IMG/VR virus record: IMGVR_UViG_3300005937_000009
Location: 8,190 to 72,189 of that record
Length of the DNA stretch: 64,000 nucleotides
Strand: one strand, 5' to 3'
Source of the DNA: a virus
Taxonomy: Duplodnaviria; Caudoviricetes
Part shown: one piece after another, positions 1-64,000 of the stretch
Layout of the letters: every line of letters begins with the position of its first letter
Numbering within the stretch: position 1 is the first letter of the stretch
Position numbers and translations under genes: made by a program
Notes under the pieces: generated by a model
What the model was told of the DNA's origin: nothing
The model's database searches: none
Seen by the model: only the letters and a program-made list of their open reading frames with translations

Positions 1-3000
1 CATCTTCTATGGACCTCTGCGCGCTCGGCGCTGTTCTGATATTCTCCTCAAGTATTTCCGGCCCGAACTTCTCGGCCAGATGATTATAGTATGAGTGCAG
101 ATAATCGTTAGCATCATCAATGTGCACGCCGTAATCTTCGGCCTGCCCGCTGGCGAGTTTGGCTGCTGCTTCGATGTTGAGAATGATTTCATTATTGGGA
201 TATCCACCACGCTCAAGCAATTGTTTTTTGATGTGCTGGTAGACACGGTTATTTGCAAAGTGTTCAGCAACAGCCCCCCCTCTCTCTTCGGAGAACAAGC
301 CCGCTGTTCGTTGCCAAGTATGATAATCCTCTTCCCGTATAATCTTCTTAATGCGATGGCTTCCGGCTGTCGTATCGACAAACGAGACGGCGGAATGTCC
401 GGCTTGTTCTGCCGCCTCACGTGCTTGATCGATCTGGTCGGCTAATCTCCTGAGTGCCGCGCCCTGTTCGCCGTAGGCTCCAGACGAACTGCGCAATTTC
501 TCAGAGATCATATCCAAACCATTGAGCGGAACATTGACCCCCGCTATCGCTTTAGGGAATCCCCGCACGCCAGCCTTACGACCAGCGGAGACGATAACCG
601 CCGCGCCCTGTTGATTGATATAGATCGTTCCCGTTTTCCCCTGCGAACGCTCCCGGTATTCGCTCCTAACGTCGCCTACCAGTTTTCGCGCCTCTGCGTA
701 TGTTTGCGGCGCCCGTTCCAGCCGCTTCACTTCTCGCCAGCTAGGACTAGAGGCTGATACTTCCCCCTCCCCGGTAGATGGTTGTTGTATCTGTGACCTT
801 TTGACCGTGACCCGCTCTCCCGCATCATCGGTGACTATCACATTGCCTTTGCGGTCGAAGCCTTCGACGTGCCCCTTGAGCGTCATCTTGCCCGATTTCC
901 ATTGCACCTTATCCCCGGCCTTCAGTCCTTCGCCTTCGGTCGTGACGGGAGATCCGAGCGGGATCATGGGCTTTTTGGGCTCCGGTGTCGCTTCCTCTTG
1001 CTTGCCCTGTAAATGCTCGCTGAGATTAGCCCCTATGTAATAATGTTCTTCCGTCTGTCCCGGATAATCGGGGTAGCGCGCAGGTCCGATATCTTTGACC
1101 ATGCCCGCTTTTTCAGCCTCGGTCAGAGCACCGGGGAACACATGGCGATGAAGTCGTATTTCTCCCCTATCTGCGGCCTCCAGGATAGCTTTATCGAATG
1201 CCTCTTTAGTCAGATAGACATCTTTCATTTGCGCTCGGAGGTCAGGGAGCGAGACAGGTGAGCCCGTTTCTGATCGTGGCTCAACCTGGCGCATGGCCGT
1301 TCGAAGATCGACTACAGGCTTTTCGGTCTTGGGTGCGGTTGGTTCCGTTGCCGTGGGCTGTCCCGGCATGAACCGTTCTGAGGCTGCGTATTCTTTCGAT
1401 GGCTGCGCCTTCATCCCGAATGCTCTCTTGGCTTCCGGTGTCAATCCCGATTCGTTCCGCAATTCGATCTCATCAAGTTGTTTCTCGGTGAGCCCGTATT
1501 TCTCCCGGAATTGCGTCTTATATGCATCCCGCTTTGATGTATTCCAATCCTGTGAGCCCCATGGTTTCGTGGTCTTCTCAATCTCTGGCGGGTCGTATTC
1601 CTGCCGCGCCATGGCGATACGTTCGGGTAGAGACTTCTTCTGTATCTCGGCTGTTTTCGCGGCCTCTTTCGCGGCTTCGCCTTTGAACTGCACGCCAACG
1701 ATATCCCGGAAGAGTTCTTCCGGTTTGTTGATCTTGTTGTCTCCCCGCGTTGTCTCGATCTCTCCGCTATCGATCGCCTCTGCGAGCGCATCAGCCGCGC
1801 CGCCGCCCAATCTCTCCTTCAATTCTTTGATAGAGACCACGCCACCATTGGGCTTGAGTTCGCGCATTGCCGACGTGACGGAGGAGATTAGCTCTTGCTT
1901 CTTCTGTAACTTCTCAACCGTCTTTTCGGTGAGCTTCCGTTGCTCGGGCTCCATCTCCGCGCCCTGCACGCGGAGTTGTTCAGTGAGCTTTTCGATTGCC
2001 TTTTCGGGCGTGCCGTATATCTTCAGTGCCGCGTCTACGCTTGATCGTTGGTTATAGTGCGGCTGCGGGTTGTATTTCGCGGGTTCTGCTGTGGTCTTCG
2101 GCTGATTAAGCGGGGCACGTTTGACTTGACTTTCACTCAGTACACCGGGGCTTGCATTCGGCAAGTCTTCACCTGTGAGCCGACGATGCAGGTTATTAGC
2201 CTGCTGTTCGGTTTTAACTGTAAACTCACCATCACCGGGAACCTTGATCTTTAACGTCTTCTCTTCTTTGCCTGCCGGGACTTCATAGCCCTTCAGTTTA
2301 TCGGTGACAAACTGTTCTTGTGTTGGCGTTAGCCCGGTGCGCGGGCTCACCTTCTCCGGACCCGCCTTCGTCTTCTTCGGTGCTTCCGGTGCCCGTGGTG
2401 CCCGTTCTGGTAGCGTTTCAGGTGCGAACTCGTTAATAACTTCCTTCAGAATGGGCGGAACAGTCTTACTTAACTCCTTCGGCATCTGTTTGGGGTCCGT
2501 AAAATCCCATCCCGTTGTTTCTGTCTTCAATCGATAGACGGCGCGTTTTGCCTGCTCCTGCGATTGGAAGTTAGCGACACGGGCCTTAGTCGGCATATGG
2601 CTGATGGTCCATTCTCCCGGCCCCTCCCGGTGTATGCCGAAATCACCGTAGACAGTGACCTTTCGTAGCTTCTCCTTATTGGGATCGCCGCTCAGGTCTA
2701 CCATCTCCTGTTTGCCCTTCATCTCCGTCTTGATCCGGGCGTCAATATCATCGTAGAACTCGCGGGCTCGTTGTTTGTCTTCCGCGTATTTCTGCTCTCG
2801 TTGTTGCTGCTCCTCCCGTGCCTTCGCGTCTGCGATCTCCATGCGTCTGCGCTGTTCGGTCTTCTCCGCTGTGATTGTATCAAAGCGTTCTTTAGCTGCT
2901 TGGTTGTAATCTATCGCCTCGTGATCCGGTTGAAAGTAGCGCTCTAGCAAGCGGTCAAAACCTTCGGGTGATATGTCATGAATCTTCAATAATTCGCCTT

Positions 3001-6000
3001 GAGCATTGATACTGTACTTTGCCCGGTCTGCAAGTGAATAGATCTCATCACCTACGGTAAACACAGGCCTGCCCCGTTCCTGTTTGCGTTTGAGCAAGCT
3101 TCTGATCGTTGATTCCTGAGCGGGTCTGCGCTCGGTGTATGGAGAGATCCGGATATCTTCGGGCTTAACCGTGGGCTCTTTTTGCGCCTTCGGTGCGGCC
3201 TTTGCTGTCGGTTCCGTTGTTGCTTCGCCCTGTGCTTTGGGGAGACGAGCGTATCTTTGGCCCTCTGTTTGTACCTTCTGTGCCGCATCAATCTTTGCAC
3301 GGAGTTTCGCGCCTTCCTTCTGCTGTGTCTCCGTATAGCCCGTTGCCAACGGCTTCATGGATGGACTATTTAACAGCTTGCGCGCCTGTTTGATCTCTCT
3401 ATCAGCTTTCGCATATTCCCTCTGTGCCTGTTTGTCGAGTTCCGGCGTGCGCTGCGTTGCCGTGCGCCAGTTCTTTTCAGCCTCGACCGCTGCCGCCTTT
3501 GTTTCGGTCTCGTATTGCTCTCGCTGCGCGCTCTCCTTCTCCGCTATCTCCGCACGCTTCAGATTGCGCGCCGATTTCTTTACATCGGTCAATTGATCAA
3601 TCGGGATCAGTTTGTAACCGAAGTAATCTACCCCCACCTTGCCCGTTTTCTCGTCAACTCTGATCACATCTGCTATGGCCTCGCGTCCTGCGGCCATCCA
3701 GCGCACGGTATCACCGGCCTCGGGTGTTGGTTTCGCTTCGGCCTGCGCCTTTTCCGTCGGTTCCGTTACTTTCTCTGGTATGGGGGCGGTCTCAGGGGTC
3801 TCAGGTAGTGCGCCTTTGGGCTCCATGCGAATTGAGGCCGCTTCTTCCTTCCCGCCTAAACCTGCCGGGGCTTGTGCAAGCCGTTGCGCATTCTGTTTGA
3901 TCCGCGCTTGCTCCACTTCCTGTTGTTTCTGCGCCCGGATTGCCCGCTGATTATTGCTGCGCTTCTGGATGATGTGCTCTTCGCCGTTAGCATCACTGAC
4001 CCGGACCTTGCCACGCGGTACGCCCTTCTGATTGTCGGCTAGCGTGACCTCTCCGAAGTCTTCATGGTTGGCGTAGATCTCGCGGGCCTGATTTTCGCCC
4101 GTCGACACTATATCTTGTGGCGTCGATGGCAATTCGGCACTTCTACCGCTAGATATTGCGGATTCAGACCGGGCCTGACCTTCGGGCGTCGCCACCTCTG
4201 GTAATTGCAAGGGATTACGAGGGTTACGCGGTGCTGGCAGTGGTCCCCGCTGAATCTCTGCTCCCTGCGGACCCGGTAGCCGCTGCGGGCGTTGCAACGG
4301 GCTCTTTTGATTTGGCCGCTCTGGGAATGGTCGCGGCTGAATATCGCCGCCCTGCGGACCTGGCAAGCGGGCCGGTGGTTGTCGCCGCAATGGGCTTTGC
4401 TGGTTTGGCCGTTCAGGGAAGGGACGCGGCGCGATCTCCGCCCCTTGTGGACCGGGTAAGCGTGGCTGTTGCGGTTGCTCTCCGGTCTCTCCACGGCGCG
4501 CAATCTCCCGGCGTAGCCGCTCTTCATATGCTGAGCGCTTACGTGCGAGCCCTGATCGCTGATACTCCGGGTTATCGTTCGTGCGCTCTTTGATCTGTTC
4601 GACATCACGCAGACGCTTTTGCAGCGTCTCATTATCCAATGCGGTCACATCTTCATTCAGTATTTTCACGTCGCCCGCTTCTCTCAAATCTCGCGCCCGG
4701 TCTTCCTGCGCTCGTATCCGTTGCTGTTCTGGCGGCAGTTTCATAAACTCGCCGCCCTCGATCTTCGATAGAGGTTTCGGGCTGGGCTTCTGCGTGAACT
4801 TCGCGGGCATCTCCTTGCGCCGTACTCTCTCGTTGCGCTCCTTATTCGCCAGCTTCAGCGCTTCGCCGTTATCCCGCGCCTCTTCGCTGCCCATCTCCCG
4901 AATGCCGCGAATATCCTCATTGCGCGCCTTCTCCCGCTCCCGGATAAAGGCGTCAAGCTCCTCCGGTTTCATATTCTTCAGGTTCTCCACCTGATCGCGG
5001 AGAACGCCACCAAGGAAAGATTGGGCCGCCGGTTCGGTCTCCGTCGCCAACGCTCGCGGGGGTTCTGCGGCCTGGAACGGTGCCCGCTTCTCGCGGTCGG
5101 CAAGTATCTGCGGCGGTCTCGATCGCTCCTCAATAACCGGTTCTTGCCGTGGCGGACGCTGGGCACGCGGCGGTAACTGTTCGCGGCCACTCTCGACCGG
5201 TGGGCGGGTGCGTGGCTCAATCACCGGTTCACTGGTGCGCGGTTGCATCGGCGGGCGCGAGCGCTCTTCCATCACCGGCTCACCTCGCGGCTCTTCCATG
5301 ATCGGCCCGGTAGGTTCCGGAAGCGGCGCGGGTGCTTCCGTCGATCTCGGCCGCAATATCTGCGGCTGTCTCTGGGGTGCCTGTTCCGCTTTGGGCGGGA
5401 AGATCAGCGGACCACCCAGGCCAGATCCTCGAGGTTGCGGCGTCGGTTTCGCTGGTGCGGGTTCGGGTAGTTCCGGCGTGGCCGGCAGCATGGTTGGCTG
5501 CGCCCCCTGTAACGCGGGCTCGGCCTCAAACGGTAAGCCACCCTGCCGCATCTTGCGCCAATCGAACGGCGAAGGTTTGGCAGGTCCATAGGTATCCGAA
5601 GGCAGGTTGGTTGGTTGCCGCCGTTCGGGGACGGGTAGACGCTGCCCGCTGTTCAATAGCCGGTCATATTCGGCCATGGCCGCATTGCGCTGAGCGGGTG
5701 GCATCTCTGCCAACTGCGCCTCATACGCGCCGCGTAAACCTTCCAAAGTCGGCACTTGCTGTACTTGGGTGGTCTGGCCGCGCATCTGCCGCCGCATGAG
5801 TTCCGGTTTCGATGGCCGGTTCATCTGCGGGTAGGTCATCGGCGTAGAGACCTCATCGGCACGAGTCGGCTGTTGTGTCGAACGCTGCGCGGGAAGTTCG
5901 GCCGATGGCCGCATCCGTCCGGCCTTGAAGGCATCGACCCCGGACATGAGACCGCCAACCGCTGCCGCCTCTGCCAGCTTTTCAGGGTCCGTCTCTCCAG

Positions 6001-7363
6001 TAGCCGCCGTTTGTGCCACGTTCGCCCCTGCGCCGATGGCGACCGGCGCCGCTCCCCGGATCAGGGGTGCAGCCTTCGGCAATGCCCTGGCGGCATTTTC
6101 GACCAAGGGTGCGGCCAATTTTCCGGCCTTCACGGGCAGGACGGCGCCCGCAACATTGGTTGCGAACTCTCCGGGCTTCGTCGGGTCGGATCCGAGAGCG
6201 GCCATGCTGACCGCACCGGGGACGTTCCCGGCCAGGATCATGGGGGCGCTTCCGATGGCTCCCGAAACCACGCCCCGTCCAACCTTCGCGGGCAGGGAAG
6301 GCGAAGCGGCCTCACGTTCGGCGACTTGTGATTGAACCTTTTCGAGTCTGGCCGCATCTCCGGGGTATTCCGCCTCTATATTGGCGCGCATTCTCTGCTG
6401 TCGCCGCCGTTGGAGATCGGTAAGCGCTTGATCCTGGTCCGGAATCAAGCCGGCAAATGAAGGATTACCCCGTAAACCTTGTAACGCCCCGCGTCCAAGT
6501 CCTTCCACGCCTTCGCCGATGGCCGATACTGGATGAGTCAACAGATCATTGATGTTTTCACCGAGTTCGTTGACTTGCAGCAGCCCACGGCGCCCAGCGG
6601 TCCCCAACTCATACTTGAGTCGCTGCCCTGCGGGGAGATTGGCCACTCGTTCAGCCTCGCGTTGCTGCGGCATAACCTGGCCGGCCTCTGGGTTCCTGAG
6701 ATCTTCCGCAAGCCTGCCCTGTAGTGTCGGTTTACCGAAAACGCCGCTACCGGCATCGAAGGGCTGAGGGGGCGCTATCCGTTTTGGTTGCTTCTGTTGA
6801 GGGATTGCCTTATGTGGTTTGTTATCTGCTGTATCAGGAGTTTTACTGGATACGGATGATTGCGCCCCGATGGAAGGTGCTGGCCTGCTGCGGGGTGAAG
6901 ATCCTTGTTGCTGTTGAAATCGTTCGTATAAATCGTCGGTCTCGGTGCGCTGCTCCCCCGCGACCTGGCGCATGTAGTTCTGCGTCTCGGCGGGTGCGCG
7001 CTCTACGCCCAGCTTCTTGACTCTCTCCGGTCCCCAATTGTAGGCGGCAGCCGCCTTGCGCTGGTCTCCGCCGAAAGTATCAAGCTGCTGCTTCGCGTAC
7101 CTGACGCCCCCTTCTACGTTCTCCGTGGCGTTATAGGGATTGACGCCCAAATCTTTGGCGGTCCCCGGCATGAGTTGCATCTTGCCGATGGCTCCCGCGC
7201 TCGATCGCCTGCGGCCTGAGATCACATTGGGATCGCCCCCGGATTCGGTGCGAGCCATGCGGCGCACAAATTCCACTGGGACATTTTGCCGTTGGGCTTC
7301 CTCATCAAGCCGTCTATCGGAATATTTCGCGTAGAGTTTGTCGGTTTCGTTCGGAGGAGGCAT
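1..7363 (-). CDS. Giant (>2450 aa, 3'-partial) internal virion/ejection protein with N-terminal lytic transglycosylase (SLT) domain
   Basis: ATG at 7363 just after the stop of 7369-8694. The frame was stop-free in every stretch I translated and stays open to the window edge, so it is absent from the ORF track. N-terminus has SLT motifs RTESGGDPNV, GAIGKMQLMPGTAKDLGV, ENVEGGVRY and AAAAYNWGP. Confidence 0.85.
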   Translation of the reverse strand, partial: MPPPNETDKLYAKYSDRRLDEEAQRQNVPVEFVRRMARTESGGDPNVISGRRRSSAGAIGKMQLMPGTAKDLGVNPYNATENVEGGVRYAKQQLDTFGGDQRKAAAAYNWGPERVKKLGVERAPAETQNYMRQVAGEQRTETDDLYERFQQQQGSSPRSRPAPSIGAQSSVSSKTPDTADNKPHKAIPQQKQPKRIAPPQPFDAGSGVFGKPTLQGRLAEDLRNPEAGQVMPQQREAERVANLPAGQRLKYELGTAGRRGLLQVNELGENINDLLTHPVSAIGEGVEGLGRGALQGLRGNPSFAGLIPDQDQALTDLQRRRQQRMRANIEAEYPGDAARLEKVQSQVAEREAASPSLPAKVGRGVVSGAIGSAPMILAGNVPGAVSMAALGSDPTKPGEFATNVAGAVLPVKAGKLAAPLVENAARALPKAAPLIRGAAPVAIGAGANVAQTAATGETDPEKLAEAAAVGGLMSGVDAFKAGRMRPSAELPAQRSTQQPTRADEVSTPMTYPQMNRPSKPELMRRQMRGQTTQVQQVPTLEGLRGAYEAQLAEMPPAQRNAAMAEYDRLLNSGQRLPVPERRQPTNLPSDTYGPAKPSPFDWRKMRQGGLPFEAEPALQGAQPTMLPATPELPEPAPAKPTPQPRGSGLGGPLIFPPKAEQAPQRQPQILRPRSTEAPAPLPEPTGPIMEEPRGEPVMEERSRPPMQPRTSEPVIEPRTRPPVESGREQLPPRAQRPPRQEPVIEERSRPPQILADREKRAPFQAAEPPRALATETEPAAQSFLGGVLRDQVENLKNMKPEELDAFIREREKARNEDIRGIREMGSEEARDNGEALKLANKERNERVRRKEMPAKFTQKPSPKPLSKIEGGEFMKLPPEQQRIRAQEDRARDLREAGDVKILNEDVTALDNETLQKRLRDVEQIKERTNDNPEYQRSGLARKRSAYEERLRREIARRGETGEQPQQPRLPGPQGAEIAPRPFPERPNQQSPLRRQPPARLPGPQGGDIQPRPFPERPNQKSPLQRPQRLPGPQGAEIQRGPLPAPRNPRNPLQLPEVATPEGQARSESAISSGRSAELPSTPQDIVSTGENQAREIYANHEDFGEVTLADNQKGVPRGKVRVSDANGEEHIIQKRSNNQRAIRAQKQQEVEQARIKQNAQRLAQAPAGLGGKEEAASIRMEPKGALPETPETAPIPEKVTEPTEKAQAEAKPTPEAGDTVRWMAAGREAIADVIRVDEKTGKVGVDYFGYKLIPIDQLTDVKKSARNLKRAEIAEKESAQREQYETETKAAAVEAEKNWRTATQRTPELDKQAQREYAKADREIKQARKLLNSPSMKPLATGYTETQQKEGAKLRAKIDAAQKVQTEGQRYARLPKAQGEATTEPTAKAAPKAQKEPTVKPEDIRISPYTERRPAQESTIRSLLKRKQERGRPVFTVGDEIYSLADRAKYSINAQGELLKIHDISPEGFDRLLERYFQPDHEAIDYNQAAKERFDTITAEKTEQRRRMEIADAKAREEQQQREQKYAEDKQRAREFYDDIDARIKTEMKGKQEMVDLSGDPNKEKLRKVTVYGDFGIHREGPGEWTISHMPTKARVANFQSQEQAKRAVYRLKTETTGWDFTDPKQMPKELSKTVPPILKEVINEFAPETLPERAPRAPEAPKKTKAGPEKVSPRTGLTPTQEQFVTDKLKGYEVPAGKEEKTLKIKVPGDGEFTVKTEQQANNLHRRLTGEDLPNASPGVLSESQVKRAPLNQPKTTAEPAKYNPQPHYNQRSSVDAALKIYGTPEKAIEKLTEQLRVQGAEMEPEQRKLTEKTVEKLQKKQELISSVTSAMRELKPNGGVVSIKELKERLGGGAADALAEAIDSGEIETTRGDNKINKPEELFRDIVGVQFKGEAAKEAAKTAEIQKKSLPERIAMARQEYDPPEIEKTTKPWGSQDWNTSKRDAYKTQFREKYGLTEKQLDEIELRNESGLTPEAKRAFGMKAQPSKEYAASERFMPGQPTATEPTAPKTEKPVVDLRTAMRQVEPRSETGSPVSLPDLRAQMKDVYLTKEAFDKAILEAADRGEIRLHRHVFPGALTEAEKAGMVKDIGPARYPDYPGQTEEHYYIGANLSEHLQGKQEEATPEPKKPMIPLGSPVTTEGEGLKAGDKVQWKSGKMTLKGHVEGFDRKGNVIVTDDAGERVTVKRSQIQQPSTGEGEVSASSPSWREVKRLERAPQTYAEARKLVGDVRSEYRERSQGKTGTIYINQQGAAVIVSAGRKAGVRGFPKAIAGVNVPLNGLDMISEKLRSSSGAYGEQGAALRRLADQIDQAREAAEQAGHSAVSFVDTTAGSHRIKKIIREEDYHTWQRTAGLFSEERGGAVAEHFANNRVYQHIKKQLLERGGYPNNEIILNIEAAAKLASGQAEDYGVHIDDANDYLHSYYNHLAEKFGPEILEENIRTAPSAQRSIED

Positions 7364-7368
7364 GCTTA

Positions 7369-8694
7369 TTATCTCCGATATTCGTAGCCGTCTCGTGTCA
7401 ATTGCTCGATCGCCTGCGCCTTGGTCTTTCCGGTCTCATCCATCATGAATTGAATGAACTTCTCATCGGCTACCGGTTTCTGCGCGCTCCGCATCTGCGG
7501 CGTTGGCTGCTGCACGCGGGCCTTGACGTAAGGCCATCCGTCCTGTTCGCCTATCTCGACATCATCCCCGTACAGGTCTTTCATCTCCTGCGCCTTGTCC
7601 CTGGCCTGCTGGATGAGCCCCGCCTTCGCGTCCATGTCGGTTTCGGCGTTGGCATCGGCCTTCAACTTGTCGAACTCTTTCGTTGAGGCTTTGATTGAGT
7701 TGAGGAGAGCGGTATTAGTTTTACCTTCCTTGGTGCCGCTTACGCTGCGGTCTTTGGCGTAGGGGTTGCGGGTAATCTGTCCCGTGCGGCGGTTGAGTAT
7801 TCCGCCCTCCGTCGATGTATAAGCGTCCTGCTGCGCTTTACCCTTAAACTGTTTCCCCTTGTTCTCCGGTGCGTTGAGGTCGATATATCCCCGGTCGGTC
7901 TCGACCCAATGCGGTGTGTATTTCGGCCCCTGCTTCAGCTTCTCGCGCTCATTGGCGGTCTGATCTGCCCTGCGCTGAGCTTCCGATTGCTGGTTAGCGA
8001 TTTGAGACCGCTTGTACTCCTGTTCAAGCTGCGCCTGCTGCGCCGCCGCGTTCGCCGCCGCCTGCTGATCCTCAAGGCCATAGCGTTCGAGGATCTTGGG
8101 CTTGATCTGCTCTTCGAACTCCATGCCGCGCTCGGTGCGTGGCGAGAATCCCGCGACCGCTCCGCGAGCCAATCCGCCGCCGATTGCGCCGCCGATATCG
8201 CCCGTTGCCCCGTAACCCTTCAACGCGCCCGCCAGGGCAGGCAAGAGCGCCCCCTTCAATCTCGCGCCGAAACCGGTAGGCGTCGGGCCATTCCTGTACA
8301 CGTCCCGCGCTTCCTGCATCTCTTCGGCCCGCGTCTGGGGTCCGACGATAGGGCCGGCACCGACGACCCCACCGGGAACATTCGGCGCGGGTTCGGTGGT
8401 TGCGATCGGCGGACGGACCATAGGAGGCATAGCCGGCGCGGGCTTCTTCCTTTGCCCGAATACCGACGTTTGCGCGGCCTGCGCCATGGGGTTCTGCCTG
8501 ATCTGCGGCATGCTGGCCTCCGGGTTGAATCCCGGCGTCATGGGGATTGGTGGCCGGTAATTGGGGGCCTGGTCGTCTTCCCCCAATTCCCCCAATTTGC
8601 CGAGCGCTGAAGGTATCTTCTGTATGCCCTGGCCCGCTGCTCCTAACCCCCTGGCCAGAATCCCCGGAATTTGCGCGAGAAAATCCAACGCCAT
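7369..8694 (-). CDS. Probable ejection (internal core) protein
   Basis: 441 aa, Gly/Ala-rich helices plus Q/E coiled coil; lies between nozzle/GNAT and the giant SLT protein, as in podovirus ejectosome cassettes. Confidence 0.55.
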   Translation of the reverse strand: MALDFLAQIPGILARGLGAAGQGIQKIPSALGKLGELGEDDQAPNYRPPIPMTPGFNPEASMPQIRQNPMAQAAQTSVFGQRKKPAPAMPPMVRPPIATTEPAPNVPGGVVGAGPIVGPQTRAEEMQEARDVYRNGPTPTGFGARLKGALLPALAGALKGYGATGDIGGAIGGGLARGAVAGFSPRTERGMEFEEQIKPKILERYGLEDQQAAANAAAQQAQLEQEYKRSQIANQQSEAQRRADQTANEREKLKQGPKYTPHWVETDRGYIDLNAPENKGKQFKGKAQQDAYTSTEGGILNRRTGQITRNPYAKDRSVSGTKEGKTNTALLNSIKASTKEFDKLKADANAETDMDAKAGLIQQARDKAQEMKDLYGDDVEIGEQDGWPYVKARVQQPTPQMRSAQKPVADEKFIQFMMDETGKTKAQAIEQLTRDGYEYRR

Positions 8695-8696
8695 AA

Positions 8697-9182
8697 TTAC
8701 CTATATAAGAGTTTAGTTTCCCGGTAGGTCTGCCAGATCAGCAGGCCGATATAGAGGCTGGTAGGTGCAAGCGCCCATTGCTGCCCAAGTAAAAACCAGT
8801 AGCCGAGAGCGGTGCACGCCATGCCGCCATAGCCCGGATGTCTCAGGTGCTTGTAAATGCCGGTTTTGATGATGCGGAGAGGGCGGACGAAGGCGGGCGT
8901 AAAATAGGGGTTCTCTCGAAAGGCTAAAATGGTCAAGGTCTGGCCGACGATCACCAGACATGCGCCCAGTATGCGCATCTCTACGGGCATCTCGGAAGGG
9001 TCACAATAAGCTTGTATGGCTGCCGTGATGGAGATCGACCAGACGAGGCACTGAGCGAGCATGAACAGCGGCGTATGCCGTGCTCCCTTCATATAGTATG
9101 CGCGCTGTCTGGCCGGGATGAATCGCGTTTGCGCGATCGTGGCGCCGACGTTGAGCAGAAAGAAGAGAAGCCACCAGACCAT
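8697..9182 (-). CDS. Isoprenylcysteine carboxyl methyltransferase (ICMT/Ste14/PEMT-like) membrane methyltransferase
   Basis: Several hydrophobic segments and the motif IIKTGIYKHLRHPGYGG, matching the G-x-Y-x-x-x-RHPxY signature. Confidence 0.75.
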   Translation of the reverse strand: MVWWLLFFLLNVGATIAQTRFIPARQRAYYMKGARHTPLFMLAQCLVWSISITAAIQAYCDPSEMPVEMRILGACLVIVGQTLTILAFRENPYFTPAFVRPLRIIKTGIYKHLRHPGYGGMACTALGYWFLLGQQWALAPTSLYIGLLIWQTYRETKLLYR

Positions 9183-9709
9183 CAGAAGGGAATTGCGCCG
9201 CCCAAGACTGAACCCACCCCGCCCAGAATAGATCCGAAAACGCTTTGACCGGGCTGAATGTTGATCGTGTTGGACCGGCCAGAACCGGAAGATTGAGCCG
9301 CATTGGTTCCATATTGACGCTGGGCAACCAATTGCGGGGCGGTCAGTCCCGCTACCGCAAGCTTCTGCCCATACTGCTGCTGATTGAGCCGCTGCGCTTC
9401 TGCCGCCGATTCCTGGCCCGCTCGTTCGTCAATATCACCGAAAGCCGAGAGTTGTCGTTGTGCCGATAGTTCGGGCGTGGAATAGCCGGCGGCAGGATTC
9501 CCGAAAGTGGCAGACACGCGGCGACGTGCGGCAGCCGAGCGGTACGGTATGGTTGGGTCTGCCGTAAACTGGAAATTGCGCAATGCATCAATATCAGCGG
9601 ACTGCGCACCGGGGACGTATCCATACTCTGTCCGGTTGTCGTAAGAGCCCGATTGCTGGCTTTGCTGGCTCGATGTTGTATCCTGCGTGCTCTTCTTTTT
9701 GCCTCCCAT
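9182..9709 (-). CDS. Probable small ejection/pilot protein
   Basis: Start reassigned to ATG 9709 (TAATG overlap with the upstream stop). MGGKKKS..SQQ N-terminus and Gly-rich amphipathic C-terminus, as in podovirus pilot proteins. Confidence 0.55.
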   Translation of the reverse strand: MGGKKKSTQDTTSSQQSQQSGSYDNRTEYGYVPGAQSADIDALRNFQFTADPTIPYRSAAARRRVSATFGNPAAGYSTPELSAQRQLSAFGDIDERAGQESAAEAQRLNQQQYGQKLAVAGLTAPQLVAQRQYGTNAAQSSGSGRSNTINIQPGQSVFGSILGGVGSVLGGAIPF

Positions 9710-10215
9710 TATGCGGCCTCCGGTTTCTGGTGATCGATCAACCAATCCAATCGCGTCATCTGGTAGACTTGCCAACTGTAATGCACGCCGTTTATCTCCT
9801 CTTCTTCGGGAAGGCCATAGGGATGCAAACCCGTCATCTCACACATGGCGGTAGAGCCTCTATGTTCATGTCCGTTGATGATGGGCCGATGGGTGTAGAT
9901 CGATTCCGCGTGCAGATCGTTGAAGAGAGACCAGCCGACTTGATAGACGGCATTGCCGATAACCCGTAGATCGCTCCTGCGGGGTGAGGTGACGTGCAAC
10001 AGATACTCGGCTTCCCCGGTCAGTTCGATGCTGATCACCGACAGCAACTTGATATTATCGAAGACCCCCACATACTTTTTGTTCGGCGCGGCTTCAAAGG
10101 TGTGATGGATATATGCGCGCCGACGAGATGCCCAGAGGCGAGCCCATTCGAGATGCGGCCCCTCGGCAATCGTGATCAATTCGAAATCAGTAGCTAACGG
10201 TGTCGATCTCGCCAT
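9709..10215 (-). CDS. Probable GNAT-fold protein (position of T7 gp13 / P22 gp14)
   Basis: 168 aa alpha/beta pattern, between nozzle and ejection genes. Confidence 0.45.
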   Translation of the reverse strand: MARSTPLATDFELITIAEGPHLEWARLWASRRRAYIHHTFEAAPNKKYVGVFDNIKLLSVISIELTGEAEYLLHVTSPRRSDLRVIGNAVYQVGWSLFNDLHAESIYTHRPIINGHEHRGSTAMCEMTGLHPYGLPEEEEINGVHYSWQVYQMTRLDWLIDHQKPEAA

Positions 10216-12469
10216 CTATCTTGAGTTCATCCAGCCGAGCGCTAACGCTATCCTGTGTGGCCATGCGGACCCGTACCGCCACGGTGCGCAGTTTTCGGAC
10301 ATTCATTTTCTTCCGGGCGGTCGTGACCACGGGAGTATTGACCCCGAAGGTAAGCTGGCCGCTCTGGGAATTGCCCCCGGCCTGTAGATCGCTGATCGGT
10401 ACGGCGCCATCAGCCACCGAGCCGTAAATCTCGCAGACGATGTTAGCCGCCGTGCTGCGGCCAGCGGTCAAGATGAGTCCTTCGACAGTCTTATCAAACC
10501 CCTCCGCACCCATATCCATGAACGGGGAAGCGGCGAAGACTTCGCCCACTTCGCCATTGGCCACCGAAACGGTATAGATATTGGTGGCTCCCGCATTGGT
10601 TGGAGATGCGAAATACATCACCCCCTGTACGGTCGCGGTCGAGGTCGCATAGGTCGGGTCAACATCGCTCAGATCTTCCATTCTGAGCGGTGGCCCCCAG
10701 ACCCCCATGCGCAGCATAAATGGCAGCAATGTGCCGTAGCGCGCCGTGCCGCCTGATCGTGTGCCGTCGTCGGCGTGCATATAACAGATAGCCTCGATCT
10801 GCTGGTTATACGCAACGGTGACTTTGCCGGCATCCCACGTTGACATGATCGAATCGACGGGAGCGGCAAAGGCATGCTCCGTTTCCACCTTATCCCCGAA
10901 TGCCGCTGAACGGGTCGCACCGTTGGTCGTGAAGGCGTAGAGATATCCGTTGGCAAACGCGATTGCTCGCGGGTTCCTGAATCCGACGGTCCAGAATGGC
11001 TTAGTGACCAATGGCACATCAGGATCTCCGGAAGCCTCCGCGAAGTTGAGGGAATTGGCGGTCAGTAAATAGATCCGCTCCTGCGCCTGGTAATAGCCTA
11101 TGATCGGGTCGGGCGGGTCGATCGCCACGGCGGAACGGGCAGGGTAGGCTTCGAAGTTGTAACCGCCCACGGTGCTCTTGGCCGGCCTGATCACCGGGCC
11201 GGGTGTTTCATCGGCTGACCGGATCGTAAGCCCGGAAGCGGTCGCCAGCGCATTCGTGGCCACCGTCATCGATGTATTAGATGAAATTACCGTCACGCGG
11301 TAGAGCAAGTCGTTGATCCAGACGAAGCGGCCAACCGCCAGCTCTGAAGTGAACTGCGTCGAAGTGCCGGTGATGGTCGCGCTGGCCGCCGTCGTCGCCG
11401 CCGTCCCGCTCAAGACGCGCCCCGCGCCATTGCAGGAGATCAGAACCGGAAGGCCACCGAGCGAGGCGACGAAGCCGGCGGAGGTCGCCGGGTCGTTATC
11501 AAATTCAAGTAGATCATTCTGGGATACTTCGGCGTCGGCCCATTCGATCGTGACGTTACCGCCCCCGCTCGACACTTCGGCAGTCGTGATGAAGCGTCCG
11601 AAGTCATACCATGGGCCTTGCGTCGGTGTCGTGTTGGTCGAGAGGGTAACGTAAACCTTCCATACGTCCTGGCCCGCTCCCGTGTCCATGGCCGGGAAAG
11701 TGATTTGCACCCGCTGGTTTGCCATGAGCGTTACCGATGCGCTGGGGCTGGCCTGGTTCCATCCCTTCGTGGCGCTTTTGGCCGAAACGATCCTAACGCT
11801 GTATGTCGTCGCGGCCATCTTCGTGCCGCCCGCGACATTCGCCAATGTCGGCGCGACCGGCGTGGTCATCCCGAGGCGATAGGGTGTGTAATTGCCGTTT
11901 CCCGGATTGTAGATAGCAAGCTGCGGTTGATCGGTCAGAGTCCAACCGCCCCCGGCCAGGACCGAACCATTAATGCGGACGGCGCCACGTCCCGCCCCCA
12001 GCAGATGCCCCTCTGGAAGGCGAACCACCGAACCTCGTATCAGGGTCAAAATGACGGTATCGAGCGCTTGAATCTGCTGCAAGATCGCAATCTGAATACC
12101 CGAACCGGTGGACGCGGCAGCCGGGGAGACCTGCATGGAGGTATCCGAATCAATACGAAAGACCGTATAGACTCGGCTGCTGATTGCTATCTCCTGCCCC
12201 GGCACAAATTCACTTAAGAACTTGGTGCTTGTCCCCGTGACCGTATTGCTGCCGGTGGTGATGGCAGCGGTGCCGGTCGCCAGGGTATTGCTACCCGATG
12301 CGGCAAAGAGTCCGTATCCTGTGTACTGCTCCAGATACTTGAACTCCGAGCCGCCTTTCAGGATCACATTAAGCCCCTGGTAGATATAATCGGCCTGTTC
12401 GCCGGTAACTGGCGCCGTCGGGTAGTAGCCCTGAATCGGCCTGAAGACTGCCTTGTAGGGATTCGACAT
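10187..12469 (-). CDS. Probable tail nozzle / DNA stabilization protein (P22 gp10 / T7 gp12-like)
   Basis: 760 aa, beta-rich, follows the adaptor genes and precedes the ejection cassette; two internal ATGTAA(I)T beta-sandwich inserts. Confidence 0.6.
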   Translation of the reverse strand: MSNPYKAVFRPIQGYYPTAPVTGEQADYIYQGLNVILKGGSEFKYLEQYTGYGLFAASGSNTLATGTAAITTGSNTVTGTSTKFLSEFVPGQEIAISSRVYTVFRIDSDTSMQVSPAAASTGSGIQIAILQQIQALDTVILTLIRGSVVRLPEGHLLGAGRGAVRINGSVLAGGGWTLTDQPQLAIYNPGNGNYTPYRLGMTTPVAPTLANVAGGTKMAATTYSVRIVSAKSATKGWNQASPSASVTLMANQRVQITFPAMDTGAGQDVWKVYVTLSTNTTPTQGPWYDFGRFITTAEVSSGGGNVTIEWADAEVSQNDLLEFDNDPATSAGFVASLGGLPVLISCNGAGRVLSGTAATTAASATITGTSTQFTSELAVGRFVWINDLLYRVTVISSNTSMTVATNALATASGLTIRSADETPGPVIRPAKSTVGGYNFEAYPARSAVAIDPPDPIIGYYQAQERIYLLTANSLNFAEASGDPDVPLVTKPFWTVGFRNPRAIAFANGYLYAFTTNGATRSAAFGDKVETEHAFAAPVDSIMSTWDAGKVTVAYNQQIEAICYMHADDGTRSGGTARYGTLLPFMLRMGVWGPPLRMEDLSDVDPTYATSTATVQGVMYFASPTNAGATNIYTVSVANGEVGEVFAASPFMDMGAEGFDKTVEGLILTAGRSTAANIVCEIYGSVADGAVPISDLQAGGNSQSGQLTFGVNTPVVTTARKKMNVRKLRTVAVRVRMATQDSVSARLDELKIDGEIDTVSY

Positions 12470-13068
12470 TACGATTTGCTGGCGGGTTCGCTCGAAACGC
12501 CTATCTGGCCGCGCAAGCGGATCGCCAGACGATCTTTCAGGTTGTTCTCAATCTCCGGGTCAATTTCGGTGTTGAGATCGCTCTTGGCCGGGATATGGAT
12601 CACATTCAAAGTCAAAGGGCTGGTGGTATCGGTAAAGCCCCCGGTGGAGATGGCGCGGGTGTGAATCTCGCTCACGCCTGATGTGTTCCCCTCGATGCAG
12701 TAATAGCCGAATAGATAGGGAGCGGGGAGGGTGAGCAGATCAGAGCGGTTGTGGACCCGTTGCAGGACGTTGCCATAGCCATTATTCGCGCTCGCGTCTG
12801 CGTCTCTCACCGTACCCTCTCCCATGTATTCGATGAGCACGGTTGCGGGCACCGTCCCGATACCGTTGGTCAAGATTACCGAGAACTCTTTCACCATCCT
12901 GGCGCGCAGCCGTGGATTACCGTGCAGGACCGCCGCGAGTTCCTGAATCGCGCTGTCAAAGATTGATTCCGCCTCAAGGGTCAACTTCTGGATGGGTGCC
13001 GTGTCCGGGTCCATCCCCGCTATCGCAATATCGATCGATTCAAGAATGATCTGGTTGAGAGTCGCCAT
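12469..13068 (-). CDS. Probable head-tail adaptor protein
   Basis: 199 aa; helical N- and C-termini around a beta core; translationally coupled to the nozzle gene. Confidence 0.5.
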   Translation of the reverse strand: MATLNQIILESIDIAIAGMDPDTAPIQKLTLEAESIFDSAIQELAAVLHGNPRLRARMVKEFSVILTNGIGTVPATVLIEYMGEGTVRDADASANNGYGNVLQRVHNRSDLLTLPAPYLFGYYCIEGNTSGVSEIHTRAISTGGFTDTTSPLTLNVIHIPAKSDLNTEIDPEIENNLKDRLAIRLRGQIGVSSEPASKS

Positions 13069-13796
13069 TAAGCCGCCGTCCCCAGCATCAATTGAGGTAT
13101 GCCCGTGGAGCCCGCCGCGATCATCGCCAATCCCGCCTGGTAGTAGCCCGCGAACGTCCCGGCCTGATCCAGGTTCTTGCCGTTGACGGTGGCCGCCGCG
13201 ACCGCTCCCGCGACGATCAGATCCGCGAGCACATCGGGAACCGTGATATTGCCCGATGCCACGGCTGATACCTGGTCGCTGCGTTCGTAGACGCAGACAT
13301 CAATCGTAATGTTCGTGGTCGTATGCCAGACTTGGCCCCCGCTGATCGTCCATAACCACGGGTTGTTGGTGTAGATTCCAGAATTGTTCTTGTATTTGCT
13401 GATCCGCTGGACGCTGGCCCGCGTCAAGAGTTGGTCGGTGTCGCTCGCGTCGTAAGCCTCACCGAAAGCGCCGATGATGTTTTTGCCGGTAGAACCGGTC
13501 GTCGGCAGGTTGGCGCCGTGCGAGAGGTTCGATGTCTTATCCCGGAAGAATCCGCGCCATGGGTGGTTCCCTATCCCCTCCCGGTTTACGCAAGAGGCGA
13601 TAGCCAGCGCAATTCGGCCATGAGCGTTGATGGCTAGATCTTGCAGGAAGGCCAAAGGGTAGACCACATCATCAATGGTCGATGTGGTGTGCGGCGTGGT
13701 CGCGTAATTGGTCGCCGCCGCTGATGCGGTCGCGCCCGCGAGGGCGTTGACGTGCTTTGCGATCTCCGAAACGAGTTTCGCGTAGGTAGTGGACAT
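13068..13796 (-). CDS. Probable head-tail adaptor/connector paralog
   Basis: 242 aa, same helix-beta-helix layout (MSTTYAKLVSEI...DLIVAGAVA...YYQAGL). Confidence 0.45.
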   Translation of the reverse strand: MSTTYAKLVSEIAKHVNALAGATASAAATNYATTPHTTSTIDDVVYPLAFLQDLAINAHGRIALAIASCVNREGIGNHPWRGFFRDKTSNLSHGANLPTTGSTGKNIIGAFGEAYDASDTDQLLTRASVQRISKYKNNSGIYTNNPWLWTISGGQVWHTTTNITIDVCVYERSDQVSAVASGNITVPDVLADLIVAGAVAAATVNGKNLDQAGTFAGYYQAGLAMIAAGSTGIPQLMLGTAA

Positions 13797-14237
13797 CTAT
13801 AGACCGCTGATGCTATCGCCGATAATATAAATATCAGCCGTGGCCGCGCCGCCCTGCGGGGTCGTCAGTGAAAGATAGAGGGTGGTTTCGGTGCGTCTGT
13901 CGGTGCCAAGGATCGCGGCCAGTGTGCAATCAAGAAACTTGGTAGAACCGGTGAGGGCGGTATAAATCTGGGTATTCGCCACAATCGCGGTAGTCTTTCC
14001 CGTCGCCGCGTAGAATCCTCCGACAGCCGTTGTCAAGCTGGTCGATGGATTTGTCACGATGATTTTTCGAATAATATAATTGCTGCTGTTGATCAAAATG
14101 GCCTGGTCAGCCGTGCTGTTCATATTGGCGGACTTCAGCACGCCCAGCACACCGGTCATCTCGCTTACGACTTTTCGTTGTGGTGCGGTGAAGGACGAAA
14201 AGAGGAGAAGAATACAGAGAGGTAATAGAAGCTTCAT
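13797..14237 (-). CDS. Beta-rich virion-type protein with predicted signal peptide
   Basis: Start reassigned to MKLLLPLCILLLFSSFTAP (ATG 14237); Thr-rich beta-sandwich body. Confidence 0.6.
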   Translation of the reverse strand: MKLLLPLCILLLFSSFTAPQRKVVSEMTGVLGVLKSANMNSTADQAILINSSNYIIRKIIVTNPSTSLTTAVGGFYAATGKTTAIVANTQIYTALTGSTKFLDCTLAAILGTDRRTETTLYLSLTTPQGGAATADIYIIGDSISGL

Positions 14238-14238
14238 A

Positions 14239-14748
14239 TCAATTAACTGTTGCCGTTCCGGTCGCGGCCGTGGCAATCCATTGGGTTGCCGAGATCGCCG
14301 TAAGGCTGAGCGATGAGCCCACGGCATCGAGCGTTACATTGCCCGCCGCCGCTGATTGAGAGGCGCCTACCTGAATCGTGGTCGATGCTCCCGCCGTGAT
14401 AGTTACCGTCTGGTTTGCGTCCCGATAGAAGATGTATCGAAGCCCCGCCGCCGCCGTCGGCAAAGTGAAGTTGACGCCCGCACCCGCGCCCGTGTTGGTG
14501 AAGAAAGTACCGGCGTCGGTGGCCAGCACCGTATAACCGGTGGTCTTTGCCGTCACCGTCACGTTTCCCGCCCCTGAGAAGGTAAGCAGATTATTGCTTC
14601 GGGTCAGGCTGTTATTTGGAAAGACGACCTTAGCCGGATTGGTGACTTTGGGCGAGCCGTCGGCCTCCTGAAAGATAATCGGGCTCGCGGTCTGCATCGC
14701 GGCCACGAACGGCAGCAGCAGCAGTATAAAGAGCGAACGATATTTCAT
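14239..14748 (-). CDS. Fibre-like protein with predicted signal peptide
   Basis: Start MKYRSLFILLLLPFVAAMQ (ATG 14748, TAATG overlap); QEADGSP module; VTAKTTGYTVLATDAG..TLPTAAAGL fibre-type motif. Confidence 0.65.
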   Translation of the reverse strand: MKYRSLFILLLLPFVAAMQTASPIIFQEADGSPKVTNPAKVVFPNNSLTRSNNLLTFSGAGNVTVTAKTTGYTVLATDAGTFFTNTGAGAGVNFTLPTAAAGLRYIFYRDANQTVTITAGASTTIQVGASQSAAAGNVTLDAVGSSLSLTAISATQWIATAATGTATVN

Positions 14749-15776
14749 TAGTTCCTTAAGGATGTGCGCCATGCGCCCGTGGTGTTATCGTAGATCACAT
14801 CGGCGCATTTGTTAGCCGCAAGTGTCAGGGCTGCTCCTGTAGAGTTCAGAAACCGGTTAGCCGCCGTCGAGGATGCCGATTGATGTTGAAAGACGATGTT
14901 TTGAGCCCCCACATTGCAAATGACGTGCGTTTGCCCATCTACCTGCGCCGTGCTGAAGGTGAGCCCGGTAACATTGCGGGAAGCATCGGAAGACCAGCGC
15001 TGAAAGTAGGAAGTGCCGCCGGGGTTGTAATTATTCTGGTCGGCGGTGATCTGCGCGGGAGTGGTCGCCACGGCGCGAAAGGTGCCGCCCACCGTCGTTG
15101 CGCTGGTATGCAATCCGGTGACGCCGGGAGCCGCACGATTGAGTCCCGTATCCTGCGTGTCGTACCAGTTATTACCGTTCGTCCACCACAGTTTGGCCCC
15201 TGAACTGAACGCCATGCCTGCATTGGCCGGATTGAATGACGTGAATGCCGCCAGTTCGTTTCCGCTTCCGGAATCGAATGTCACGAAGGCGGGACCATAG
15301 GTTGAACCACCCTTGTAAATCCACCAGAGGTCCGCGCCGTTCTCCTGAATCAAAATATGCTTGGATGCGGACGCGGCGGCAGTAGGGGTGATGTTCGATT
15401 GCCAGGTAATGAAGGTCACACCGGCATTGTTCCATGTCGCGGTGTGGGTAAAGGCCGGTGTGCTGCTGGTCAGCGTCCCCTGATTTAACGTCGTGGTCCC
15501 GCTAACCGTCCCGCCCCCGGTGTAGGTGATCTGGCTTCCACTCCGGGTCAGGCTGCCGTTAGGGAAAATGAGCTTTGTAGCATTGGTCTGCGCGGGCGAG
15601 CCATCAGCCTCTTGGATCTTGAGGGGTGGAACAGTCTGCAAAAACGGCAGAAAATCAACCGGAATCCGCAGATTGACTATCGCCTTTTTGCGCGGCGCTT
15701 CCCGTTCAGGCTGCTGAGACAGGCCGATACCGGCCATGGCGCAGAGACAAAATACGATAAGAATAGAACGCTGCAT
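14748..15776 (-). CDS. Fibre-like protein with predicted signal peptide
   Basis: MQRSILIVFCLCAMAGIGLS-Q leader; QEADGSP module; C-terminal beta domain with terminal ..YDNTTGAWR. Confidence 0.65.
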   Translation of the reverse strand: MQRSILIVFCLCAMAGIGLSQQPEREAPRKKAIVNLRIPVDFLPFLQTVPPLKIQEADGSPAQTNATKLIFPNGSLTRSGSQITYTGGGTVSGTTTLNQGTLTSSTPAFTHTATWNNAGVTFITWQSNITPTAAASASKHILIQENGADLWWIYKGGSTYGPAFVTFDSGSGNELAAFTSFNPANAGMAFSSGAKLWWTNGNNWYDTQDTGLNRAAPGVTGLHTSATTVGGTFRAVATTPAQITADQNNYNPGGTSYFQRWSSDASRNVTGLTFSTAQVDGQTHVICNVGAQNIVFQHQSASSTAANRFLNSTGAALTLAANKCADVIYDNTTGAWRTSLRN

Positions 15777-15780
15777 TCGA

Positions 15781-18039
15781 TTAAGGCGCGGTATATTTGA
15801 TGAGGTCGGTTTCTACCTGGCTCAATACGGCGTTGGTGGTATTGGTCAGATTTTGACCGGTGGCCTTGAAGATCGCGGTTGAACTGGCGGTAAAACCGAT
15901 ACTGACCGTAGCCGTTTTAGTCGCAATCGCGGTGCCACTTGCATCGATCGTGCCGATGATGGTAGCCACGGCGCGCACGTTGGATGCATCGATTCTCGTG
16001 ATGGTTCCCCAGACATGGACGCTTTGAGCCCCGCTGTTCGTCCATGAATGCTGCACAATCACGGTTCCATTGAAGAGAATCTGAAGGTTGCGGCCGACGT
16101 TATCGGCAGAAGTCAGAAAGACGCAATTGAAGTGCATTACGTCGCCATCGGTGCCGAACACATTAGCCGCGATCGTTTTCGAGTGTAGGTCCGTAACCGA
16201 ATTACTTGAAGTCGATGAGGTCGCGGTATTGACATAGTACGCGCCACCCAACGTGATCGTATCGGTCGAGGGCGTTGAACCATTGCCTGCCCTCGTGGTG
16301 ACTCTGCCGCCGTTATTTAAGGTGTAATAAATAGAACTGTTCTTACCCGCCGTAATGATATCGTTCGCGCCCGTGGTATTGACGCTCAATATCGGGTTGC
16401 CCGAGCCGCTTAAGGTGGCCCCTCCAAACGTCGGCGTAGAAGTCGTGGCAATGTCCTGCGGCGTTGATAACGTGGGATTGCCCGAGACCCCATCACCATT
16501 TGAGACGTTAACCTGATTGCTCGTACCGGTGATCGTGCGGGTTGTCCATGTGCTCGTTCCCGTTCGCGTGGCTATTCCGTTGGTGCTCAATCCCTCGACC
16601 GCGTTCAAATCGTCGGCCAGGGCCAGGGTGGGATTACCTGAGACGCCGTTGCCATTCGTCACGGTGATACCCGCCGCTGGCCCTGTCAAAGTGCGCGTCG
16701 TCCATGTGTCGGTGGCTGTTCTTGTGGCAAGTCCGTTTGTCGAGAGCCCTTCGACGCCGGCCAGGTCGTTTGCAAGCGCGAGCGTGATATCCCCCGCGAT
16801 GCCTGCGGGATTCGTGATTGTGATGCCTGCTGCCGGTTGCGTCACTTGGCGCTGTACCCATGTATCGGTCGCGGACCTTACGGCAATCCCGGTGCTCGAT
16901 AGTCCTTCCAGCGCGGCCAGGTCGTTTGCAAGTGCAAAGGTGGGATCGCCGGCAATGCCCGCCGGATTGGTGATGGTCAGGCCGGCTGCGGGCTGCTGCA
17001 ACGTCCGGGCGGACCCGGTGCCGGTCCCCGTGCGCGCCCATAGGCCATTACTCGTATTCGATGCCAATGCATCAAGATCGCTATCAGCCGTGACATTGAT
17101 CTTTGATCCGGTGTCGGCTGCGGTATAGCTCGATCCGACAAAGTTTAAGATGTTGCGCTGCGGGAGGTCTGATCCTTCCTCCTGAATCCGGGTGATGGAG
17201 CCGTTAACCGTGAGGGTTCCGCTTGAGATTGAGAACTCGGAAGCCAGGGTTAAACAATTCGTCGGCCTGCCCGATGAAGCGAAATAGACGAGCTGATTGA
17301 CGGTGCAGGAGGGCAGAAAGTTATTGATCTCCTGCTTCGAATAGGCGTCTAACCCCGTCACGACCGGGGGCGGATTGACCGTGTTAAAGCTGCAAATGTC
17401 CGCCCATGACGTAGGATTGCTGGTCGAACTCAGCATAAAAGACGTGACGCAACCGGGAAAGTTCTGGATAAATCCCCCGGATTGTGTATAGAGCGCGGCA
17501 GACCATCGGGAAGTGGTAGGGCTGCCGTCGGTCGTGGCCGGAAGATCGAAGGCCGGAAGATAGAGCACATTGGTTGAGCCGTTGTTGACCACGGAGGCCG
17601 CAACACGGGTGTACCAATTGCCGCTCCCCAGAGTGCCGGGTTGAATGGGAACGCTCGACCCGAGAGGCGTGAAGGCTGGCCCCGTCAAATAGGTTCTCAA
17701 ATGTACGAACTTATAGAGGGTTCCGCTATAGGTCGTAGTCGCATCAAGAAACGCGCTGGTCAGGGTCGCGGCGGATCTCGAGGGACAAGATGCGACCGTG
17801 TACGCCGTGCCGTTGATCAGGATGCGCCAGCCGGCCAACCCTACAACACTCTGCGGAAAGCATGAACTACATGTTAACGATGTGCTGGAAAGGGTCGCGC
17901 TGATCCCTGAAATCGTCAGATCGCTACCGATGTCAGTACGGTTGAAGCCGTTGACTGTCGTTGCCCCGATTGTAATGTCGGTGGCCAGCGCTGGCCCGGT
18001 GAGCACGAAGAAAAGAAGGATAAAGAGCAGATATCGCAT
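15781..18039 (-). CDS. Tail fibre-like protein with predicted signal peptide
   Basis: MRYLLFILLFFVLTGPALA leader; IQEEGSDLPQRNILNFVG motif; three 52-aa repeats (ANDLAALEGLSST / ANDLAGVEGLSTN / ADDLNAVEGLSTN, about 16450-17050); very Thr/Ser/Gly-rich. Confidence 0.75.
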   Translation of the reverse strand: MRYLLFILLFFVLTGPALATDITIGATTVNGFNRTDIGSDLTISGISATLSSTSLTCSSCFPQSVVGLAGWRILINGTAYTVASCPSRSAATLTSAFLDATTTYSGTLYKFVHLRTYLTGPAFTPLGSSVPIQPGTLGSGNWYTRVAASVVNNGSTNVLYLPAFDLPATTDGSPTTSRWSAALYTQSGGFIQNFPGCVTSFMLSSTSNPTSWADICSFNTVNPPPVVTGLDAYSKQEINNFLPSCTVNQLVYFASSGRPTNCLTLASEFSISSGTLTVNGSITRIQEEGSDLPQRNILNFVGSSYTAADTGSKINVTADSDLDALASNTSNGLWARTGTGTGSARTLQQPAAGLTITNPAGIAGDPTFALANDLAALEGLSSTGIAVRSATDTWVQRQVTQPAAGITITNPAGIAGDITLALANDLAGVEGLSTNGLATRTATDTWTTRTLTGPAAGITVTNGNGVSGNPTLALADDLNAVEGLSTNGIATRTGTSTWTTRTITGTSNQVNVSNGDGVSGNPTLSTPQDIATTSTPTFGGATLSGSGNPILSVNTTGANDIITAGKNSSIYYTLNNGGRVTTRAGNGSTPSTDTITLGGAYYVNTATSSTSSNSVTDLHSKTIAANVFGTDGDVMHFNCVFLTSADNVGRNLQILFNGTVIVQHSWTNSGAQSVHVWGTITRIDASNVRAVATIIGTIDASGTAIATKTATVSIGFTASSTAIFKATGQNLTNTTNAVLSQVETDLIKYTAP

Positions 18040-18040
18040 A

Positions 18041-18391
18041 CTATCCTAATAGACCATTGATCCTGGCGGTCACAGTCCCACCACCAACCACGTTAGCCGA
18101 CAATCGAGCCCGGACCCATGCCAGCATGCCCGGATAGGTGCCGTGATAGGCAACGCCCCCGGTCAGCGTTGAAAGGTCGATTGAATCAAGTTCATGCCAG
18201 GTGCCTGTATATGACGGGCTCTCAGAGTTGGTCTCTATCTTCAGAGTGCCTGATGAGATCGTACCGGCCCCAGCCACATCCCATGAGATCTGGCGGCAGT
18301 CATTCATGGCCTTCGTGGTGCCGGTGCCTGTCGTCGCCGCACTGAGGCTTAACGAATCATCGCTTGATGGCGGAAATTTAGAACCAACCAT
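18041..18391 (-). CDS. Small beta-sandwich virion protein
   Basis: 116 aa, alternating beta pattern ending WVRARLSANVVGGGTVTARING. Confidence 0.45.
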   Translation of the reverse strand: MVGSKFPPSSDDSLSLSAATTGTGTTKAMNDCRQISWDVAGAGTISSGTLKIETNSESPSYTGTWHELDSIDLSTLTGGVAYHGTYPGMLAWVRARLSANVVGGGTVTARINGLLG

Positions 18392-18403
18392 TGTATAGAC
18401 TCC

Positions 18404-19186
18404 TTACCATCCATAGTTGCCGGTCATCCGGCCCACGGGCATAAAATCAAGCTCGTAATCGCGGCCCATGCCGAGCTTCTGATTGACTCCTTCACGGGTG
18501 GGCTGAGCCTTGAAATCGTTGAATTGCTTTTGATACTTGGTGATGGCGTTGCTGAGCACTAGCGCCAGCGCTTTACACTTCATCTCCCATGCATCCGTCT
18601 TCTCGGTCAGGGAGACCGCGCCCCATGCGCATGCGGGCAGGGCATCGAGCGCCGTTTCGCACCTGATCAGGTGATGAAAAGCGCTGATTCCGGGCGTATC
18701 CTCAAGGGAACCGACATCGTAAAAGCAGTCGTACCAGATTTCGTATGTCACCGTCCCGCCTGGAATCGGGACAGGCCGCGCATACCATTGGGGAGCGGTC
18801 GCGGGCGTGCGGTAGAAAACGATCTCTACAGCGGAGTGCAATTGAGAGTTGTATTGCTGCGGCCCTAAATACCTGTATTCGGCATCCTGCATCAATGTGA
18901 AGGGGACTTCTCTCCGGACGTGGTAAGGGTCGCTAGCGTCCGTGGTATAGACCAGAAAAGGGCGCCCGAAGTCGGATGCGGTAATCAGATAATCCTCTGA
19001 TCCTGATCCGGTGGTGAGCGTCGTATGATTCACTGCCCAATGCGCCCGCACGTTGGCGAGTTGTAGCGTGTGGTCCGCTATCTTCTCCAACAGGATGTTG
19101 AGCAATATATGCTGCTGCGGGGCGGAGGGGTCAGGCTCAAGCAATCGCTGCCTGATCAGCGCGAGATTAGTTGTGATGGAAGGCAT
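18404..19186 (-). CDS. Probable adaptor/ring protein
   Basis: 260 aa, TLTTGSGSEDYLI..DFGRP motif and helical C-terminus; first gene of the tail block. Confidence 0.5.
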   Translation of the reverse strand: MPSITTNLALIRQRLLEPDPSAPQQHILLNILLEKIADHTLQLANVRAHWAVNHTTLTTGSGSEDYLITASDFGRPFLVYTTDASDPYHVRREVPFTLMQDAEYRYLGPQQYNSQLHSAVEIVFYRTPATAPQWYARPVPIPGGTVTYEIWYDCFYDVGSLEDTPGISAFHHLIRCETALDALPACAWGAVSLTEKTDAWEMKCKALALVLSNAITKYQKQFNDFKAQPTREGVNQKLGMGRDYELDFMPVGRMTGNYGW

Positions 19187-19189
19187 GGG

Positions 19190-19822
19190 TTAGCTTGCGG
19201 CTTCGAAGTTGAAGACCTCTTGGGCCAGTCTTTTTGCGGCTATTTCACAGTATTTTTCTTCGATCTCTATTCCGATGGATTTGATGCCGAGATCTTTAGC
19301 GGCGCGGAGAGTCGTACCGCTGCCCATGAATGGGTCCAAAATAACACCCGCTGGCGCACCTTTGAGGATATAGCGAAACAATGCCAGAGGTTTAGGGCAT
19401 GGGTGTGTATTCCCGCGACTATGATTTACTACATCTGGCAATGCGATGGCATCATTAGCAAAAGACCACCCATCACCGTATAGACTGATCGGTTCCCAGA
19501 TGGAAAAGCCTTTTACATTACTGCGCCGTGTACTTCCTGGCTTATACCAGCATAGAGACCATTTAGGCTTCGGCAGATGCCACAGATTGCGGAATGACAT
19601 GCAAATAGCCGCAGGAGATTCGTTTATCAGGCTTAAACATACTGGGAGGATGATTGATTGCCATTGTTCTGCCGTGTCTTCATATGATTGGTATTCAAAC
19701 CCGACGCCGTAAGGTGGATCTGTCACGACCACGCCAACCGGGCCCAACTGCGGCAATATCTCTCTGCAATCACCGTGGTAGATCGTCGCGTATTCATCCT
19801 GATAATACGGCGTGAGGCTCAT
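19190..19822 (-). CDS. Amino (N6-A/N4-C) DNA methyltransferase, beta class
   Basis: VVTDPPYG catalytic motif precedes HPCPKP and DPFMGSGTT SAM-binding motif. Confidence 0.92.
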   Translation of the reverse strand: MSLTPYYQDEYATIYHGDCREILPQLGPVGVVVTDPPYGVGFEYQSYEDTAEQWQSIILPVCLSLINESPAAICMSFRNLWHLPKPKWSLCWYKPGSTRRSNVKGFSIWEPISLYGDGWSFANDAIALPDVVNHSRGNTHPCPKPLALFRYILKGAPAGVILDPFMGSGTTLRAAKDLGIKSIGIEIEEKYCEIAAKRLAQEVFNFEAAS

Positions 19823-20826
19823 TAGCTCTTTTTGCCGCCGTTCTTCGGCTTCTCGGTGGGCTCTTCCGGTTCAGGTGTGATGTTTTGGGGGGATACGGAC
19901 GGCACGACCACGGAGGGCGCATTCTGCGCGAGCAACAGCGCAATCACTTCGTTCAATTGCCCCTGCGATTCGGCCTGTTGCTTCAAAACGGCCACCAGAT
20001 CGGCTAGCCCGGTCTCTCCCGCTTTAGCCTTGTCGCTCAGCTTATCAAGAGCCTTCGCGGTCTGATACTCTGCGGTATGGATTTCAGGCAAGCCGGTGCG
20101 GCGCAACATCTCATAATCCGTGTTGTCGTACTTCTTCTTGTACCCTTCGTCTTTGGGCTCCAATTTCATCAATGAATGGGTGACGGTGAGAAGATGCCGC
20201 TGTATCCGGTCGGCGCTCTCGATCGCTTCGAGGAGTTCGCGGCCTACTCGAAAGACCAGCTCACTAAAAACGATATCGCCGCCGCGCAAGGGGGCGCCTT
20301 GCAGATCGTCAATGCGCGCCTGGAGATATGCGGCAACATCTTCGTTCTTCTCCGGGAGGTCGGGCCATTCGGGAAAGAATAGCGCCGTCAAGTCCTTCTC
20401 CCGATAGAGACGGTCCCCGAGTTCGCATCTGAGAGAAGTAATCTCATAGAGCCCGGTCTTGCGCTCTGCGGCCTCCTCCAGTGCGATAAGGTTCTGTGCC
20501 TCATAATGGGCGTATACGCGCTCGGAAGCCCATGCGTAGTCTTTTCCCATGGGGTCCATCACTTCAGAACCGGGAATGCGTTCGCCTTCGCGGATCTCGT
20601 AATAGTTCCTCCGTCTCGGCACTGTCCGACATGGGGTGATCTCTCCGCGCAGTAGCCGACGCTGTGGGATGGCCAGGCTATCAACGCTCAGAACCTCCCA
20701 TCCAAACTGGACGAAATACCGGAAGGCGTTAAGGTTGACATCCTCTTGAATCGGCCCGGTGGGTTGGTTCCCAAAGATGATTTCGCGCGCGCTAGTCGGC
20801 GCTTGCATCACTGCTGACATTTGCAC
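19822..20826 (-). CDS. Hypothetical protein (head module)
   Basis: 334-aa ORF coupled to its neighbours. Confidence 0.6.
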   Translation of the reverse strand: MQMSAVMQAPTSAREIIFGNQPTGPIQEDVNLNAFRYFVQFGWEVLSVDSLAIPQRRLLRGEITPCRTVPRRRNYYEIREGERIPGSEVMDPMGKDYAWASERVYAHYEAQNLIALEEAAERKTGLYEITSLRCELGDRLYREKDLTALFFPEWPDLPEKNEDVAAYLQARIDDLQGAPLRGGDIVFSELVFRVGRELLEAIESADRIQRHLLTVTHSLMKLEPKDEGYKKKYDNTDYEMLRRTGLPEIHTAEYQTAKALDKLSDKAKAGETGLADLVAVLKQQAESQGQLNEVIALLLAQNAPSVVVPSVSPQNITPEPEEPTEKPKNGGKKS

Positions 20827-21634
20827 TTCTCTCTTTCTGCCATTGGTTTATTTGCAGGATCGAAGCTCCAGAGCGGCTGTGTCCCGCTGTGAAATGGAAT
20901 TTCCCATTGCTCAATACCGATGGATCGAAGGTGGTAAACCGGTGTCTGTGGGTCTGAAACCAATCGTCGATCATCTCGCGCATCGGTTTACGCCATTGCT
21001 CCTCACGCCAGGCGGTAAACTCGTCTGTGCGTTTCTCGATCTGCTCATCCGAGGGCGCAAGCTGATCATTCGCGGCGTGGTCCCGGTTCCAGATCATGCG
21101 GCGGATTCGCTGAAGATCCGTATCTGTCGGTGGCCGGTAGGCTCCAAGACAGGGTTCATAGTTGACGATCTCCTGCCCGTTACAACACAGTTCATCGTGG
21201 TACGCGATGCAGAAGACATGGGAGTAGAAACCATCATCGGGAAGCGGCCCTAGAATATCTTCGAGCGCAAAGCCGGTGGCCTCGCTGCGGTGATACCTGG
21301 CATTCTCCCATGCATTGTTCTTCATGAGTTCAGCGCGGGAGTGGAGTTGCAGGAGATAGAAGCGGGGATTGCCGATATCGTGGATCTCCCCCGCTTCTTC
21401 ATACCGCCAGAATGGAAACTGTAGGCGCCTGCGGCCCATCAGCCACATGCCGGCGTGTTCCATATCCTGCCCCCATACGATCCTCAGTATTGAGAACCCT
21501 TCGACAGTCTTACCGGCAATCTTGTCTATGCGCTCCTGCCAGGGTATCAGATCGACAGGAGAGGGAAGATTACCGGCTTTGACTATCTGTGATTCAATAT
21601 CGAAGATCGGATGGGATGCGCGGTGAGTGTTCAT
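20792..21634 (-). CDS. Hypothetical protein (head module)
   Basis: 280-aa ORF, TAATG-coupled to the upstream gene. Confidence 0.6.
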   Translation of the reverse strand: MNTHRASHPIFDIESQIVKAGNLPSPVDLIPWQERIDKIAGKTVEGFSILRIVWGQDMEHAGMWLMGRRRLQFPFWRYEEAGEIHDIGNPRFYLLQLHSRAELMKNNAWENARYHRSEATGFALEDILGPLPDDGFYSHVFCIAYHDELCCNGQEIVNYEPCLGAYRPPTDTDLQRIRRMIWNRDHAANDQLAPSDEQIEKRTDEFTAWREEQWRKPMREMIDDWFQTHRHRFTTFDPSVLSNGKFHFTAGHSRSGASILQINQWQKERSANVSSDASAD

Positions 21635-21927
21635 TAAGTGACTACGTACAGAATGGCATCTGCCGTGACGGAGGTTGAGGCGTTGGATGCGCCGAGCGTA
21701 AAGACGACCTGCGTATCCGTGCCGTTGGTGCCGAGGGTCGTATCAGCGGCACCGCTGCATACTGCGGAGACCACAAAGCGGCCTCCCGCATCGGCTGCGG
21801 TGATCGTGATGGTATCTCCGACAGTTCCCCCGCCGAGACGATAGAATGTCATTAAGAAAGGTCCAGCAGTCGGATAAGGACTGCTTAAACCCTGTGCGGT
21901 TACTTTGGTTGCAGCTCTTGTCGCCAT
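21634..21927 (-). CDS. Probable capsid decoration protein, paralog 2
   Basis: MATRA.. start, FYR..GT.GDT.TI.A.DA shared with 21937-22242; downstream of capsid. Confidence 0.5.
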   Translation of the reverse strand: MATRAATKVTAQGLSSPYPTAGPFLMTFYRLGGGTVGDTITITAADAGGRFVVSAVCSGAADTTLGTNGTDTQVVFTLGASNASTSVTADAILYVVT

Positions 21928-21936
21928 CGGTCCCCC

Positions 21937-22242
21937 TTACAGTCTGCGGCAGAGAAGCTGCACGTCATAAACGACCGATGTAGAAGCACCCGAGGCATCG
22001 TAGGTCAGTACTACTTGAGTATTGGCCGATGTGCTTAAGCTGCTCTCTGCCGGCGCGGTCCCCATCACGGCGCGGATATCGGCGGATTGCGCATCAGAGG
22101 CGGGAATGGTGACGGTATCGCCAGCGGTCCCGGCCTGAACGCGGTAAAACGCGATGATAAGGCCATCTTCCGTAAAGGTGATGGGCAAAGTACCGCCGGA
22201 AACGATTGCGGTAGAAACGTTTGTATATGCTCTTGTAGCCAT
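21937..22242 (-). CDS. Probable capsid decoration protein, paralog 1
   Basis: Directly after the capsid gene, strong SD (AAAGGAG), small and beta-rich. Confidence 0.5.
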   Translation of the reverse strand: MATRAYTNVSTAIVSGGTLPITFTEDGLIIAFYRVQAGTAGDTVTIPASDAQSADIRAVMGTAPAESSLSTSANTQVVLTYDASGASTSVVYDVQLLCRRL

Positions 22243-22258
22243 AACTCCTTTGCCTCCT

Positions 22259-23521
22259 TTAATTTATATCCGCAACCTGGGTTGCTAAGCCTACCACGCT
22301 GCATCGCTTTATAAGGGCGTGGCATCTTGGTTCCTCCGTTCCCCAATTTGCCCACATGCCAATGGCTCCCGTGTAGGCGTCGGCACCGTATCCGGTCGAG
22401 CCTGAGCGCATGCGCAACTTGTTGCCGTCGGCATCGTAAGTATCGAGCGGCCTTTCCTCGTACTTCTTCAACTCGCTCTTGACGAGCAAATAAACGCGGT
22501 CTTCGTCGCAATCCGGATCGACAGCGGCTACCGTGTCCCCATGCTGCCACTTGTCAAAAGACTGATCGAAGATCTTTGCGTCTCCATCCCATCTCTTGAA
22601 GTTCTGGCCCAACTGCGTCAACGCCTGATCCTGCGCGAGCGACATGACAGCGATAAGAGTTTTTGCCTTGCCGATGCCGGCACGAGAGATCAAGAGCCGC
22701 TTGGTGTAGTTGAAATCGGCGGTTGTGATGGCCGCACCGTTGAGATCGCGCACCGGGCAGCGCAATTGCGGGTAGGTGTTCCGCGATTGGAGTTGAAACG
22801 TTCCGGTATCGTTGTTCACGATGTACGCCAAGCCTCGCGGCATCTTGTACAGTGAATTGGAGAGGACGAGGATATCGCCATCAGTCGCGCCCGAGACAGC
22901 GGCGGCAATGGTGATGGTTTTCGCGGCCTTGGCTGTTACCTGGACCGTGGCCCGGTAGGTCGCCAGCGTCGAGTCATACCAATCATAGCGCTCGGATACT
23001 TCCATATGCCGCGCTCCCTTGGTCGAACCAAAGGTAGAAAGCGGCGTATGATCGATCGCGTTGTAGAGCGTAACGGTGGTGGTCCCCGATTTGTATGTCG
23101 ATCGGAGGCCGGAACCATCGTTATAGACCTGGCGATTACATTCTTTCTTAATCGCCATCATCTCAAATTCCATATATCCGGGCAGGCCATCGATCATCGA
23201 TCCCTTACCCGCGAAGTTGTTGAGCGCTCGCCCGGTGATTTCGAAAGCTTTCGAAATGTTCATCGGATAGACGAACATATCGTCATTCGTGAATGCACCG
23301 GGTTGATTGAACGCGCCACCCTCCGCAATACCACTGACGCCTACGGGCGGGCGGAGATTGGACGGCACGCGAAAGCCTTTACCCTGCACATACTCAGTGC
23401 TCGCGGCCTTCTCGAATAGGTTGTATGTCGCGGTCTCTTGCTCAAACTGAGGTCTGAGCGAGTTAGCGACAAGTTGATCCAGTGCGGGGGCGATTGCCGC
23501 AATATTTACTGCAACACCCAT
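22259..23521 (-). CDS. Major capsid protein (HK97 fold)
   Basis: 420 aa after scaffold; GIAEGGAF, E-loop/P-domain-like pattern, RQVYNDGSG, GLAYIV, C-terminal ..PRCHALI. Confidence 0.85.
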   Translation of the reverse strand: MGVAVNIAAIAPALDQLVANSLRPQFEQETATYNLFEKAASTEYVQGKGFRVPSNLRPPVGVSGIAEGGAFNQPGAFTNDDMFVYPMNISKAFEITGRALNNFAGKGSMIDGLPGYMEFEMMAIKKECNRQVYNDGSGLRSTYKSGTTTVTLYNAIDHTPLSTFGSTKGARHMEVSERYDWYDSTLATYRATVQVTAKAAKTITIAAAVSGATDGDILVLSNSLYKMPRGLAYIVNNDTGTFQLQSRNTYPQLRCPVRDLNGAAITTADFNYTKRLLISRAGIGKAKTLIAVMSLAQDQALTQLGQNFKRWDGDAKIFDQSFDKWQHGDTVAAVDPDCDEDRVYLLVKSELKKYEERPLDTYDADGNKLRMRSGSTGYGADAYTGAIGMWANWGTEEPRCHALIKRCSVVGLATQVADIN

Positions 23522-23540
23522 AATCTGTTACCTCCTGCCC

Positions 23541-24869
23541 CTAGCCCTTCGGAAGCTGAGACATGACTTGCGCCCACCATTCAGGGTTGGTCTTGCCGTC
23601 TTTAGTGACGGGTGGCGGTCCCCCTGCTCCGTTGTTGGTCGCGCTCATGCCTGCTATCTCGCGGCGTTGTGGGGCGGCTTGTCGTTGGGTTTCTCGGTAG
23701 GCCCGCGCATCCCGGAATACTGAATCAAGCATCTGGATTCGATCTTTCATCAACTGGCCGAGGCGGGTGTTGAACTGCGCGGCCATGCCACGCGCCCGCT
23801 GTTCGTCCTGGCCCGCTGCCATGCCTTCATTGTGAAGACGGCGCAAGGGCGCATTACGAAGCATTGAGAGCGTATCGTGATACATCTGAGACCATTTCTG
23901 GTCCGCAAGAAGATCAGCGAAAGCGCCTTCCACGACCATTTTGTAGATTGATTGATTCTGTGCCGAGTTATCCGGGCCGAACGGTTGCCATTTATTTAAT
24001 TGCGCGAAATGGGCCTGTTCATATTGATCAGAGAGTGTCGTAATGCTCGCCTCGCCCTGCTGCTTCGCCTGGTCCACCTGATAGCGCCATGCCGCTTCGG
24101 CCTGTTGCCGCTGCCCTGCTGTCAATTGGTTCAATTGCTCAATCCGTTTCAAAAATCCGGCTTGAGCCTCCGGGCTGACCAGCTCTTGAAACTCCGCCAC
24201 GTCTTCGCGGCTGAGATTTCGAGCGATGTTCTGAAGGTTCTGGGGTAGGCTTGCGATCGTCTCGTCATCAATATAACCAGTCGGCGCACTGGCGGCCTGT
24301 TCGGGGAGCAATCCGCGCTCCTGCAATTGCTGGACGAGATAGGCGGGCTCATACTCTAGGAGAGCGTCTGCTATCTGCCAGTATGCCGGGGTCGCGTTCT
24401 CCGCGATTGCCTGTAAAAAGGGGAGCGTGCCTTGTCCGGGGTCAGCAATGAGATTGTTGACCAGTTCCAGACCCGGTGCCGCCGCCTCGATGCCGCCGAA
24501 TTGATCAAACTGCCCTAACTGCTGCCGCAATTGGGCGTTTTCGCTCTTCAGCGTCTTCAGTTGTGCCCGTGCGCCTCGTAGATCCTCGACCAGCTTGGGC
24601 GCTCTTGCCTGATCCAGTTGTTGATCCTGCAAGTATTGGCCGATTTGCTCGTCGGTCAGATCCTCGATTCCCGGTGTTTCCTGCGCCTGGTCGTCAAAGG
24701 ACCACCCAGCGGAGAAAAGATCCTCTCCCGCAGGTTGTGCGCTCTGTGCGCCCTGGTCCGTAGTCCCGGTGGAAACAGCCGCATCACTGCCACCCGCGCC
24801 AGTGGCCCCAACGGTTGAGGGTGCCGATGATGAGTCGGCAGATGTCGCGCTAGAAATTTCGTCAGGCAT
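23541..24869 (-). CDS. Capsid scaffolding protein
   Basis: Acidic disordered N-terminus, coiled coil, directly upstream of capsid. Confidence 0.7.
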   Translation of the reverse strand: MPDEISSATSADSSSAPSTVGATGAGGSDAAVSTGTTDQGAQSAQPAGEDLFSAGWSFDDQAQETPGIEDLTDEQIGQYLQDQQLDQARAPKLVEDLRGARAQLKTLKSENAQLRQQLGQFDQFGGIEAAAPGLELVNNLIADPGQGTLPFLQAIAENATPAYWQIADALLEYEPAYLVQQLQERGLLPEQAASAPTGYIDDETIASLPQNLQNIARNLSREDVAEFQELVSPEAQAGFLKRIEQLNQLTAGQRQQAEAAWRYQVDQAKQQGEASITTLSDQYEQAHFAQLNKWQPFGPDNSAQNQSIYKMVVEGAFADLLADQKWSQMYHDTLSMLRNAPLRRLHNEGMAAGQDEQRARGMAAQFNTRLGQLMKDRIQMLDSVFRDARAYRETQRQAAPQRREIAGMSATNNGAGGPPPVTKDGKTNPEWWAQVMSQLPKG

Positions 24870-24877
24870 ATAAATGC

Positions 24878-24917
24878 AAAAAGCCCGCTGAAAAACCGTA
24901 TGGTCATTCAGCGGGCT
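24878..24917 (-). terminator. Intrinsic terminator-like hairpin just upstream of the scaffold gene
   Basis: 11-bp inverted repeat AGCCCGCTGAA / TTCAGCGGGCT followed by a T-run on the minus strand. Confidence 0.55.
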
Positions 24918-24986
24918 CTAGTGTTCGTGGTCGCGTACTCTCCGAGCGGGAGGGGACGCGGAATTGACTAGATACTGCCTATAAAG

Positions 24987-25112
24987 TTATGGATTAGTCG
25001 TGGTGCTGTCTTCTAGTTTGAGTTCGGCTAACAGCTTGCGCAGTCCTGAGACTATCAGGCTGAAGCCTTGGATCAAGAGTTGTATAAGGGTAATAGTCTG
25101 CTGTCGGGTCAT
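24987..25112 (-). CDS. Possible 41-aa amphipathic peptide (MTRQQTITLIQLLIQGFSLIVSGLRKLLAELKLEDSTTTNP)
   Basis: ATGA overlap with the stop of 25109-25339; below the ORF-track cutoff. Confidence 0.4.
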   Translation of the reverse strand: MTRQQTITLIQLLIQGFSLIVSGLRKLLAELKLEDSTTTNP

Positions 25113-25339
25113 GGCTCCGGGATCTTCCAGCCCTTTGAGCGTACTTCTTCATTGCGCTGCCGCTTCGCCGCAATGCGCTTGTAGAGTTCGGCTTCGCCTT
25201 CGAATTGTTCTTTCAAGCTATCTTGCAGCTCGAGGAGTATGGCGCGCATCTGATCGGTGGTGACGTGCTTGATCCGCTTCGGTCTCGGTCGAAACCGGGC
25301 AATGATCGCAGAAATGAGATGCTTAAGCCTTTGTAGCAT
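25109..25339 (-). CDS. Hypothetical protein
   Basis: 76-aa ORF overlapping the fcl stop. Confidence 0.5.
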   Translation of the reverse strand: MLQRLKHLISAIIARFRPRPKRIKHVTTDQMRAILLELQDSLKEQFEGEAELYKRIAAKRQRNEEVRSKGWKIPEP

Positions 25340-26276
25340 GCGCCGTTCTCTGGGCCTTGTACCAATCTACTGTTTCGCGCAGACCCGCGCCTAACCATCT
25401 CTTCGCGTTAAATCCGAATTTGGCGTTGGCCTTTGAGACTTCAAGCCATCGGTTCATCTGCCCATCCGGCCTTGAATGATCCCATTGAATCTTGCCTCTG
25501 AATCCGCATTGAGACGCAATCAAGCATGCGATCTCTTCGATGCTGATGGCAACGCCCGTGCCGACGTTCACGGGATCGCTCGAATCATAGCGCTCGGCCG
25601 CAAGTAAGATGGCATCGACCGCATCTTCGACGTGGAGGAAGTCACGGGTAGGCCGACCAGTGCCCCAGAGGGTAATGGATTGCGCCCCGGTCTCGACCGC
25701 TTCCACACACTTTCGAATAATGGCCGGGATAACGTGCGAGGTCTCCGGGTCGAAGTTGTCACGCGGGCCGTAGAGATTGGCCAACAGGAGATTGATGGAA
25801 TTGAATCCGTACTGCGCTCGGTATGCCTGAGACTGGATGATGAGCGTTTTCTTGGCCATCCCGTAGGCTGCATTCGTCGGTTCAGGGTATCCGTTCCATA
25901 GATCTTCCTCACGGAAGGGAACCGGCGTATTTTCGGGATAGCTGCAAATAGTACCGATGGAGATAAATTTGCGCACAGCCTCAATGCGCGCTCTCATCAG
26001 CAAGTACAAGCCCATCATGACATTAAAATCCCACATATCGGCGGGGCTTCCCTCGTTGAGTCCGATACCTCCACAATAGGCTGCACAGTGAATAATGCAA
26101 TCTGGGTCTATATCATCAAATAAATCTTTGACTTCTGCTCTTTCACATAAATCGTAATCATCACTGGACGGCGCATAAACTGTCGCTCCTCGCGCTTGTA
26201 ACTTCTCGACCACATAAGAGCCGAGAAAGCCGGACCCGCCGGTCACTAACACACGCTGAAAAGGAAAGTCAGTCAT
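25323..26276 (-). CDS. fcl: GDP-L-fucose synthase (GDP-4-keto-6-deoxymannose epimerase/reductase)
   Basis: VTGGSGFLG, HCAAYCGGIG.N, SIGTICSYP, PTNAAYGMAK, NLYGPRDNF..SHVIPA, WGTG.PTRDFLHVED, DHSRPDG motifs. Confidence 0.95.
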   Translation of the reverse strand: MTDFPFQRVLVTGGSGFLGSYVVEKLQARGATVYAPSSDDYDLCERAEVKDLFDDIDPDCIIHCAAYCGGIGLNEGSPADMWDFNVMMGLYLLMRARIEAVRKFISIGTICSYPENTPVPFREEDLWNGYPEPTNAAYGMAKKTLIIQSQAYRAQYGFNSINLLLANLYGPRDNFDPETSHVIPAIIRKCVEAVETGAQSITLWGTGRPTRDFLHVEDAVDAILLAAERYDSSDPVNVGTGVAISIEEIACLIASQCGFRGKIQWDHSRPDGQMNRWLEVSKANAKFGFNAKRWLGAGLRETVDWYKAQRTAHATKA

Positions 26277-26278
26277 AC

Positions 26279-27331
26279 TTACCGACCCGTCGCCTTGATA
26301 TATCCCGCCGTATATTCCGGGCCGACAGGGACGAAACTTTCGCCCCTACTACACCGGGCTTGCGCGAAGTCGCAATCTACCATGTTCTGCACAATCTGCT
26401 TAAATGTATGCTTCGGCTCCCATCCCAGCGCTTTCCGGGCCTTGCTCGCGTCTCCGCACAGCGAATGCAGTTCAGTTGGCCTGTACAATCGCGGGTCGAT
26501 CTCAACGTAATGCTGCCAGTCCATACCGAGATAGCCGAACGCTTCGTCAAGGATCTCACACACTGAATGACTTTCACCGGTCGCTATTACATAGTCGTCG
26601 GGCGTATCCTGCTGCATCATCAACCAGATCGCCTCTACGTAATCTGGAGCGTAACCGATATCGCGTTTTGCGTCGAGATTGCCGAGTTTCAGCGTCTTGT
26701 CCAATCTCAACTTGATCCGCGCTGCCGCCTTCGTGATCTTGCGCGTTATGAAAGTCTCTTTCTGTCGCGCCGATGTGTGGTTGAAGAGAATACCGTTGAC
26801 TACGAACAACTGCGTTGCCGCGTAGTAGCCGTGTCGGGCTTTCACTGCACATTGATAGGCTTCGTGCTTGCTCTCACCATAAGGAGAGCAGGGCTTAAAC
26901 GGCGTCATTTCGTTTTGAATGTCATCCTCTGCATTTCCAAACATCTCGCTACTGCTCGCCTGATATATCTTTGGATAACCGGGAATTGTGGGCCAGTTCA
27001 ATGCCGCTCTTAACAAGACTTGCACCATGCCGGCGGTATTCACATCCCTCGTATATTTCGGCATCTGAAAGCTGATCTGAACGTGAGACTGGGCGGCCAG
27101 ATTGTATATCTCGTGTGGCTGGCATTCCTGCAACACCATTCGGATTGCATCTTCATCCAGCAGATCGCAATACCGCATCTGCAAATGTCTGTAGATATGG
27201 TCAATCCGCCCGGTATTGATCGAAGAACATGGTCTTTGCGTACCCCATACTTCATAACCCTTGCTCAACAGGAGTTCAGCAAGATAGCTCCCATCCATTC
27301 CGGTAATGCCGGTGATCAGCGCTCTTTTCAC
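26279..27331 (-). CDS. gmd: GDP-mannose 4,6-dehydratase
   Basis: ALITGITGMDGSYLAE, YNLAAQSHVQISF, YQASSSEMFG, PCSPYG.SK, NGILFNH, FITRKIT, LGNLDAKRD.GYA.DYVEA motifs. Confidence 0.95.
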   Translation of the reverse strand: MKRALITGITGMDGSYLAELLLSKGYEVWGTQRPCSSINTGRIDHIYRHLQMRYCDLLDEDAIRMVLQECQPHEIYNLAAQSHVQISFQMPKYTRDVNTAGMVQVLLRAALNWPTIPGYPKIYQASSSEMFGNAEDDIQNEMTPFKPCSPYGESKHEAYQCAVKARHGYYAATQLFVVNGILFNHTSARQKETFITRKITKAAARIKLRLDKTLKLGNLDAKRDIGYAPDYVEAIWLMMQQDTPDDYVIATGESHSVCEILDEAFGYLGMDWQHYVEIDPRLYRPTELHSLCGDASKARKALGWEPKHTFKQIVQNMVDCDFAQARCSRGESFVPVGPEYTAGYIKATGR

Positions 27332-27582
27332 TGCTTTACCCGCTCGAAATGTACAGTAAATTCGTCGCCAACCTTCGTATCAGCAAGCAGGAATTGAGCC
27401 GGGATAGTGAAGAGCCCGTCCAACGAGAACCCCAAAGACGGCGCATCATTTACTATCCGGACCCCAAACGAATGATGAATGATCACCTCATATTGCCCGG
27501 ACTTCAACGCCTCCACGGTCTGCCCCATGAGTGTTTCTTCTCGCCAGGTCTCGTTTATTACGTGGATTTTCAATGGTGCCAC
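27328..27582 (-). CDS. Hypothetical protein
   Basis: 84-aa ORF overlapping both neighbours. Confidence 0.5.
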   Translation of the reverse strand: MAPLKIHVINETWREETLMGQTVEALKSGQYEVIIHHSFGVRIVNDAPSLGFSLDGLFTIPAQFLLADTKVGDEFTVHFERVKQ

Positions 27583-27773
27583 CTCTTCGCATTGGCCGCG
27601 AAAACGGCCCGCTTCTTCAATGTCGGGTTGCTCGAATGAAGGGCTTTGCTCAACTTCTTCGCGGGAATCGGTTCGCCTTGCGCGACCCCGAGAGATTTAT
27701 GCAACAGCCCCTTATGACTCGGCTTGATGTGGATACCCGATTTCCGGCTTTGCCGTTGCCTCTGTGCGTTCAT
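27570..27773 (-). CDS. Small basic protein
   Basis: K/H-rich IHIKPSHKGLLHKSLGV..IPAKKL..RAVFAANAK, a pattern I recognise from phage head modules. Confidence 0.6.
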   Translation of the reverse strand: MNAQRQRQSRKSGIHIKPSHKGLLHKSLGVAQGEPIPAKKLSKALHSSNPTLKKRAVFAANAKRWHH

Positions 27774-27982
27774 CAGCCCTCCAGATGCGCGCCGCCTTTG
27801 GCCTTCCGGGATTGCCGCGCACGCTGCGCCTTGCGGCCCGTGGGTGCGCGCTCCGGTAGGGATTTAGTCGGATAGCCTGAGACGTACTCTTCGGCCTTCT
27901 CCGGGCTCAATCCCGGTGCCTGGATGCTTCCCGATGCGACCCCGCGCATAAAACGAGCCTGTTTCTTGGATACTGGCGGCAT
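27773..27982 (-). CDS. Small basic protein
   Basis: MPPVSKKQARFM..GLSPEKAEEY..LPERAP; strong SD; TGATG coupling to the next gene. Confidence 0.6.
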   Translation of the reverse strand: MPPVSKKQARFMRGVASGSIQAPGLSPEKAEEYVSGYPTKSLPERAPTGRKAQRARQSRKAKGGAHLEG

Positions 27983-27990
27983 GATTCACC

Positions 27991-29982
27991 TCAACTTGAA
28001 ATCAATTGAATCTCTGCGGGCTGCTCCGACCAGTGCGGAATCTTGCGTTTCTCCAGCCATTCGAAGATTGACATGCAGCGCTTTGTGACCTTGCCATTCT
28101 CGATATGCGGGTAGAGGACGTGGGAATCTTCATGGCCGATGCAGACGTTGACCGCGAGCGCGGCTTTGAATCCCTGATCACAGAAGTTGCGCCAGAAGTA
28201 GATATCAGCGTCGGTGTGCTCTACCCAATCCCCATCTTTATCCGGGACATTGAGAAACCATGGCTTGCGCAGCTTCTCAAAAACCCGTCTGCGAAAGACG
28301 GTCAATCCGAAATGCCCGGTAGTGATCGGGACTAACCCCTGTGTGAGATCCACCGGCCCAGCAGTGCCGCATAGAACCTCTTCGAATGTCCCGCGCCGAG
28401 CCTGGACCGGTACAATGCAGTCATACTGCGGATTCTGGTACAACAGCTTGATCATCTCGTAGACATCATCAGCGGTGCCTATCGTGTCGTAATCGGCGGT
28501 GAGGATAACGTCTGTCTCGTCGCCCTTCTGGTCTTTATACTGAAGCGCACTCTTGATCGATCGCGTCAAACCCTGCTCCCACCACGCGCCGCCGCTGGTG
28601 AGCAATGGAGCCCGCAGCATGACGGCAATCGCGCCGAGCACATCATTGGCATACAGGGAACCGTACCGGGGGCGACTCATCACCATGGCTACAACAACTT
28701 TCTTTTGTTCGGCAATAAGTCCGTTGTCGTGCCATTGCCCCGAGATGAATTGCCGCCCCGGTTCCTTGTTCTCTCGAATCTCCTCACCTTTGACCGGCCA
28801 GTTTTCGAGCTTCTTGGCTTCGTCTTTCCGTACCGCGATCAGGTTGCAATAGGTGCGGCAGATTATCTCATATCCGCGAGCCTCAAGGACGAAGCGCAGC
28901 GCGAGCCGGCCCGCCTGTCCATCCCCGTTAGGCTCAGGGATGAACATCGGATCGGCGTCGGGTGCGTATTCCGCCACGATCACACGCGGCTTGTACTTCA
29001 CCATGGCGTTGAGTATGTGATACTCCTGCCCGTCAATATCCAATGAAAGGAGATCAATATCTATCGGTGCATCAACCAAGCTGAGCGCGGCGTCTACGCT
29101 GTAGTCACGGGTCAGGGCGTGATTGATCAGAATCACACCTGACCCCTGATCAGGGTAGCGCTGTTTGAGGCTGTGAAATAGCTTCTCGTCGGGCTCCATC
29201 AACAGGGCACCGCATCCGTTCTCTATCAATCGTCGCGTATTGGAGAAAAAGAGCCCGTCTGCCGCGCCCGCTTCGAAGCAAAACGCATTCTTGAACTTGA
29301 TGGCGTTGAAGATGGCCTCAATGATCCCATCCTCTCCGAACTGGCTATACTGATTAAGCGGTGCGATCGATTCAACAAACCCCTGATACTTGGGCTCCAG
29401 CGGCATATCGTCCGGAATATCGTAGCTGTAGGGCACGGTCTCGATCTCGATCGGCTTGGGAGCGGATTGCGGTTGTGGCTTCCTGGCCATCAGGTTGAGA
29501 CTGACCGGGAGAGAGGCACAATCGTTCTTTAGTTCGCTCTGCCATGGTTCGATCTCAATCAATCCGGCATCGCTCATCAGCAATCGCAAGTTGTATTCAT
29601 CAAAGATCGACTTATGATAGTCGCTCGCGTGCTGCTGGCCACCCATCAGGAAAGAAGCGATAGGCGCATTTGGCGGGCATTCCCGTTGCCCAAGATATGC
29701 CTCACAGATCCACCGGAAGTTGGGAACGGCCAGCTTGAGGATCCCCCCCGGCTTGAGGACGCGGACCCACTCTTTCAGGATCGCGGGAATCTCGGCAAGT
29801 GAAAAGTGCTCTAACGTGTGGCTGCACCTGATCACCTCGGCGCTGTTGTCGGCGTAGCGGGTCAGCGGATAGATCGAATCCCCGCGTTGCCCGTCGAGGT
29901 TATCGTAGCCGTCAAGCCAGGTGTCGGGATGGCCCGCGCCGAGGTTCAATTTCAAAGATGCTGTGATCGTGCCGTCTTTCAT
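27991..29982 (-). CDS. Three-domain protein: class I methyltransferase + FkbM-like methyltransferase + GT-A-fold glycosyltransferase-like domain
   Basis: LNLGAG..CSHTLEHF..RVLKPGG; YSQFGEDGII..FEAGAADG..SNT..LDIDGQEY; TADYD..GHFGLTVFRRRVF.KL.KPWF..DADIYF..IGH. Confidence 0.75.
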   Translation of the reverse strand: MKDGTITASLKLNLGAGHPDTWLDGYDNLDGQRGDSIYPLTRYADNSAEVIRCSHTLEHFSLAEIPAILKEWVRVLKPGGILKLAVPNFRWICEAYLGQRECPPNAPIASFLMGGQQHASDYHKSIFDEYNLRLLMSDAGLIEIEPWQSELKNDCASLPVSLNLMARKPQPQSAPKPIEIETVPYSYDIPDDMPLEPKYQGFVESIAPLNQYSQFGEDGIIEAIFNAIKFKNAFCFEAGAADGLFFSNTRRLIENGCGALLMEPDEKLFHSLKQRYPDQGSGVILINHALTRDYSVDAALSLVDAPIDIDLLSLDIDGQEYHILNAMVKYKPRVIVAEYAPDADPMFIPEPNGDGQAGRLALRFVLEARGYEIICRTYCNLIAVRKDEAKKLENWPVKGEEIRENKEPGRQFISGQWHDNGLIAEQKKVVVAMVMSRPRYGSLYANDVLGAIAVMLRAPLLTSGGAWWEQGLTRSIKSALQYKDQKGDETDVILTADYDTIGTADDVYEMIKLLYQNPQYDCIVPVQARRGTFEEVLCGTAGPVDLTQGLVPITTGHFGLTVFRRRVFEKLRKPWFLNVPDKDGDWVEHTDADIYFWRNFCDQGFKAALAVNVCIGHEDSHVLYPHIENGKVTKRCMSIFEWLEKRKIPHWSEQPAEIQLISS

Positions 29983-30218
29983 TTATCTATTTTCTTAAAC
30001 TCTACCTGCGCTACAATGCTGTCTAGTTCGCCATAAGCGCCGTTCTTTATGCGGATCTCAATCCATTCAAGTTTGCAATTATGCTCACGCTCAAACTTCT
30101 CTTTATTCCGGTGGTAGAGCATCAGAACGTGATCAAATACGGCCTCTTTGCTCCTGGCGTGTTCAATAAGGCGTTTACTGATCTCGAACGGCCATGTAAT
30201 GCGCTGCGGGTCGCTCAT
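29979..30218 (-). CDS. Hypothetical protein
   Basis: 79-aa ORF with ATGA overlaps on both sides. Confidence 0.55.
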   Translation of the reverse strand: MSDPQRITWPFEISKRLIEHARSKEAVFDHVLMLYHRNKEKFEREHNCKLEWIEIRIKNGAYGELDSIVAQVEFKKIDK

Positions 30219-33085
30219 CCCATCATCCCCGGTGCCGGCGGTTGTCCCATGGGCTTGGGTCGCGGCTGTGCGCTGCCTCCGGACCCTCCCGCCTGTTTGC
30301 CGTCGGGCGAACTATTCTTTTTATCCGTGGTCTTTGGCTTCTCTTTCCCGCCTTCCTGATCCGGTGGCGGTCCCTGCGGAGGCTGACCCATCATCCCGAG
30401 CATCCCGGTAAACTGCGCTTCGGCCATTAGCCCCTGGAGATGGAAATAGAGAAGAGCCTTGACCCCTTCCCGCTGCTCCTGCGGCGCCTTCTTGCCCTCG
30501 TCCGTGGTGAGCCATTCGCGCAGATATTGAATGCTGGACATATGGCCCAACTCCTCAATCATCGGCTGAGGCTGAAAGATCCCCATCAGGAATTGACCGG
30601 CCTCGGCCATCGGATCGACCGGCATGGGGACCATTTGACCGGTCATCGGGTCCGCTCCCATCTGTACCGCGGGCATATTCGCCTGGGCAACTTGCAGCAT
30701 CGGAAGGGCTTGCGCCATCTGGTCTATCCGCTCCCGGCACATCTCGGCCGCCGCCGTGTAGTCTTCCCCGGCCAGGTCCACATCGAAGATCTCGGCCAAC
30801 TGTTCAACCTGATCGGGAAACTGCTGCATGGCCTGCTGGAGACCGGGGAGGCCACCCACACGCTGTAGAAAGCCGTCCCAGCGCTCGCGCCGTTCAAGAT
30901 TGGTCTGCGGTAAATAGGAATCGCCTACGACCTCCGCGAAGAGATCGACATTGATATCCGCCGATTTCAACCATACGCCATCCTGTTCCCCCCGCTTCCC
31001 CGAAAGCGAGACGTAGACTTCATCAATGCAATGAGTCTTAAACAGCTTAAGGATGATCTCGGCGGATACTCGATCGACCTCAGCTTTTAGGGCAAGCTGC
31101 GGGCCGAACAGCGATTGAGCGTTGGCGCTTGTGATCTGCGCACCGGTCGCCGTGCTGTTGTTGACTCCGGGCAATCCGCCGCTGAAGTCAGTAACCCGGC
31201 TGGCCTTCTGCATGTAAAAGTCTAGTTGCTGGGCGTATCCAAAATGCTGCTGCGTCGGCGGCTGCGGCTGCAACTGGTAGACCGCATCTGACAGCCTTAA
31301 CCGGTCGTCAAGGTTCGCCAACTCAACGGGGATATTCGAGAGCGACCCGAGATACGCACTGACGCCGTTGGGCAATAGCCGCGCATCGTAGAGCGTGGCC
31401 GGCATGGCTGCCGTGCGAAGCTGTGTGTAGATGATCGACATGATGAGGTTATATTGCCGGTTGCCCTCAATCATATCTTCGATCCCGCACCCGAGCGATG
31501 AGATTGCGCGAGGCCGCAGAACGGAACCTACCCAATAGTCTTTGTGGTGCTCGTCCCTGAGTTCGATTACCGCATCGATCCCCTCGACAAAGCACATATA
31601 GAGCCCGGTAGGGAAGAGATCAATAAGCTTTGTGCCCGCTGAGATCGTATCGCCTGATAGCGTGGTCAGGTTCTCATTCAGGATATTCCGCGAATAGAGG
31701 CAGGGATCTAGCCAGATCTGCACGAAGTCCGTTGACTGCTCATCGTTGTTATCCTTAAGCCAGGTTCCCGAGCTGCCCGCCGTGAAGGTCGCTTTCTTCA
31801 GCGAGTCTTCCATGCGCATCGCCCACGAGTCGCCCTTTGCGGTCTTGATGTCCAGAAACGGAAAGGTGCTCTGTAGGATCGCAGTCCTGACACGGCGCCT
31901 ACGGATCAGATAGGGGGATTCGTGCGGGTCTTTCTGCAAGTCGTGCTTGAGTTCGAACGCGGGTACAGTCTCGCAGACCATATCCCCGGTGTCTATCTCG
32001 TCGTATCCGGTGACTGCTTCGACGGGGAAGGATTCAGCGGGTTGGATCTCGAGGTTTGGGCTTCCGCATTCTGGACATGTGGCGTGTCCCTCCATGGAGG
32101 GAGCGGCCCCCAATAGATCGGATGGGGCGGTCCCCATACTTGAGCCTTCCATGCCTCCACTTCCCGTAGAAAGCGCCCCCGGTTGAACCATCGTTGCTGT
32201 TTGCCCATGCTCGATCGCCTCGCCCTGTTGATACGCTTCTGGATTCTGTCTCTGAATGACCTGTTCCGCATCCTCTTCGCTCGGCATCTCCTGCCCGGTG
32301 AAGGGCTGCGCTAATTGAGCGCCCGCCGCTGGTCCTGCATCCGGCGGATAAGCGGACCCATTGCCCGCGCCTTGAACGTCTCCCGGTACACTATCAGGCT
32401 GAAGTTGCGCCGCTGCTCCGCTGGCCATAGCTCCGGCCATATCCCCGCTACCAGATGCCAATGGCCCGGACCATCCACAGTCAGCACAGAATCCGGTGGT
32501 TTCGCCCATCTGCATCTGCTGCTGTTCGATTCGTGGCCGTCTGGCCTTTCCTTTGACTTCATCGCTGTACCGGATATACCGGGCGTATTTCCCGCCCAGC
32601 GCAAGCATGGCCTCAAGCTGTTTGAATTGGTTGGTGTAAAGTTTGCGCTTGTAGTGGTCGTGGGCCTTTTGCGCGGCCTTTGCTGAGCCCTGCGCCTGGT
32701 CCGCATCGCTTGACGGTCGCCATGCGATGTCGGTATTTGATCCTGACCACTTCGCCCGCGAGTTCTCCGCATAGAACCCCACGAGGTTATAGCCATATAC
32801 CGGCGTGTCGGTGCGCTCCGGGAGGGGTGCCGGTCGCCATCCTCCCCCGTATTTCGCTCTCCGTAGAAGGTGCCGACCTTCGATGAAAGAAAAACTCATG
32901 GCCCAGATCAGGGATTGATTATCCCAGACCATGATGTCTTCGCCCTCGAGCCGCCGCTTCTCGCTCAAGAACCAATCGGCGCGGATCTGGATTGAGCGAT
33001 CGGCCTGCGCGCCCTGCATCGCTCCCATGAGCGGACCTTGCGGCGCGAGATTCGGAGTTGTAGCCGTGGCGAGGGAAAGAGACAT
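30215..33085 (-). CDS. Portal protein
   Basis: 956 aa between terminase and scaffold; GLPGVNNSTATGAQI..NAQ motif, Pro/Gln/Gly-rich tail, internal CxxC...CxxC insert. Confidence 0.8.
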   Translation of the reverse strand: MSLSLATATTPNLAPQGPLMGAMQGAQADRSIQIRADWFLSEKRRLEGEDIMVWDNQSLIWAMSFSFIEGRHLLRRAKYGGGWRPAPLPERTDTPVYGYNLVGFYAENSRAKWSGSNTDIAWRPSSDADQAQGSAKAAQKAHDHYKRKLYTNQFKQLEAMLALGGKYARYIRYSDEVKGKARRPRIEQQQMQMGETTGFCADCGWSGPLASGSGDMAGAMASGAAAQLQPDSVPGDVQGAGNGSAYPPDAGPAAGAQLAQPFTGQEMPSEEDAEQVIQRQNPEAYQQGEAIEHGQTATMVQPGALSTGSGGMEGSSMGTAPSDLLGAAPSMEGHATCPECGSPNLEIQPAESFPVEAVTGYDEIDTGDMVCETVPAFELKHDLQKDPHESPYLIRRRRVRTAILQSTFPFLDIKTAKGDSWAMRMEDSLKKATFTAGSSGTWLKDNNDEQSTDFVQIWLDPCLYSRNILNENLTTLSGDTISAGTKLIDLFPTGLYMCFVEGIDAVIELRDEHHKDYWVGSVLRPRAISSLGCGIEDMIEGNRQYNLIMSIIYTQLRTAAMPATLYDARLLPNGVSAYLGSLSNIPVELANLDDRLRLSDAVYQLQPQPPTQQHFGYAQQLDFYMQKASRVTDFSGGLPGVNNSTATGAQITSANAQSLFGPQLALKAEVDRVSAEIILKLFKTHCIDEVYVSLSGKRGEQDGVWLKSADINVDLFAEVVGDSYLPQTNLERRERWDGFLQRVGGLPGLQQAMQQFPDQVEQLAEIFDVDLAGEDYTAAAEMCRERIDQMAQALPMLQVAQANMPAVQMGADPMTGQMVPMPVDPMAEAGQFLMGIFQPQPMIEELGHMSSIQYLREWLTTDEGKKAPQEQREGVKALLYFHLQGLMAEAQFTGMLGMMGQPPQGPPPDQEGGKEKPKTTDKKNSSPDGKQAGGSGGSAQPRPKPMGQPPAPGMMG

Positions 33086-33492
33086 CAGGCTTTGAGCGGG
33101 ATTCTATCGGCCATAAACTTCCGTTCGTAGTCCTTCCATTCGTTCGCGTATCTCACCTTTGCCTCTGCCGCGCTCATCCGGCAGGCTTCAGGAAAGATTT
33201 GCTCTATCTCTTCCTTAATCGCATCCTCCATAAATACCTGCTCCTGCCAGGTCAGCGGCGGCAGCGTGTCGGGATCTGGAATCTTTACAACTCGCTCGCT
33301 CTCGACCTGCACCAACGGCTTGACGTGAGCCTGCTTCAACAGCGCATCGGTCAGCTTCCATTCCCGCTCACGCCACTGGCTCTCTATCCGCTCGACCTTG
33401 CGTTGATGCCAGATAAAAAAGCCGACTAACGCCCCGATGAGCAGAGCGTTAGTCAGCAGAAGTAATGACACCAGTAATGAACCCGTGTTCAT
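33085..33492 (-). CDS. Membrane-anchored hypothetical protein
   Basis: Probable start MNTGSLL; one N-terminal TM helix then coiled coil. Confidence 0.55.
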   Translation of the reverse strand: MNTGSLLVSLLLLTNALLIGALVGFFIWHQRKVERIESQWREREWKLTDALLKQAHVKPLVQVESERVVKIPDPDTLPPLTWQEQVFMEDAIKEEIEQIFPEACRMSAAEAKVRYANEWKDYERKFMADRIPLKA

Positions 33493-33544
33493 TAAGAGAA
33501 GGAAGTTAGACTGAAATGATTTACAGGAGGATAACCGACAAGGA

Positions 33545-33877
33545 CTACTGAGACAAATAACCGTCGAACGTCGAAGGGATATCAATACCGGTCAGATTGC
33601 CCTGAATGATCGCGGCAAGCCCAGCTCTTGTGGTCGCGGTGTGGGTCGAAGCGACCGCCCCGGCATTGAGTGCCCATTGGAGCCCAAGCGAAATCTGGCG
33701 CAAGGCATCGGGAGCGGCCCCCGCCGTCGGCGCGAGCGCTTCGATTGCAGCGCGTAATAGCGCGATCGTAGCATTACCGGAAACAGTTGAATCCGTGCCG
33801 CCCGCTGCCCCGATTAGGTTCGCGGACGCGAGCCCCATCATTGCGCCCTGTTGAAAGTCATAAGGTACGGTAGCCAT
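33545..33877 (-). CDS. Hypothetical protein
   Basis: 110 aa with SD GAGGTG. Confidence 0.6.
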   Translation of the reverse strand: MATVPYDFQQGAMMGLASANLIGAAGGTDSTVSGNATIALLRAAIEALAPTAGAAPDALRQISLGLQWALNAGAVASTHTATTRAGLAAIIQGNLTGIDIPSTFDGYLSQ

Positions 33878-33972
33878 ATGATCACCTCACTTTGGAAACG
33901 GTGTTAATTGAAGTAGCCACCACCGGGTTAGCTAGCATGTGTTTTACCCTTCAAGGAACCGGATAGGCCATA

Positions 33973-34046
<74 letters not shown>

Positions 34047-34051
34047 ACAAG

Positions 34052-34324
34052 TTATTTCTTGGGTTTGCCTTTCGGCGCTAGTTCTTCGTCGGCCTGCGCT
34101 CGCTGAACGGTCGATGCTGCGGCCTGCTGCGCCTGCAATGCGTGCCAATTCGCTATAGCCTGCCCACACGCTATCTCCATGGCGGTCTGCCCGGTGTTCG
34201 GTCTCGCATCGCGCACGGCGTCAATCCAGCGCTGGCGGGTGAAAAAGTCGATCCCATCCCAGTCCTGGCCATAGATGGCGGCGGCTGCGGGTGCGATCTC
34301 TGCGGCAAAATCTCTATGATCCAT
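34052..34324 (-). CDS. Hypothetical protein between the two tRNAs
   Basis: 90 aa with SD GAGGA. Confidence 0.55.
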   Translation of the reverse strand: MDHRDFAAEIAPAAAAIYGQDWDGIDFFTRQRWIDAVRDARPNTGQTAMEIACGQAIANWHALQAQQAAASTVQRAQADEELAPKGKPKK

Positions 34325-34340
34325 TATTGATCCTCTTGAG

Positions 34341-34413
34341 TGGCACGGGCAGGAATCGAACCTGCGTCAAACACTTTATGAGAGTGTTGAGATAACCACT
34401 TCTCTACCGTGCC
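34341..34413 (-). tRNA. tRNA with CAU anticodon (elongator Met or Ile2)
   Basis: GGCACGG-TA-GAGA..TCTC-A-ACACT CTCATAA AGTGT-TTGAC-GCAGG TTCGATT CCTGC-CCGTGCC-A. Confidence 0.88.
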
Positions 34414-34421
34414 GAGACTGG

Positions 34422-36164
34422 TTATCTATCCCAACTATCCCATGGCGATTGCTCGGCCACGTTTTCGAGCGGTGACGCGGGATTCCACGTATCATCCAGA
34501 TCCTTCCCGCGCTTCTGCTCAATCGTTTTCTTGACCTCTGTAACCTTGATGGCGCGGGCCAGTTCCCAGCCCTCACGCTTCCAATCGGTGTTGATCTCTG
34601 GCGCGTTCTCCACCCGGAGAGACTTGGGCAATGCGGCCTCAACCTGTTCGAACTCGGTGAGCCCTGCGGCGGTCGTGAACCACTTGGCAGCCATCCCGCG
34701 TAGCGCATCCATGTAGTGGTTGAAGAAATCGTAAGGAATGATTCGATTTGAGCCAGTGCGATCGGTAACAACCTGGCTTACCCATTTGTACTGCCGGAAC
34801 TCCGCCCGGAGGAGGGCTAAGCCTTCATCACCTTTCGGGTTCTCGATCTGATCATCAGGGACAATGACATACAGGCCGGGTCGCCCCATGACATTCGGCT
34901 TAAATGGGTGCGGTCGCTCCGCGTGTCTGATCTTGAGGACGTGTTGAACCTGCGCAATGCCCCCTATCACGTCGGGTTGCCATTTGAGGAAGTGAAGACC
35001 GGCCTTGCGCCGATAGGTCGCTTGCTCTGAACTGGCTTCGTGCGACATCACCCGGTATTGAATGCGCGATGCCCATTTGTGATCAGCCTCAATCATCCGG
35101 ATCTTATCGGCAATCTCATCCGGTATCTCGCCGCGACAGGTCAGAATCGCGGGGATGAAGATGGACCCGGCCAGCGGCAGGCCATGGATGCGGGGCGAGT
35201 TCTCCCCGGCGACGAACGCCCAGACAGTTGCGCACGGGTCCGGGTCGAAGCCCCAATCCTGCGCGCACGCTCCTAGCCAGTGATCAGGTATGGCCTTATC
35301 TCCGAAGACTGCGGCGAATTGCGACCAAGTAATGACGTGATGCCCATTTGCACCATCGGACCACGCCTTATAGATATTCCCCTTCGGCCTGATCCTCCAG
35401 TCGCCAAGGCGCAATTGAGCCCGCGTAACCGGGTCGAGGAGTTCTAGAGACTTTTCATATTCCGCTTGGTCAAGGTGCGGGTTATCGTCCATCCGGGCGG
35501 GCACGAATGCGGCGCCGTCCTTTTCGAAGCATTGGACCTCTGCGGCGTCGGTGGGCTCCCAATCATCTGGAATGAATCGCTGCTGTACCCACTCGGCACC
35601 GATGCCGCCGGGATTCGACGCGGCGCGCATCCGGAGGGGAACATTTGAGCCCTTCAGACGGCGCAAGCGAGAGAAGAGGTATTTATATTGGGTCTCGGTG
35701 AACTGCGTTAATTCATCGAAGGCGATGAACTGGTATTCTGCGGATTGGTACTGGTAGACGTCGGCTTCGTTCTGGAGATAGCCGAATGCGACAATGCCGC
35801 CTTTAGGGAACTTCCATTGCTTCTTCTGCTCATTCCAGCGGGCGGAGGTCTGAGACAACCACTGGTGGGCACGATCAAGAAGAGCGCCAGGCTTTGCCAA
35901 ATCCTGAAATGTCCGCCTGAGAAGCAGAGCGGCATACCCTGGTTCGTCTGCCCATTCGAGAGCGCCCATCAAGAGCGCTTGCGACTTACCACCACCGGCC
36001 GCGCCACCGTAGAATGCCTCCAGATGTGGTAGATTTAGGAATAGGCGCTGTCTTTCCGTCGGCTCGCAGGGGGAATACTGGCTAGTGCGTAGTTCGACGG
36101 AGAGCAGCCATTCAAGCTCGCGCTGTTCGGCTGGTGTCAGTCTATCAAAATCGTAAGTAGGCAA
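34422..36164 (-). CDS. terL: Terminase large subunit
   Basis: Walker A YGGAAGGGKS, Walker B FIAFDELTQF, ASNPGG motif III, nuclease QDWGFD and ..NHYMDALR. Confidence 0.95.
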   Translation of the reverse strand: MPTYDFDRLTPAEQRELEWLLSVELRTSQYSPCEPTERQRLFLNLPHLEAFYGGAAGGGKSQALLMGALEWADEPGYAALLLRRTFQDLAKPGALLDRAHQWLSQTSARWNEQKKQWKFPKGGIVAFGYLQNEADVYQYQSAEYQFIAFDELTQFTETQYKYLFSRLRRLKGSNVPLRMRAASNPGGIGAEWVQQRFIPDDWEPTDAAEVQCFEKDGAAFVPARMDDNPHLDQAEYEKSLELLDPVTRAQLRLGDWRIRPKGNIYKAWSDGANGHHVITWSQFAAVFGDKAIPDHWLGACAQDWGFDPDPCATVWAFVAGENSPRIHGLPLAGSIFIPAILTCRGEIPDEIADKIRMIEADHKWASRIQYRVMSHEASSEQATYRRKAGLHFLKWQPDVIGGIAQVQHVLKIRHAERPHPFKPNVMGRPGLYVIVPDDQIENPKGDEGLALLRAEFRQYKWVSQVVTDRTGSNRIIPYDFFNHYMDALRGMAAKWFTTAAGLTEFEQVEAALPKSLRVENAPEINTDWKREGWELARAIKVTEVKKTIEQKRGKDLDDTWNPASPLENVAEQSPWDSWDR

Positions 36165-36617
36165 TTACGCGACTTTGGCTTTGTCGGTGAGTTGAAGTAA
36201 TCGGGCTTTGCGCTCGTCGGGTGTGCCGTTGCGGTGCTCGTTGATTACGGTAGCGTGGCCGCGCAGAAGCAGCAGCTTGTCAATGTAGATTCCGGTCTCG
36301 ATCCCGGTGATAGATCCGCCTCGATCCTGTTTGGCCTGAAGAGACGCAACTACAACCTTTTCAAGCAATTCGGCTATATCTGCTTTCTTTTCCTCGTGCA
36401 ATTCCGCGACGGCTGGAACGATGCCGCGCTCATCTCGCCAGCAAGAGAGAGTCTTATAGGGGATCCCAAGCTTTGCGCAAGCCTCCGTGAGATTGCCCTT
36501 GCAGAAATCGAGATAGGCCAGGGCTGCCGCTTTCTCCTGATCTGAGTACTTGCGCTTAGACCAGTTCTGGCGCTTCTTGTGACCATTGCCGTTGGTGTGG
36601 CCATTGGTGGCAGACAT
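36165..36617 (-). CDS. Probable terminase small subunit
   Basis: HTH (KGNLTEACAKLGIPYKTLSCWR) directly upstream of terL. Confidence 0.7.
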   Translation of the reverse strand: MSATNGHTNGNGHKKRQNWSKRKYSDQEKAAALAYLDFCKGNLTEACAKLGIPYKTLSCWRDERGIVPAVAELHEEKKADIAELLEKVVVASLQAKQDRGGSITGIETGIYIDKLLLLRGHATVINEHRNGTPDERKARLLQLTDKAKVA

Positions 36618-36619
36618 GA

Positions 36620-36832
36620 CTATTTGCGGATCAGGCCGGTGATCTGTTGAGAAGCAGTGAGCCTGCCGACGAGAGTAAGGACCATGCCGGCCAGGTCCGC
36701 AATCATTTCGGGTGTGCCCTGTAGTCTAGGCTGTAGTTTGGGAGCGAAAACCCCGATTGCCATAATGATTACGCCCCAAAAGACTTTGGAAGTGATAAGG
36801 GCTTTGCCTTGTTCGGTGTCGAAAGAGGACAT
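36620..36832 (-). CDS. Holin-like two-TM protein
   Basis: Strong SD AAAGGAG before MSSFDTEQGKALITSKVFWG; two hydrophobic helices; the frame is also open upstream to 37066. Confidence 0.55.
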   Translation of the reverse strand: MSSFDTEQGKALITSKVFWGVIIMAIGVFAPKLQPRLQGTPEMIADLAGMVLTLVGRLTASQQITGLIRK

Positions 36833-37062
36833 GTGATCTCCTTTCAGATCGACAACGCCAGCATTCGCGGCGTGCCATTTGTGAGCGGGGATCAGGGGAA
36901 TTATTTGGGTGTTGGTAGTAGGGAAACAGGCGCAGGGATACCCGTAAAAGATCGGGCAGTTTGCCTGGTGCTCAACTCGAGTCCGGGAGTTATAAGCGAC
37001 CCTGGAGCGGCGGAGAAGGCCAGCCGCTTCCAGAGTGGTTAGTTGTTGCTCGCTATCTGGCC

Positions 37063-37560
37063 TCATGATTCTCGTGGGCGGATCTCGATCCTGACCTGAT
37101 ATTGCCGTGGGCCGGATTCGAAAGGGGCTTGATGGTATTCGAAGTCGAGGAGAGGTGATCCATCATCCTCCCCGATAAGGCTGCATACTTCGTCTCTGAT
37201 ACCCTTGAATGCGCGTTGCAGGTTGTCAGAGTCGAGTTTATTCGGCCCGAGGCGTGTAAAGCGAATTGTGCAGGGAAGGGGAGGGCGCCAGCGTTTAACA
37301 AGGCGTTTCCATTCCCAGCGGACCTCAGATTGTTGTTGTTGCTTCCGGGCGTTCTGTGCGGTCCAGTGTTCGCGGTTATTGGCCTCACTGACGGTAACGA
37401 TCGGGAGCGAGAGAAATAGTGTAAAATCGGTGATATAACACTGAACAGGGAGCGCGGCGTCTGGTGTGACGGGTCCGCGCTTCCGTTTTTTCTCTTGTTG
37501 TTGCAGTGCGCGCAGTTCACTGATACTGATCCTGTCTGTCTCCATGGTTCGGGGTTCCAT
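37063..37560 (-). CDS. RusA-like Holliday junction resolvase
   Basis: VSEANN..W..., LDSDNL..AFKG.RD (D-x-DN-x-x-K-x-x-x-D type), IGEDDG, RIEI. Confidence 0.75.
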   Translation of the reverse strand: MEPRTMETDRISISELRALQQQEKKRKRGPVTPDAALPVQCYITDFTLFLSLPIVTVSEANNREHWTAQNARKQQQQSEVRWEWKRLVKRWRPPLPCTIRFTRLGPNKLDSDNLQRAFKGIRDEVCSLIGEDDGSPLLDFEYHQAPFESGPRQYQVRIEIRPRES

Positions 37561-37641
37561 GATGCCTTTGGGTTTGGCCTTTCGCGGCCTGCGCGGGGAG
37601 CGAATGGGGATACTCCGTATTGCATAATAGGGCAGGGAACG

Positions 37642-37863
37642 TTAGCCCCTACCCTTCTCCGCTTGTTCTCTTCTCCGTTGAGTTCGGTTTCGATGATAGA
37701 TGCGGCTGGCCTCATTCACCTTGTTGGCGCAGGGCCGACATCTGGTTGTGGTGCCGTTCAGGCCGCGCACTTCTCCGCAATCGATACAGCGTCCATCCTC
37801 GCGGTAGATCTGCTGTATTTCATAGCTGATTTGCTTGATGAAGCGGTAGACGTGCGGGCGCAT
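37642..37863 (-). CDS. Small zinc-ribbon protein
   Basis: CIDCG...CRPC. Confidence 0.5.
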   Translation of the reverse strand: MRPHVYRFIKQISYEIQQIYREDGRCIDCGEVRGLNGTTTRCRPCANKVNEASRIYHRNRTQRRREQAEKGRG

Positions 37864-37868
37864 ATTGA

Positions 37869-38510
37869 TTAGGGAGCAATTACGATTCCACCGTAGACGC
37901 CCGGTTGAGTTCGGGGACCGGTCAGGACACCATTTGATTGCCGGTCAAGTTTGCCACCGACGAGAAAGCCGAAGTGTTCACCAGTCATCTTGATCAGGTA
38001 GCCGTTGAGTTGCCAGCCGCGAAACACCTTTGTACCGGTGTCGTTATTCACATCATCAAAGAGGCATTTATACATCAGGCGGGCGTGAGTCTTCATCTTC
38101 CCGGTGTCCGTAGTGTTCAGGTATTCGGCGCCGATGCCAGCGGTAGGATTGACGATCGTAACACTGTTAAAGCGCTGCATATCGGCACCACCGAGGACGA
38201 CAGCCGACCAGTGAGCCGAGATTGGGATTGACATGGTACCTTCGGGGTCCGCTTCGAAGGCCGCGCCGCCGCCGTTATCAAAGAAGCGCGGCTGGTTGAA
38301 GAGCCCCATAAATCCCCCCATCCCGATTTTGACCGGGCCGACGGGGAACACGAATTGACCCATGACCATGCCTCCGGCCTGAGTCTGGGAGCCTCCCGGT
38401 GAGCCGTTGCTAGAGGTCGTGGCGATTTGGGGACCAAGGGCGATGAAGGATTGAGCGCGGGCGCCGATAGTCAAGAGCGCCAGCAAGCAAAGTGCAAAAA
38501 CTGCTTTCAT
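37869..38510 (-). CDS. Signal-peptide-bearing outer-membrane beta-barrel-like protein
   Basis: MKAVFALCLLALLTIGARA-QS leader; alternating amphipathic Gly/aromatic beta strands. Confidence 0.55.
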   Translation of the reverse strand: MKAVFALCLLALLTIGARAQSFIALGPQIATTSSNGSPGGSQTQAGGMVMGQFVFPVGPVKIGMGGFMGLFNQPRFFDNGGGAAFEADPEGTMSIPISAHWSAVVLGGADMQRFNSVTIVNPTAGIGAEYLNTTDTGKMKTHARLMYKCLFDDVNNDTGTKVFRGWQLNGYLIKMTGEHFGFLVGGKLDRQSNGVLTGPRTQPGVYGGIVIAP

Positions 38511-38565
38511 TCTGTGAATCTCCGTTGAATTGTTGTGAACCTTCATCACCAGCAAAGCGGGCGGC

Positions 38566-38928
38566 TTATTCGAACTGCCGCTTAATTACGATCTCGTTCT
38601 TTATGGTCGCCGGGGCGCACATCTCTTGGATGGCGCGTTGCCGTTCGGCGGATTCCCGGATTCCGCGAGGACTGTAGACCCTGGCGCGTTCGACGGCAGC
38701 CCAGCTTGAGGGGATTGACGCCATATACACCCTGTTTGAGTTGTATAGTCCCGGATTTCCGTTTTCATCAAAGCGGATATGGTAGCCCTCGGCCAGGCGT
38801 GCATTGGTCGATTCTGCGCGGCGCACGATCCATTTACGATCTACCCATTCACGCCAGCGATAGGCCGGCATGCGGTGTTTTTTGCCGTCGGGCAGGGTGA
38901 TCGTAAAGCGGGTGCCGTGTTTGGCCAT
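38566..38928 (-). CDS. Hypothetical protein
   Basis: 120-aa ORF. Confidence 0.55.
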   Translation of the reverse strand: MAKHGTRFTITLPDGKKHRMPAYRWREWVDRKWIVRRAESTNARLAEGYHIRFDENGNPGLYNSNRVYMASIPSSWAAVERARVYSPRGIRESAERQRAIQEMCAPATIKNEIVIKRQFE

Positions 38929-38935
38929 TGATTGT

Positions 38936-39126
38936 CAAAACGCAAGCGGCAAACAGGCGAAAGGAACGGATAAAAACCTGTATACCGCTTGCCCGTCATT
39001 CCCTCGTGCGTGGCGAGAGAAGAGAACAGTAGCTATTCAATTCAGAGGTGGGATCGCCTCAGCTACAAGGTGGTCTCCGGTCCCACCCCTGATTGTCGCG
39101 CCCTCCCCCCACAGGTAAGCGCGACA
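38936..39126 (-). ncRNA. Candidate structured intergenic RNA (three hairpins, possible pseudoknot)
   Basis: Stems TGTCGCGC/GCGCGACA, GGTGGGACCG/CGATCCCACC, GCAAGCGG/CCGCTTGC; loop GTAGCT complementary to downstream AGCTAC. Confidence 0.35.
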
Positions 39127-39136
39127 CTCGAAAAAC

Positions 39137-39586
39137 TCATGGTTGCCCGGCCGCAAGGGGGAAGACTTGGGCGATATAGTACGCGGCACCTCCCCATGGC
39201 CAGACGGGTATCAACTCGATCTTGGCCAGGAACTCTTCGCCGTTGGCTTTCAGAGCTGGCAAGGGGTCACGTTCTCCCATGCTGCGTCGGATTGGATTCT
39301 GTCGATAGAGGTTCAAACCCTGCAAATGAGCCGCATGATAGCGTTCGGCCAACAGCTTATTGATATGGTGCCCCTGGAGTTGCCGGGGTTCGTAGCCAAA
39401 TAGTTGCTCAAGGGGAGGGGTCGCGTAGTAGATCAGGAAATCCGGATCGTTGATCAGAACGGCGCAGGAAGCGGCACCGACCAGGCTTTGTAACTCTTCT
39501 TCGCGGACGCGGGCATGGAAAGCGGTGAGAGCCTGCATTTGCAGGTTCTTCAGGGCGTTGATCTCTTCGCGGATTGTATCTGTCAT
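39137..39586 (-). CDS. Standalone PAS-domain protein (FixL-like pattern)
   Basis: IYYATPPLEQLFGYEPRQLQGHHINKLLAERYHAAH..Y..NP..RSMG..LPALKANGEEF..IEL. Confidence 0.85.
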   Translation of the reverse strand: MTDTIREEINALKNLQMQALTAFHARVREEELQSLVGAASCAVLINDPDFLIYYATPPLEQLFGYEPRQLQGHHINKLLAERYHAAHLQGLNLYRQNPIRRSMGERDPLPALKANGEEFLAKIELIPVWPWGGAAYYIAQVFPLAAGQP

Positions 39587-39837
39587 TTGATTTTCAGGAC
39601 CATTGCGGCCAGCGTTCCGACCAATGCCAGGAGGTTGAGAACGAAGACCGTGAGCACTTTGATTGCGGCGCTTTCAAGCCGGTCAATCCGTTTAGTGTTA
39701 TCTTCCTGGCCCGCTTTAATTCCGTCCAAAATCAATAAGATGCGCGCATTAAAAACCGCTTGTTCAATTTCTTCAGAGTCGTTGACTGGTGTACTGCGTT
39801 TAGCCATCGCTGCTGTTGGAGAGTGCGAGAGTTCCAT
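39583..39837 (-). CDS. Small coiled-coil + C-terminal TM protein (possible lysis-associated)
   Basis: KRIDRLE followed by one hydrophobic helix; ATGA-coupled to the PAS gene. Confidence 0.55.
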   Translation of the reverse strand: MELSHSPTAAMAKRSTPVNDSEEIEQAVFNARILLILDGIKAGQEDNTKRIDRLESAAIKVLTVFVLNLLALVGTLAAMVLKIK

Positions 39838-40119
39838 TTAGAACTGGAAGAAAGCGGCATAATGCGCATTGATTAACGGGGTTAGCCGATACTCTAATCT
39901 GGTCAGTTGCAGGCCATCGGCTAACCCACCCTTACTACCACTAGGCGTTGATATATCATGGGCGTGCGCACCATGGCAAGGGAATTGGAGAGAAGGGGAT
40001 AAGGGAAGCGAGAGGGAAAAAGAAGGGGCTAACCGGTAAGGTTAACCCCGTCACCTATTGCCTTTAGTGTGAAAATGGCTCAAAAAACCACTCAATGTCT
40101 TATCTTCAGCGTGCGCACC

Positions 40120-40386
40120 TTACCACACGTTAGCGCTGGTGGCAACGTCTTTGCCGCCTTTCGCGGCCTCGACCTGGCGCCCGTATGCGCGGCGGAAGTC
40201 GTCGGGCCATTCATCGTCAAGGCCAAGGTCATGATGCTCGATCGTGGCGGTGATGTATTCTTCGGGATCCACGCCATGCCGGATGATAAGGGCGGCCTCG
40301 GCGCGGACATCTTCAACGCAATGCTGCTCAACCAGCGCTACGGCTTCTTTCGCGGTTAAGGTCTGTTGTGTTGTACTCATGTTCAC
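40120..40386 (-). CDS. Hypothetical protein
   Basis: Acidic 88-aa ORF in a coupled early cluster. Confidence 0.5.
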   Translation of the reverse strand: MNMSTTQQTLTAKEAVALVEQHCVEDVRAEAALIIRHGVDPEEYITATIEHHDLGLDDEWPDDFRRAYGRQVEAAKGGKDVATSANVW

Positions 40387-40658
40387 TGTCCTTTTTGTTT
40401 TTGTTTGGCCCGGTGCTTCCGGCTGCGTAAAGTGCTGGCCGTAGGTTCCGGGCCGGTTAGTTTTCGACCTGCTCTACTGAGCCGCTTTTGCTCAGCTTCA
40501 TCAAGTCGGCTGAACTGCTTACACAAAGCCCGTATATAGGGCTTAAACTCGCTGCTAAGGAGGATTGGCCCTCTGTCGCCACACGTCCATGGTAGTAAGT
40601 GATCTTCAATCACTTGGCGTGCGGCGGCAAGTTGTTGTTCGAGGTCTGCACGTCGCAT
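40383..40658 (-). CDS. Hypothetical protein
   Basis: 91-aa ORF, coupled. Confidence 0.5.
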   Translation of the reverse strand: MRRADLEQQLAAARQVIEDHLLPWTCGDRGPILLSSEFKPYIRALCKQFSRLDEAEQKRLSRAGRKLTGPEPTASTLRSRKHRAKQKQKGQ

Positions 40659-40660
40659 AT

Positions 40661-40891
40661 TTACATCAACGTAATGGTGCCATCGATGTTCAAGATAGAC
40701 GTAAGCTTACGGCAACCATGGGCATAAGTCGTAAAATCCGCAAAACATCGGCAATCTGAGGGGCAAAGCTTCTTACGCAACGTTCTGACCTGTTTAGCGT
40801 TTAGGGTCAGATTGCCCTGATCCGTGATTACGCTGAGCGCCGTAGCGCTGGTATTGTGAAAGCCATTAGTGGCGGTGACTCTTTCTCTCAT
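40661..40891 (-). CDS. Hypothetical protein
   Basis: 76 aa, SD GAGGAG, CxxxCxC motif. Confidence 0.5.
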   Translation of the reverse strand: MRERVTATNGFHNTSATALSVITDQGNLTLNAKQVRTLRKKLCPSDCRCFADFTTYAHGCRKLTSILNIDGTITLM

Positions 40892-40915
40892 GGTGTCATC
40901 TCCTCTCTTACAGAC

Positions 40916-41185
40916 TTACAGATACTTTGCAAATGCAGGAAAACGCTCGCCCATTCCGGCCCGCTTCCATTCCTCGCGTGAGTCTTTGCAGGCATCGCAA
41001 ATGCGCGCACCTACCAAGAATTGCGGTTCTTTTGAGAGATATTTACCACAACCGGAACAATGGCGACCACAGGTGCAGAACATCTCTTGAAGTGCTTCAA
41101 AGGAAAGCGTGTCAATCTCCCGGCACATCCGGCAAGATACGATCTCTGGCACTTCGTTGCCATCTTTATCTATGAAGGTCTTCAT
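40916..41185 (-). CDS. Zinc-finger-like hypothetical protein
   Basis: Start MKTFIDK after GAGAGGA; several CxxC pairs. Confidence 0.5.
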   Translation of the reverse strand: MKTFIDKDGNEVPEIVSCRMCREIDTLSFEALQEMFCTCGRHCSGCGKYLSKEPQFLVGARICDACKDSREEWKRAGMGERFPAFAKYL

Positions 41186-41234
41186 GGTGTCATTTCCTCT
41201 CTGTGCGAGCGGGGGAAGCTCGCGGGATATGTGT

Positions 41235-41432
41235 CTAGTCCAAGGAAACACCTATACCTCTCAAAAAGTCCCGGATGGCGTCTTGCTCTCTTATGGTGCC
41301 ATCGGCTACTACTGGTCCATACTCGGCTAGAGCATCATTCTCCTCGTCGGTCAGGATAAAAGTCTCGTTATTGTAAGTAACCGTGTAAGCGGTCACAAAA
41401 TCACCTTCTCGGTTTCTGATCCAAATAGCCAT
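41235..41432 (-). CDS. Hypothetical protein
   Basis: Start MAIWIRN after AGGAGGA. Confidence 0.5.
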   Translation of the reverse strand: MAIWIRNREGDFVTAYTVTYNNETFILTDEENDALAEYGPVVADGTIREQDAIRDFLRGIGVSLD

Positions 41433-41493
41433 CTTCTGTCCTCCTTTTTCGTAGCCCGCCGGGGAGCGCGGGCGGTTAGTCGCCCTAACACTG

Positions 41494-41853
41494 TTAAAAT
41501 CCTGCACCTTTCAGCCATGTACCATCATTCACTACCGGGATTACACTAAAAATCAAGCTATCATCAAAGCGCGCAGCAAAGGCTGAATCCTTTTTGCGTA
41601 GAAGATCCGCAATTGCGTAGACCAAGTTATTGCGGTTCTCAATCACCCACTTGGCGCTTTGTACTTGATCCGCCAGTGTATTGCGCAGTTTCTTCACGAA
41701 AGCAATCTGCTCACCATAGAGTTTCTGACTGATCTCACTTCTCTGATCCTTCGGCGGAATCGGAGCCAGCATCTTATCAATTCGAGCGACCTCAATATTG
41801 ATTAGGTCTGTTGCCCATTTGATTTGTGCTTCGCTGCCTTTCGTGACTGCCAT
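41494..41853 (-). CDS. Hypothetical protein
   Basis: KGSEAQIKWA..I..motif; SD AAGGAG; first gene after the 41.9-kb promoter. Confidence 0.6.
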   Translation of the reverse strand: MAVTKGSEAQIKWATDLINIEVARIDKMLAPIPPKDQRSEISQKLYGEQIAFVKKLRNTLADQVQSAKWVIENRNNLVYAIADLLRKKDSAFAARFDDSLIFSVIPVVNDGTWLKGAGF

Positions 41854-41907
41854 CTTCGTAATCTCCTTGTTTCGTTGCTGTCATCCGGTGTCCATCACCG
41901 TGAGTGC

Positions 41908-41936
41908 ACTATACCCCTGTCCCAATCCAATTGCAA
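41908..41936 (-). promoter_or_regulatory. Sigma70-type promoter
   Basis: TTGCAA-17-TATAGT on the minus strand upstream of 41853. Confidence 0.65.
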
Positions 41937-42252
41937 CATCTTTTACATTAAAATCACGCTACTCTCAATAATTTTTCGCTGATTCGTGTTGAGAGTAGAG
42001 AGCGGGCAAAAAAAGACCGGGAAGCGATACGGCCACCCGGTTCCAAGAGGTTCATTCTTAAGGTAATACATTCAACATTGCTGTTAATGCATCAAGTCAG
42101 TCTTGACAGCTCTGGGTCCGTTACCCAGAGTAAAGAACAAAAGCTTAGGTTAAATACGCTGTGCCCAGCCCTAAGCTTAAGCCGACACCTTCCGGCCCGG
42201 TGGCATTGTACGCACCGTGCGGGAAAGAGGGAAGGGGAGCGGCGGGGAATTG

Positions 42253-42447
42253 TCAGTATGAAAACGGGCATTCCCAATCACAGTATTCGGTTCCAGCCAG
42301 CGCACAGCCGCCGGTACGATCCTTGCCGCATTCGTTGAAGAGATCATCTAGCGCATCATCGTCGGTGAACTCTTCGCCATCATCGCGCTGCCGGTTGAGG
42401 TTCAAGAACTCTTTCGTTTCGCATATGGCGTCTTTCAATGGCTTCAT
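42253..42447 (-). CDS. Small acidic Cys-rich protein
   Basis: ECG..GGCALAGTEYCDWECPF. Confidence 0.55.
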   Translation of the reverse strand: MKPLKDAICETKEFLNLNRQRDDGEEFTDDDALDDLFNECGKDRTGGCALAGTEYCDWECPFSY

Positions 42448-43718
42448 TGCTCCTCCAGTTCATTGATCATCATGGCAATCATTTGCGGGATCTGGGGGAG
42501 ACAGGCGTTCCCGATCGCCGTGAGGGCACATCGACGCCATCTAGCCAATCTTCGGGAAGACCCATTAGCTGTAGGGTCCAGCGGGGCGAAAGTGATGCGC
42601 GGGACTTCCCATGCATATTGCTGCTCTCCGGGTCGAGCTGGCCAACCTGTTCCGATAATGGCCGCGAGTTGCGTTCTAGCGTCTCCTGTGAAGCGTGGAT
42701 GCTGCGATAGTCCCGAGACGTTGGCGTCGCCCAAGACGCCAACGTCTCGGCCTCGATCTCTTTCACTTGATGCACAAGCTGTATTTGCCCCTCGCCTTTG
42801 CGCGTCCCGCCTTTCGCATCGACATCGACAGTGTTGGGAGTTCTCCAGTTCTCTAACTCCATCACTTCGCCCGCTAAGCATCTGCCGTGTCCGTTGCCGT
42901 GCGAGGGCGGCCGTTTGGTGGTGCGGTTCTCGTTGGCCGACGCACGGGGCGTCGGCCACAGCTTCGTGACCGCATAATTCAAATCTACCTGCCGCTTCTT
43001 CCCGTCTTCCGTTTGCCCGGTCGCGTTCATCGGCTTCGCTGGCTTCCGGCCTCCATTCGGACAACATGGCGTTGGCCTGGCCAACGCCATCACTTTGGTA
43101 CTCAAGCCATCGCCGCTGGTCGCTGAGCATCCCTTGCGGTTGTGGTTGCCATTCACTGTAGGAGTCGGCCTGGCCGACTCCTCGCCGGTCGCATCGTCGG
43201 GCAATAAACCAGACTCGCTCTCTCTTGTGTGGCGCACCGATATCTTCAGCAGCGATGCAGACGGCCCAAACCTCGTAACCGAGAGACTGAAACTGTGCCG
43301 CAAGCCAAGTGCGGAACCCAATACCGTCAACTTCGAGTGTAAGGATTCCGCAAGGGTTCTCCGCCAGCACCCACACGGGATCAACCTCACGCACCAAGCG
43401 CAGATACTCAGGCCATAGCCATCGATCGTCCTTGCATCCTCTGCGGTCTCCCGCGACACTGGCCGACTGGCAGGGAGGTCCGCCGATAATGGCATCAATT
43501 CGCCCGCATTCTCTTCGAATAGATTCCCCTGAAACATTTTTGACATCCTTCCATTTCGGCACCAATGGCCAATGCTTATACAGCACGTTTTGACAGAACT
43601 CGTCAATCTCGATCTGGCCTACGATATCCCATCCGGCGTTTTCAACCCCGTAGTCGAACGCTCCCAGTCCCGAGAAGATCGATAGAGTATTCACCTTGCA
43701 CCTTTGCCTTTCTCGCAT
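42444..43718 (-). CDS. C5-cytosine DNA methyltransferase, alpha chain
   Basis: Motif I LSIFSGLG, motif IV GGPPCQ, motif VI ENPCG, motif VIII APHKRERVWF, motif X AIGNACLPQ. Confidence 0.9.
   Translation of the reverse strand: MRERQRCKVNTLSIFSGLGAFDYGVENAGWDIVGQIEIDEFCQNVLYKHWPLVPKWKDVKNVSGESIRRECGRIDAIIGGPPCQSASVAGDRRGCKDDRWLWPEYLRLVREVDPVWVLAENPCGILTLEVDGIGFRTWLAAQFQSLGYEVWAVCIAAEDIGAPHKRERVWFIARRCDRRGVGQADSYSEWQPQPQGMLSDQRRWLEYQSDGVGQANAMLSEWRPEASEADERDRANGRREEAAGRFELCGHEAVADAPCVGQREPHHQTAALARQRTRQMLSGRSDGVRELENSQHCRCRCERRDAQRRGANTACASSERDRGRDVGVLGDANVSGLSQHPRFTGDARTQLAAIIGTGWPARPGEQQYAWEVPRITFAPLDPTANGSSRRLARWRRCALTAIGNACLPQIPQMIAMMINELEEQ
42479..43546 (-). CDS. Probable C5 methyltransferase beta chain in an alternative frame inside the alpha gene
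   Basis: Five (W/R)-x-TP modules (ARPTP x2, LWPTP, NWRTP, SWATP) and motif IX LSPRWTLQLMGLPEDW. Confidence 0.75.
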   Translation of the reverse strand: MSKMFQGNLFEENAGELMPLSADLPASRPVSRETAEDARTIDGYGLSICAWCVRLIPCGCWRRTLAESLHSKLTVLGSALGLRHSFSLSVTRFGPSASLLKISVRHTRESESGLLPDDATGEESARPTPTVNGNHNRKGCSATSGDGLSTKVMALARPTPCCPNGGRKPAKPMNATGQTEDGKKRQVDLNYAVTKLWPTPRASANENRTTKRPPSHGNGHGRCLAGEVMELENWRTPNTVDVDAKGGTRKGEGQIQLVHQVKEIEAETLASWATPTSRDYRSIHASQETLERNSRPLSEQVGQLDPESSNMHGKSRASLSPRWTLQLMGLPEDWLDGVDVPSRRSGTPVSPRSRK

Positions 43719-43851
43719 TCCACACAGTACCGATCGTTGGGCGGGTCCGCTCGCTGCAATACGGTCCTACTGGTGAGCGGCCCATGCTTCATCCAGCGTT
43801 TGCAGCCTTTGCACTTCAGCCGAGCGTAGAGACGCGCTAGTTTCGATCCGC

Positions 43852-44478
43852 CTACGGGCATGCGATCACCTCGCCTTGTTGTGCCAGGAAGCGTAATAAA
43901 CCGCCGAGTTGCGCCTTATCGCCTCTCATCCATCCGGTTCCATCGCATGACTCGATACCGTATTGTTTGCACAATCGCAGACCGCGCCAGCCGTTGACCC
44001 GACCACAATGGACACGCGGAAAACTTTGGGTCCACGTCGGGAGCGTGTTCCACTTCCATGCCGTGGATCCGCCCACAAAAATTACGTCGGCTTCGTTCGG
44101 CACGTCCTGCGGTGTCATACCATCCTGCACAGCGAAGGCAAGAGGGAAGCCATAAGCGTGGACTGTTGGATACCATCTCTCCCATTCTTTCAACGTGTCT
44201 GCGCGATTGGCCACGACATCAGGGACCAACACCCAGAGCGGCTTATAACCGCGAAATCCGGCCTCAGTTGCCCAATCAAGCAATTTGAAATAAGCAGGCT
44301 CATTCCACGTCTCGCCCTTGCTCCATGCGACAAATCGGCCATTATCAAGCGCATAAGGAAGCCATTCATAGGGGCCTCGCTGTCCGCCCGGACTGTACAG
44401 ATGCCCTAATGAGTCAGGATACCGGCCCGCTAGATAGTGAATCATCGATGCCGAGTTGTTAGCAGGAAAGATTTTCAT
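43852..44478 (-). CDS. Conserved phage protein, possibly a TGT/DpdA-like TIM barrel
   Basis: YALDNG, LVPDVV, AFAVQDG, FVGGST.WK, HCGRVN, ESCDGTGW motifs. Confidence 0.45.
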   Translation of the reverse strand: MKIFPANNSASMIHYLAGRYPDSLGHLYSPGGQRGPYEWLPYALDNGRFVAWSKGETWNEPAYFKLLDWATEAGFRGYKPLWVLVPDVVANRADTLKEWERWYPTVHAYGFPLAFAVQDGMTPQDVPNEADVIFVGGSTAWKWNTLPTWTQSFPRVHCGRVNGWRGLRLCKQYGIESCDGTGWMRGDKAQLGGLLRFLAQQGEVIACP

Positions 44479-44794
44479 TGCCCCGTCCCTTCGTCTCTTC
44501 CTGAGCCCATCCATTAGCCTTGTGGAACTTGCAGACTGCAATACATCGGCATTCGCGCCAATGGTCCTGCGGCCGTTCCCTTGGCATGTGCTCGGTCATG
44601 ATCAGTTCGTAAGCCTTGCGCCATGCGCCAATCGCGTTGCCTGATCGCCATTGCTTGGGGAGGGGATAGCCGAACAGGATGATTGAGTATTCGCGTTTTT
44701 TCTTATCTCCCCAACGGCTGCGCCCGCTGGTCTTGAAAGAGTGCGCATACGGGTAACGTGCGATCACCTCTCGTTTGTAGTCAATCTTCTCCAT
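44459..44794 (-). CDS. Hypothetical protein
   Basis: 111-aa ORF. Confidence 0.45.
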   Translation of the reverse strand: MEKIDYKREVIARYPYAHSFKTSGRSRWGDKKKREYSIILFGYPLPKQWRSGNAIGAWRKAYELIMTEHMPRERPQDHWRECRCIAVCKFHKANGWAQEETKGRGNENLSC

Positions 44795-44803
44795 CGTTCC
44801 ACC

Positions 44804-45328
44804 TTACCATTTCGCGGCCTGTGCCCCGTTGCACTTCGGGCATGGCCTCGCGCCTTTACTCGTTTTCGTTGTTGGGTCCATTACGATTTCGAAGCCGTCA
44901 AGGCAATCCGGATTGCGGCATCGTTCGCCTTTCTGTCGAGGTTCTACAGGGGCCTGCGCTTCACGCGCCCACTCTTCGCCTTTCTCCTCCCAGACCTGCG
45001 AAATCTCAGAAACAGCAAGCGGAAAACTGCTCTTGTGCCGTTTAATGGCGACCAGATAACACCGGTCAAGATAGCTCAATGGGATTTCGTGCAACACTTC
45101 GCCCCATGCGCCGATCATGATCAGCATTTCATCGCTGCCAGGGTCAAGTACGTCCTGATTGCACGCGGCGCGGGCTCGCTGAATCAACGAGAATATCCGC
45201 TCCTGACGCTCCTGTTGCGCCCTCTGGGCCTCGGCTTGGTCGATTAAAGCCGAGGCGTTGGAGGGTGAGCGAGGCGTTTCTTTCGTTTCGTTCGGCACGA
45301 CTTTCAAATCGGGCTTTAGTTTCTGCAT
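44804..45328 (-). CDS. Probable helicase loader/inhibitor-like protein with C-terminal zinc ribbon
   Basis: Follows the initiator; AWGEVLHEIP..FP..SEI and CRNPDC...CPKC. Confidence 0.5.
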   Translation of the reverse strand: MQKLKPDLKVVPNETKETPRSPSNASALIDQAEAQRAQQERQERIFSLIQRARAACNQDVLDPGSDEMLIMIGAWGEVLHEIPLSYLDRCYLVAIKRHKSSFPLAVSEISQVWEEKGEEWAREAQAPVEPRQKGERCRNPDCLDGFEIVMDPTTKTSKGARPCPKCNGAQAAKW

Positions 45329-46223
45329 GTGGTTCCTCTCGAACAGGTTTAAGACTTTCCGCGAATAAATCCCGGAAGTTCCACCGGTTCAAAGTCGATC
45401 GCGGGTGCGTGCGTTTCAGCCAATCGGGGAAATTTCTAATCTGGCCTGGAGTCGCCTTGTACTTCATCGCCAAGACCCCTAAGACCTGCAATTCGTTCCA
45501 GTTGTAAGCCGGAAAGATGTCCGATAGAGCGTCAAACACATTCCCTACGTCGGCGTCGGGTAGGGGCTCAGCCCCCCCCACTACCACGGGCAGGCGTACA
45601 GGTGGGGGTGTATACGGGATCTTAGGGGGTGGGATCTCTTCTTCTTTGCATGTCTGCATGTTTGTATGCATGTATGTATGGCTTGACTGCGCTTGACTGC
45701 GCTTGACCGGGCTTAGCCGCGCTTGACCGGGCTTAGCCTGACTAGGCCCTGCTTGAGTCTGATAACCTGTGTTATGTTCGGCTTGACCGGGCTTAGCGCC
45801 GTCTGGCTCGGTTTGGCTTTGGTTATCAGACCCAGCCTCGGCAGGTAGCGGACTATGCCCATTAGTGGCGGCTTTAACCTGCGCAGCTTGTGCGCGGGCA
45901 ATGCCACCCTGGCGCCCATTATTGGCCATTCGTTCGGCGAACTCCTGTCGCTCCTGAATCGTCTGAGCGGCCAGATTGATCATCATTTTTCCATTTTGGA
46001 AGGTGGCAAGGCGTTTGAGATATGGTCTCAGGGCTTTGATCCGCTCGGGCTCCATAGCGGTCATAAACGCCAGTTCTTCGTCATCATCGGGGAGGGGACC
46101 GAGTTCCAGGCAATAATCAACGAGGTAGAGAAATTCTGCCCGTTGTGTGCCATTGGGGATGGCTGCCGCGACCGCGAGCCGTCGAGCTGGCCACATCTTG
46201 AACCAGTTAGAGTCTTGAGCCAT
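45144..46223 (-). CDS. Phage replication initiator (YdaU/DUF1376-like N-terminus)
   Basis: WFKMWP..G.LPDDDEELA N-terminal wHTH, central iteron-encoded low-complexity linker. Confidence 0.75.
   Translation of the reverse strand: MAQDSNWFKMWPARRLAVAAAIPNGTQRAEFLYLVDYCLELGPLPDDDEELAFMTAMEPERIKALRPYLKRLATFQNGKMMINLAAQTIQERQEFAERMANNGRQGGIARAQAAQVKAATNGHSPLPAEAGSDNQSQTEPDGAKPGQAEHNTGYQTQAGPSQAKPGQARLSPVKRSQAQSSHTYMHTNMQTCKEEEIPPPKIPYTPPPVRLPVVVGGAEPLPDADVGNVFDALSDIFPAYNWNELQVLGVLAMKYKATPGQIRNFPDWLKRTHPRSTLNRWNFRDLFAESLKPVREEPHAETKARFESRAERNERNASLTLQRLGFNRPSRGPEGATGASGADILVDSASPRRVQSGRT
45681..45820. repeat. Iteron-like 10-bp-phased repeats, probable replication origin
   Basis: GCTTGACTGC x2 and GCTTGACCGGGCTTAG x3 (45701, 45721, 45781), all in 10-bp phase, inside the initiator gene. 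Confidence 0.7.
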
Positions 46224-46878
46224 GGGATACCTCCAATTGCTGTATAGATTCTTGAATCGGCATGCCGTCCATGCCGTCGCCTAGTTGGGTCCAGCCGGGG
46301 CGGGCCGGGAAAAGGGGGCTCATTGGTCGTGCGAAGATCTCGAGGCGGGGCGGGTCCGAGACGCTTTCAATTAGCCGGTAGCTGGCCTCTGGCTTCCGAG
46401 AGTGCCGGCCCTGCTTCGGTCTCCCCCACTTGTAGCGCTGGTCGATGGGCTCGAGGTCTCCCATGTCGTCGGCGGGTTCGGTCTCTTCGTAGTAGTTGGG
46501 ATAGTACCGGCCTTGATTGAACTGGCAGCGCTCTTTATAGCCGAATAAGAGATGTTCGGTGAGCGAGACGAAGTAATTGCCGAATCCCGAAGGTTTGGCC
46601 CAAGTGATCGGCGCCAGATAGGTAAAGCCCCAATGGCGCATGAGCTTGAGGCCATCTTCGAGGAATTGATTCACGACCCATAGCCAGAGATGCGCCCCCC
46701 TGTCGGCCAGGTCGCCCACCGGGAGGGCGTAGATATCATCGAGCGGCATTGTTTCGTAGGGAAGCGTCCGGGGGCGTTCGTGCCGACCTCCAGCCTTGTT
46801 GTATTGGCCCGCGACCTTCATGGGCCATGGGGGATCGATCAGAATACACTGGTAAAGCGTCACACTTTGCCCTCCCAC
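46207..46878 (-). CDS. MT-A70 family adenine methyltransferase
   Basis: ILIDPPW, HLWLW, WGFTY..ITWAK, TEHLLFG, HSRKP, LEIFAR. Confidence 0.9.
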   Translation of the reverse strand: MGGQSVTLYQCILIDPPWPMKVAGQYNKAGGRHERPRTLPYETMPLDDIYALPVGDLADRGAHLWLWVVNQFLEDGLKLMRHWGFTYLAPITWAKPSGFGNYFVSLTEHLLFGYKERCQFNQGRYYPNYYEETEPADDMGDLEPIDQRYKWGRPKQGRHSRKPEASYRLIESVSDPPRLEIFARPMSPLFPARPGWTQLGDGMDGMPIQESIQQLEVSHGSRL

Positions 46879-47102
46879 CCGTGCGGGTGCTTTTGGGGAT
46901 TAAGTTGGAAAGATAGAGAGGCTGAGACTTGGAAGGTCTAGCCCCTTATCCGTGTTCTATTTCTGAGTTGTGGCGCAACTGCAAAGATAGGCTCGCGTGA
47001 CGAGAGACACCTTTAGGCGGGTGTCACAGATAAGGGGCTGTATTGCAAAACGTGCTGACATTATAGCCTATAACCGTTAAACCTGTGTGATGATTTTAGC
47101 CC

Positions 47103-47447
47103 TCACACGCGATGAATTTTTACAATTGCGCCTCCATGAACATAACATGGCGTGCGCACTGTGGCAAGAGATATCTTTCCAGGTAGTCTACTTTCTGTTC
47201 TTGAATAAGATCTTTTCGAAAAGGACGACCAAACATAATTTCCCGATTCGGACGATCTCAAATTCCTCTGCCGCCTAAAGGCGGTCAGTCTCCTTGATTG
47301 GTCAAACTCTGGGTTGCTGGTGAGCCATTGATAACCGGGGATCAAGATCGTTTTACCGCGCTTGCGCCACGGGATGCGCCCGAGGGTGAGCCCTTCCCTT
47401 TTGATCTTCGGCAGCATATGGGCTGCCGTGAAGTGATACAGGGTCAT
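47103..47447 (-). CDS. Possible ADP-ribosyltransferase/Tpt1-like fold protein
   Basis: LYHFT....L.KI..EGL......WLT pattern. Confidence 0.4.
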   Translation of the reverse strand: MTLYHFTAAHMLPKIKREGLTLGRIPWRKRGKTILIPGYQWLTSNPEFDQSRRLTAFRRQRNLRSSESGNYVWSSFSKRSYSRTESRLPGKISLATVRTPCYVHGGAIVKIHRV

Positions 47448-47449
47448 CC

Positions 47450-47746
47450 TTAGTCATCCTCCAGCGTCCCCAACTCACGGGATAGCTTGAAATACTCCTC
47501 AATCCGGGCTCTCTTCTTCGCTACCAGTTCCCTGCTATTGACCGGCATCCGTAATGCCCCCGTATCATCAAGCATCTCAATGACAGCCCATAAATCGGCA
47601 ATCTCGCGTGAGATGCGGTCAGCATTGGTTAAGGTCTGGCCCGGTTCGATCTGTTCGAGGCTGAATCGGAGGGCTTTTGCTGCGCGCTGTGCGACTTCTC
47701 CGCACTCTTCGGCGAGGATCACTAGCAGATGTTCAGTTCTGGTCAT
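47450..47746 (-). CDS. MazG-like nucleotide pyrophosphohydrolase
   Basis: LAEECGEVAQ..KALRF..EIADL motif. Confidence 0.75.
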   Translation of the reverse strand: MTRTEHLLVILAEECGEVAQRAAKALRFSLEQIEPGQTLTNADRISREIADLWAVIEMLDDTGALRMPVNSRELVAKKRARIEEYFKLSRELGTLEDD

Positions 47747-47833
47747 ATGGAATTTAAAGAGCCGAGGGTGATATCCGCACCCCCGGCCCATCATTGATGG
47801 TTTAACAGATTGCACGTCTGCCCCCATCAGGGG

Positions 47834-47996
47834 TAGCACGATCTTCGATTGCCGACAGCCTTTAAACCTTTGCGTGATCTTGACAACAAGCGCTCTGCGA
47901 TTGAGCTACCCCCGCATAAGTGAAGAGCGGGGGGCCGGAATTGAACCGGCACATCTTGTTAGGGTGCATCGGTAGTCGATTCGGCAAAACGTGCCA
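47834..47996 (-). ncRNA. Circularly permuted tRNA-like (YrlA/Y RNA-like) element 2
   Basis: AACAAG-ATGT-T arm GCCGG TTCAATT CCGGC - CCCCCGC(11-nt loop)GCGGGGG - TA - D arm GCTC AATCGCA GAGC - G - CTTGTT; ends pair (GCACG/CGTGC, TTGCCGA/TCGGCAA). Confidence 0.8.
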
Positions 47997-48001
47997 ATAC
48001 T

Positions 48002-48161
48002 GAGTCTCTGTGGAATAGTCTTAACTTGATCCGGCCCGGATTGCTCCGGTGTCTGCCAGTTCCACCACCCCGACGCAAGATCATGTAATGTCGGGGGCAG
48101 GATTCGAACCTGCAAGCCGGGTTTGTTGAGTCTAAACTTGAGCTTCAGCTTACCCACACTC
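48002..48161 (-). ncRNA. Circularly permuted tRNA-like (YrlA/Y RNA-like) element 1
   Basis: T arm GCAGG TTCGAAT CCTGC - CCCCGAC(15-nt loop)GTCGGGG - TG - D arm GTG GAACTGGCAGA CAC; ends pair (GAGT-GTGG / CCAC-ACTC). Confidence 0.75.
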
Positions 48162-48162
48162 G

Positions 48163-48894
48163 TTATTGTAGCAGATAATCGAAGAGAGCCTTCCCGATTC
48201 TCTGCTCTGGTGCGTCAGTCATGTTGGCGGCCTCACGAGCCACCTTGACGGCTTTCTGGACCTCTTCGACGCGATTTAAAAGAACTTTCTTCCTGGCAGC
48301 GGGGATCGCCCCGCTGTGCTTAACAGTGTCCCAATAGCCGACCACGATATCTTCCGTCATAATCACAACCTGCGCGGGATGCTCGACCGTGGCGGGATGG
48401 GCCACGACCGGCGTTTGTGTCTTCTTCGTGCGGTGCGCGGTGTTGGGCACTGTTTTATAGAGCCCGGTGCTAGTGTCCAATGCCCAATCATCGGCCTCAT
48501 CGAGCACGGGGAGTTTGTCAATAAAAGTCCGAATCTCTTGGAGCCTCTTTTCGAGCCATAGAAGGAAAGAAACCGGCACTTTACTGATCAGTATTTCGCC
48601 GTTAACGATCACATCGGCGCTCGCATGTTGATTGGCGTAATCCTTCGTCGCCGTCACGTCAAGCCATTCGGTAAACCGCTCCGCCGCTCGCTGGAGGACA
48701 TCACCGGCAAGCAACTGGACTTTCAATTGTTCGGACGGATACTTCTCCCCCTCCTCATCTTTGGGGCGGTAGGTCTTGGCGAAGCCTGAGAAGAGTTGCG
48801 CCTTCTGCGCGTCATGATGCAATTTGGTCAGGTCGCTATCAGCGCGAGCCTGTGCGCTCTTCTCGATCGCCACGATTTGATTTAACTTGTGCAT
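48163..48894 (-). CDS. Conserved protein of the MxKLNQI(I/V)A(I/V)EK family (DUF7873-like, from recollection)
   Basis: KLNQIVAIEK, TYRPKDEEGE, DVTATKD.AN, VPVSFLL.LEK, KLPVLD, HPAQV, VGYW.TVK.SGA.P, VK.ARE.AN. Confidence 0.7.
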   Translation of the reverse strand: MHKLNQIVAIEKSAQARADSDLTKLHHDAQKAQLFSGFAKTYRPKDEEGEKYPSEQLKVQLLAGDVLQRAAERFTEWLDVTATKDYANQHASADVIVNGEILISKVPVSFLLWLEKRLQEIRTFIDKLPVLDEADDWALDTSTGLYKTVPNTAHRTKKTQTPVVAHPATVEHPAQVVIMTEDIVVGYWDTVKHSGAIPAARKKVLLNRVEEVQKAVKVAREAANMTDAPEQRIGKALFDYLLQ

Positions 48895-49427
48895 TTATCT
48901 TGAGTCTCCGATTTATCTTGAATTTGTTCAATATTGATCTCAGTCAGCCATTGCCGCACGGGTTCCAGGGCCGCTCCTACTGGCGTATTGGGCGCGAAGT
49001 AAGAGACCTTATCAATCGTTGTAATCAGCACGGCAACGCTGTGAATTAAGCCCTCAATAGCGATGGTCTGCGCGATGAGGGCGTTATACTTGGCTAATGC
49101 CTGATCTGCGGCATCGGCCACCATCTTATAGGATAGATCCTTCATCCTGGCTACGTCTTTCCAGTAATCGCGTTCTCTTTCCAGCCGTTCGCATTTCTCT
49201 TCGAACTGATCTCGATCGTATCGCAGCGTTTCAGCCTGTTTGTCCTGCTCGTCCCGCTGCCGTTCTACGTCGGTTATTGCTGTCTTGAAGCTGTCTATTT
49301 CTGCCAGCGCTCCCGCAAGCGCTTCAGCGAACCGGCGGAACTTGCCGCCGATGCGCGCAATCTCCATTTTCGCGTTTTCAAGTTGCTCTTGTAGTTGTGT
49401 AATCTGCTCCGCATCAGTGTCGGTCAT
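48882..49427 (-). CDS. Coiled-coil hypothetical protein
   Basis: 181 aa with heptad pattern. Confidence 0.55.
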   Translation of the reverse strand: MTDTDAEQITQLQEQLENAKMEIARIGGKFRRFAEALAGALAEIDSFKTAITDVERQRDEQDKQAETLRYDRDQFEEKCERLERERDYWKDVARMKDLSYKMVADAADQALAKYNALIAQTIAIEGLIHSVAVLITTIDKVSYFAPNTPVGAALEPVRQWLTEINIEQIQDKSETQDKCTS

Positions 49428-49804
49428 TCCTTCTCATCCTCCTGAAAATCGTTCGGTAGTGCCGTGCGCCAGGTCGAACAATGAGCGCAACGGATCTCAA
49501 CCAAGGGGGCGCCGTCGCCGTCTTCGATTACCTCATCATCCCCATCGGTGATAACGCCCCGATCCTGCCATCCGGTAAGCCAGTGATGCGAGCCGGGAGG
49601 CTGGGAGCCACACCCCGCGCACATTCCATGACACAACAACTCACCGATCAGCAGAAACCAATTCTCTGCCCCTTCCGTCTCGTTCAGGATCTCGACCGCC
49701 CGCACTCCGTCCCGGAGGTCGTCAAAGTCTAGCTTGTGGTCGATCGACACCGGGCAAACCTCTATCCCGTCCGGGTCTCGGTGGCCTAAGTGCATATTGG
49801 TCAT
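49424..49804 (-). CDS. Hypothetical protein with CxxC motifs
   Basis: Probable start MTNMHLG (ATGA overlap). Confidence 0.5.
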   Translation of the reverse strand: MTNMHLGHRDPDGIEVCPVSIDHKLDFDDLRDGVRAVEILNETEGAENWFLLIGELLCHGMCAGCGSQPPGSHHWLTGWQDRGVITDGDDEVIEDGDGAPLVEIRCAHCSTWRTALPNDFQEDEKE

Positions 49805-50013
49805 ATTAGCCTCTGGTGGAACCGGTCGAGGTCGATCATCAGTTCTATCGGGTCCGGATCGCAGAAATCTTCCTCGCTGCACCCGTCATGGCAATCGTCA
49901 CAATCACATGTATCGAGATATGGTCCGATCTCATCATCGTCAATCCATCGGCTACGCTGGCATAGGCCGGGATCGCCTGAATTACAGCCGTTTTCACAAA
50001 ACCATTCATCCAT
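49801..50013 (-). CDS. Small acidic Cys-rich protein
   Basis: SD GAGGAG; many Cys and Asp. Confidence 0.5.
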   Translation of the reverse strand: MDEWFCENGCNSGDPGLCQRSRWIDDDEIGPYLDTCDCDDCHDGCSEEDFCDPDPIELMIDLDRFHQRLI

Positions 50014-50026
50014 GGTCTATCCTCCT

Positions 50027-50404
50027 CTAAGCCGTCAACTGCGGCGTGTATCTAATGGCCTCCGCTTCGGCCTTCTCCAGCGACAGCAGGCTTTGTAATG
50101 CGGATATCTGAGCCTGTAACGACTTAACAAGTTCTCTCGCGGCCTCGTGGTTCGCTTCGGCTAAGCGGACCCGTAACATTTCTTTCTCACAGGCCAGATC
50201 AATCATGGCCTTAAGATGGGGTTCGGTGGGCTTCTTCCCTTCTCCCTGCGCGGCCATGATCTCCAGATATTTCATGGCCTGCGCCTTCCGGTATCCGTGC
50301 TCAGCCTCGCCGTGCTCAATAGCTATGGCCTTGTGCTGCTCACCGGCTGCCGCAAGCTGCTGGATGCCGTCAAGAATACGAGTTTGTAATGCTTCTGAAA
50401 TCAT
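50027..50404 (-). CDS. Helical hypothetical protein
   Basis: 125-aa coiled coil. Confidence 0.55.
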   Translation of the reverse strand: MISEALQTRILDGIQQLAAAGEQHKAIAIEHGEAEHGYRKAQAMKYLEIMAAQGEGKKPTEPHLKAMIDLACEKEMLRVRLAEANHEAARELVKSLQAQISALQSLLSLEKAEAEAIRYTPQLTA

Positions 50405-50413
50405 TGATAGTCC

Positions 50414-51295
50414 TTATTTGCCGCAAAGTAAGCCACAACTTGTTAGTGCTAGCTCCGTCTCCCCGTGCTCTCCAAAGAGACCGCCATCTAATCTTTTCCG
50501 GATCATCTGACATACTTCTTGAGCCCTCTTCTTTAGTAATCGCGCTCGATTATTGCGTATGAAATTATCAATATGTCCAGCTTCATATATCCAAGTGAAA
50601 GGCGCTTGTTGCAAGCGCCCTGTGAATCTTTCAAGACGGACAGCCTGTTCAAACAGGGGGGGGTGGGTCTCCGCAAGCCATACCCATTCATAATAGCGTT
50701 GATAGAAGCAGAAAGAGCAATTAGCGCGAGTGCGGCCAGCGAAGAGCATGCGCTGTTCCCATGGCTCAAGCTCGTCAATCAATTCCCATTTATCGCCCAG
50801 CATTTCGCAGACTTTATAATAGAGAGAAGGCCAAAAGAATGCTGGCGGCAACAGGCCGCGCCTATTTAGTATGATCCATACTCCGCGTAGATCTATGCCA
50901 GCTTCCATCAATGGGTAGATAGGGATAGTAGTATCTGAGGGGCGCACACCGGGTCTTTGCTCGTCGGCCCGCAGTCCATAATATACATAATTGCGGCCTT
51001 TACCATACCAGCGCTCCATTGGCCCGATTTTGGCGCGAGACGTGCAGAAGCGACGGTTAGCTGAAGGTATCATGTCTAATCGCTTGATCAAATCAGGTAG
51101 GCTCTTACCAATCCTGTGTATCTTCCATCCCGTTGATTGTTCTACTTTATCTAACCATTGATATGTTTCCGGCAGTTCAGCTTTTACATCACAATACAGG
51201 AATGTATAAGGCAGGTCCGGGTATCTAGTTGTCTGAATCAATGCGGCGGCTAATGAATCCTTCCCGCTGATCGTAATATAGTGCCTCTCTTCCAT
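50414..51295 (-). CDS. PAPS reductase-family (PP-loop) protein
   Basis: ITISGKDS, CDVKAELPETY, RRFCT..KI.P, YGLRADE, YPL, RANCSFCF. Confidence 0.8.
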   Translation of the reverse strand: MEERHYITISGKDSLAAALIQTTRYPDLPYTFLYCDVKAELPETYQWLDKVEQSTGWKIHRIGKSLPDLIKRLDMIPSANRRFCTSRAKIGPMERWYGKGRNYVYYGLRADEQRPGVRPSDTTIPIYPLMEAGIDLRGVWIILNRRGLLPPAFFWPSLYYKVCEMLGDKWELIDELEPWEQRMLFAGRTRANCSFCFYQRYYEWVWLAETHPPLFEQAVRLERFTGRLQQAPFTWIYEAGHIDNFIRNNRARLLKKRAQEVCQMIRKRLDGGLFGEHGETELALTSCGLLCGK

Positions 51296-51306
51296 CGTCA
51301 TCACCT

Positions 51307-51729
51307 CTAAAATACTTCCGCCAACCAGTATGTTACCTCTGGGTCGCTGTGCATAAACGCCCATGGGTTGATCTCGCGCCCATGCCGCCAGCAAATCAAC
51401 TCATCGGGCTTGATGTCCAGTTTGATGGGGTGATGATGCCAGGTCGAGGCATCGTTGCGCACCGCATGGCCGCGCAGCACTAGCGTTATATCGTGCGTTT
51501 CGGGCTCGGTCTTGAACCGGTGGGCGCAGATCGCACAAGTGTTGTATTTCTTCGTCCCGGCCTTGACCGTCGGCACGATGATATGGCGCTGTTGCCCCTC
51601 GGACCATGTGCCGCGCTTCATCCCTACATGCCCACATTGCCCGCAAGCGATATCGGCAATGCGCGTACCCTTTGTAAGTCGGATGCGATAATCCGGCGTG
51701 CTGCATTTCGGACAGATGATTGTTGCCAT
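51307..51729 (-). CDS. Zinc-finger hypothetical protein
   Basis: CPKC, CGQCG, CAIC. Confidence 0.55.
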   Translation of the reverse strand: MATIICPKCSTPDYRIRLTKGTRIADIACGQCGHVGMKRGTWSEGQQRHIIVPTVKAGTKKYNTCAICAHRFKTEPETHDITLVLRGHAVRNDASTWHHHPIKLDIKPDELICWRHGREINPWAFMHSDPEVTYWLAEVF

Positions 51730-51826
51730 GATCTCTCTCCCCCAGAGCCGAGCGGGGTTAGCCCCGTTCCCGCTCGGCTGTCGCTGCGCTGGTCATTCTC
51801 CCGGTTGACCGGACCAGCGCAAACCC

Positions 51827-52861
51827 TTACCCCTTCGCTTTCGCGGCGGCAATAAGCCCGCTGAGCGCATCATCCAGATAACAGAGTGTCTGCATGCTGC
51901 ACTGCTGAAGAATGACCCCCATGGTATGCTCCTTGATTGCGATATCAATGTCGGAAGCATCGACCCCCAGCCGTTCAGCGTCCGCAATCTTCGCCTCGAT
52001 GATCTCGGCTGCATTCAGGCGGGCCATCTCCTCCGGATCAGAGACCGAATCAAGAGGCGCTTGCGGGTCAATCATGGTCGCGGCTTCGGCCATTGTCGCC
52101 GCAATGCTGGCCAACCTATCGCGGACCTCGGCACCTCTCATGCCCTCGAATTGGGCCTTGATCTGGCTAGCCGTCTTACTCGCGGTTTCCCTGTTGAACC
52201 ACTCATGAAAAATGTTCTCCGCATTCTCGGGCCAGAATCGGCGTAAGCGGTCGCGGGTATTCGCTAACTCTTCGCTCTCTTCGATCTGCGGTTGAGGGTT
52301 TACGATCTTGAGATGAGCTTCCGTAACCGTCTGGACCGGGAGCACAAATTCACTGGTAGTTGCGTTGGGGATGTCTGGCGTTTCGTTCTCATCGGGAAGC
52401 GCGACGCCGCACGCCTGGAGGGTGGCGCGCCGTCGAGCCTGAGTTGCCGCCTTTTTCAAGGCGTTCTCCAGGTAGCTGCCCGACTTCCCGGATTTATCTA
52501 CCATCGATTCGCCGGTAAATTCCCGGCCATTGGGAAATTTGAGGGTAACGAAACAGAAGATGATTTTTAACGCTTCGTTGTATTCATAGCGCGGGGTGCC
52601 GTAGCTGATCTTATGCATTCTGGCGAGTTGCGCCGAGCATGAGGAGTTCGGATAGAGCTTGACGCGGATCTTGTGCCCGTCGCCGTCGCGCTCCTTCTGG
52701 GTGAGCAGATCAAACGGGCGGCTCATCGGGTCAAGCCCTAGATAATTACAGTAGGCTTGATAATAGATCCATCGCTCGTCCTCGGTGAGTGTGGAAAGAT
52801 CACCCGTGAGGGCTGCTTTGCGGAATAATTCGTCATCTTTAATGGCTAAAGCTTGTGACAT
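51827..52861 (-). CDS. Probable single-strand annealing (RecT/Bet-like) recombinase
   Basis: YC..LGLDP..PF..KLY..QL..ENALKKAATQARRRATL..G core plus acidic C-terminal region. Confidence 0.55.
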   Translation of the reverse strand: MSQALAIKDDELFRKAALTGDLSTLTEDERWIYYQAYCNYLGLDPMSRPFDLLTQKERDGDGHKIRVKLYPNSSCSAQLARMHKISYGTPRYEYNEALKIIFCFVTLKFPNGREFTGESMVDKSGKSGSYLENALKKAATQARRRATLQACGVALPDENETPDIPNATTSEFVLPVQTVTEAHLKIVNPQPQIEESEELANTRDRLRRFWPENAENIFHEWFNRETASKTASQIKAQFEGMRGAEVRDRLASIAATMAEAATMIDPQAPLDSVSDPEEMARLNAAEIIEAKIADAERLGVDASDIDIAIKEHTMGVILQQCSMQTLCYLDDALSGLIAAAKAKG

Positions 52862-53053
52862 ATGAAAATACCTCATTACCTCTAAAAGTGTTTGGAAAAA
52901 TCCCCGGTCAATCTATCTTCATGTCTGCATCTACTATCCCCGATTGACCGGGGTTTAGGTGAAACATCCCCCCTAGAGGATGCCCCAATATCCGGGCGTA
53001 TTACCCTCGCCCGCAGGTTGCCCCGGCGCATGCCGGGAGAACTGAAAAGAACC

Positions 53054-53467
53054 TTACAGGCCGCGAGCATCTAACCAATCGGCTATAGCTTCGCGGGTCC
53101 ATTCGTGGTAATCGTTCAAATGAACGATCATGTCATCCAGGCTACTCTCGGTATCTTCATGGCCTCCATCGCAATCATCCACCGGACATGGATAGAGCGG
53201 AATGCCACTATCATCTTCAAGGCTCGTCCCGTATATAGCCGACATAAGACCGTCAAACTTTTCGATATGGCGACCATAATCAAGGGCCGCATGCAGCATC
53301 TTATCCTCATCGGTGACGATGCCCGCGCCCTCTAATCCCGCACCCCACGCGCAAGAGCCTATTTCGCATTCTTCATCGCCCCTGCTTTTACGGATGAATC
53401 CAAATAGACTACCCTCGCATTGAGGTCTCTTGGCCGCTCCGATTCTGATTGCCTGTGATAACTTCAT
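53054..53467 (-). CDS. Hypothetical protein
   Basis: MKLSQAI..CAWGA..HLNDYHEWTREAIADWL. Confidence 0.55.
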   Translation of the reverse strand: MKLSQAIRIGAAKRPQCEGSLFGFIRKSRGDEECEIGSCAWGAGLEGAGIVTDEDKMLHAALDYGRHIEKFDGLMSAIYGTSLEDDSGIPLYPCPVDDCDGGHEDTESSLDDMIVHLNDYHEWTREAIADWLDARGL

Positions 53468-53620
53468 GGTCCGTCCTTTGTGTTTGGCGGCAGGTTCAGC
53501 GATTCCCCCATTAGATACCATTCCAAAACCGCCTCCCCTGCCGTATTTGGGCGCCCCGCTTGCGGCACCTGATCCACAGTTCCCGCTCCCTCACGGGAAG
53601 GCCGAACGCGGGGCGATAAC

Positions 53621-53917
53621 TCATTGACTCGTGATGATGTATGCCTTACCGGTCACGGCGACCGGTTTATCCGGGATCACAAAGCCGAACGTGCCGGCGT
53701 TCGCTACCAGCGTCGGGCGGTACGCTTCATAAGTGATCATGGAGAAAGGCACACCCATGCCGGTCATGTATGCCTCGAGATCCGTTAATCTGCGGTATGA
53801 GTATGGGATACCTTTCACCCATTGCCCGTTTACCTGCAAATCAAGAACATGGTATTCAAAGAGACACGCCAGGCTCTCTATGGTTGATTGCTCGTTGTCG
53901 GTTTTTACTGGTGTCAT
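53621..53917 (-). CDS. Hypothetical protein
   Basis: 98 aa, SD AAAGGT. Confidence 0.5.
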   Translation of the reverse strand: MTPVKTDNEQSTIESLACLFEYHVLDLQVNGQWVKGIPYSYRRLTDLEAYMTGMGVPFSMITYEAYRPTLVANAGTFGFVIPDKPVAVTGKAYIITSQ

Positions 53918-53919
53918 GC

Positions 53920-54135
53920 TTACCTTTCTTCCCTGGCTGCTTTCTCCTGTTTCATGACCTCTGCGAGTATTTCGCGGCCCACGGATGAGCGGCTGCGACC
54001 TCTGCCCCGACGCTGCGCAACCTTCGCATCAAACCATGAGAGAATAGCTTTTTCTTCTTCATCGTCCGGATCTAACGAGATTTGTATGATTTCGTATCGT
54101 CGCTCTTTGTTATTTTTGCTTGTTTTGTCACTCAT
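53920..54135 (-). CDS. Probable ribbon-helix-helix regulator (Cro-position gene)
   Basis: YEIIQISLD beta strand then two helices; divergent from 54300. Confidence 0.55.
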   Translation of the reverse strand: MSDKTSKNNKERRYEIIQISLDPDDEEEKAILSWFDAKVAQRRGRGRSRSSVGREILAEVMKQEKAAREER

Positions 54136-54144
54136 AATATATCA

Positions 54145-54234
54145 ATAGTGCGCACGAATACTATCTAAGTGTGCGCACTATGTCAATCACTTTTTATTGA
54201 CTGATTGACTCTGCAATATATTTTCCTGTACTCT
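54145..54234. promoter_or_regulatory. Divergent promoters with paired GTGCGCAC operator boxes
   Basis: Inverted repeat ATAGTGCGCAC-15-GTGCGCACTAT (54145-54181); minus TTGACA-17-TAGTAT (54186-54158); plus TTGACT-18-TACTCT (54205-54234). Confidence 0.7.
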
Positions 54235-54299
54235 ATGAAATAGAGTCGGATTCTTGGTATGATGGGCATGAAAGCGTATTACAGGAGTTACAAAGAACA

Positions 54300-54737
54300 A
54301 TGACAAACAAATCAGAGGCGCGTAGCCCTCGGCTCTTTGTGCGCATGCCGGATGAGCTTAAATATGAGTTCGACGCCGCATGCCGGATGTTGAGCGAGGA
54401 CGTTGAGAGCTGGGCAAGCGCCATTATCCTCAAGCTGTTGGCAGCCTTCGCGCAGTCGGCTAAAATCAGGTATTGCACATTTTCCGGGCGAGAGTTGCCC
54501 AAAGTAACGATGAGCGATGTAGTAACGATCGTGGCGGAAACATTGCGGGATATCGCCAAGGCGCAAGACCCGGAGAAGTTTGCCCGCCACTTGCAGAAAG
54601 TGCGTCAGCAAAAGAGCGAAATTCAGCCGGCGACTACAGCCAAGACGCCGCGCAAGGTAATTCACGCATCGGAACTGCCTCCCGACTATGAGGATTTCAT
54701 CGATGTAACTCAGGAAATTCCCTCTCTTTTCCGTTAA
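54300..54737 (+). CDS. Arc/RHH-family repressor
   Basis: SPRLFVRMPDELKYEFDAAC..SWASAII, an Arc-like beta-alpha-alpha. Confidence 0.7.
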   Translation: MTNKSEARSPRLFVRMPDELKYEFDAACRMLSEDVESWASAIILKLLAAFAQSAKIRYCTFSGRELPKVTMSDVVTIVAETLRDIAKAQDPEKFARHLQKVRQQKSEIQPATTAKTPRKVIHASELPPDYEDFIDVTQEIPSLFR

Positions 54738-54835
54738 AGTCTTTGTGAAGGTATGTTACAGTAATGCACCATTCATCTTGCCGCTAATTCTCTCCGTTTG
54801 CGGCAATCAACAGACTCAAGAAGGGCACTGTAACA

Positions 54836-55120
54836 ATGACTCTCACCAGTACATTCACGCCCGCATTTACGGGGCTTTTTGCAATTATGCCTGAGATACT
54901 TAGAGGAGACTTCCCCGGTTATGATCTCGCCCACTACCTTCCTAACGCAACTCCAGAAGCGGGCGACCTCTGCTTTGTTGAATGCGAAGGGCGAAAGTTT
55001 TTAGGTCACTATACGCCCGAGGCATCTGGACCCTGCTTTCTTCGTCCGGGATACAAGATCCTTGCTCCCGGTTTCCGAACCATCGCAGTATTAAAACCGT
55101 ATTTCGCGCCACCGGGTTAG
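54836..55120 (+). CDS. Hypothetical protein
   Basis: 94-aa ORF after the repressor. Confidence 0.4.
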   Translation: MTLTSTFTPAFTGLFAIMPEILRGDFPGYDLAHYLPNATPEAGDLCFVECEGRKFLGHYTPEASGPCFLRPGYKILAPGFRTIAVLKPYFAPPG

Positions 55121-55259
55121 AGCGTTCTGGCCGGAACGTAGCCAACGCTCTCCAACGCTGGCCCGTCCCGGTCAGGTAGCCCGAAGACTACCCACTTATA
55201 GTGCGCTTCACTTGCTTTCATTTCGGATTTCAACGGCATTGGAGCGTAAACGCAAGAAA

Positions 55260-55285
55260 GGCTAGCCGCTCCCCAACGGCTAGCC
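55260..55285. terminator. Hairpin between convergent transcription units
   Basis: GGCTAGCCG / CGGCTAGCC stem flanked by A- and T-rich bases. Confidence 0.5.
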
Positions 55286-55552
55286 CTTATTGCCCCCCTT
55301 GACAACGCTATTTACCTTCTCCTGCGTTGCTGGCTAATGTGTGACACTTCTGATTAACAATCTAACCTTACTACTACAGTAATAAGTACCATTTTTAGTG
55401 CGCATGTGTGATCAGGACGCATTAAAGTTCACAAATATAAAAGCCGCTCGGCTGGCACACCGAACGGCTTTATCTCTCCAACATGGCCCGCCATTCCTCG
55501 TTATCGGGCCGGGAGGACATTAACACACTCTGATTAAAGAGTCACGCCAAGT

Positions 55553-55777
55553 CTACCCTTGCGCACTGCGCACGATCCCCACGATGATCATGACAATGAG
55601 AACGAACGCCGCATACAGCAATGCTGGCCAGAGGGCTATTTGAACGCGGCGCCAGAGCGCACGCCGCATCTCCGCTGGCGGCAATTCGGTGATGAATAGA
55701 TGAGACCGCCCGAAGTCGGCCTCTTCCCGGTAGAGTCGTTTGATATAGCGGTAAAATCGTTTGATGTATTTGATCAT
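55553..55777 (-). CDS. Small membrane protein
   Basis: Start MIKYIKRF after AGGGGAG; C-terminal TM helix. Confidence 0.5.
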   Translation of the reverse strand: MIKYIKRFYRYIKRLYREEADFGRSHLFITELPPAEMRRALWRRVQIALWPALLYAAFVLIVMIIVGIVRSAQG

Positions 55778-56016
55778 TTCCCCTCCCTGATCTTCTGCGC
55801 TATCGTCTCTAGGCACGCGCACCACGCACATGCCGTAGATTCATCGTATGGGGCGATGTGGCCATGCCGGGGATCGTTGTTAATGGATTCGGCGATCTGC
55901 GCGCACCGCTCCCGCTCCTGCGCGACAATCGCGGTAAGCGCATCCCGCCAGGGCATCAGCCATATTAACCGCTGGAACTCTTTCAACAGGTCATCGCTGA
56001 TCGTCGGTTCGCCCAT
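55774..56016 (-). CDS. Hypothetical protein
   Basis: AQERERCAQIAE..CAWCAC..IAQKIR. Confidence 0.5.
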   Translation of the reverse strand: MGEPTISDDLLKEFQRLIWLMPWRDALTAIVAQERERCAQIAESINNDPRHGHIAPYDESTACAWCACLETIAQKIREGK

Positions 56017-56320
56017 GCTCCTCCTCTTCAATCTCTTGAAGCTTTGCATCCCATGCCTCATCGGTGGGAGCGGAGAGAAAGCCCATGCGATACCATAGCT
56101 CTAACTGAAAATCCCGCGCCCCTCGGCAGACGTGCGCCTTGAGCCGTTCGCCATTGTGCCGAGTCAACGCCTTCCCTGTCGAATGGCATAATGGGGTAGA
56201 ATGTAACGCCCGGTCCATAAGCATCGGTTTCAAGCAAGCCCACTCTTCGGCCTGCCCCTCCAGCCATGGGCACGTTTTACAGTTCCGCTTGCGAACCGGA
56301 TACTTTGCGGTTTTCATCAT
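55991..56320 (-). CDS. Cys/His zinc-binding hypothetical protein
   Basis: CKTCPW..LCHSTG..CRG. Confidence 0.55.
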   Translation of the reverse strand: MMKTAKYPVRKRNCKTCPWLEGQAEEWACLKPMLMDRALHSTPLCHSTGKALTRHNGERLKAHVCRGARDFQLELWYRMGFLSAPTDEAWDAKLQEIEEEEHGRTDDQR

Positions 56321-56552
56321 ACACCTTTTGCAGATTGAGCCAGAAATGCGCGGGCCTGGTCAGCACTCGCCCCAACTCCTCCGCGATCGCTGCTGTAATC
56401 GGTGCCTTCCCAGCGCAAAGATCCGTGATCTGTTCGCGGGTCAATTTGGTGTGAAAGTATAGGCGTTGCTGCGACCAATCGTTAAACAGCATGTATTCGC
56501 TTAAGATCTCCCCTGGATGCGGCACAGTGTCAGGGGTGTAAGGTTCGCTCAT
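56277..56552 (-). CDS. HigA-family antitoxin-like HTH protein
   Basis: PHPGEILSE..WSQ..I...AE.L..V..PAHFWLNLQ..YD. Confidence 0.85.
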   Translation of the reverse strand: MSEPYTPDTVPHPGEILSEYMLFNDWSQQRLYFHTKLTREQITDLCAGKAPITAAIAEELGRVLTRPAHFWLNLQKVYDENRKVSGSQAEL

Positions 56553-56761
56553 GGTTCAATCTCCTGTGGGAACTCTTCAGCCGGTGGGCTGCACGAACAA
56601 TCGCCCGTTGGGTCTATGGTCTGCTGATATGACCATTGCATCAGGTCCATTACCGTGACATCGGACGCGAGTTGATCAGTTTGCAGCAAGTAATCTGCCA
56701 ACAACTCATCAAGGCAACGGTGCAAAAGTATATGCCGTTCAATGTGCTCATCGCGCGTCAT
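56549..56761 (-). CDS. Hypothetical protein
   Basis: RH..LHR.LDELLADYL..T..V.DLM.WS. Confidence 0.55.
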   Translation of the reverse strand: MTRDEHIERHILLHRCLDELLADYLLQTDQLASDVTVMDLMQWSYQQTIDPTGDCSCSPPAEEFPQEIEP

Positions 56762-56769
56762 GTGACCTC

Positions 56770-57072
56770 CTACATGGGTATCACTTCCTCAAGGTGCGGA
56801 AACTGCATTGGTCGCATTGGGACTGGTGCGATGCTCATCACGCAATAGCCTTCTCTGATGCCTCCCAATGCAATATCACCGGGCATGATATAGAGCACCT
56901 GAACCAACGTACTGCGCTCGGTGTATTGGCCGGTGTGCGGGTTCCACTCCCGCAAGTGCAATGTATCACCGACAGCGAATGCCCGGTCATTCTTTCGCAC
57001 TTCGAAAGTCTTGGCCCCTTCCATGATGGCCTGGAAGTATTGCGGCCAGGTCTTGAGTTCGTGAATGTTCAT
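56770..57072 (-). CDS. ASCH/DUF3850-family protein
   Basis: IHELKTWPQYFQAI..GAKTFEVRKNDR.F.VGD.L.LREW. Confidence 0.85.
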   Translation of the reverse strand: MNIHELKTWPQYFQAIMEGAKTFEVRKNDRAFAVGDTLHLREWNPHTGQYTERSTLVQVLYIMPGDIALGGIREGYCVMSIAPVPMRPMQFPHLEEVIPM

Positions 57073-57078
57073 AGTCTC

Positions 57079-57528
57079 TTAATCGTTGTCGCTGATGTTG
57101 GCTACACCTTCTAAGTAGAACTGATTTCGCACGTTGATGGGTAACCCGGTAGCCTTCCTGATCTTGTTAATCGTTTTCTTGCCAATGCGATGCGGATTAC
57201 TTGGGCTGGTTATCTGATACATCCAGCCGGAGGAGATGTTGAGTGCTTCGGCCAACGCCTTCTTAGTCTTGAATCCGTTTTTCTTCTTGGGGTCAAGTGC
57301 GCCCCCAAGAAATCGCCTCAGTCCGCCATCGTAAAAGACGGCCGGGGGTGCTCCCATCACAATAGCGAGTTTCTTACGCTGCTCGGCTTCACTCTCTTCA
57401 ATTATTCTTTGCTCTGCTCTGGCTGTATTTTCTGGACTCTTCACAAGCCGGGGTCTCTCGATCGGCTGGGTCGTCGCTGCTCTCTTTGGCTGTTTTACGG
57501 TTGGTTTCTGTCGCTGAATAATGCTCAT
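57079..57528 (-). CDS. HTH (XRE/Cro-like) protein
   Basis: KKALAEALNISSGWMYQI. Confidence 0.6.
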   Translation of the reverse strand: MSIIQRQKPTVKQPKRAATTQPIERPRLVKSPENTARAEQRIIEESEAEQRKKLAIVMGAPPAVFYDGGLRRFLGGALDPKKKNGFKTKKALAEALNISSGWMYQITSPSNPHRIGKKTINKIRKATGLPINVRNQFYLEGVANISDND

Positions 57529-58472
57529 TCATCCTCCATGATTTTCTCGGCCATGCATTTAAAGGTGTCTTTATCGCGCTGTGGGAATGTCTCAGCCTTT
57601 GATAATTGGTCGAGGTAGGTAACTATAAACTTATTCGCCTTCAGTGTCATTTCACACAGGCGCATATCTTCCATCGGTCCCGTGACTGTCACTGTGAGAG
57701 TTGTAAAGGTGGTAATGTTCCATCGGTTCGGCGTCTCCAAATTATCCAACGCGGGTATGGATTCCGTTAACGCGTGAGTGTTAATTGTGGGGAGAGAATT
57801 TGCCGGGGGCTGCGTTGCCGGCTTGTGGCCATTGGTCTCTTTCACCGGGTTATTTATCTCTTGGCTTGCGCGGCCATGCGAAGTGCAGACATTGATGCAA
57901 CGATCGAAATAAGTGGCCGGCTTGCCGAAATAGACCGCGAGTTTAGCGGCATTATGCCGGCTCACATTCCGCAATGTCTTGCCGTCTTGAAGATGATTAT
58001 TATACTGTATAACTTGCAGGCTGCTTCTTGGTATTCCAGATTCCCTACAGATATCAACCAATGTTTTATTGATTCTCGCCTTCTCTATCAAGGGTAGCGC
58101 GAGATCGGCAAATGTCGGGCCGGTCTTCTTGTGGCCGTTCTGGGGTGATTTTGGTTTTGGTGATGGCGCAGTCTTGTTTTTCTTTTTTTTACCCCGGCTG
58201 CGCGGTACGTAGTTGGAAATATTGATACAGTGATCAAAATAGTCGTCGGGTTTGCCTAATCGGCGCGCTGCCATTATTGCCATGTCCCGTGATACGCCCA
58301 TCAATGCACCGTTTGCCTTATATCTCGGCGCTAGCGCTTGACAGAGGCTACCGGGCAATAATCCGCTGTCGGTACACATCGCGGTAAGGTTCAATGGCGG
58401 GTCGTGCTCCTGCATCGCTTGTCGGCAGGCTTCATGGAATGCAATCCCCTTGTTCTTCTGTGACATATCCAT
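57525..58472 (-). CDS. Protein with two tandem XRE-like HTH domains
   Basis: Duplicated module ..SG...SL...VSR..A......GKP..YFD.CIN. Confidence 0.6.
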   Translation of the reverse strand: MDMSQKNKGIAFHEACRQAMQEHDPPLNLTAMCTDSGLLPGSLCQALAPRYKANGALMGVSRDMAIMAARRLGKPDDYFDHCINISNYVPRSRGKKKKNKTAPSPKPKSPQNGHKKTGPTFADLALPLIEKARINKTLVDICRESGIPRSSLQVIQYNNHLQDGKTLRNVSRHNAAKLAVYFGKPATYFDRCINVCTSHGRASQEINNPVKETNGHKPATQPPANSLPTINTHALTESIPALDNLETPNRWNITTFTTLTVTVTGPMEDMRLCEMTLKANKFIVTYLDQLSKAETFPQRDKDTFKCMAEKIMEDE

Positions 58473-58479
58473 CTCCTCT

Positions 58480-58953
58480 CTAACTGACCTTTGGCAACTT
58501 CAGTTTAGGCAATACTTCTTGCCCGTTGCTCACCTTATTGATCGTGACCACGTTCGCATTTTGCGCAATCATCGTTAGGACGATTCCAGACGCATCCAGG
58601 CGTAGCCTCTGTTCTGCTGTCAATTGAGATCTATCTTCGGGGGTCACATGTTGCAGGGTCTTCAGTCCGCGCACTGCGGCCCGGCGTGCGCCTTTGACTT
58701 TTCGATCGACCTTTCGCGTTTTGTCCTGCGGGTCACATCGCCTGAGACCAGTTCCCCGTACAATTTCGAACATAAAATGCTTTTCGTTCTCTAAAATGCG
58801 TTGAGCAGAGCGGAGATAGGGAGCGGCTTTCTTTTGTACATTCTCCCCTATAGCTTCGGACAATTCGCCGTAGCTGATCAAGTCGCCCTCTTTCATCTCG
58901 CTCAACAATGATACTAGCTGTTCGGTCTCAGGTCTTCTTGTCCAGTTGTTCAT
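58480..58953 (-). CDS. Probable winged-helix partner of the Cas7-like gene
   Basis: GDLISYGELSEAIG..YLRSAQRIL..F.IVRGTGLRR; its SD (AAGGAG) is the end of pentamer tract C. Confidence 0.6.
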   Translation of the reverse strand: MNNWTRRPETEQLVSLLSEMKEGDLISYGELSEAIGENVQKKAAPYLRSAQRILENEKHFMFEIVRGTGLRRCDPQDKTRKVDRKVKGARRAAVRGLKTLQHVTPEDRSQLTAEQRLRLDASGIVLTMIAQNANVVTINKVSNGQEVLPKLKLPKVS

Positions 58954-58968
58954 ATTGCATAAATCTCC

Positions 58969-59494
58969 TTGTCTCGTCTTGTGTTGGCATGTGATGTCCG
59001 GTTTCGTTTGGTCTGATCATGTCGGGGCGCGTCATATGCCGTCAGATCTAATCTAATCTCGTCTCGTCTGGTCGTATCGTGGTTTTTTACATTGCGTCTT
59101 GTCGCGTCCTGTCCTGTCAGGTCATATTGAGTCGCGTTGTATCCCGTTGCATCATGTCTTGACTGGGTAACCGATGATAGCGATATAAATTCTTGTCGTG
59201 TGTCGTCAAGTCGAATCAAGTCGAATCGCGTGAAATCCAGTGTTATCGCATCGCATCGAGTGTTATCCTGTCATTACTAGTCACGTCGAGACTAGTCACG
59301 TCGAGTCGCATCAGGTCAAATTGAGTCCGATGTTGTCTGATCTAGTCATTTCATATCCCGCCGCTTCTGGTCGTGGAAAACTATAAGTGCAAGATATTCT
59401 CGTCTTGTGTTGTGTTGGCATGTGTAGTTTGGTGTCATCTCGTCAAATCCCATCTTATGCCATCTGGTTTCATCACATGGCGTCTCGTCTTGTC
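58969..59494 (-). repeat. Three phased xAY-NN pentamer tracts downstream of the Cas7-like gene (A 59395-59494, B 59188-59372, C 58969-59163)
   Basis: 20, 37 and 39 consecutive in-phase 5-nt units, e.g. GAC AA GAC GA GAC GC CAT GT GAT GA, separated by 22-24 nt linkers. Confidence 0.9.
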
Positions 59495-60071
59495 ATTGCG
59501 CCTCAAGATTGATCCATTCAGCGTCCGAAACATCAAACCGCCCATAAATCCCGTTGTTCTGTACTCGGAATGAACCGACGCCGATAAATGCCCCCGCCTG
59601 TTTCAAATACCTGATAAATATCTCCTCTGTGATCAAATCATCAAGAATGTACCACTGCACGGTGCCATTCCAAGCATCAATGCGCGGGAATGTCCGCAGG
59701 ACACGCGAAGATCCGCCGCGTTTGCCGTCGGCCGGTACAAAGCGGGTCTCCCCTTGTACCTGATCGGCTTTGATGTGTAGGTCTACCGGGTCCATTACCA
59801 GAATCCCAGACACAAAATGCTTGGTCCAAGTGGCTTGACCCTTTCCCTTGATTTTCTCTCCTAGAAATTGTGCGGCAGCGCTGATACAGTTCTTAAACGC
59901 GAAAGGGGGAATAAAGACCATACCGTCTGCGTTGATGTGCATGCGATTACGCCATGTTCGCTGTTCGTATGCTTCCGGGGATTCTTTGGTATTTTCTTTC
60001 GGGGTATTATGAAAACGCGAAAACGAAATGGGGGCCAGGGATTTTAAATGAGTCTTACATAGCCTTGTCAT
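59493..60071 (-). CDS. Standalone RAMP/Cas7(Csm3)-like protein (Vipr-like)
   Basis: beta1 LKSLAPISFS, FIPPFAFKNCISAAA, RVLRTFPRI..W, G-rich loop LKQAGAFIGVGSFRVQNNGIYGRFDV; no other cas genes nearby. Confidence 0.75.
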   Translation of the reverse strand: MTRLCKTHLKSLAPISFSRFHNTPKENTKESPEAYEQRTWRNRMHINADGMVFIPPFAFKNCISAAAQFLGEKIKGKGQATWTKHFVSGILVMDPVDLHIKADQVQGETRFVPADGKRGGSSRVLRTFPRIDAWNGTVQWYILDDLITEEIFIRYLKQAGAFIGVGSFRVQNNGIYGRFDVSDAEWINLEAQ

Positions 60072-60097
60072 AGTCTCCTATATGCTCCTTCAATTGA

Positions 60098-60603
60098 TAT
60101 TCTTGTCGGGTCTAGTCTAGTTGTGTGTTGTCCCGTGTTGTCTGGTCGTGTCCCGTCTGGTCGTGTAGAATGCCGTCCAATCCTGTCTAATCACGTCGGG
60201 TGCATGATGTCTTTCTCCTCTCTCCTGATGGGTAGCTATCTCGTCTTGTGTCGTGACATCTGGTCTCATGTTGTCAAGCCTTGTCCCGTCCGGACTGGTC
60301 AGATGTAATCGCATGTTGTCGCGTCATATCTCATGACGTGAGGTGGTGTTCGGTTATATCCCGTTGCGTCGAGTTGCATCTAATCGCATCAAGTAGGGTC
60401 ATATCTGGTCATATCTGGTCATATCTGGTCATGGTAAATCCTCTTACAAGATAATAGCCATTACTACTAGGTGAACTCTCGTCTTGTCGTATGCCATCCT
60501 GTTCCATCTGATCGTATCCCGTCATATCAGGTTGTGTCGGGTTGAGTCTTGTTCTGAGTTATCTTGTCCCATCACATTCCATCCCGTGATATCCCGTCTA
60601 GTC
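60098..60603 (-). repeat. Three phased xAY-NN pentamer tracts upstream of the Cas7-like gene (D 60474-60603, E 60236-60440, F 60098-60202)
   Basis: 26, 41 and 21 consecutive in-phase 5-nt units separated by 33-nt linkers. Confidence 0.9.
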
Positions 60604-60607
60604 ATGG

Positions 60608-60674
60608 GTGCGCATTCAATTTCACTTGACGTGCGCACAGGGCAAGTATAGACTGAGTATTGCAAACAATACAA
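60608..60674. promoter_or_regulatory. Overlapping divergent promoters with paired GTGCGCA(T/C) boxes
   Basis: Boxes at 60608 and 60631; plus TTGACG-17-TAGACT (60626-60654); minus TTGTAT-18-TATACT (60674-60645). Confidence 0.65.
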
Positions 60675-60694
60675 GGGATTTTACCTAGTAGCTA

Positions 60695-60901
60695 ATGAGT
60701 AAAAATGATCGATTGATTACCACCATGGAGGCCGCCGAAATGCTCGGCGTGACCGATATTGCCATCAGGCAGCGGATATATCGGGGCACGCTCACGGCGC
60801 AGAAGCCAAAGGGTAGCCGTCAATGGTGGGTATGGTGCTCGGCAATTGAGCGCATTAAGCAGGAGAAAAACAGGATAGAGAACCCGGCCCGCCCTCGGTA
60901 A
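60695..60901 (+). CDS. Excisionase/MerR-like HTH protein
   Basis: LITTMEAAEMLGVTDIAIRQRIYRGTL.A.K..RQWWV. Confidence 0.8.
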   Translation: MSKNDRLITTMEAAEMLGVTDIAIRQRIYRGTLTAQKPKGSRQWWVWCSAIERIKQEKNRIENPARPR

Positions 60902-61002
60902 AGGGAAGTTACCGAACTACGAGCGGGCCTTGACCGACAACGGGGTAGCGCTGTCGGCGTTCGCTTTTTAGCACGCCCAGCGCTCTAAACCAAGAGAGCG
61001 CA

Positions 61003-61239
61003 ATGAGAACCATTGATTTAATATTGTGGGAAACCGTGCAATGCACCAGCGGGCATATCACGGATACCGTGATTGTGCCCAAGGATCTCGCAGAGGAAGC
61101 CGGCTTCAGCCAGGGGGAGCGGGCCGACTATCGGGACTATGAACAACTGGAACAGCGCGAGCGGCAGATTGAGCGGCGACGGCGCATGATTCCCCCGGCT
61201 CCAGCACGCGAAGCGAGGCCGCGCAGGAGGGCGGCATGA
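61003..61239 (+). CDS. Hypothetical protein
   Basis: 78 aa, ATGA overlap with the next gene. Confidence 0.5.
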   Translation: MRTIDLILWETVQCTSGHITDTVIVPKDLAEEAGFSQGERADYRDYEQLEQRERQIERRRRMIPPAPAREARPRRRAA

Positions 61240-61865
61240 TCAATCACGATTGGCCGGACATCTATATTGATCCGATGCGATGGCCGGGAGAGGAAGACGA
61301 ACCGTATCACGCGCCGTCCCCTGCCCCGGCCAGCTATGCGCCCTCTCCCGAACCAGTATACGCTCAATCTTCGGGCTATGGCTGACAGTCCGATTCCTGC
61401 GGGTCGCAGGAGAGCGGAGGCGGCAGGCAACTATGGGCGCATCGGGATCATGAGGGTAGCCAGTCGCAGGCTAACCACGAGTTCGGGCATGTGGCCATGG
61501 GTAGGGCGCTTGGATATCAACTCGGTGGCGCGCAGATCGGGGGTAGCCCGCAAGCCCATGGCGATATTCCCGAAAGCCAGGCTTACCATCGAGCGCTGTA
61601 CTACGTCGCGGGTGGCGTGGCCAACGAACTCTTGGGCGGCAACGAGTGGGGGCGCTTTTCAGATGAAGATGTAGCGGTGACCGAAAGGTGCGCGGCCAGG
61701 GTCGGCAAGAGCCTTGAGGATATCAAAGATGATGCCCGAGAGAGATTGCAAAAGCCCGAAGTTATGGCCGCGCTCAGATCTGGGGCGCATCGGTTGAGAA
61801 ATTATGGTTGGGTGAGCAGCTCAGAAGCTACGGCAATCTGTAGACAAGCGGGGATGAAGGTATGA
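61236..61865 (+). pseudogene. HExxH metallopeptidase-like gene interrupted by one in-frame TGA (61383-61385)
   Basis: SD AGGAGG + ATG 61236; after the TGA the same frame gives ANHEFGHVA...YVAGGVANE...DED..., ending at 61865. Confidence 0.6.
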
Positions 61866-62455
61866 CTGGTTATGATTGGGATGCATTGAAGGTCGCGGAT
61901 TACGTGTTGTTCGATGCCGCGCGGGAGCGGCGCAACGATTTACCGAAATATCTACAGAAGCCGGCAGAGGTGTTGAGGAAGACGCAATATATGTGGGCTC
62001 ACCTTCAATGCTCATTCTGGCACGGTGGCGAATATGAGCTTACGCATTGGACCCGATGCACAAAGGAGGGCGTTCTCTTGGAGTCCAAGGGCGCACAGAG
62101 CTACACGCGGCGATTGTTTCGAGAGGGCAGTTTTCATGCTCACTTCCCCGACGTTGAGCGCCGATGCGGGCCGCGCGGTGTGACAGAGTTTCTCTACGAA
62201 GTTCTGATCGAGACTCAAAAACTTAATCGCCATGGTTATGTCTTTGATCAAGAGGAGATCGAAAGATATTGGTTGCGGACCTACAGCGGCAGTAATCCCG
62301 TGCTGACCTGCGAGGAGATCGCAGAGCGAGCGTGCGAGTATTTCAAGCGCGCTCTGGAGTCGAGCCAGCAACCACAACTTATTCGGGTCCGTTTCGCCCC
62401 CATGGGCGCGGCCCGGTGGACAGAGGCGGAATGGAAGCCGACAGCAAGGAGATGA
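61862..62455 (+). CDS. Hypothetical protein, C-terminal half possibly T-fold (QueD-like)
   Basis: FHAHF..CG..G..YEVLIE..L...GYVFD..CEEIA. Confidence 0.45.
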   Translation: MTGYDWDALKVADYVLFDAARERRNDLPKYLQKPAEVLRKTQYMWAHLQCSFWHGGEYELTHWTRCTKEGVLLESKGAQSYTRRLFREGSFHAHFPDVERRCGPRGVTEFLYEVLIETQKLNRHGYVFDQEEIERYWLRTYSGSNPVLTCEEIAERACEYFKRALESSQQPQLIRVRFAPMGAARWTEAEWKPTARR

Positions 62456-62459
62456 CAAG

Positions 62460-62756
62460 ATGACATTCAAGAAGTTCCCGACGAAGGAAGCGCTGAGCCT
62501 GGCTCGTGAGCATTGCTCGCGGGGATCAAGGTATACACACGAACAGGTTGCCGACGATATCCATGAGGCAGGTTTGCACTTTGACGATTGGGCGGCAGCC
62601 GCAAGGCAAATACAGGATATAGATCCTGATGATGAAGATGAGGATACTTTAGAAGCTGAATCACATATTGGTGAAGTTGAAGATCATTACCGCTCAGTGG
62701 ATAGGGAACAATTAACTTTAAAGCAACTCCGCAGACGGGATGATGAGCGGTGGTAG
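62460..62756 (+). CDS. Hypothetical protein with acidic patch
   Basis: SD AGGAG; DIDPDDEDEDTLE. Confidence 0.55.
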   Translation: MTFKKFPTKEALSLAREHCSRGSRYTHEQVADDIHEAGLHFDDWAAAARQIQDIDPDDEDEDTLEAESHIGEVEDHYRSVDREQLTLKQLRRRDDERW

Positions 62757-62774
62757 AGAAGTAAGAGAGGATGT

Positions 62775-64000
62775 ATGGACTGGACCCCGAAGAGACCAAC
62801 GCCGATTCACTGGATCAGGCAAATCATTGAACCGAGAGAGCCCGAGCCGCCGAAGATTGAGCGGCCAGGTGAAGTCTACGCCGACGCGCGATATGACCTC
62901 CCTGCCCTGATCTGCCGGCTATCGATCGGCATTGTGGTATTAGCCGCCTTTCGCCTGCCCTGGATCTTCGTGGGCATCCTGGCGGTAATCTATTGGTGTA
63001 TCCATGGTCTCAGCAAAACCTTTGCCCGGTATATGGACCACGGCGATTTTACCTTGTCCCTGTCCATGTCGCTGGTCGTCTGGGCGCTCATCGCCTGGCA
63101 GGTCGTGACGCTGGGAGGGCAAGCCGCCGTAGAGGTGGTGTATCGGCTCAAAATTGACGAAGAAGCGGGGTATGTCTCGCAAAAGGCTGCCTACCCTGCG
63201 GACCTTGAAAAATTCTGGAAAGACGAGAATGCAAGGCAAAACGCCTGGCGTGAACGGGAAGCGGCGCGAGCTGAACGGGAGAAAGTGAGGCAGGCCGCGA
63301 GCGCTGAGACCACGAAGCAGGTTAGAGCCCTGCTGGCTCTCAGCAAGTCGAACAAGGACGTTAAAATTAACGGTTCGGTCAGAGCTGGGGAGGGGAACCC
63401 GGAACCACCCGAGGAATTTAAAGCCCGGATGCCCCCTACCCCACCTGTACCGCCCGCGTACAGCGCCGCTGGATTCCTGGCGCGTTGGGCGCTCAGATTA
63501 AAGATTTGGCAGTTGATAGAATTTGGGGTTGCCGTGGTCGGCTTGTTCCTCCTCGTGGTGCGGCGCGTGTGGGTAAACCACAGGGGCCGGGTGAGAATAG
63601 TTTCACAAGAGGATAGGGAACTGTTGCCGCTGGTAAACGGGGACAGGGCTACCCTTTCTAATCTTCAGTCATGGCGGTCCCCTTCCCTGCTGTTAGATGA
63701 CTCTGAAAAACCGGATTCACCATCTGAAATGCCGGATCAGGAGAGCAGGGAAGAGGGAGAGTCGCGGGAGGCTCCCGAAAGCTCCCTAGAAGCCCCCTGC
63801 CCCGTTGAAATGCTCCCAGAGGCTCCCTTGAGTCTCCCTGACTCAACTTCTTATTTAACGGAATGGCAAGAGTGGAAAGCTAATATCTCTCATCAGGCGA
63901 ACAAATTGCGGGCGGGAGACTCGCTTACTCCCTGGATGCATGCCGAAATGTCGGCAATCCGCATTCAGAAGGCAAAAGAAAGCGCTTTCTGGAATGTTAT
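62775..64000 (+). CDS. Membrane protein, 3'-partial (>400 aa)
   Basis: ATG 62775 after GAGG; frame open to the window end (absent from the ORF track); about four hydrophobic helices. Confidence 0.75.
   Translation, partial: MDWTPKRPTPIHWIRQIIEPREPEPPKIERPGEVYADARYDLPALICRLSIGIVVLAAFRLPWIFVGILAVIYWCIHGLSKTFARYMDHGDFTLSLSMSLVVWALIAWQVVTLGGQAAVEVVYRLKIDEEAGYVSQKAAYPADLEKFWKDENARQNAWREREAARAEREKVRQAASAETTKQVRALLALSKSNKDVKINGSVRAGEGNPEPPEEFKARMPPTPPVPPAYSAAGFLARWALRLKIWQLIEFGVAVVGLFLLVVRRVWVNHRGRVRIVSQEDRELLPLVNGDRATLSNLQSWRSPSLLLDDSEKPDSPSEMPDQESREEGESREAPESSLEAPCPVEMLPEAPLSLPDSTSYLTEWQEWKANISHQANKLRAGDSLTPWMHAEMSAIRIQKAKESAFWNV

Follow-up and report, generated by a model that had tools for sequence, protein, structure and literature searches.

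How would a tailed phage make use of four consecutive fibre-like genes that each begin with a classical export signal? Fibres such as T7 gp17, P22 gp9 and those of SU10 combine an N-terminal docking domain with a C-terminal domain that varies and serves in receptor binding or as a depolymerase, and they are encoded beside the adaptor and nozzle genes; they carry no signal peptide and both fold and attach in the cytoplasm. The locus considered here belongs to the complete, 72-kb genome (102 genes) of an uncultured soil phage, of which we analysed a window of 64,000 nt (positions 8,190-72,189 of IMGVR_UViG_3300005937_000009); all gene coordinates are positions in this window (Table 1). As read from sequence, all four fibre-like proteins (A-D) bear secretion signals together with paired cysteines, and the host-recognition gear of this phage probably folds outside the cytoplasm.

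Table 1. The A-D block and neighbouring genes, with positions in the 64,000-nt window.
Feature	Position	Strand	Description
Gene A	15781-18039	-	752 aa; long fibre-like protein with a 19-aa Sec-type leader (nt 17983-18039)
Gene B	14748-15776	-	342 aa; leader of ~20 aa (nt 15717-15776), QEADGSP motif, ~100-aa C-terminal tip domain
Gene C	14239-14748	-	169 aa; 17-aa leader (nt 14698-14748), QEADGSP motif, ~105-aa tip domain
Gene D	13797-14237	-	146 aa; hydrophobic leader of ~18 aa (nt 14184-14237), ~115-aa jelly-roll tip domain with ANMNSTADQ
Gene E	13068-13796	-	tail adaptor, leaderless; PF24175 SU10_adaptor
Genes F and G	10187-13068	-	leaderless tail-core proteins (F, 199 aa; G, 760 aa)
g18041 and g18404	18041-19186	-	116 aa and 260 aa; leaderless, upstream of the A-D block
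ICMT/PEMT-family membrane methyltransferase	8697-9182	-	Pfam PEMT, ICMT and DUF1295 matches

The leaders of A, B, C and D each comprise a basic n-region, a hydrophobic h-region and a c-region of small residues. The likely cleavage site (marked by a slash) is clear for A (MRYLLFILLFFVLTGPALA/TD, i.e. ALA/TD) and for B (...AMAGIGLS/QQ, i.e. GLS/QQ), unusual for C (MKYRSLFILLLLPFVAA(M)/Q, i.e. VAA/M or AAM/Q) and poor for D (MKLLLPLCILLLFSSFTA-PQ), since the sole A-x-A-like site of the latter would place a proline at +1. None of the four leaders contains the RR motif of twin-arginine (Tat) signals or ends in an L-x-x-C lipobox, and no features of outer-membrane (OM) barrels were seen in A-D. When applied to the whole genome, a strict, if crude, leader rule of our own (a net charge above zero, a hydrophobic stretch of 10 or more residues free of charges, and small side chains at -3/-1) flagged 6 of the 102 genes, namely the consecutive A, B, C and D plus two others, and permutation over the 102 genes gave P = 2.9e-4 for a run of at least four leader genes. 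Among shadow ORFs, 4.6% pass this rule too.

The original prediction had proposed four consecutive Sec-type leaders, and we recovered all of them at the minus-strand coordinates it gave, from the very start codons it had used. The start of A (18039) has an AGGA 8 nt upstream and lies 1 nt from the stop of the preceding gene; since its reading frame offers no further start between codons 12 and 68, a leaderless isoform of A is impossible. For C, we took 14748 as the start, where a TAATG overlap with the B stop indicates coupling and an SD (AAGGA) lies upstream, and on these grounds rejected a longer ORF from 14772. D was taken to start at 14237, only 1 nt past the C stop, which led us to discard the longer ORF from 14327; its codon 27 is also a Met, in place of which an 84%-identical homolog has Asp while retaining the leader. 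The start of B (15776, 4 nt past the stop of A) is ambiguous, as an SD is lacking and one public gene call (P0040) begins at Met14.

Conservation of the leaders in homologs, suggested at the outset as a check, was seen in the nearest homologs of each of the four genes as well as throughout the A and B families. A sister phage contig (L122) retains both the order A-B-C-D and all four leaders, which are less similar to those of the present phage than are the mature bodies (A, 61 vs 80% identity; B, 21 vs 73%; C, 81 vs 86%; D, 41 vs 89%), and such faster drift matches the pattern of signal peptide evolution. Besides, the N-terminal part of B is preceded by leaders in 4/4 non-self homologs, and an 85%-identical homolog of C retains its leader. 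By these features, the leaders have the behaviour of genuine Sec-type signals that are conserved and specific to A-D.

Within the A family, 30 of 39 homologs have a leader that ends in AxA just before TD(I/V)xIG, as do eight additional loci. Six of the 39 are leaderless and form one clade (support 100/98) nested among leader-bearing members; their proteins start with M-SDITIG, M-ADIVIG or M-SSIQIG, that is, exactly at the predicted cleavage site. The position of AxA directly before the conserved mature N-terminus and the beginning of the leaderless clade at this same point argue for cleavage. The N-terminal domain of A is conserved and beta-rich (AF2 model of the mature domain, pLDDT 84), contains three cysteine pairs (C57/C60, C197/C216 and C245/C262) and is followed by fibre repeats and a C-terminal domain. 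All six cysteines are present in 26 of the 30 leader-bearing homologs, with C57, C60 and C197 missing in the other four. In the leaderless clade, by contrast, G/F replaces C57/C60 and G/P replaces C245/C262, and C197/C216 is gone as well in three of the six members; on the family tree, leader loss and cysteine loss represent a single evolutionary event. Among proteins with the C tip domain (best 149 non-self representatives), the median cysteine content per 100 aa was 0.55 with a leader and 0.24 without (P 0.001), and even cysteine counts were found in 31/40 leader-bearing vs 28/68 leaderless proteins (Fisher P 2e-4), while a small sample of B-tip proteins gave no clear leader-to-cysteine link. 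Leader conservation, the start of the leaderless A clade at the cleavage site and the cysteine pattern together point to real export, cleavage and disulfide formation.

As to the bodies, the proposed presence of fibre motifs was borne out: A matches the structural protein family phrog_697 (E 3e-22) and its repeats share 48% identity over 160 aa with an annotated tail fiber of a Bradyrhizobium phage, and B, C and D carry fibre tip domains. No Pfam family matched A, B, C or D, and neither the MCP nor C or D had a relative among 50,697 GenBank phages. In other genomes, the N-terminal domain of A is joined to varied C-termini, including PF12708 and, in some homologs, pectate-lyase-type ones, on bodies of 429-2314 aa. 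B and C have the QEADGSP motif after the leader in common. The tip domain of B matches short leaderless fibres of L002/L102 and L101 plus 13 viral loci, and that of C is widespread (2935 representative clusters; atlas look-alikes 93-100% viral), with leaders on 47 of its best 149 non-self matches. The D domain is present at 79 viral loci, where it stands alone or ends a long fibre and in most cases comes without a leader; of the best 120 standalone homologs, 29 have leaders, the closest one (84% identity) included. Its AF2 model (pLDDT 89) is a jelly roll resembling phage cement proteins, carbohydrate-binding modules and fibre tips (Z 9.1-6.4). Elsewhere, the B, C and D tip domains form the C-termini of long leaderless fibres, and judged by domain content the bodies of A-D are modular fibre proteins whose tips are common to ordinary leaderless fibres.

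The original prediction had further placed the block between adaptor genes, which was borne out on one side only. Downstream, the block abuts E, which matches PF24175 SU10_adaptor at 29.2 bits (cutoff 27); upstream, g18041 and g18404 matched no Pfam or PHROGs family, and g18404 is 47-50% identical to homologs in relatives. In L003, L004 and L005, E directly follows the g18404 homolog, and the order E-F-G is conserved in L002-L005, L101, L102 and L103. G contains small domains of PHROG tail-fibre type and is probably a hub or nozzle; its stop overlaps the start of gene H. Right behind G, relatives encode a short leaderless fibre, which is absent from this phage and whose tip domain is found here on B only. 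The A-D block is missing from its slot in the relatives, which carry their A gene at another place in the tail module and, in most cases, have the ICMT/PEMT methyltransferase gene immediately upstream of it (tblastn synteny). The relatives that were checked have one A gene per genome, not a virion copy and a decoy copy, and the leaderless A form P0028 occupies the same tail-module slot in a relative with 66% MCP identity.

Our preferred reading, to which we assign a probability of roughly 0.45, is that A-D belong to the virion as fibres, having matured in the periplasm before being added to the particle at lysis; it is their export, virion membership and time and place of attachment that we infer. 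As the host-recognition fibre set, each of the four would be synthesised as a precursor bearing a Sec signal peptide, cross the inner membrane and be cut by signal peptidase I, in the case of A after ALA to give the new N-terminus TDITIG. The proteins would then fold, form disulfides and trimerise in the periplasm, a compartment whose presence is assumed here; the disulfides could also form after release. The capsid, adaptor E and the tail core F/G, all leaderless, would be built in the cytoplasm, and fibres and particles would meet only once the lysis proteins break the inner membrane. The fibres would dock through the conserved mature N-terminal domain of A and, for B and C, perhaps through their common post-leader motif. 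In its fuller form, a two-compartment assembly in which the head and tail core stay cytoplasmic while the whole fibre set is Sec-exported, oxidised, trimerised in the periplasm and added at lysis, with the sister clade having reverted to the cytoplasmic route by losing leader and disulfides, the account is held just as tentatively, at slightly below even odds. The P22 tailspike can join finished heads in vitro. Weighing against the reading are the single event behind the loss of leader and cysteines, the poor cleavage site of D and unusual one of C, the ambiguous start of B and the small B-tip sample. Moreover, no pathway is known that would bring proteins from the periplasm onto tailed-phage particles built in the cytoplasm and, as the original prediction had anticipated, our literature search found no paper describing a fibre export route for tailed phages; fibre export with periplasmic maturation would thus be a route undescribed for them.

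Could the leaders simply be artefacts of misassigned starts or of N-termini that are hydrophobic by chance? For C and D, the longest ORF does begin upstream of the leader, B is without an SD and the leader rule has its background among shadow ORFs, but the tight stop-start coupling, the SDs at A and C, a leader character that is conserved over dozens of homologs while the sequence drifts, and the run of four (P ~3e-4) render an artefact very unlikely. We also regard it as quite improbable that A-D are virion fibres whose particle-bound copies never cross the membrane, be it that the hydrophobic N-terminus tethers them to the inner membrane or forms an assembly helix, or that export is partial and the cytoplasmic fraction is used. 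Cytoplasmic assembly of tailed-phage fibres is established, D and perhaps C have no good cleavage site, and homologs of the tip domains of B, C and D often lack a leader. What such a scheme would leave unaccounted for is the AxA before a conserved mature N-terminus at which the leaderless clade begins, the confinement of the A cysteine pairs to leader-bearing members, the enrichment of even cysteine counts among leader-bearing C-tip proteins and the inability of A to yield a leaderless isoform.

The main rival, which we deem somewhat unlikely, holds that A-D are exported and yet not virion parts, but proteins derived from fibres whose target is the envelope of the infected cell itself. They might possibly bind or degrade receptor glycans in transit or at the surface, causing superinfection exclusion or keeping progeny off debris, or be displayed on the cell surface as adhesins in the manner of the Bdellovibrio MAT fibres, in which a Sec leader, a conserved N-domain right after the signal peptide and swappable tips are likewise combined. 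The export signals and cysteine pairs fit this equally well, and the usual neighbour of A is a membrane methyltransferase gene; besides, leader-bearing genes of Porphyromonas phages have been taken for envelope modifiers (Matrishin 2023), and genes for exported receptor blockers are known to adjoin receptor-binding genes, T5 Llp being one example (PMC9586334). However, a leaderless A ortholog exists that has the same mature N-terminus and sits in the same tail-module slot, which speaks against periplasmic action before lysis, as this should not tolerate the loss of export. Nor does the phage have another candidate fibre, given that the relatives' short leaderless one is missing, and the single A gene per genome does not suggest a pair of virion protein and decoy. 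The lack of lipobox and OM-barrel features in A-D is a further point against this reading.

T5 Llp, T1/phi80 Cor and lambda Lom are examples of phage proteins that have an export signal and whose genes lie within or close to the fibre region. They are small lipoproteins or OM proteins without fibre modules, and we ruled out A-D as superinfection-exclusion proteins of this type because of the absent lipobox and the fibre-module bodies of 146-752 aa.

Two cases indicate that leader-bearing structural or fibre proteins are not unique to this phage. Cellulophaga phage phi18:3 (KC821620), a Pachyviridae podovirus of similar genome size (71 kb), encodes in a row three large proteins that begin with classical Sec-type leaders, gp085 (...GYS/Q), gp086 (...VSA/Q) and gp087 (...LNA/Q), which are placed in the virion by mass spectrometry (all annotated 'structural protein, experimental MS/MS'). 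This phage differs in having a marine Bacteroidota host and leaders that obey the Q-rule, and serves as an analogy only, since blastp of A-D and the structural proteins of our phage against gp085-087 returned nothing below E 0.1; the literature search found no paper on the gp085-087 leaders. In the other case, the 'tail fiber protein' WAX24263.1 of Bradyrhizobium phage ppBdUSDA122-1 (OP596612.1; locus L017) combines the fibre repeats of A with the tip domain of B. It has 18 cysteines and a Sec-type leader ending in ...TALA/AEQ, on which the record annotation is silent, and the 482-aa protein preceding it is also leader-bearing; on the other hand, its N-terminal domain and phage type differ from those of A. 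The literature search found no virion proteomics for ppBdUSDA122-1, a prophage of a culturable diderm bacterium, from which it is released as particles (PMC10127595).

The MAT fibres of Bdellovibrio bacteriovorus (Bd2133 and 20 others) have a signal peptide, right after it a beta-rich N-domain that is conserved, and then a phage-like trimeric fibre with swappable tips. Expression behind a PelB leader allowed Bd2133 to form fibres (PMC10769870), which favours the preferred reading of A-D. In layout at least, A resembles the MAT fibres, with a conserved beta-rich N-domain following the signal peptide, and the D tip aligns weakly with that of Bd2133 (Z 6.4). MAT fibres differ from the proposed role of A-D in that they are cell-encoded and displayed on the cell's own surface, and are not parts of a virus particle. 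Pantoea stewartii WceF is an exported trimer that adopts a tailspike fold and has a surface glycan as its target (PMC7949094), but it is the product of a bacterial gene in an EPS cluster and has a Tat instead of a Sec signal, and is therefore exported after folding.

The window spans bases 8190-72189 of a 72,189-bp IMG/VR virus record that has direct terminal repeats and is rated complete; almost every gene is on the minus strand. Downstream of the major capsid gene (MCP), in reading order, two small genes precede those for a 280-aa and a 334-aa protein, a DNA methyltransferase, g18404 and g18041; then come the four fibre-like genes A to D, the SU10-type tail adaptor E (PF24175), F, G (760 aa), a small protein H, protein I, an ICMT/PEMT-family membrane methyltransferase, a 441-aa protein and a giant protein with an N-terminal SLT domain. 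At starts read from the DNA (see table), A to D begin with one or two basic residues, continue into 12-17 uncharged hydrophobic residues and have small residues towards the end of that stretch. Our strict, if crude, leader rule (net positive n-region; uncharged high-hydropathy run of at least 10 residues; small residues at -3 and -1) was positive in 6/102 genes genome-wide, four of which are the neighbours A to D. A run of four arose in 2.9e-4 of trials under shuffled gene order, and the rule flagged 4.6% of non-coding shadow ORFs as background. The original prediction of four consecutive fibre-like genes with Sec-type leaders thus holds. The tail core genes F and G and the adaptor E had no leaders.

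It had also been considered that the real starts might lie downstream of the hydrophobic stretch, which was not borne out. A has no in-frame start codon from codon 12 to 68, so a leaderless form of A is not possible and a dual-start model with leaderless isoforms is excluded. For D, such a model is unlikely, since the closest homolog lacks the internal Met and has Asp at the position of Met27, leaving the upstream, leader-including start as the conserved one. Based on sequence, the leaders very probably direct export of at least A and B. The public gene call for B (P0040) begins at Met14 and splits the leader in half; automatic annotation would thus conceal the signal. The sole other clear Sec-type leader in the genome belongs to a 213-aa protein without a Pfam family (...TIGARA/QSF, the slash marking the site), with Gln at +1 as in B, the Bacteroidetes Q-rule pattern.

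Positions of the features discussed, in window coordinates unless a relative is named, and identities to the homologs on the sister contig L122
Feature	Position	Strand	Start or remark	Leader identity	Mature identity
Major capsid gene	22259-23521	(-)	start of downstream reading order
g18404 and g18041	18041-19186	(-)	leaderless, upstream of A
A	15781-18039	(-)	start 18039, 1 base past previous stop; AGGA upstream	61%	80%
B	14748-15776	(-)	start 15776, 4 bases past stop of A	21%	73%
C	14239-14748	(-)	start 14748, TAATG overlap with stop of B; AAGGA upstream	81%	86%
D	13797-14237	(-)	start 14237, 1 base past stop of C	41%	89%
E	13068-13796	(-)	tail adaptor
F and G	10187-13068	(-)	tail core
ICMT/PEMT gene, window	8697-9182	(-)
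ICMT/PEMT gene, relative L101	5052-5549
ICMT/PEMT gene, relative L103	9447-9926
ICMT/PEMT gene, relatives L116, L117, L118	just upstream of 7001
GDP-mannose 4,6-dehydratase and GDP-fucose-synthase-like epimerase	25323-27331	(-)	head operon, beside 663-aa methyltransferase-bearing protein
Two tRNA-Met (CAT) genes	33972-34047 and 34340-34413	(-)	close together, upstream of terminase gene
213-aa protein with leader	37869-38510	(-)
Leader-bearing protein with the post-leader motif, locus L011	4480-6303
Fibre gene region of ppBdUSDA122-1 (L121, OP596612.1)	3635-7716

Homologs keep the leaders as well. On L122, a soil metagenome contig of 8,223 bp, the order from the 280-aa protein through g18404, g18041 and A to D is that of the window, and all four A-D homologs bear leaders. 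Signal peptides usually drift faster than the mature protein while hydrophobic character is kept; judged by the identities in the table, the drift between the A-D leaders of the two phages is usual signal-peptide behaviour.

The strongest evidence in this case, at the level of sequence, is the family of A. A search with A residues 1-290 found 39 proteins, of which 30 carry a leader whose small-x-small site directly precedes a conserved TD(I/V)xIG, three are apparently truncated gene calls, and six are leaderless, their starts (M-SDITIG, M-ADIVIG or M-SSIQIG) coinciding exactly with the predicted cleavage point. Leaders were also found on A homologs at eight more loci (viral contigs and one MAG). 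All six cysteines (A positions 57, 60, 197, 216, 245 and 262) are present in 26/30 leader-bearing members, those at 57, 60 and 197 being absent from one leader-bearing subgroup (n=4). In the leaderless six, positions 57/60 are Gly/Phe and positions 245/262 are Gly/Pro-like, and in three of them the 197/216 pair is gone too. Cysteines have been lost in pairs, as for disulfide partners. In a tree built on the mature domain alone, the six form one clade (support 100/98) nested within the leader-bearing diversity, so the leader switch occurred once, probably from an exported to a cytoplasmic form.

The capsid protein encoded on the contig of the leaderless homolog P0028 is 66% identical to the window MCP, and P0028 itself sits in the tail module directly after gene I. 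Leader-bearing homologs in the relatives L101, L103 and L003 take the matching place, but with an ICMT gene between I and A, joined in L101 and L003 by one further small gene. Read from these sequences, with one leaderless genome context (L102/L114) among them, this is one fibre in one slot in two versions, with a leader and disulfide cysteines or with neither. In at least eight relatives the ICMT/PEMT gene directly precedes the A homolog. L102/L114, our sample of one leaderless genome, lacks it, and there A is followed by a 410-aa multipass membrane protein without a Pfam match; none was found near A in the leader-bearing L119 either. The pairing may reflect a receptor-modifying enzyme travelling with its fibre, or a link to export.

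For B, leaders precede the N-part in 4/4 non-self homologs, the closest ending ...VHA/QQ. Its last ~100 residues match a short fibre, leaderless, that is encoded after G in the relatives L002/L102 and L101. The tip also matches 13 other viral loci, leader-bearing in some and leaderless in others, and among the B-tip proteins sampled (n=11) the relation of leader to cysteines is unclear. The C tip domain (~105 aa) is present in 2,935 representative clusters, almost always as the very C-terminal end of proteins 130-2,000 aa long, and 47 of the best 149 non-self representatives passed the strict rule. Among these best 149, leader-bearing proteins were richer in cysteine (median 0.55 vs 0.24 per 100 aa, Mann-Whitney P 0.001) and included fewer Cys-free members; an even cysteine count was found in 31/40 leader-bearing C-tip proteins versus 28/68 otherwise (Fisher P 2e-4). 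A T9SS C-terminal sorting domain was set aside for this tip, as most carriers are leaderless and there is no Pfam match. The D jelly-roll domain (~115 aa) was found at 79 viral loci, mostly in leaderless small proteins or at C-terminal tips of long fibres, with leaders in 29 of the best 120 standalone homologs. In fold, the AF2 model of D (pLDDT 89) comes close to trimeric phage cement proteins, to carbohydrate-binding modules and to fibre tips (Z 9.1 to 6.4).

Directly behind the leader, B and C both carry the motif QEADGSP...FPN.SLTRS, which occupies that place in numerous unrelated database proteins too and might serve as a docking module dependent on a free N-terminus. The form (I/V)xE(A/V/I)DG(S/T)P lies within ~10 residues of the predicted cleavage site in P0048, P0072, P0079, P0080, P0092, P0119, P0120 and P0150 and at locus L011. 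Besides, Gln directly follows the site in 27/46 leader-bearing representatives, a hint that the hosts of many are Bacteroidota. Runs of leader-bearing genes occur on other viral contigs too; on L057 a run of four such genes stands just before an adaptor-like gene.

On present, indirect evidence, we consider it likely that A to D are virion parts. Matches to A include phrog_697 ('structural protein') and, in Bradyrhizobium phage ppBdUSDA122-1, the annotated tail fiber; a pectate-lyase-type domain, as in tailspikes, forms the C-terminus of some A homologs, and the A N-domain is fused to bodies of widely differing length. None of A to D has a Pfam family, PDB chains yielded no hit to the A sequence, and no PDB structure matched its N-domain in Foldseek at E <= 1e-3. 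BFVD and VIA-align matched the N-domain only to a small beta-barrel insertion domain that many tail proteins share (Z ~8) and to Ig-like domains, which is not decisive; small domains of the A model correspond to accessory domains found in tail proteins and tailspikes.

Textbook tailed-phage assembly is entirely cytoplasmic. As the original prediction held, no fitting pathway is known to have been described: exported tail fibres were not reported in any paper that our literature searches found. We favour, at a probability of roughly 0.45 for the whole chain, a route in which A-D precursors would be exported by Sec across the inner membrane, lose their leaders to signal peptidase, fold oxidatively and trimerise in the periplasm, and dock onto cytoplasm-made particles once lysis merges the compartments. 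Late attachment of a finished fibre is feasible in principle, as heads of P22 accept added tailspikes in vitro. Phage-like trimeric fibres are able to fold after Sec export, given that Bdellovibrio Bd2133 formed fibres behind a PelB leader (PMC10769870).

The main competing reading accepts export and denies virion membership, with A to D masking or destroying receptors or being displayed on the infected cell like the Bdellovibrio MAT fibres. The nearest case in print is a set of Porphyromonas phage genes, unknown in function, with Sec signals that follow the Bacteroidetes Q-rule; these genes were read as envelope modifiers (Matrishin 2023). Against this reading stand the syntenic leaderless ortholog of A and the fact that the window phage has no other fibre candidate; the short leaderless fibre after G is missing, so its tip domain is found here on B only. 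We regard this competing reading as rather unlikely. A membrane tether or partial export is less probable still, and an artefact is hardly credible. Returning to the reading of A to D as virion parts, an analogy is offered by Cellulophaga phage phi18:3, whose gp085-087 have Sec-type leaders and were, per the record, in virions by MS/MS (both points confirmed here); they share no sequence similarity with A to D. In ppBdUSDA122-1, Sec-type leaders stand on both the tail fiber protein (865 aa, 18 Cys) and the preceding 482-aa protein, and an acyltransferase gene comes next, on the opposite strand.

If fibres do mature in the periplasm, they could bear disulfides and perhaps periplasmic modifications, relevant to stability in soil; particles would be infectious only from lysis, and the phage would come to depend on the Sec, signal peptidase and Dsb functions of its host. 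Metagenomic fibre or depolymerase genes would need leaderless or periplasmic expression to fold. Nature provides a clean comparison in the A family, where one slot holds one fibre that either has both leader and cysteines or lacks the two, and two culturable systems, phi18:3 and the Bradyrhizobium USDA 122 prophage (ppBdUSDA122-1 being tractable), are suited to a direct test.

MCP, C and D had no match in 50,697 GenBank phages (tblastn), and the lack of an MCP relative there marks the lineage as uncultured. Possible clues to the host are mixed, with SD cores preceding 28% of genes vs 9% background and the Q-rule fitting B and one other leader, not A. A 10.4-Mb MAG labelled uncultured Heliobacteriaceae (G001) holds MCP relatives and at least three contigs of related phages (L104, L105, L106-L108), each with a leader-bearing A homolog (open frames of 999-2053 aa). 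We treated that label as unreliable binning, the phage contigs having apparently been swept into the bin, and did not count it as evidence for a host. The sugar genes of the head operon could possibly be linked to the exported fibres.

Follow-up and report, generated by a model that had tools for sequence, protein, structure and literature searches.

VIPR, first described in preprints in 2026 (bioRxiv 10.64898/2026.04.26.720920 and 10.64898/2026.04.26.720927), is a CRISPR-related system whose small Cas7-like protein forms a coat on RNAs built from five-base repeats. The first of these reported the protein, Vipr, an accessory gene, vap, and vrRNAs of 9–16 GGY-NN repeats with an invariant 3′ tail. 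The NN dinucleotides read double-stranded DNA, skipping a base for every unit, and the natural targets are rival phages and satellites, with self-targeting absent (10.64898/2026.04.26.720920). The second described a helical filament with one protomer per repeat, in which H17 and D177 contact G1, R138 and W178 contact G2, and a pocket bars purines at position 3 (10.64898/2026.04.26.720927). Non-canonical arrays with GAC/NN, CAC/NN, WGT/NN and TGH/NN units were detected by entropy periodicity beside Vipr-like folds in a further preprint (10.64898/2026.10.21.760802).

The locus described here is found in IMG/VR record IMGVR_UViG_3300005937_000009, of which positions 8,190 to 72,189 were analysed (64,000 nucleotides, referred to as the window; coordinates are those of the window unless otherwise stated). 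The phage contig is a single sequence of 72 kb that was assembled as a circle because its ends overlap, and it represents a tailed phage because genes for a terminase, a major head protein and a tail fibre are present. The locus is thus virus-encoded, as VIPR is, lying in a circularly assembled 72-kb contig with structural genes. Seven runs of five-nucleotide units were found on the minus strand at 58969–60603, and these tracts very probably make up the guide array of a VIPR system (vipr, vap and vrRNA array) belonging to this tailed phage. An earlier note on this DNA had proposed a multi-guide array with a constant handle, and this proposal is supported by the same architecture in the 2026 VIPR preprints, by the adjacent Vipr homologue and by a 3′ end found across the clade. 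The predicted tracts and the two genes associated with them are as follows.

60603-60479, minus strand: vrRNA tract D, 25 units, 3′ end GAC AA GAC GA GAG
60440-60236, minus strand: vrRNA tract E, 41 units in one register, 3′ end CAC AA GAC GA GAT
60202-60103, minus strand: vrRNA tract F, 20 units, 3′ end GAC CC GAC AA GAA
59493-60071, minus strand: vipr, encoding a 192-aa Cas7-like RAMP protein, phrog_4652
59494-59395, minus strand: vrRNA tract A, 20 units, 3′ end CAC AA GAC GA GAA
59372-59193, minus strand: vrRNA tract B, 36 units, 3′ end CAC AC GAC AA GAA
59158-58969, minus strand: tract C overall, 14 units, a 15-nt in-phase joint and 22 units
59158-59089, minus strand: vrRNA tract C1, 14 units, handle-like end ACAAGACGCAATGT
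59078-58969, minus strand: vrRNA tract C2, 22 units, AAAAAACCAC directly before it, 3′ end CAC AA GAC GA GAC AA GGA
58480-58953, minus strand: vap-like accessory gene, 157 aa, phrog_5926, positioned as in relatives

Read leftward, the order is D-E-F-vipr-A-B-C1-C2-vap, with three tracts before vipr and four between vipr and vap. Tract F ends 31 nt upstream of the vipr start codon, the start of tract A falls within the vipr stop codon, and the 3′ end of C2 overlaps the ribosome-binding site (Shine-Dalgarno sequence, GACAAGGAG) of vap. With the boundaries of this analysis, the linkers measure 38, 33, 22 and 34 nt, which moves the register by 3, 3, 2 and 4 (mod 5). The phase breaks reported in the earlier note therefore stand; the linker lengths given there were 22–33 nt. 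Tract lengths fall into two clusters, as had been noted, here of 20–25 and 36–41 units (previously 20–26 and 37–41).

A total of 178 xAY-NN units were parsed in the seven runs. The first position was G in 71 %, C in 16 % and A in 11 % of the units, the second was A in 94 % and the third was C or T in 98 %, and the constant triplet is xAY rather than strict GAC. All 16 dinucleotides are represented at positions 4 and 5. The locus thus has the features of a vrRNA array, namely five-nucleotide units with a fixed triplet and a hypervariable dinucleotide on the same strand as vipr. The triplet is not the canonical GGY, as GGC is found in just 2 of the 178 units, but this leaves membership of VIPR standing because GAC/NN arrays have been counted as divergent VIPR (10.64898/2026.10.21.760802). 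When the plus strand was scanned for in-phase GTC/ATC (GAC/GAT on the minus strand), up to 15/20 were found per 100 nt, and these values were confined to 58951–60640. The background reached at most 5–6 elsewhere in the window and 7 across all 72,189 bp of the genome, and the strict 5-nt period is found at a single locus in the 72-kb phage genome. A very strong 6-/12-nt periodicity (lag-6 identity 0.86) was also seen outside the window, at G000:C1:3032-3300, and is unrelated to the pentamer tracts.

A search of Rfam with 58000–61500 (E up to 1) and a blastn search of the locus against phage records both gave no match. No CRISPR direct repeats of 25–40 nt were detected near the locus, where only periods of 8–20 nt were found, and no other cas genes were found among the ORFs beside it (56770–63998). 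A gene for a DUF3850/ASCH-domain protein (a putative RNA-binding fold) belongs to the same leftward string as vap, three genes further downstream (56770–57072, minus strand).

The 192-aa protein had no match in Pfam and belongs to a PHROGs family (phrog_4652) of unknown function. An AlphaFold model built with 22 homologues as input had a pLDDT of 95.4, and the top matches to this model in a Foldseek search of the PDB were type VII Cas7 and Csm3, with Cmr subunits also found (E down to 2.6e-9). [quoted passage not shown] On the basis of the predicted structure and the profile match, the gene product is a Vipr homologue, a RAMP protein of the Cas7/Csm3 type, and it is a single-RRM RAMP homologous to a characterised Vipr. 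Binding by a TRAP-like ring, Rho-loading sites and primase-site arrays were early ideas that were dropped once the Cas7 fold appeared.

When the Vipr sequence was used in a tblastn search of phage records, only LESphi2 was found (28 % identity) and SUSP1 was not reached. LESphi2 (Pseudomonas phage vB_Pae_LESphi2, GenBank accession number OQ594955.1, bases 1900–2926) is a cultured P. aeruginosa LES phage and the only match to a named phage. It includes three canonical GGC-NN tracts with long tails, directly upstream of the gene for the matching protein, which is annotated as a 'hypothetical protein' and lies near cI/cro; the record carries no VIPR annotation.

The 157-aa protein was 35 % identical (E 2e-8) to the product of the gene after vipr in one more distant relative (L023) and 65 % identical to that of the corresponding neighbour in the nearest relative, L150. 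An accessory gene that is syntenic and homologous in both relatives is thus found beside vipr, as in VIPR. A weak winged-helix match was obtained, and the product is a probable winged-helix DNA binder.

The array is set in a divergent control region, with the genes to the left on the minus strand and a gene starting in the opposite direction to the right. The following features were found in this region and in one of the linkers.

From 60695, plus strand (rightward): HTH/excisionase-like gene
60645-60674, minus strand: candidate leftward promoter, TTGTAT (weak -35), 18-nt spacer, TATACT (good -10)
60608-60638: palindrome GTGCGCAC and a TGCGCAC half-copy, between the candidate promoter and tract D
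59373-59394, minus strand: A-B linker, with TATAGTTTTCC just 5′ of tract B

The pair TTGTAT/TATACT is a candidate for the promoter that would drive the array. It scored under the threshold of a consensus scan, and the region is conserved in L150. The same scan for promoters and terminators found no minus-strand promoter in the linkers. The palindrome is present in six copies in the window compared with 1.4 expected; in addition to the copy at 60631–60638, it was found at 39964, 40111, 47152, 54148 and 54171. The TGCGCAC half-copy lies 16 nt on from the copy at 60631–60638, in a stretch that is also conserved in L150, and as RNA 60608–60638 has a predicted fold of -13.9 kcal/mol (z -2.1). This stretch may serve as a pair of operators or, alternatively, form a hairpin in the 5′ leader, and the VIPR operon and other control regions of the phage may share a repressor. 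Motifs resembling TATAGTTTTCC precede tracts in three of the relatives (L001, L021 and L091) and these could be a -10-like promoter element or a 5′ leader. When the sequences before 208 tracts were examined for TAnnnT or runs of T, the positional enrichment was weak.

The ends of the tracts were examined in this phage and across the clade. The six 3′ ends quoted in the earlier note were all exact, and the 15-mer that it had found in both A and C (CACATGCCAACACAA) was confirmed at 59410–59424 and 58979–58993; the extended 3′ end of tract A is thus common to C2. In 214 non-redundant tracts from 79 loci, NN was AA in 59 %, 57 % and 35 % of cases in the last three units compared with 8 % in the interior, and in 79 % the last unit was followed by the first triplet base. 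The rule for this handle is therefore the triplet followed by AA, two or three times, and then the first triplet base, whatever the triplet, and it was seen alike in the GAC, GGC, CGC, CTC and GTT types. In this phage the handle is xAC-AA GAC-GA GA or GAC-AA GA (the ACAAGACGAGA handle), in L150 it is GAT-AA GAC-AA/GA GAT, and the guides of LESphi2 have the 3′ end GGCAAGGG. Because the rule holds across the clade and in L150, and the constant motif is found in all seven predicted guides of this phage, the comparison identifies the shared 3′ end as a conserved part of the RNA rather than a chance feature of this locus. Tracts and linkers alike were predicted to fold no better than shuffled controls (z -1.7 to +1.9) and no structured tail or pseudoknot was predicted, the linkers having z values of -0.4 to +1.9. 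Such a lack of predicted structure in the tracts is what a scaffold meant for coating should show.

The handle was also used to assess the suggestion in the earlier note that long tracts may be two guides. This is supported for tract C, where an internal handle-like end is followed by a leader like that of tract B, but not for B or E. The end of C1, ACAAGACGCAATGT, is close to the canonical ACAAGACGAGAATAT, and the bases after it, AAAAAACCAC, resemble the TTTTCCAC that precedes tract B. From these signals tract C is read as two guides, C1 and C2, the register being kept across them because the joint is 15 nt. No internal double-AA handle was found in B (36 units) or E (41 units). The number of units per tract in the clade has a median of 13, a 90th percentile of 21 and a maximum of 43, making B and E outliers. 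Perfect or near-perfect tandem duplications that keep the register were found in these two tracts at 60397–60432, 59276–59305, 59225–59267 and 59206–59227. They involve two to four pentamer units, with periods of 10, 15 and 20 nt, and the 5′ part of tract E contains a perfect 10-nt repeat present 3.6 times. The internal perfect duplications of two to four units suggest that B and E grew by slippage. As their length is far above the median and the duplications are slippage-like, parts of B and E may be non-functional.

The nearest relative, L150, has a Vipr that is 63 % identical and a Vap that is 65 % identical to those of this phage. The layout and the GAY units are the same and the promoter/operator region is conserved, while most of the guides differ. 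Units 11–19 and 25–28 of tract E and the 3′ half of tract B are orthologous. In these blocks, which were recognised partly via NN matches, NN was identical at 49 of 54 sites while triplet positions 1 and 3 agreed in 32 of 52 (Fisher 5e-4). The constancy of NN, against drift at positions 1 and 3 among the letters permitted there, points to selection on NN and is as expected if NN carries the information. The composition of NN best fits codon positions 1 and 2 of the phage's genes in the sense orientation (+11.9 bits), all other frame and strand models falling below background, and for guide B the antisense version fits. This codon fit agrees with the published placement of the skipped base at the wobble position.

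Tract F is missing from L150. The sequence after tract E (60203–60235, TACCCATCAGGAGAGA followed by ATG) is matched in L150 by the ribosome-binding region immediately preceding vipr (L150:1000-1037). Because of this match, tract F looks like an insertion between an older ribosome-binding site and ATG and vipr, or was lost in L150.

Relatives of the 192-aa protein are encoded by 224 viral contigs, and others were found in MAGs spread over many phyla, which points to no particular host. For comparison, 84 viral loci and 46 loci in prokaryotic assemblies were fetched, and almost all of them have period-5 tracts flanking the gene on the same strand. The constant triplet varies by locus. GGC was the most common, followed by CGC, GAC, CTC, GTT, GGT and GTC, and CAC, AGT and AGC were each seen at a single locus. 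In an alignment of 73 distinct Viprs, strong covariation was found between the column of residue 167 and triplet position 2. This residue was Arg in 42 of the 43 loci with G at position 2 and in 2 of the 14 with A (Fisher 1.6e-9, uncorrected for relatedness). With A, it was otherwise Phe, Val, Ser, Met, Thr or Gln, and in this phage it is Ser. The profile alignment places this column at D177 of SUSP1, in the G-loop. Triplet position 1 (G or C) tracks residue 21, near the end of the first strand, which appears to sit in the part of the protein that holds SUSP1 H17, residue equivalence being beyond the reach of the profile alignment.

When the triplet was mapped as a label on a quick tree, which is poorly resolved, it was found to cluster, with 23 changes compared with 43.5 for shuffled labels. 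The triplet has switched several times, even inside well-supported small clades, though the count of independent events is uncertain. One possible but doubtful explanation is that triplet specificity can be tuned, mainly through the G-loop residue aligned with D177, where Arg accompanies G at position 2 and any of Ser, Phe, Val, Met and Thr accompanies A. Selection against the loading of rivals' solo guides would then account for the frequent switches (GGC, GAC, CGC, CTC and GTT) seen between closely related Viprs. If this is true, GAY-type and GGY-type systems would be naturally orthogonal.

Targets were sought using the NNx rule (1-nt skip) with exact seeds of 9–12 units from D, C2, A, B, F and E. 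No self-target was found under this rule, as the best 10-unit match of 16–17/20 was equal to the background (own genome and 130 related loci). In IMG/VR, five exact seeds gave 0 or 2 matches and another seed gave 1, and in metagenome contigs two exact seeds gave 0 and 15 matches. As none of these extends past the seed, the seed-only matches are judged to be chance.

If the locus works as the described VIPR systems do, one or several leftward transcripts would cover D-E-F-vipr-A-B-C1-C2-vap. One Vipr protomer would bind each 5-nt unit, holding the xAY triplet in a pocket formed by the G-loop and thumb and leaving NN exposed, and the coated RNA would form a helical filament. The end of each guide would be marked by the constant 3′ sequence (xAC-AA GAC-GA/AA G), and the uncoated linkers would presumably be removed, or each unit would have its own start. 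The filament would read double-stranded DNA by the published NNx rule, with two paired bases and one skipped, and silence genes of competing mobile elements, assisted by the winged-helix Vap. The anatomy of the locus, the homology to SUSP1 Vipr, the clade-wide handle, the selection pattern in NN and the lack of self-targets were obtained here in silico, and for this locus we infer filament formation, the skip rule and silencing only from the preprints on SUSP1 and P. fulva.

Other explanations for the tracts were considered. The position of tract F just before the vipr start and the overlap of the C2 handle with the vap Shine-Dalgarno sequence, together with handles that abut ribosome-binding sites in relatives too, would fit tracts that are mainly cis-regulatory leaders, with Vipr coating the RNA upstream of vipr and vap and controlling translation without guiding in trans. 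However, seven tracts with diverse NN far exceed the need of a leader, NN is conserved between relatives while the triplet drifts, and the published systems act in trans. We consider such a main function unlikely, and cis-regulation could be an additional role of the guides rather than an alternative. The tracts might also act at the DNA level, as arrays of protein-binding or primase sites with GTC every 5 bp on the plus strand, for example in an origin or packaging signal. The trinucleotide recognised by the T7 primase is 5′-GTC-3′, and the locus sits at a divergent control region. Against this, the triplet varies among relatives (GGC, CGC, CTC, GTT and others) but is always on the coding strand of the Cas7-like gene, it covaries with a residue of Vipr predicted to contact RNA, and a spacing of 5 bp is probably too tight for most proteins that bind double-stranded DNA. 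A role as DNA elements is therefore extremely unlikely.

Some or all of the tracts could instead be decoy or hijack RNAs directed against the Vipr of a rival, or they could be remnants in decay that slippage has lengthened. Redirection of a rival's VIPR by solo vrRNAs has been reported (10.64898/2026.10.15.759431), and B and E contain both the perfect 10-, 15- and 20-nt internal duplications and irregular triplets. However, the phage has its own vipr and vap, both intact, its own triplet and handle are common to all of the tracts, and in L150 some segments of B and E are retained with their NN under constraint, making this improbable. A guide array serving the phage's own Vipr is the reading we prefer.

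The closest described systems are the type II VIPR of Escherichia phage SUSP1 and of a Pseudomonas fulva prophage (10.64898/2026.04.26.720920, 10.64898/2026.04.26.720927 and 10.64898/2026.10.15.759431), which are likewise phage-borne minimal loci. They share with the locus described here a RAMP-fold Vipr, a DNA-binding accessory gene and several intergenic RNAs made of 5-nt units (a fixed triplet and NN) with a constant 3′ end. In both, guides are found upstream and downstream of vipr and self-targets are absent. The Vipr is homologous to that of SUSP1 by profile but too dissimilar for BLAST, and the positions equivalent to D177 in the G-loop and R138 in the thumb are Ser and Phe, respectively. 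The triplet is xAY rather than GGY, the guides are 14–41 units long rather than 9–16, and a short unstructured motif is found at the 3′ end in place of the tail of about 40 nt with a pseudoknot that is characteristic of the SUSP1 clade.

The backbones of Class 1 CRISPR systems (Cas7, Csm3 or Cmr4 on crRNA) share the RAMP fold, with one protomer for each fixed step along the RNA, and likewise have a base-flipping thumb and a constant handle adjoining a variable guide. However, the step is 5 nt with three bases sequestered in VIPR and 6 nt with one flipped base in Class 1 CRISPR, and here there are no CRISPR repeats and the constant part is dispersed through the guide. An analogy can also be drawn with TRAP in Bacillus, an oligomer that reads GAG/UAG with 2–3 spacer bases on unstructured RNA. 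TRAP wraps 11 repeats on a ring, and its function is regulatory with no guide role. Oligomeric reading of a trinucleotide every 5 nt is shared, but the fold is unrelated.

The arrays in 10.64898/2026.10.21.760802 have a fixed non-GGY triplet and NN, adjoin a Vipr-like fold and explicitly include GAC/NN. That study is a survey of clusters, without this locus, the handle, the covarying residue or the orthology of guides, and the CTC, CGC and GTT relatives seen here are unnamed in it, as far as its text shows. The locus is thus a new example of a known system and, because the system and its GAC/NN variant are already in preprints, it opens no new question. To the described systems it adds a well-resolved natural non-GGY example, together with the handle rule, the split of tract C, the covarying residue and the pattern of selection on NN. 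A handle rule that delimits guides, a candidate residue for triplet specificity and NN under apparent selection may aid the annotation and engineering of non-GGY VIPR.
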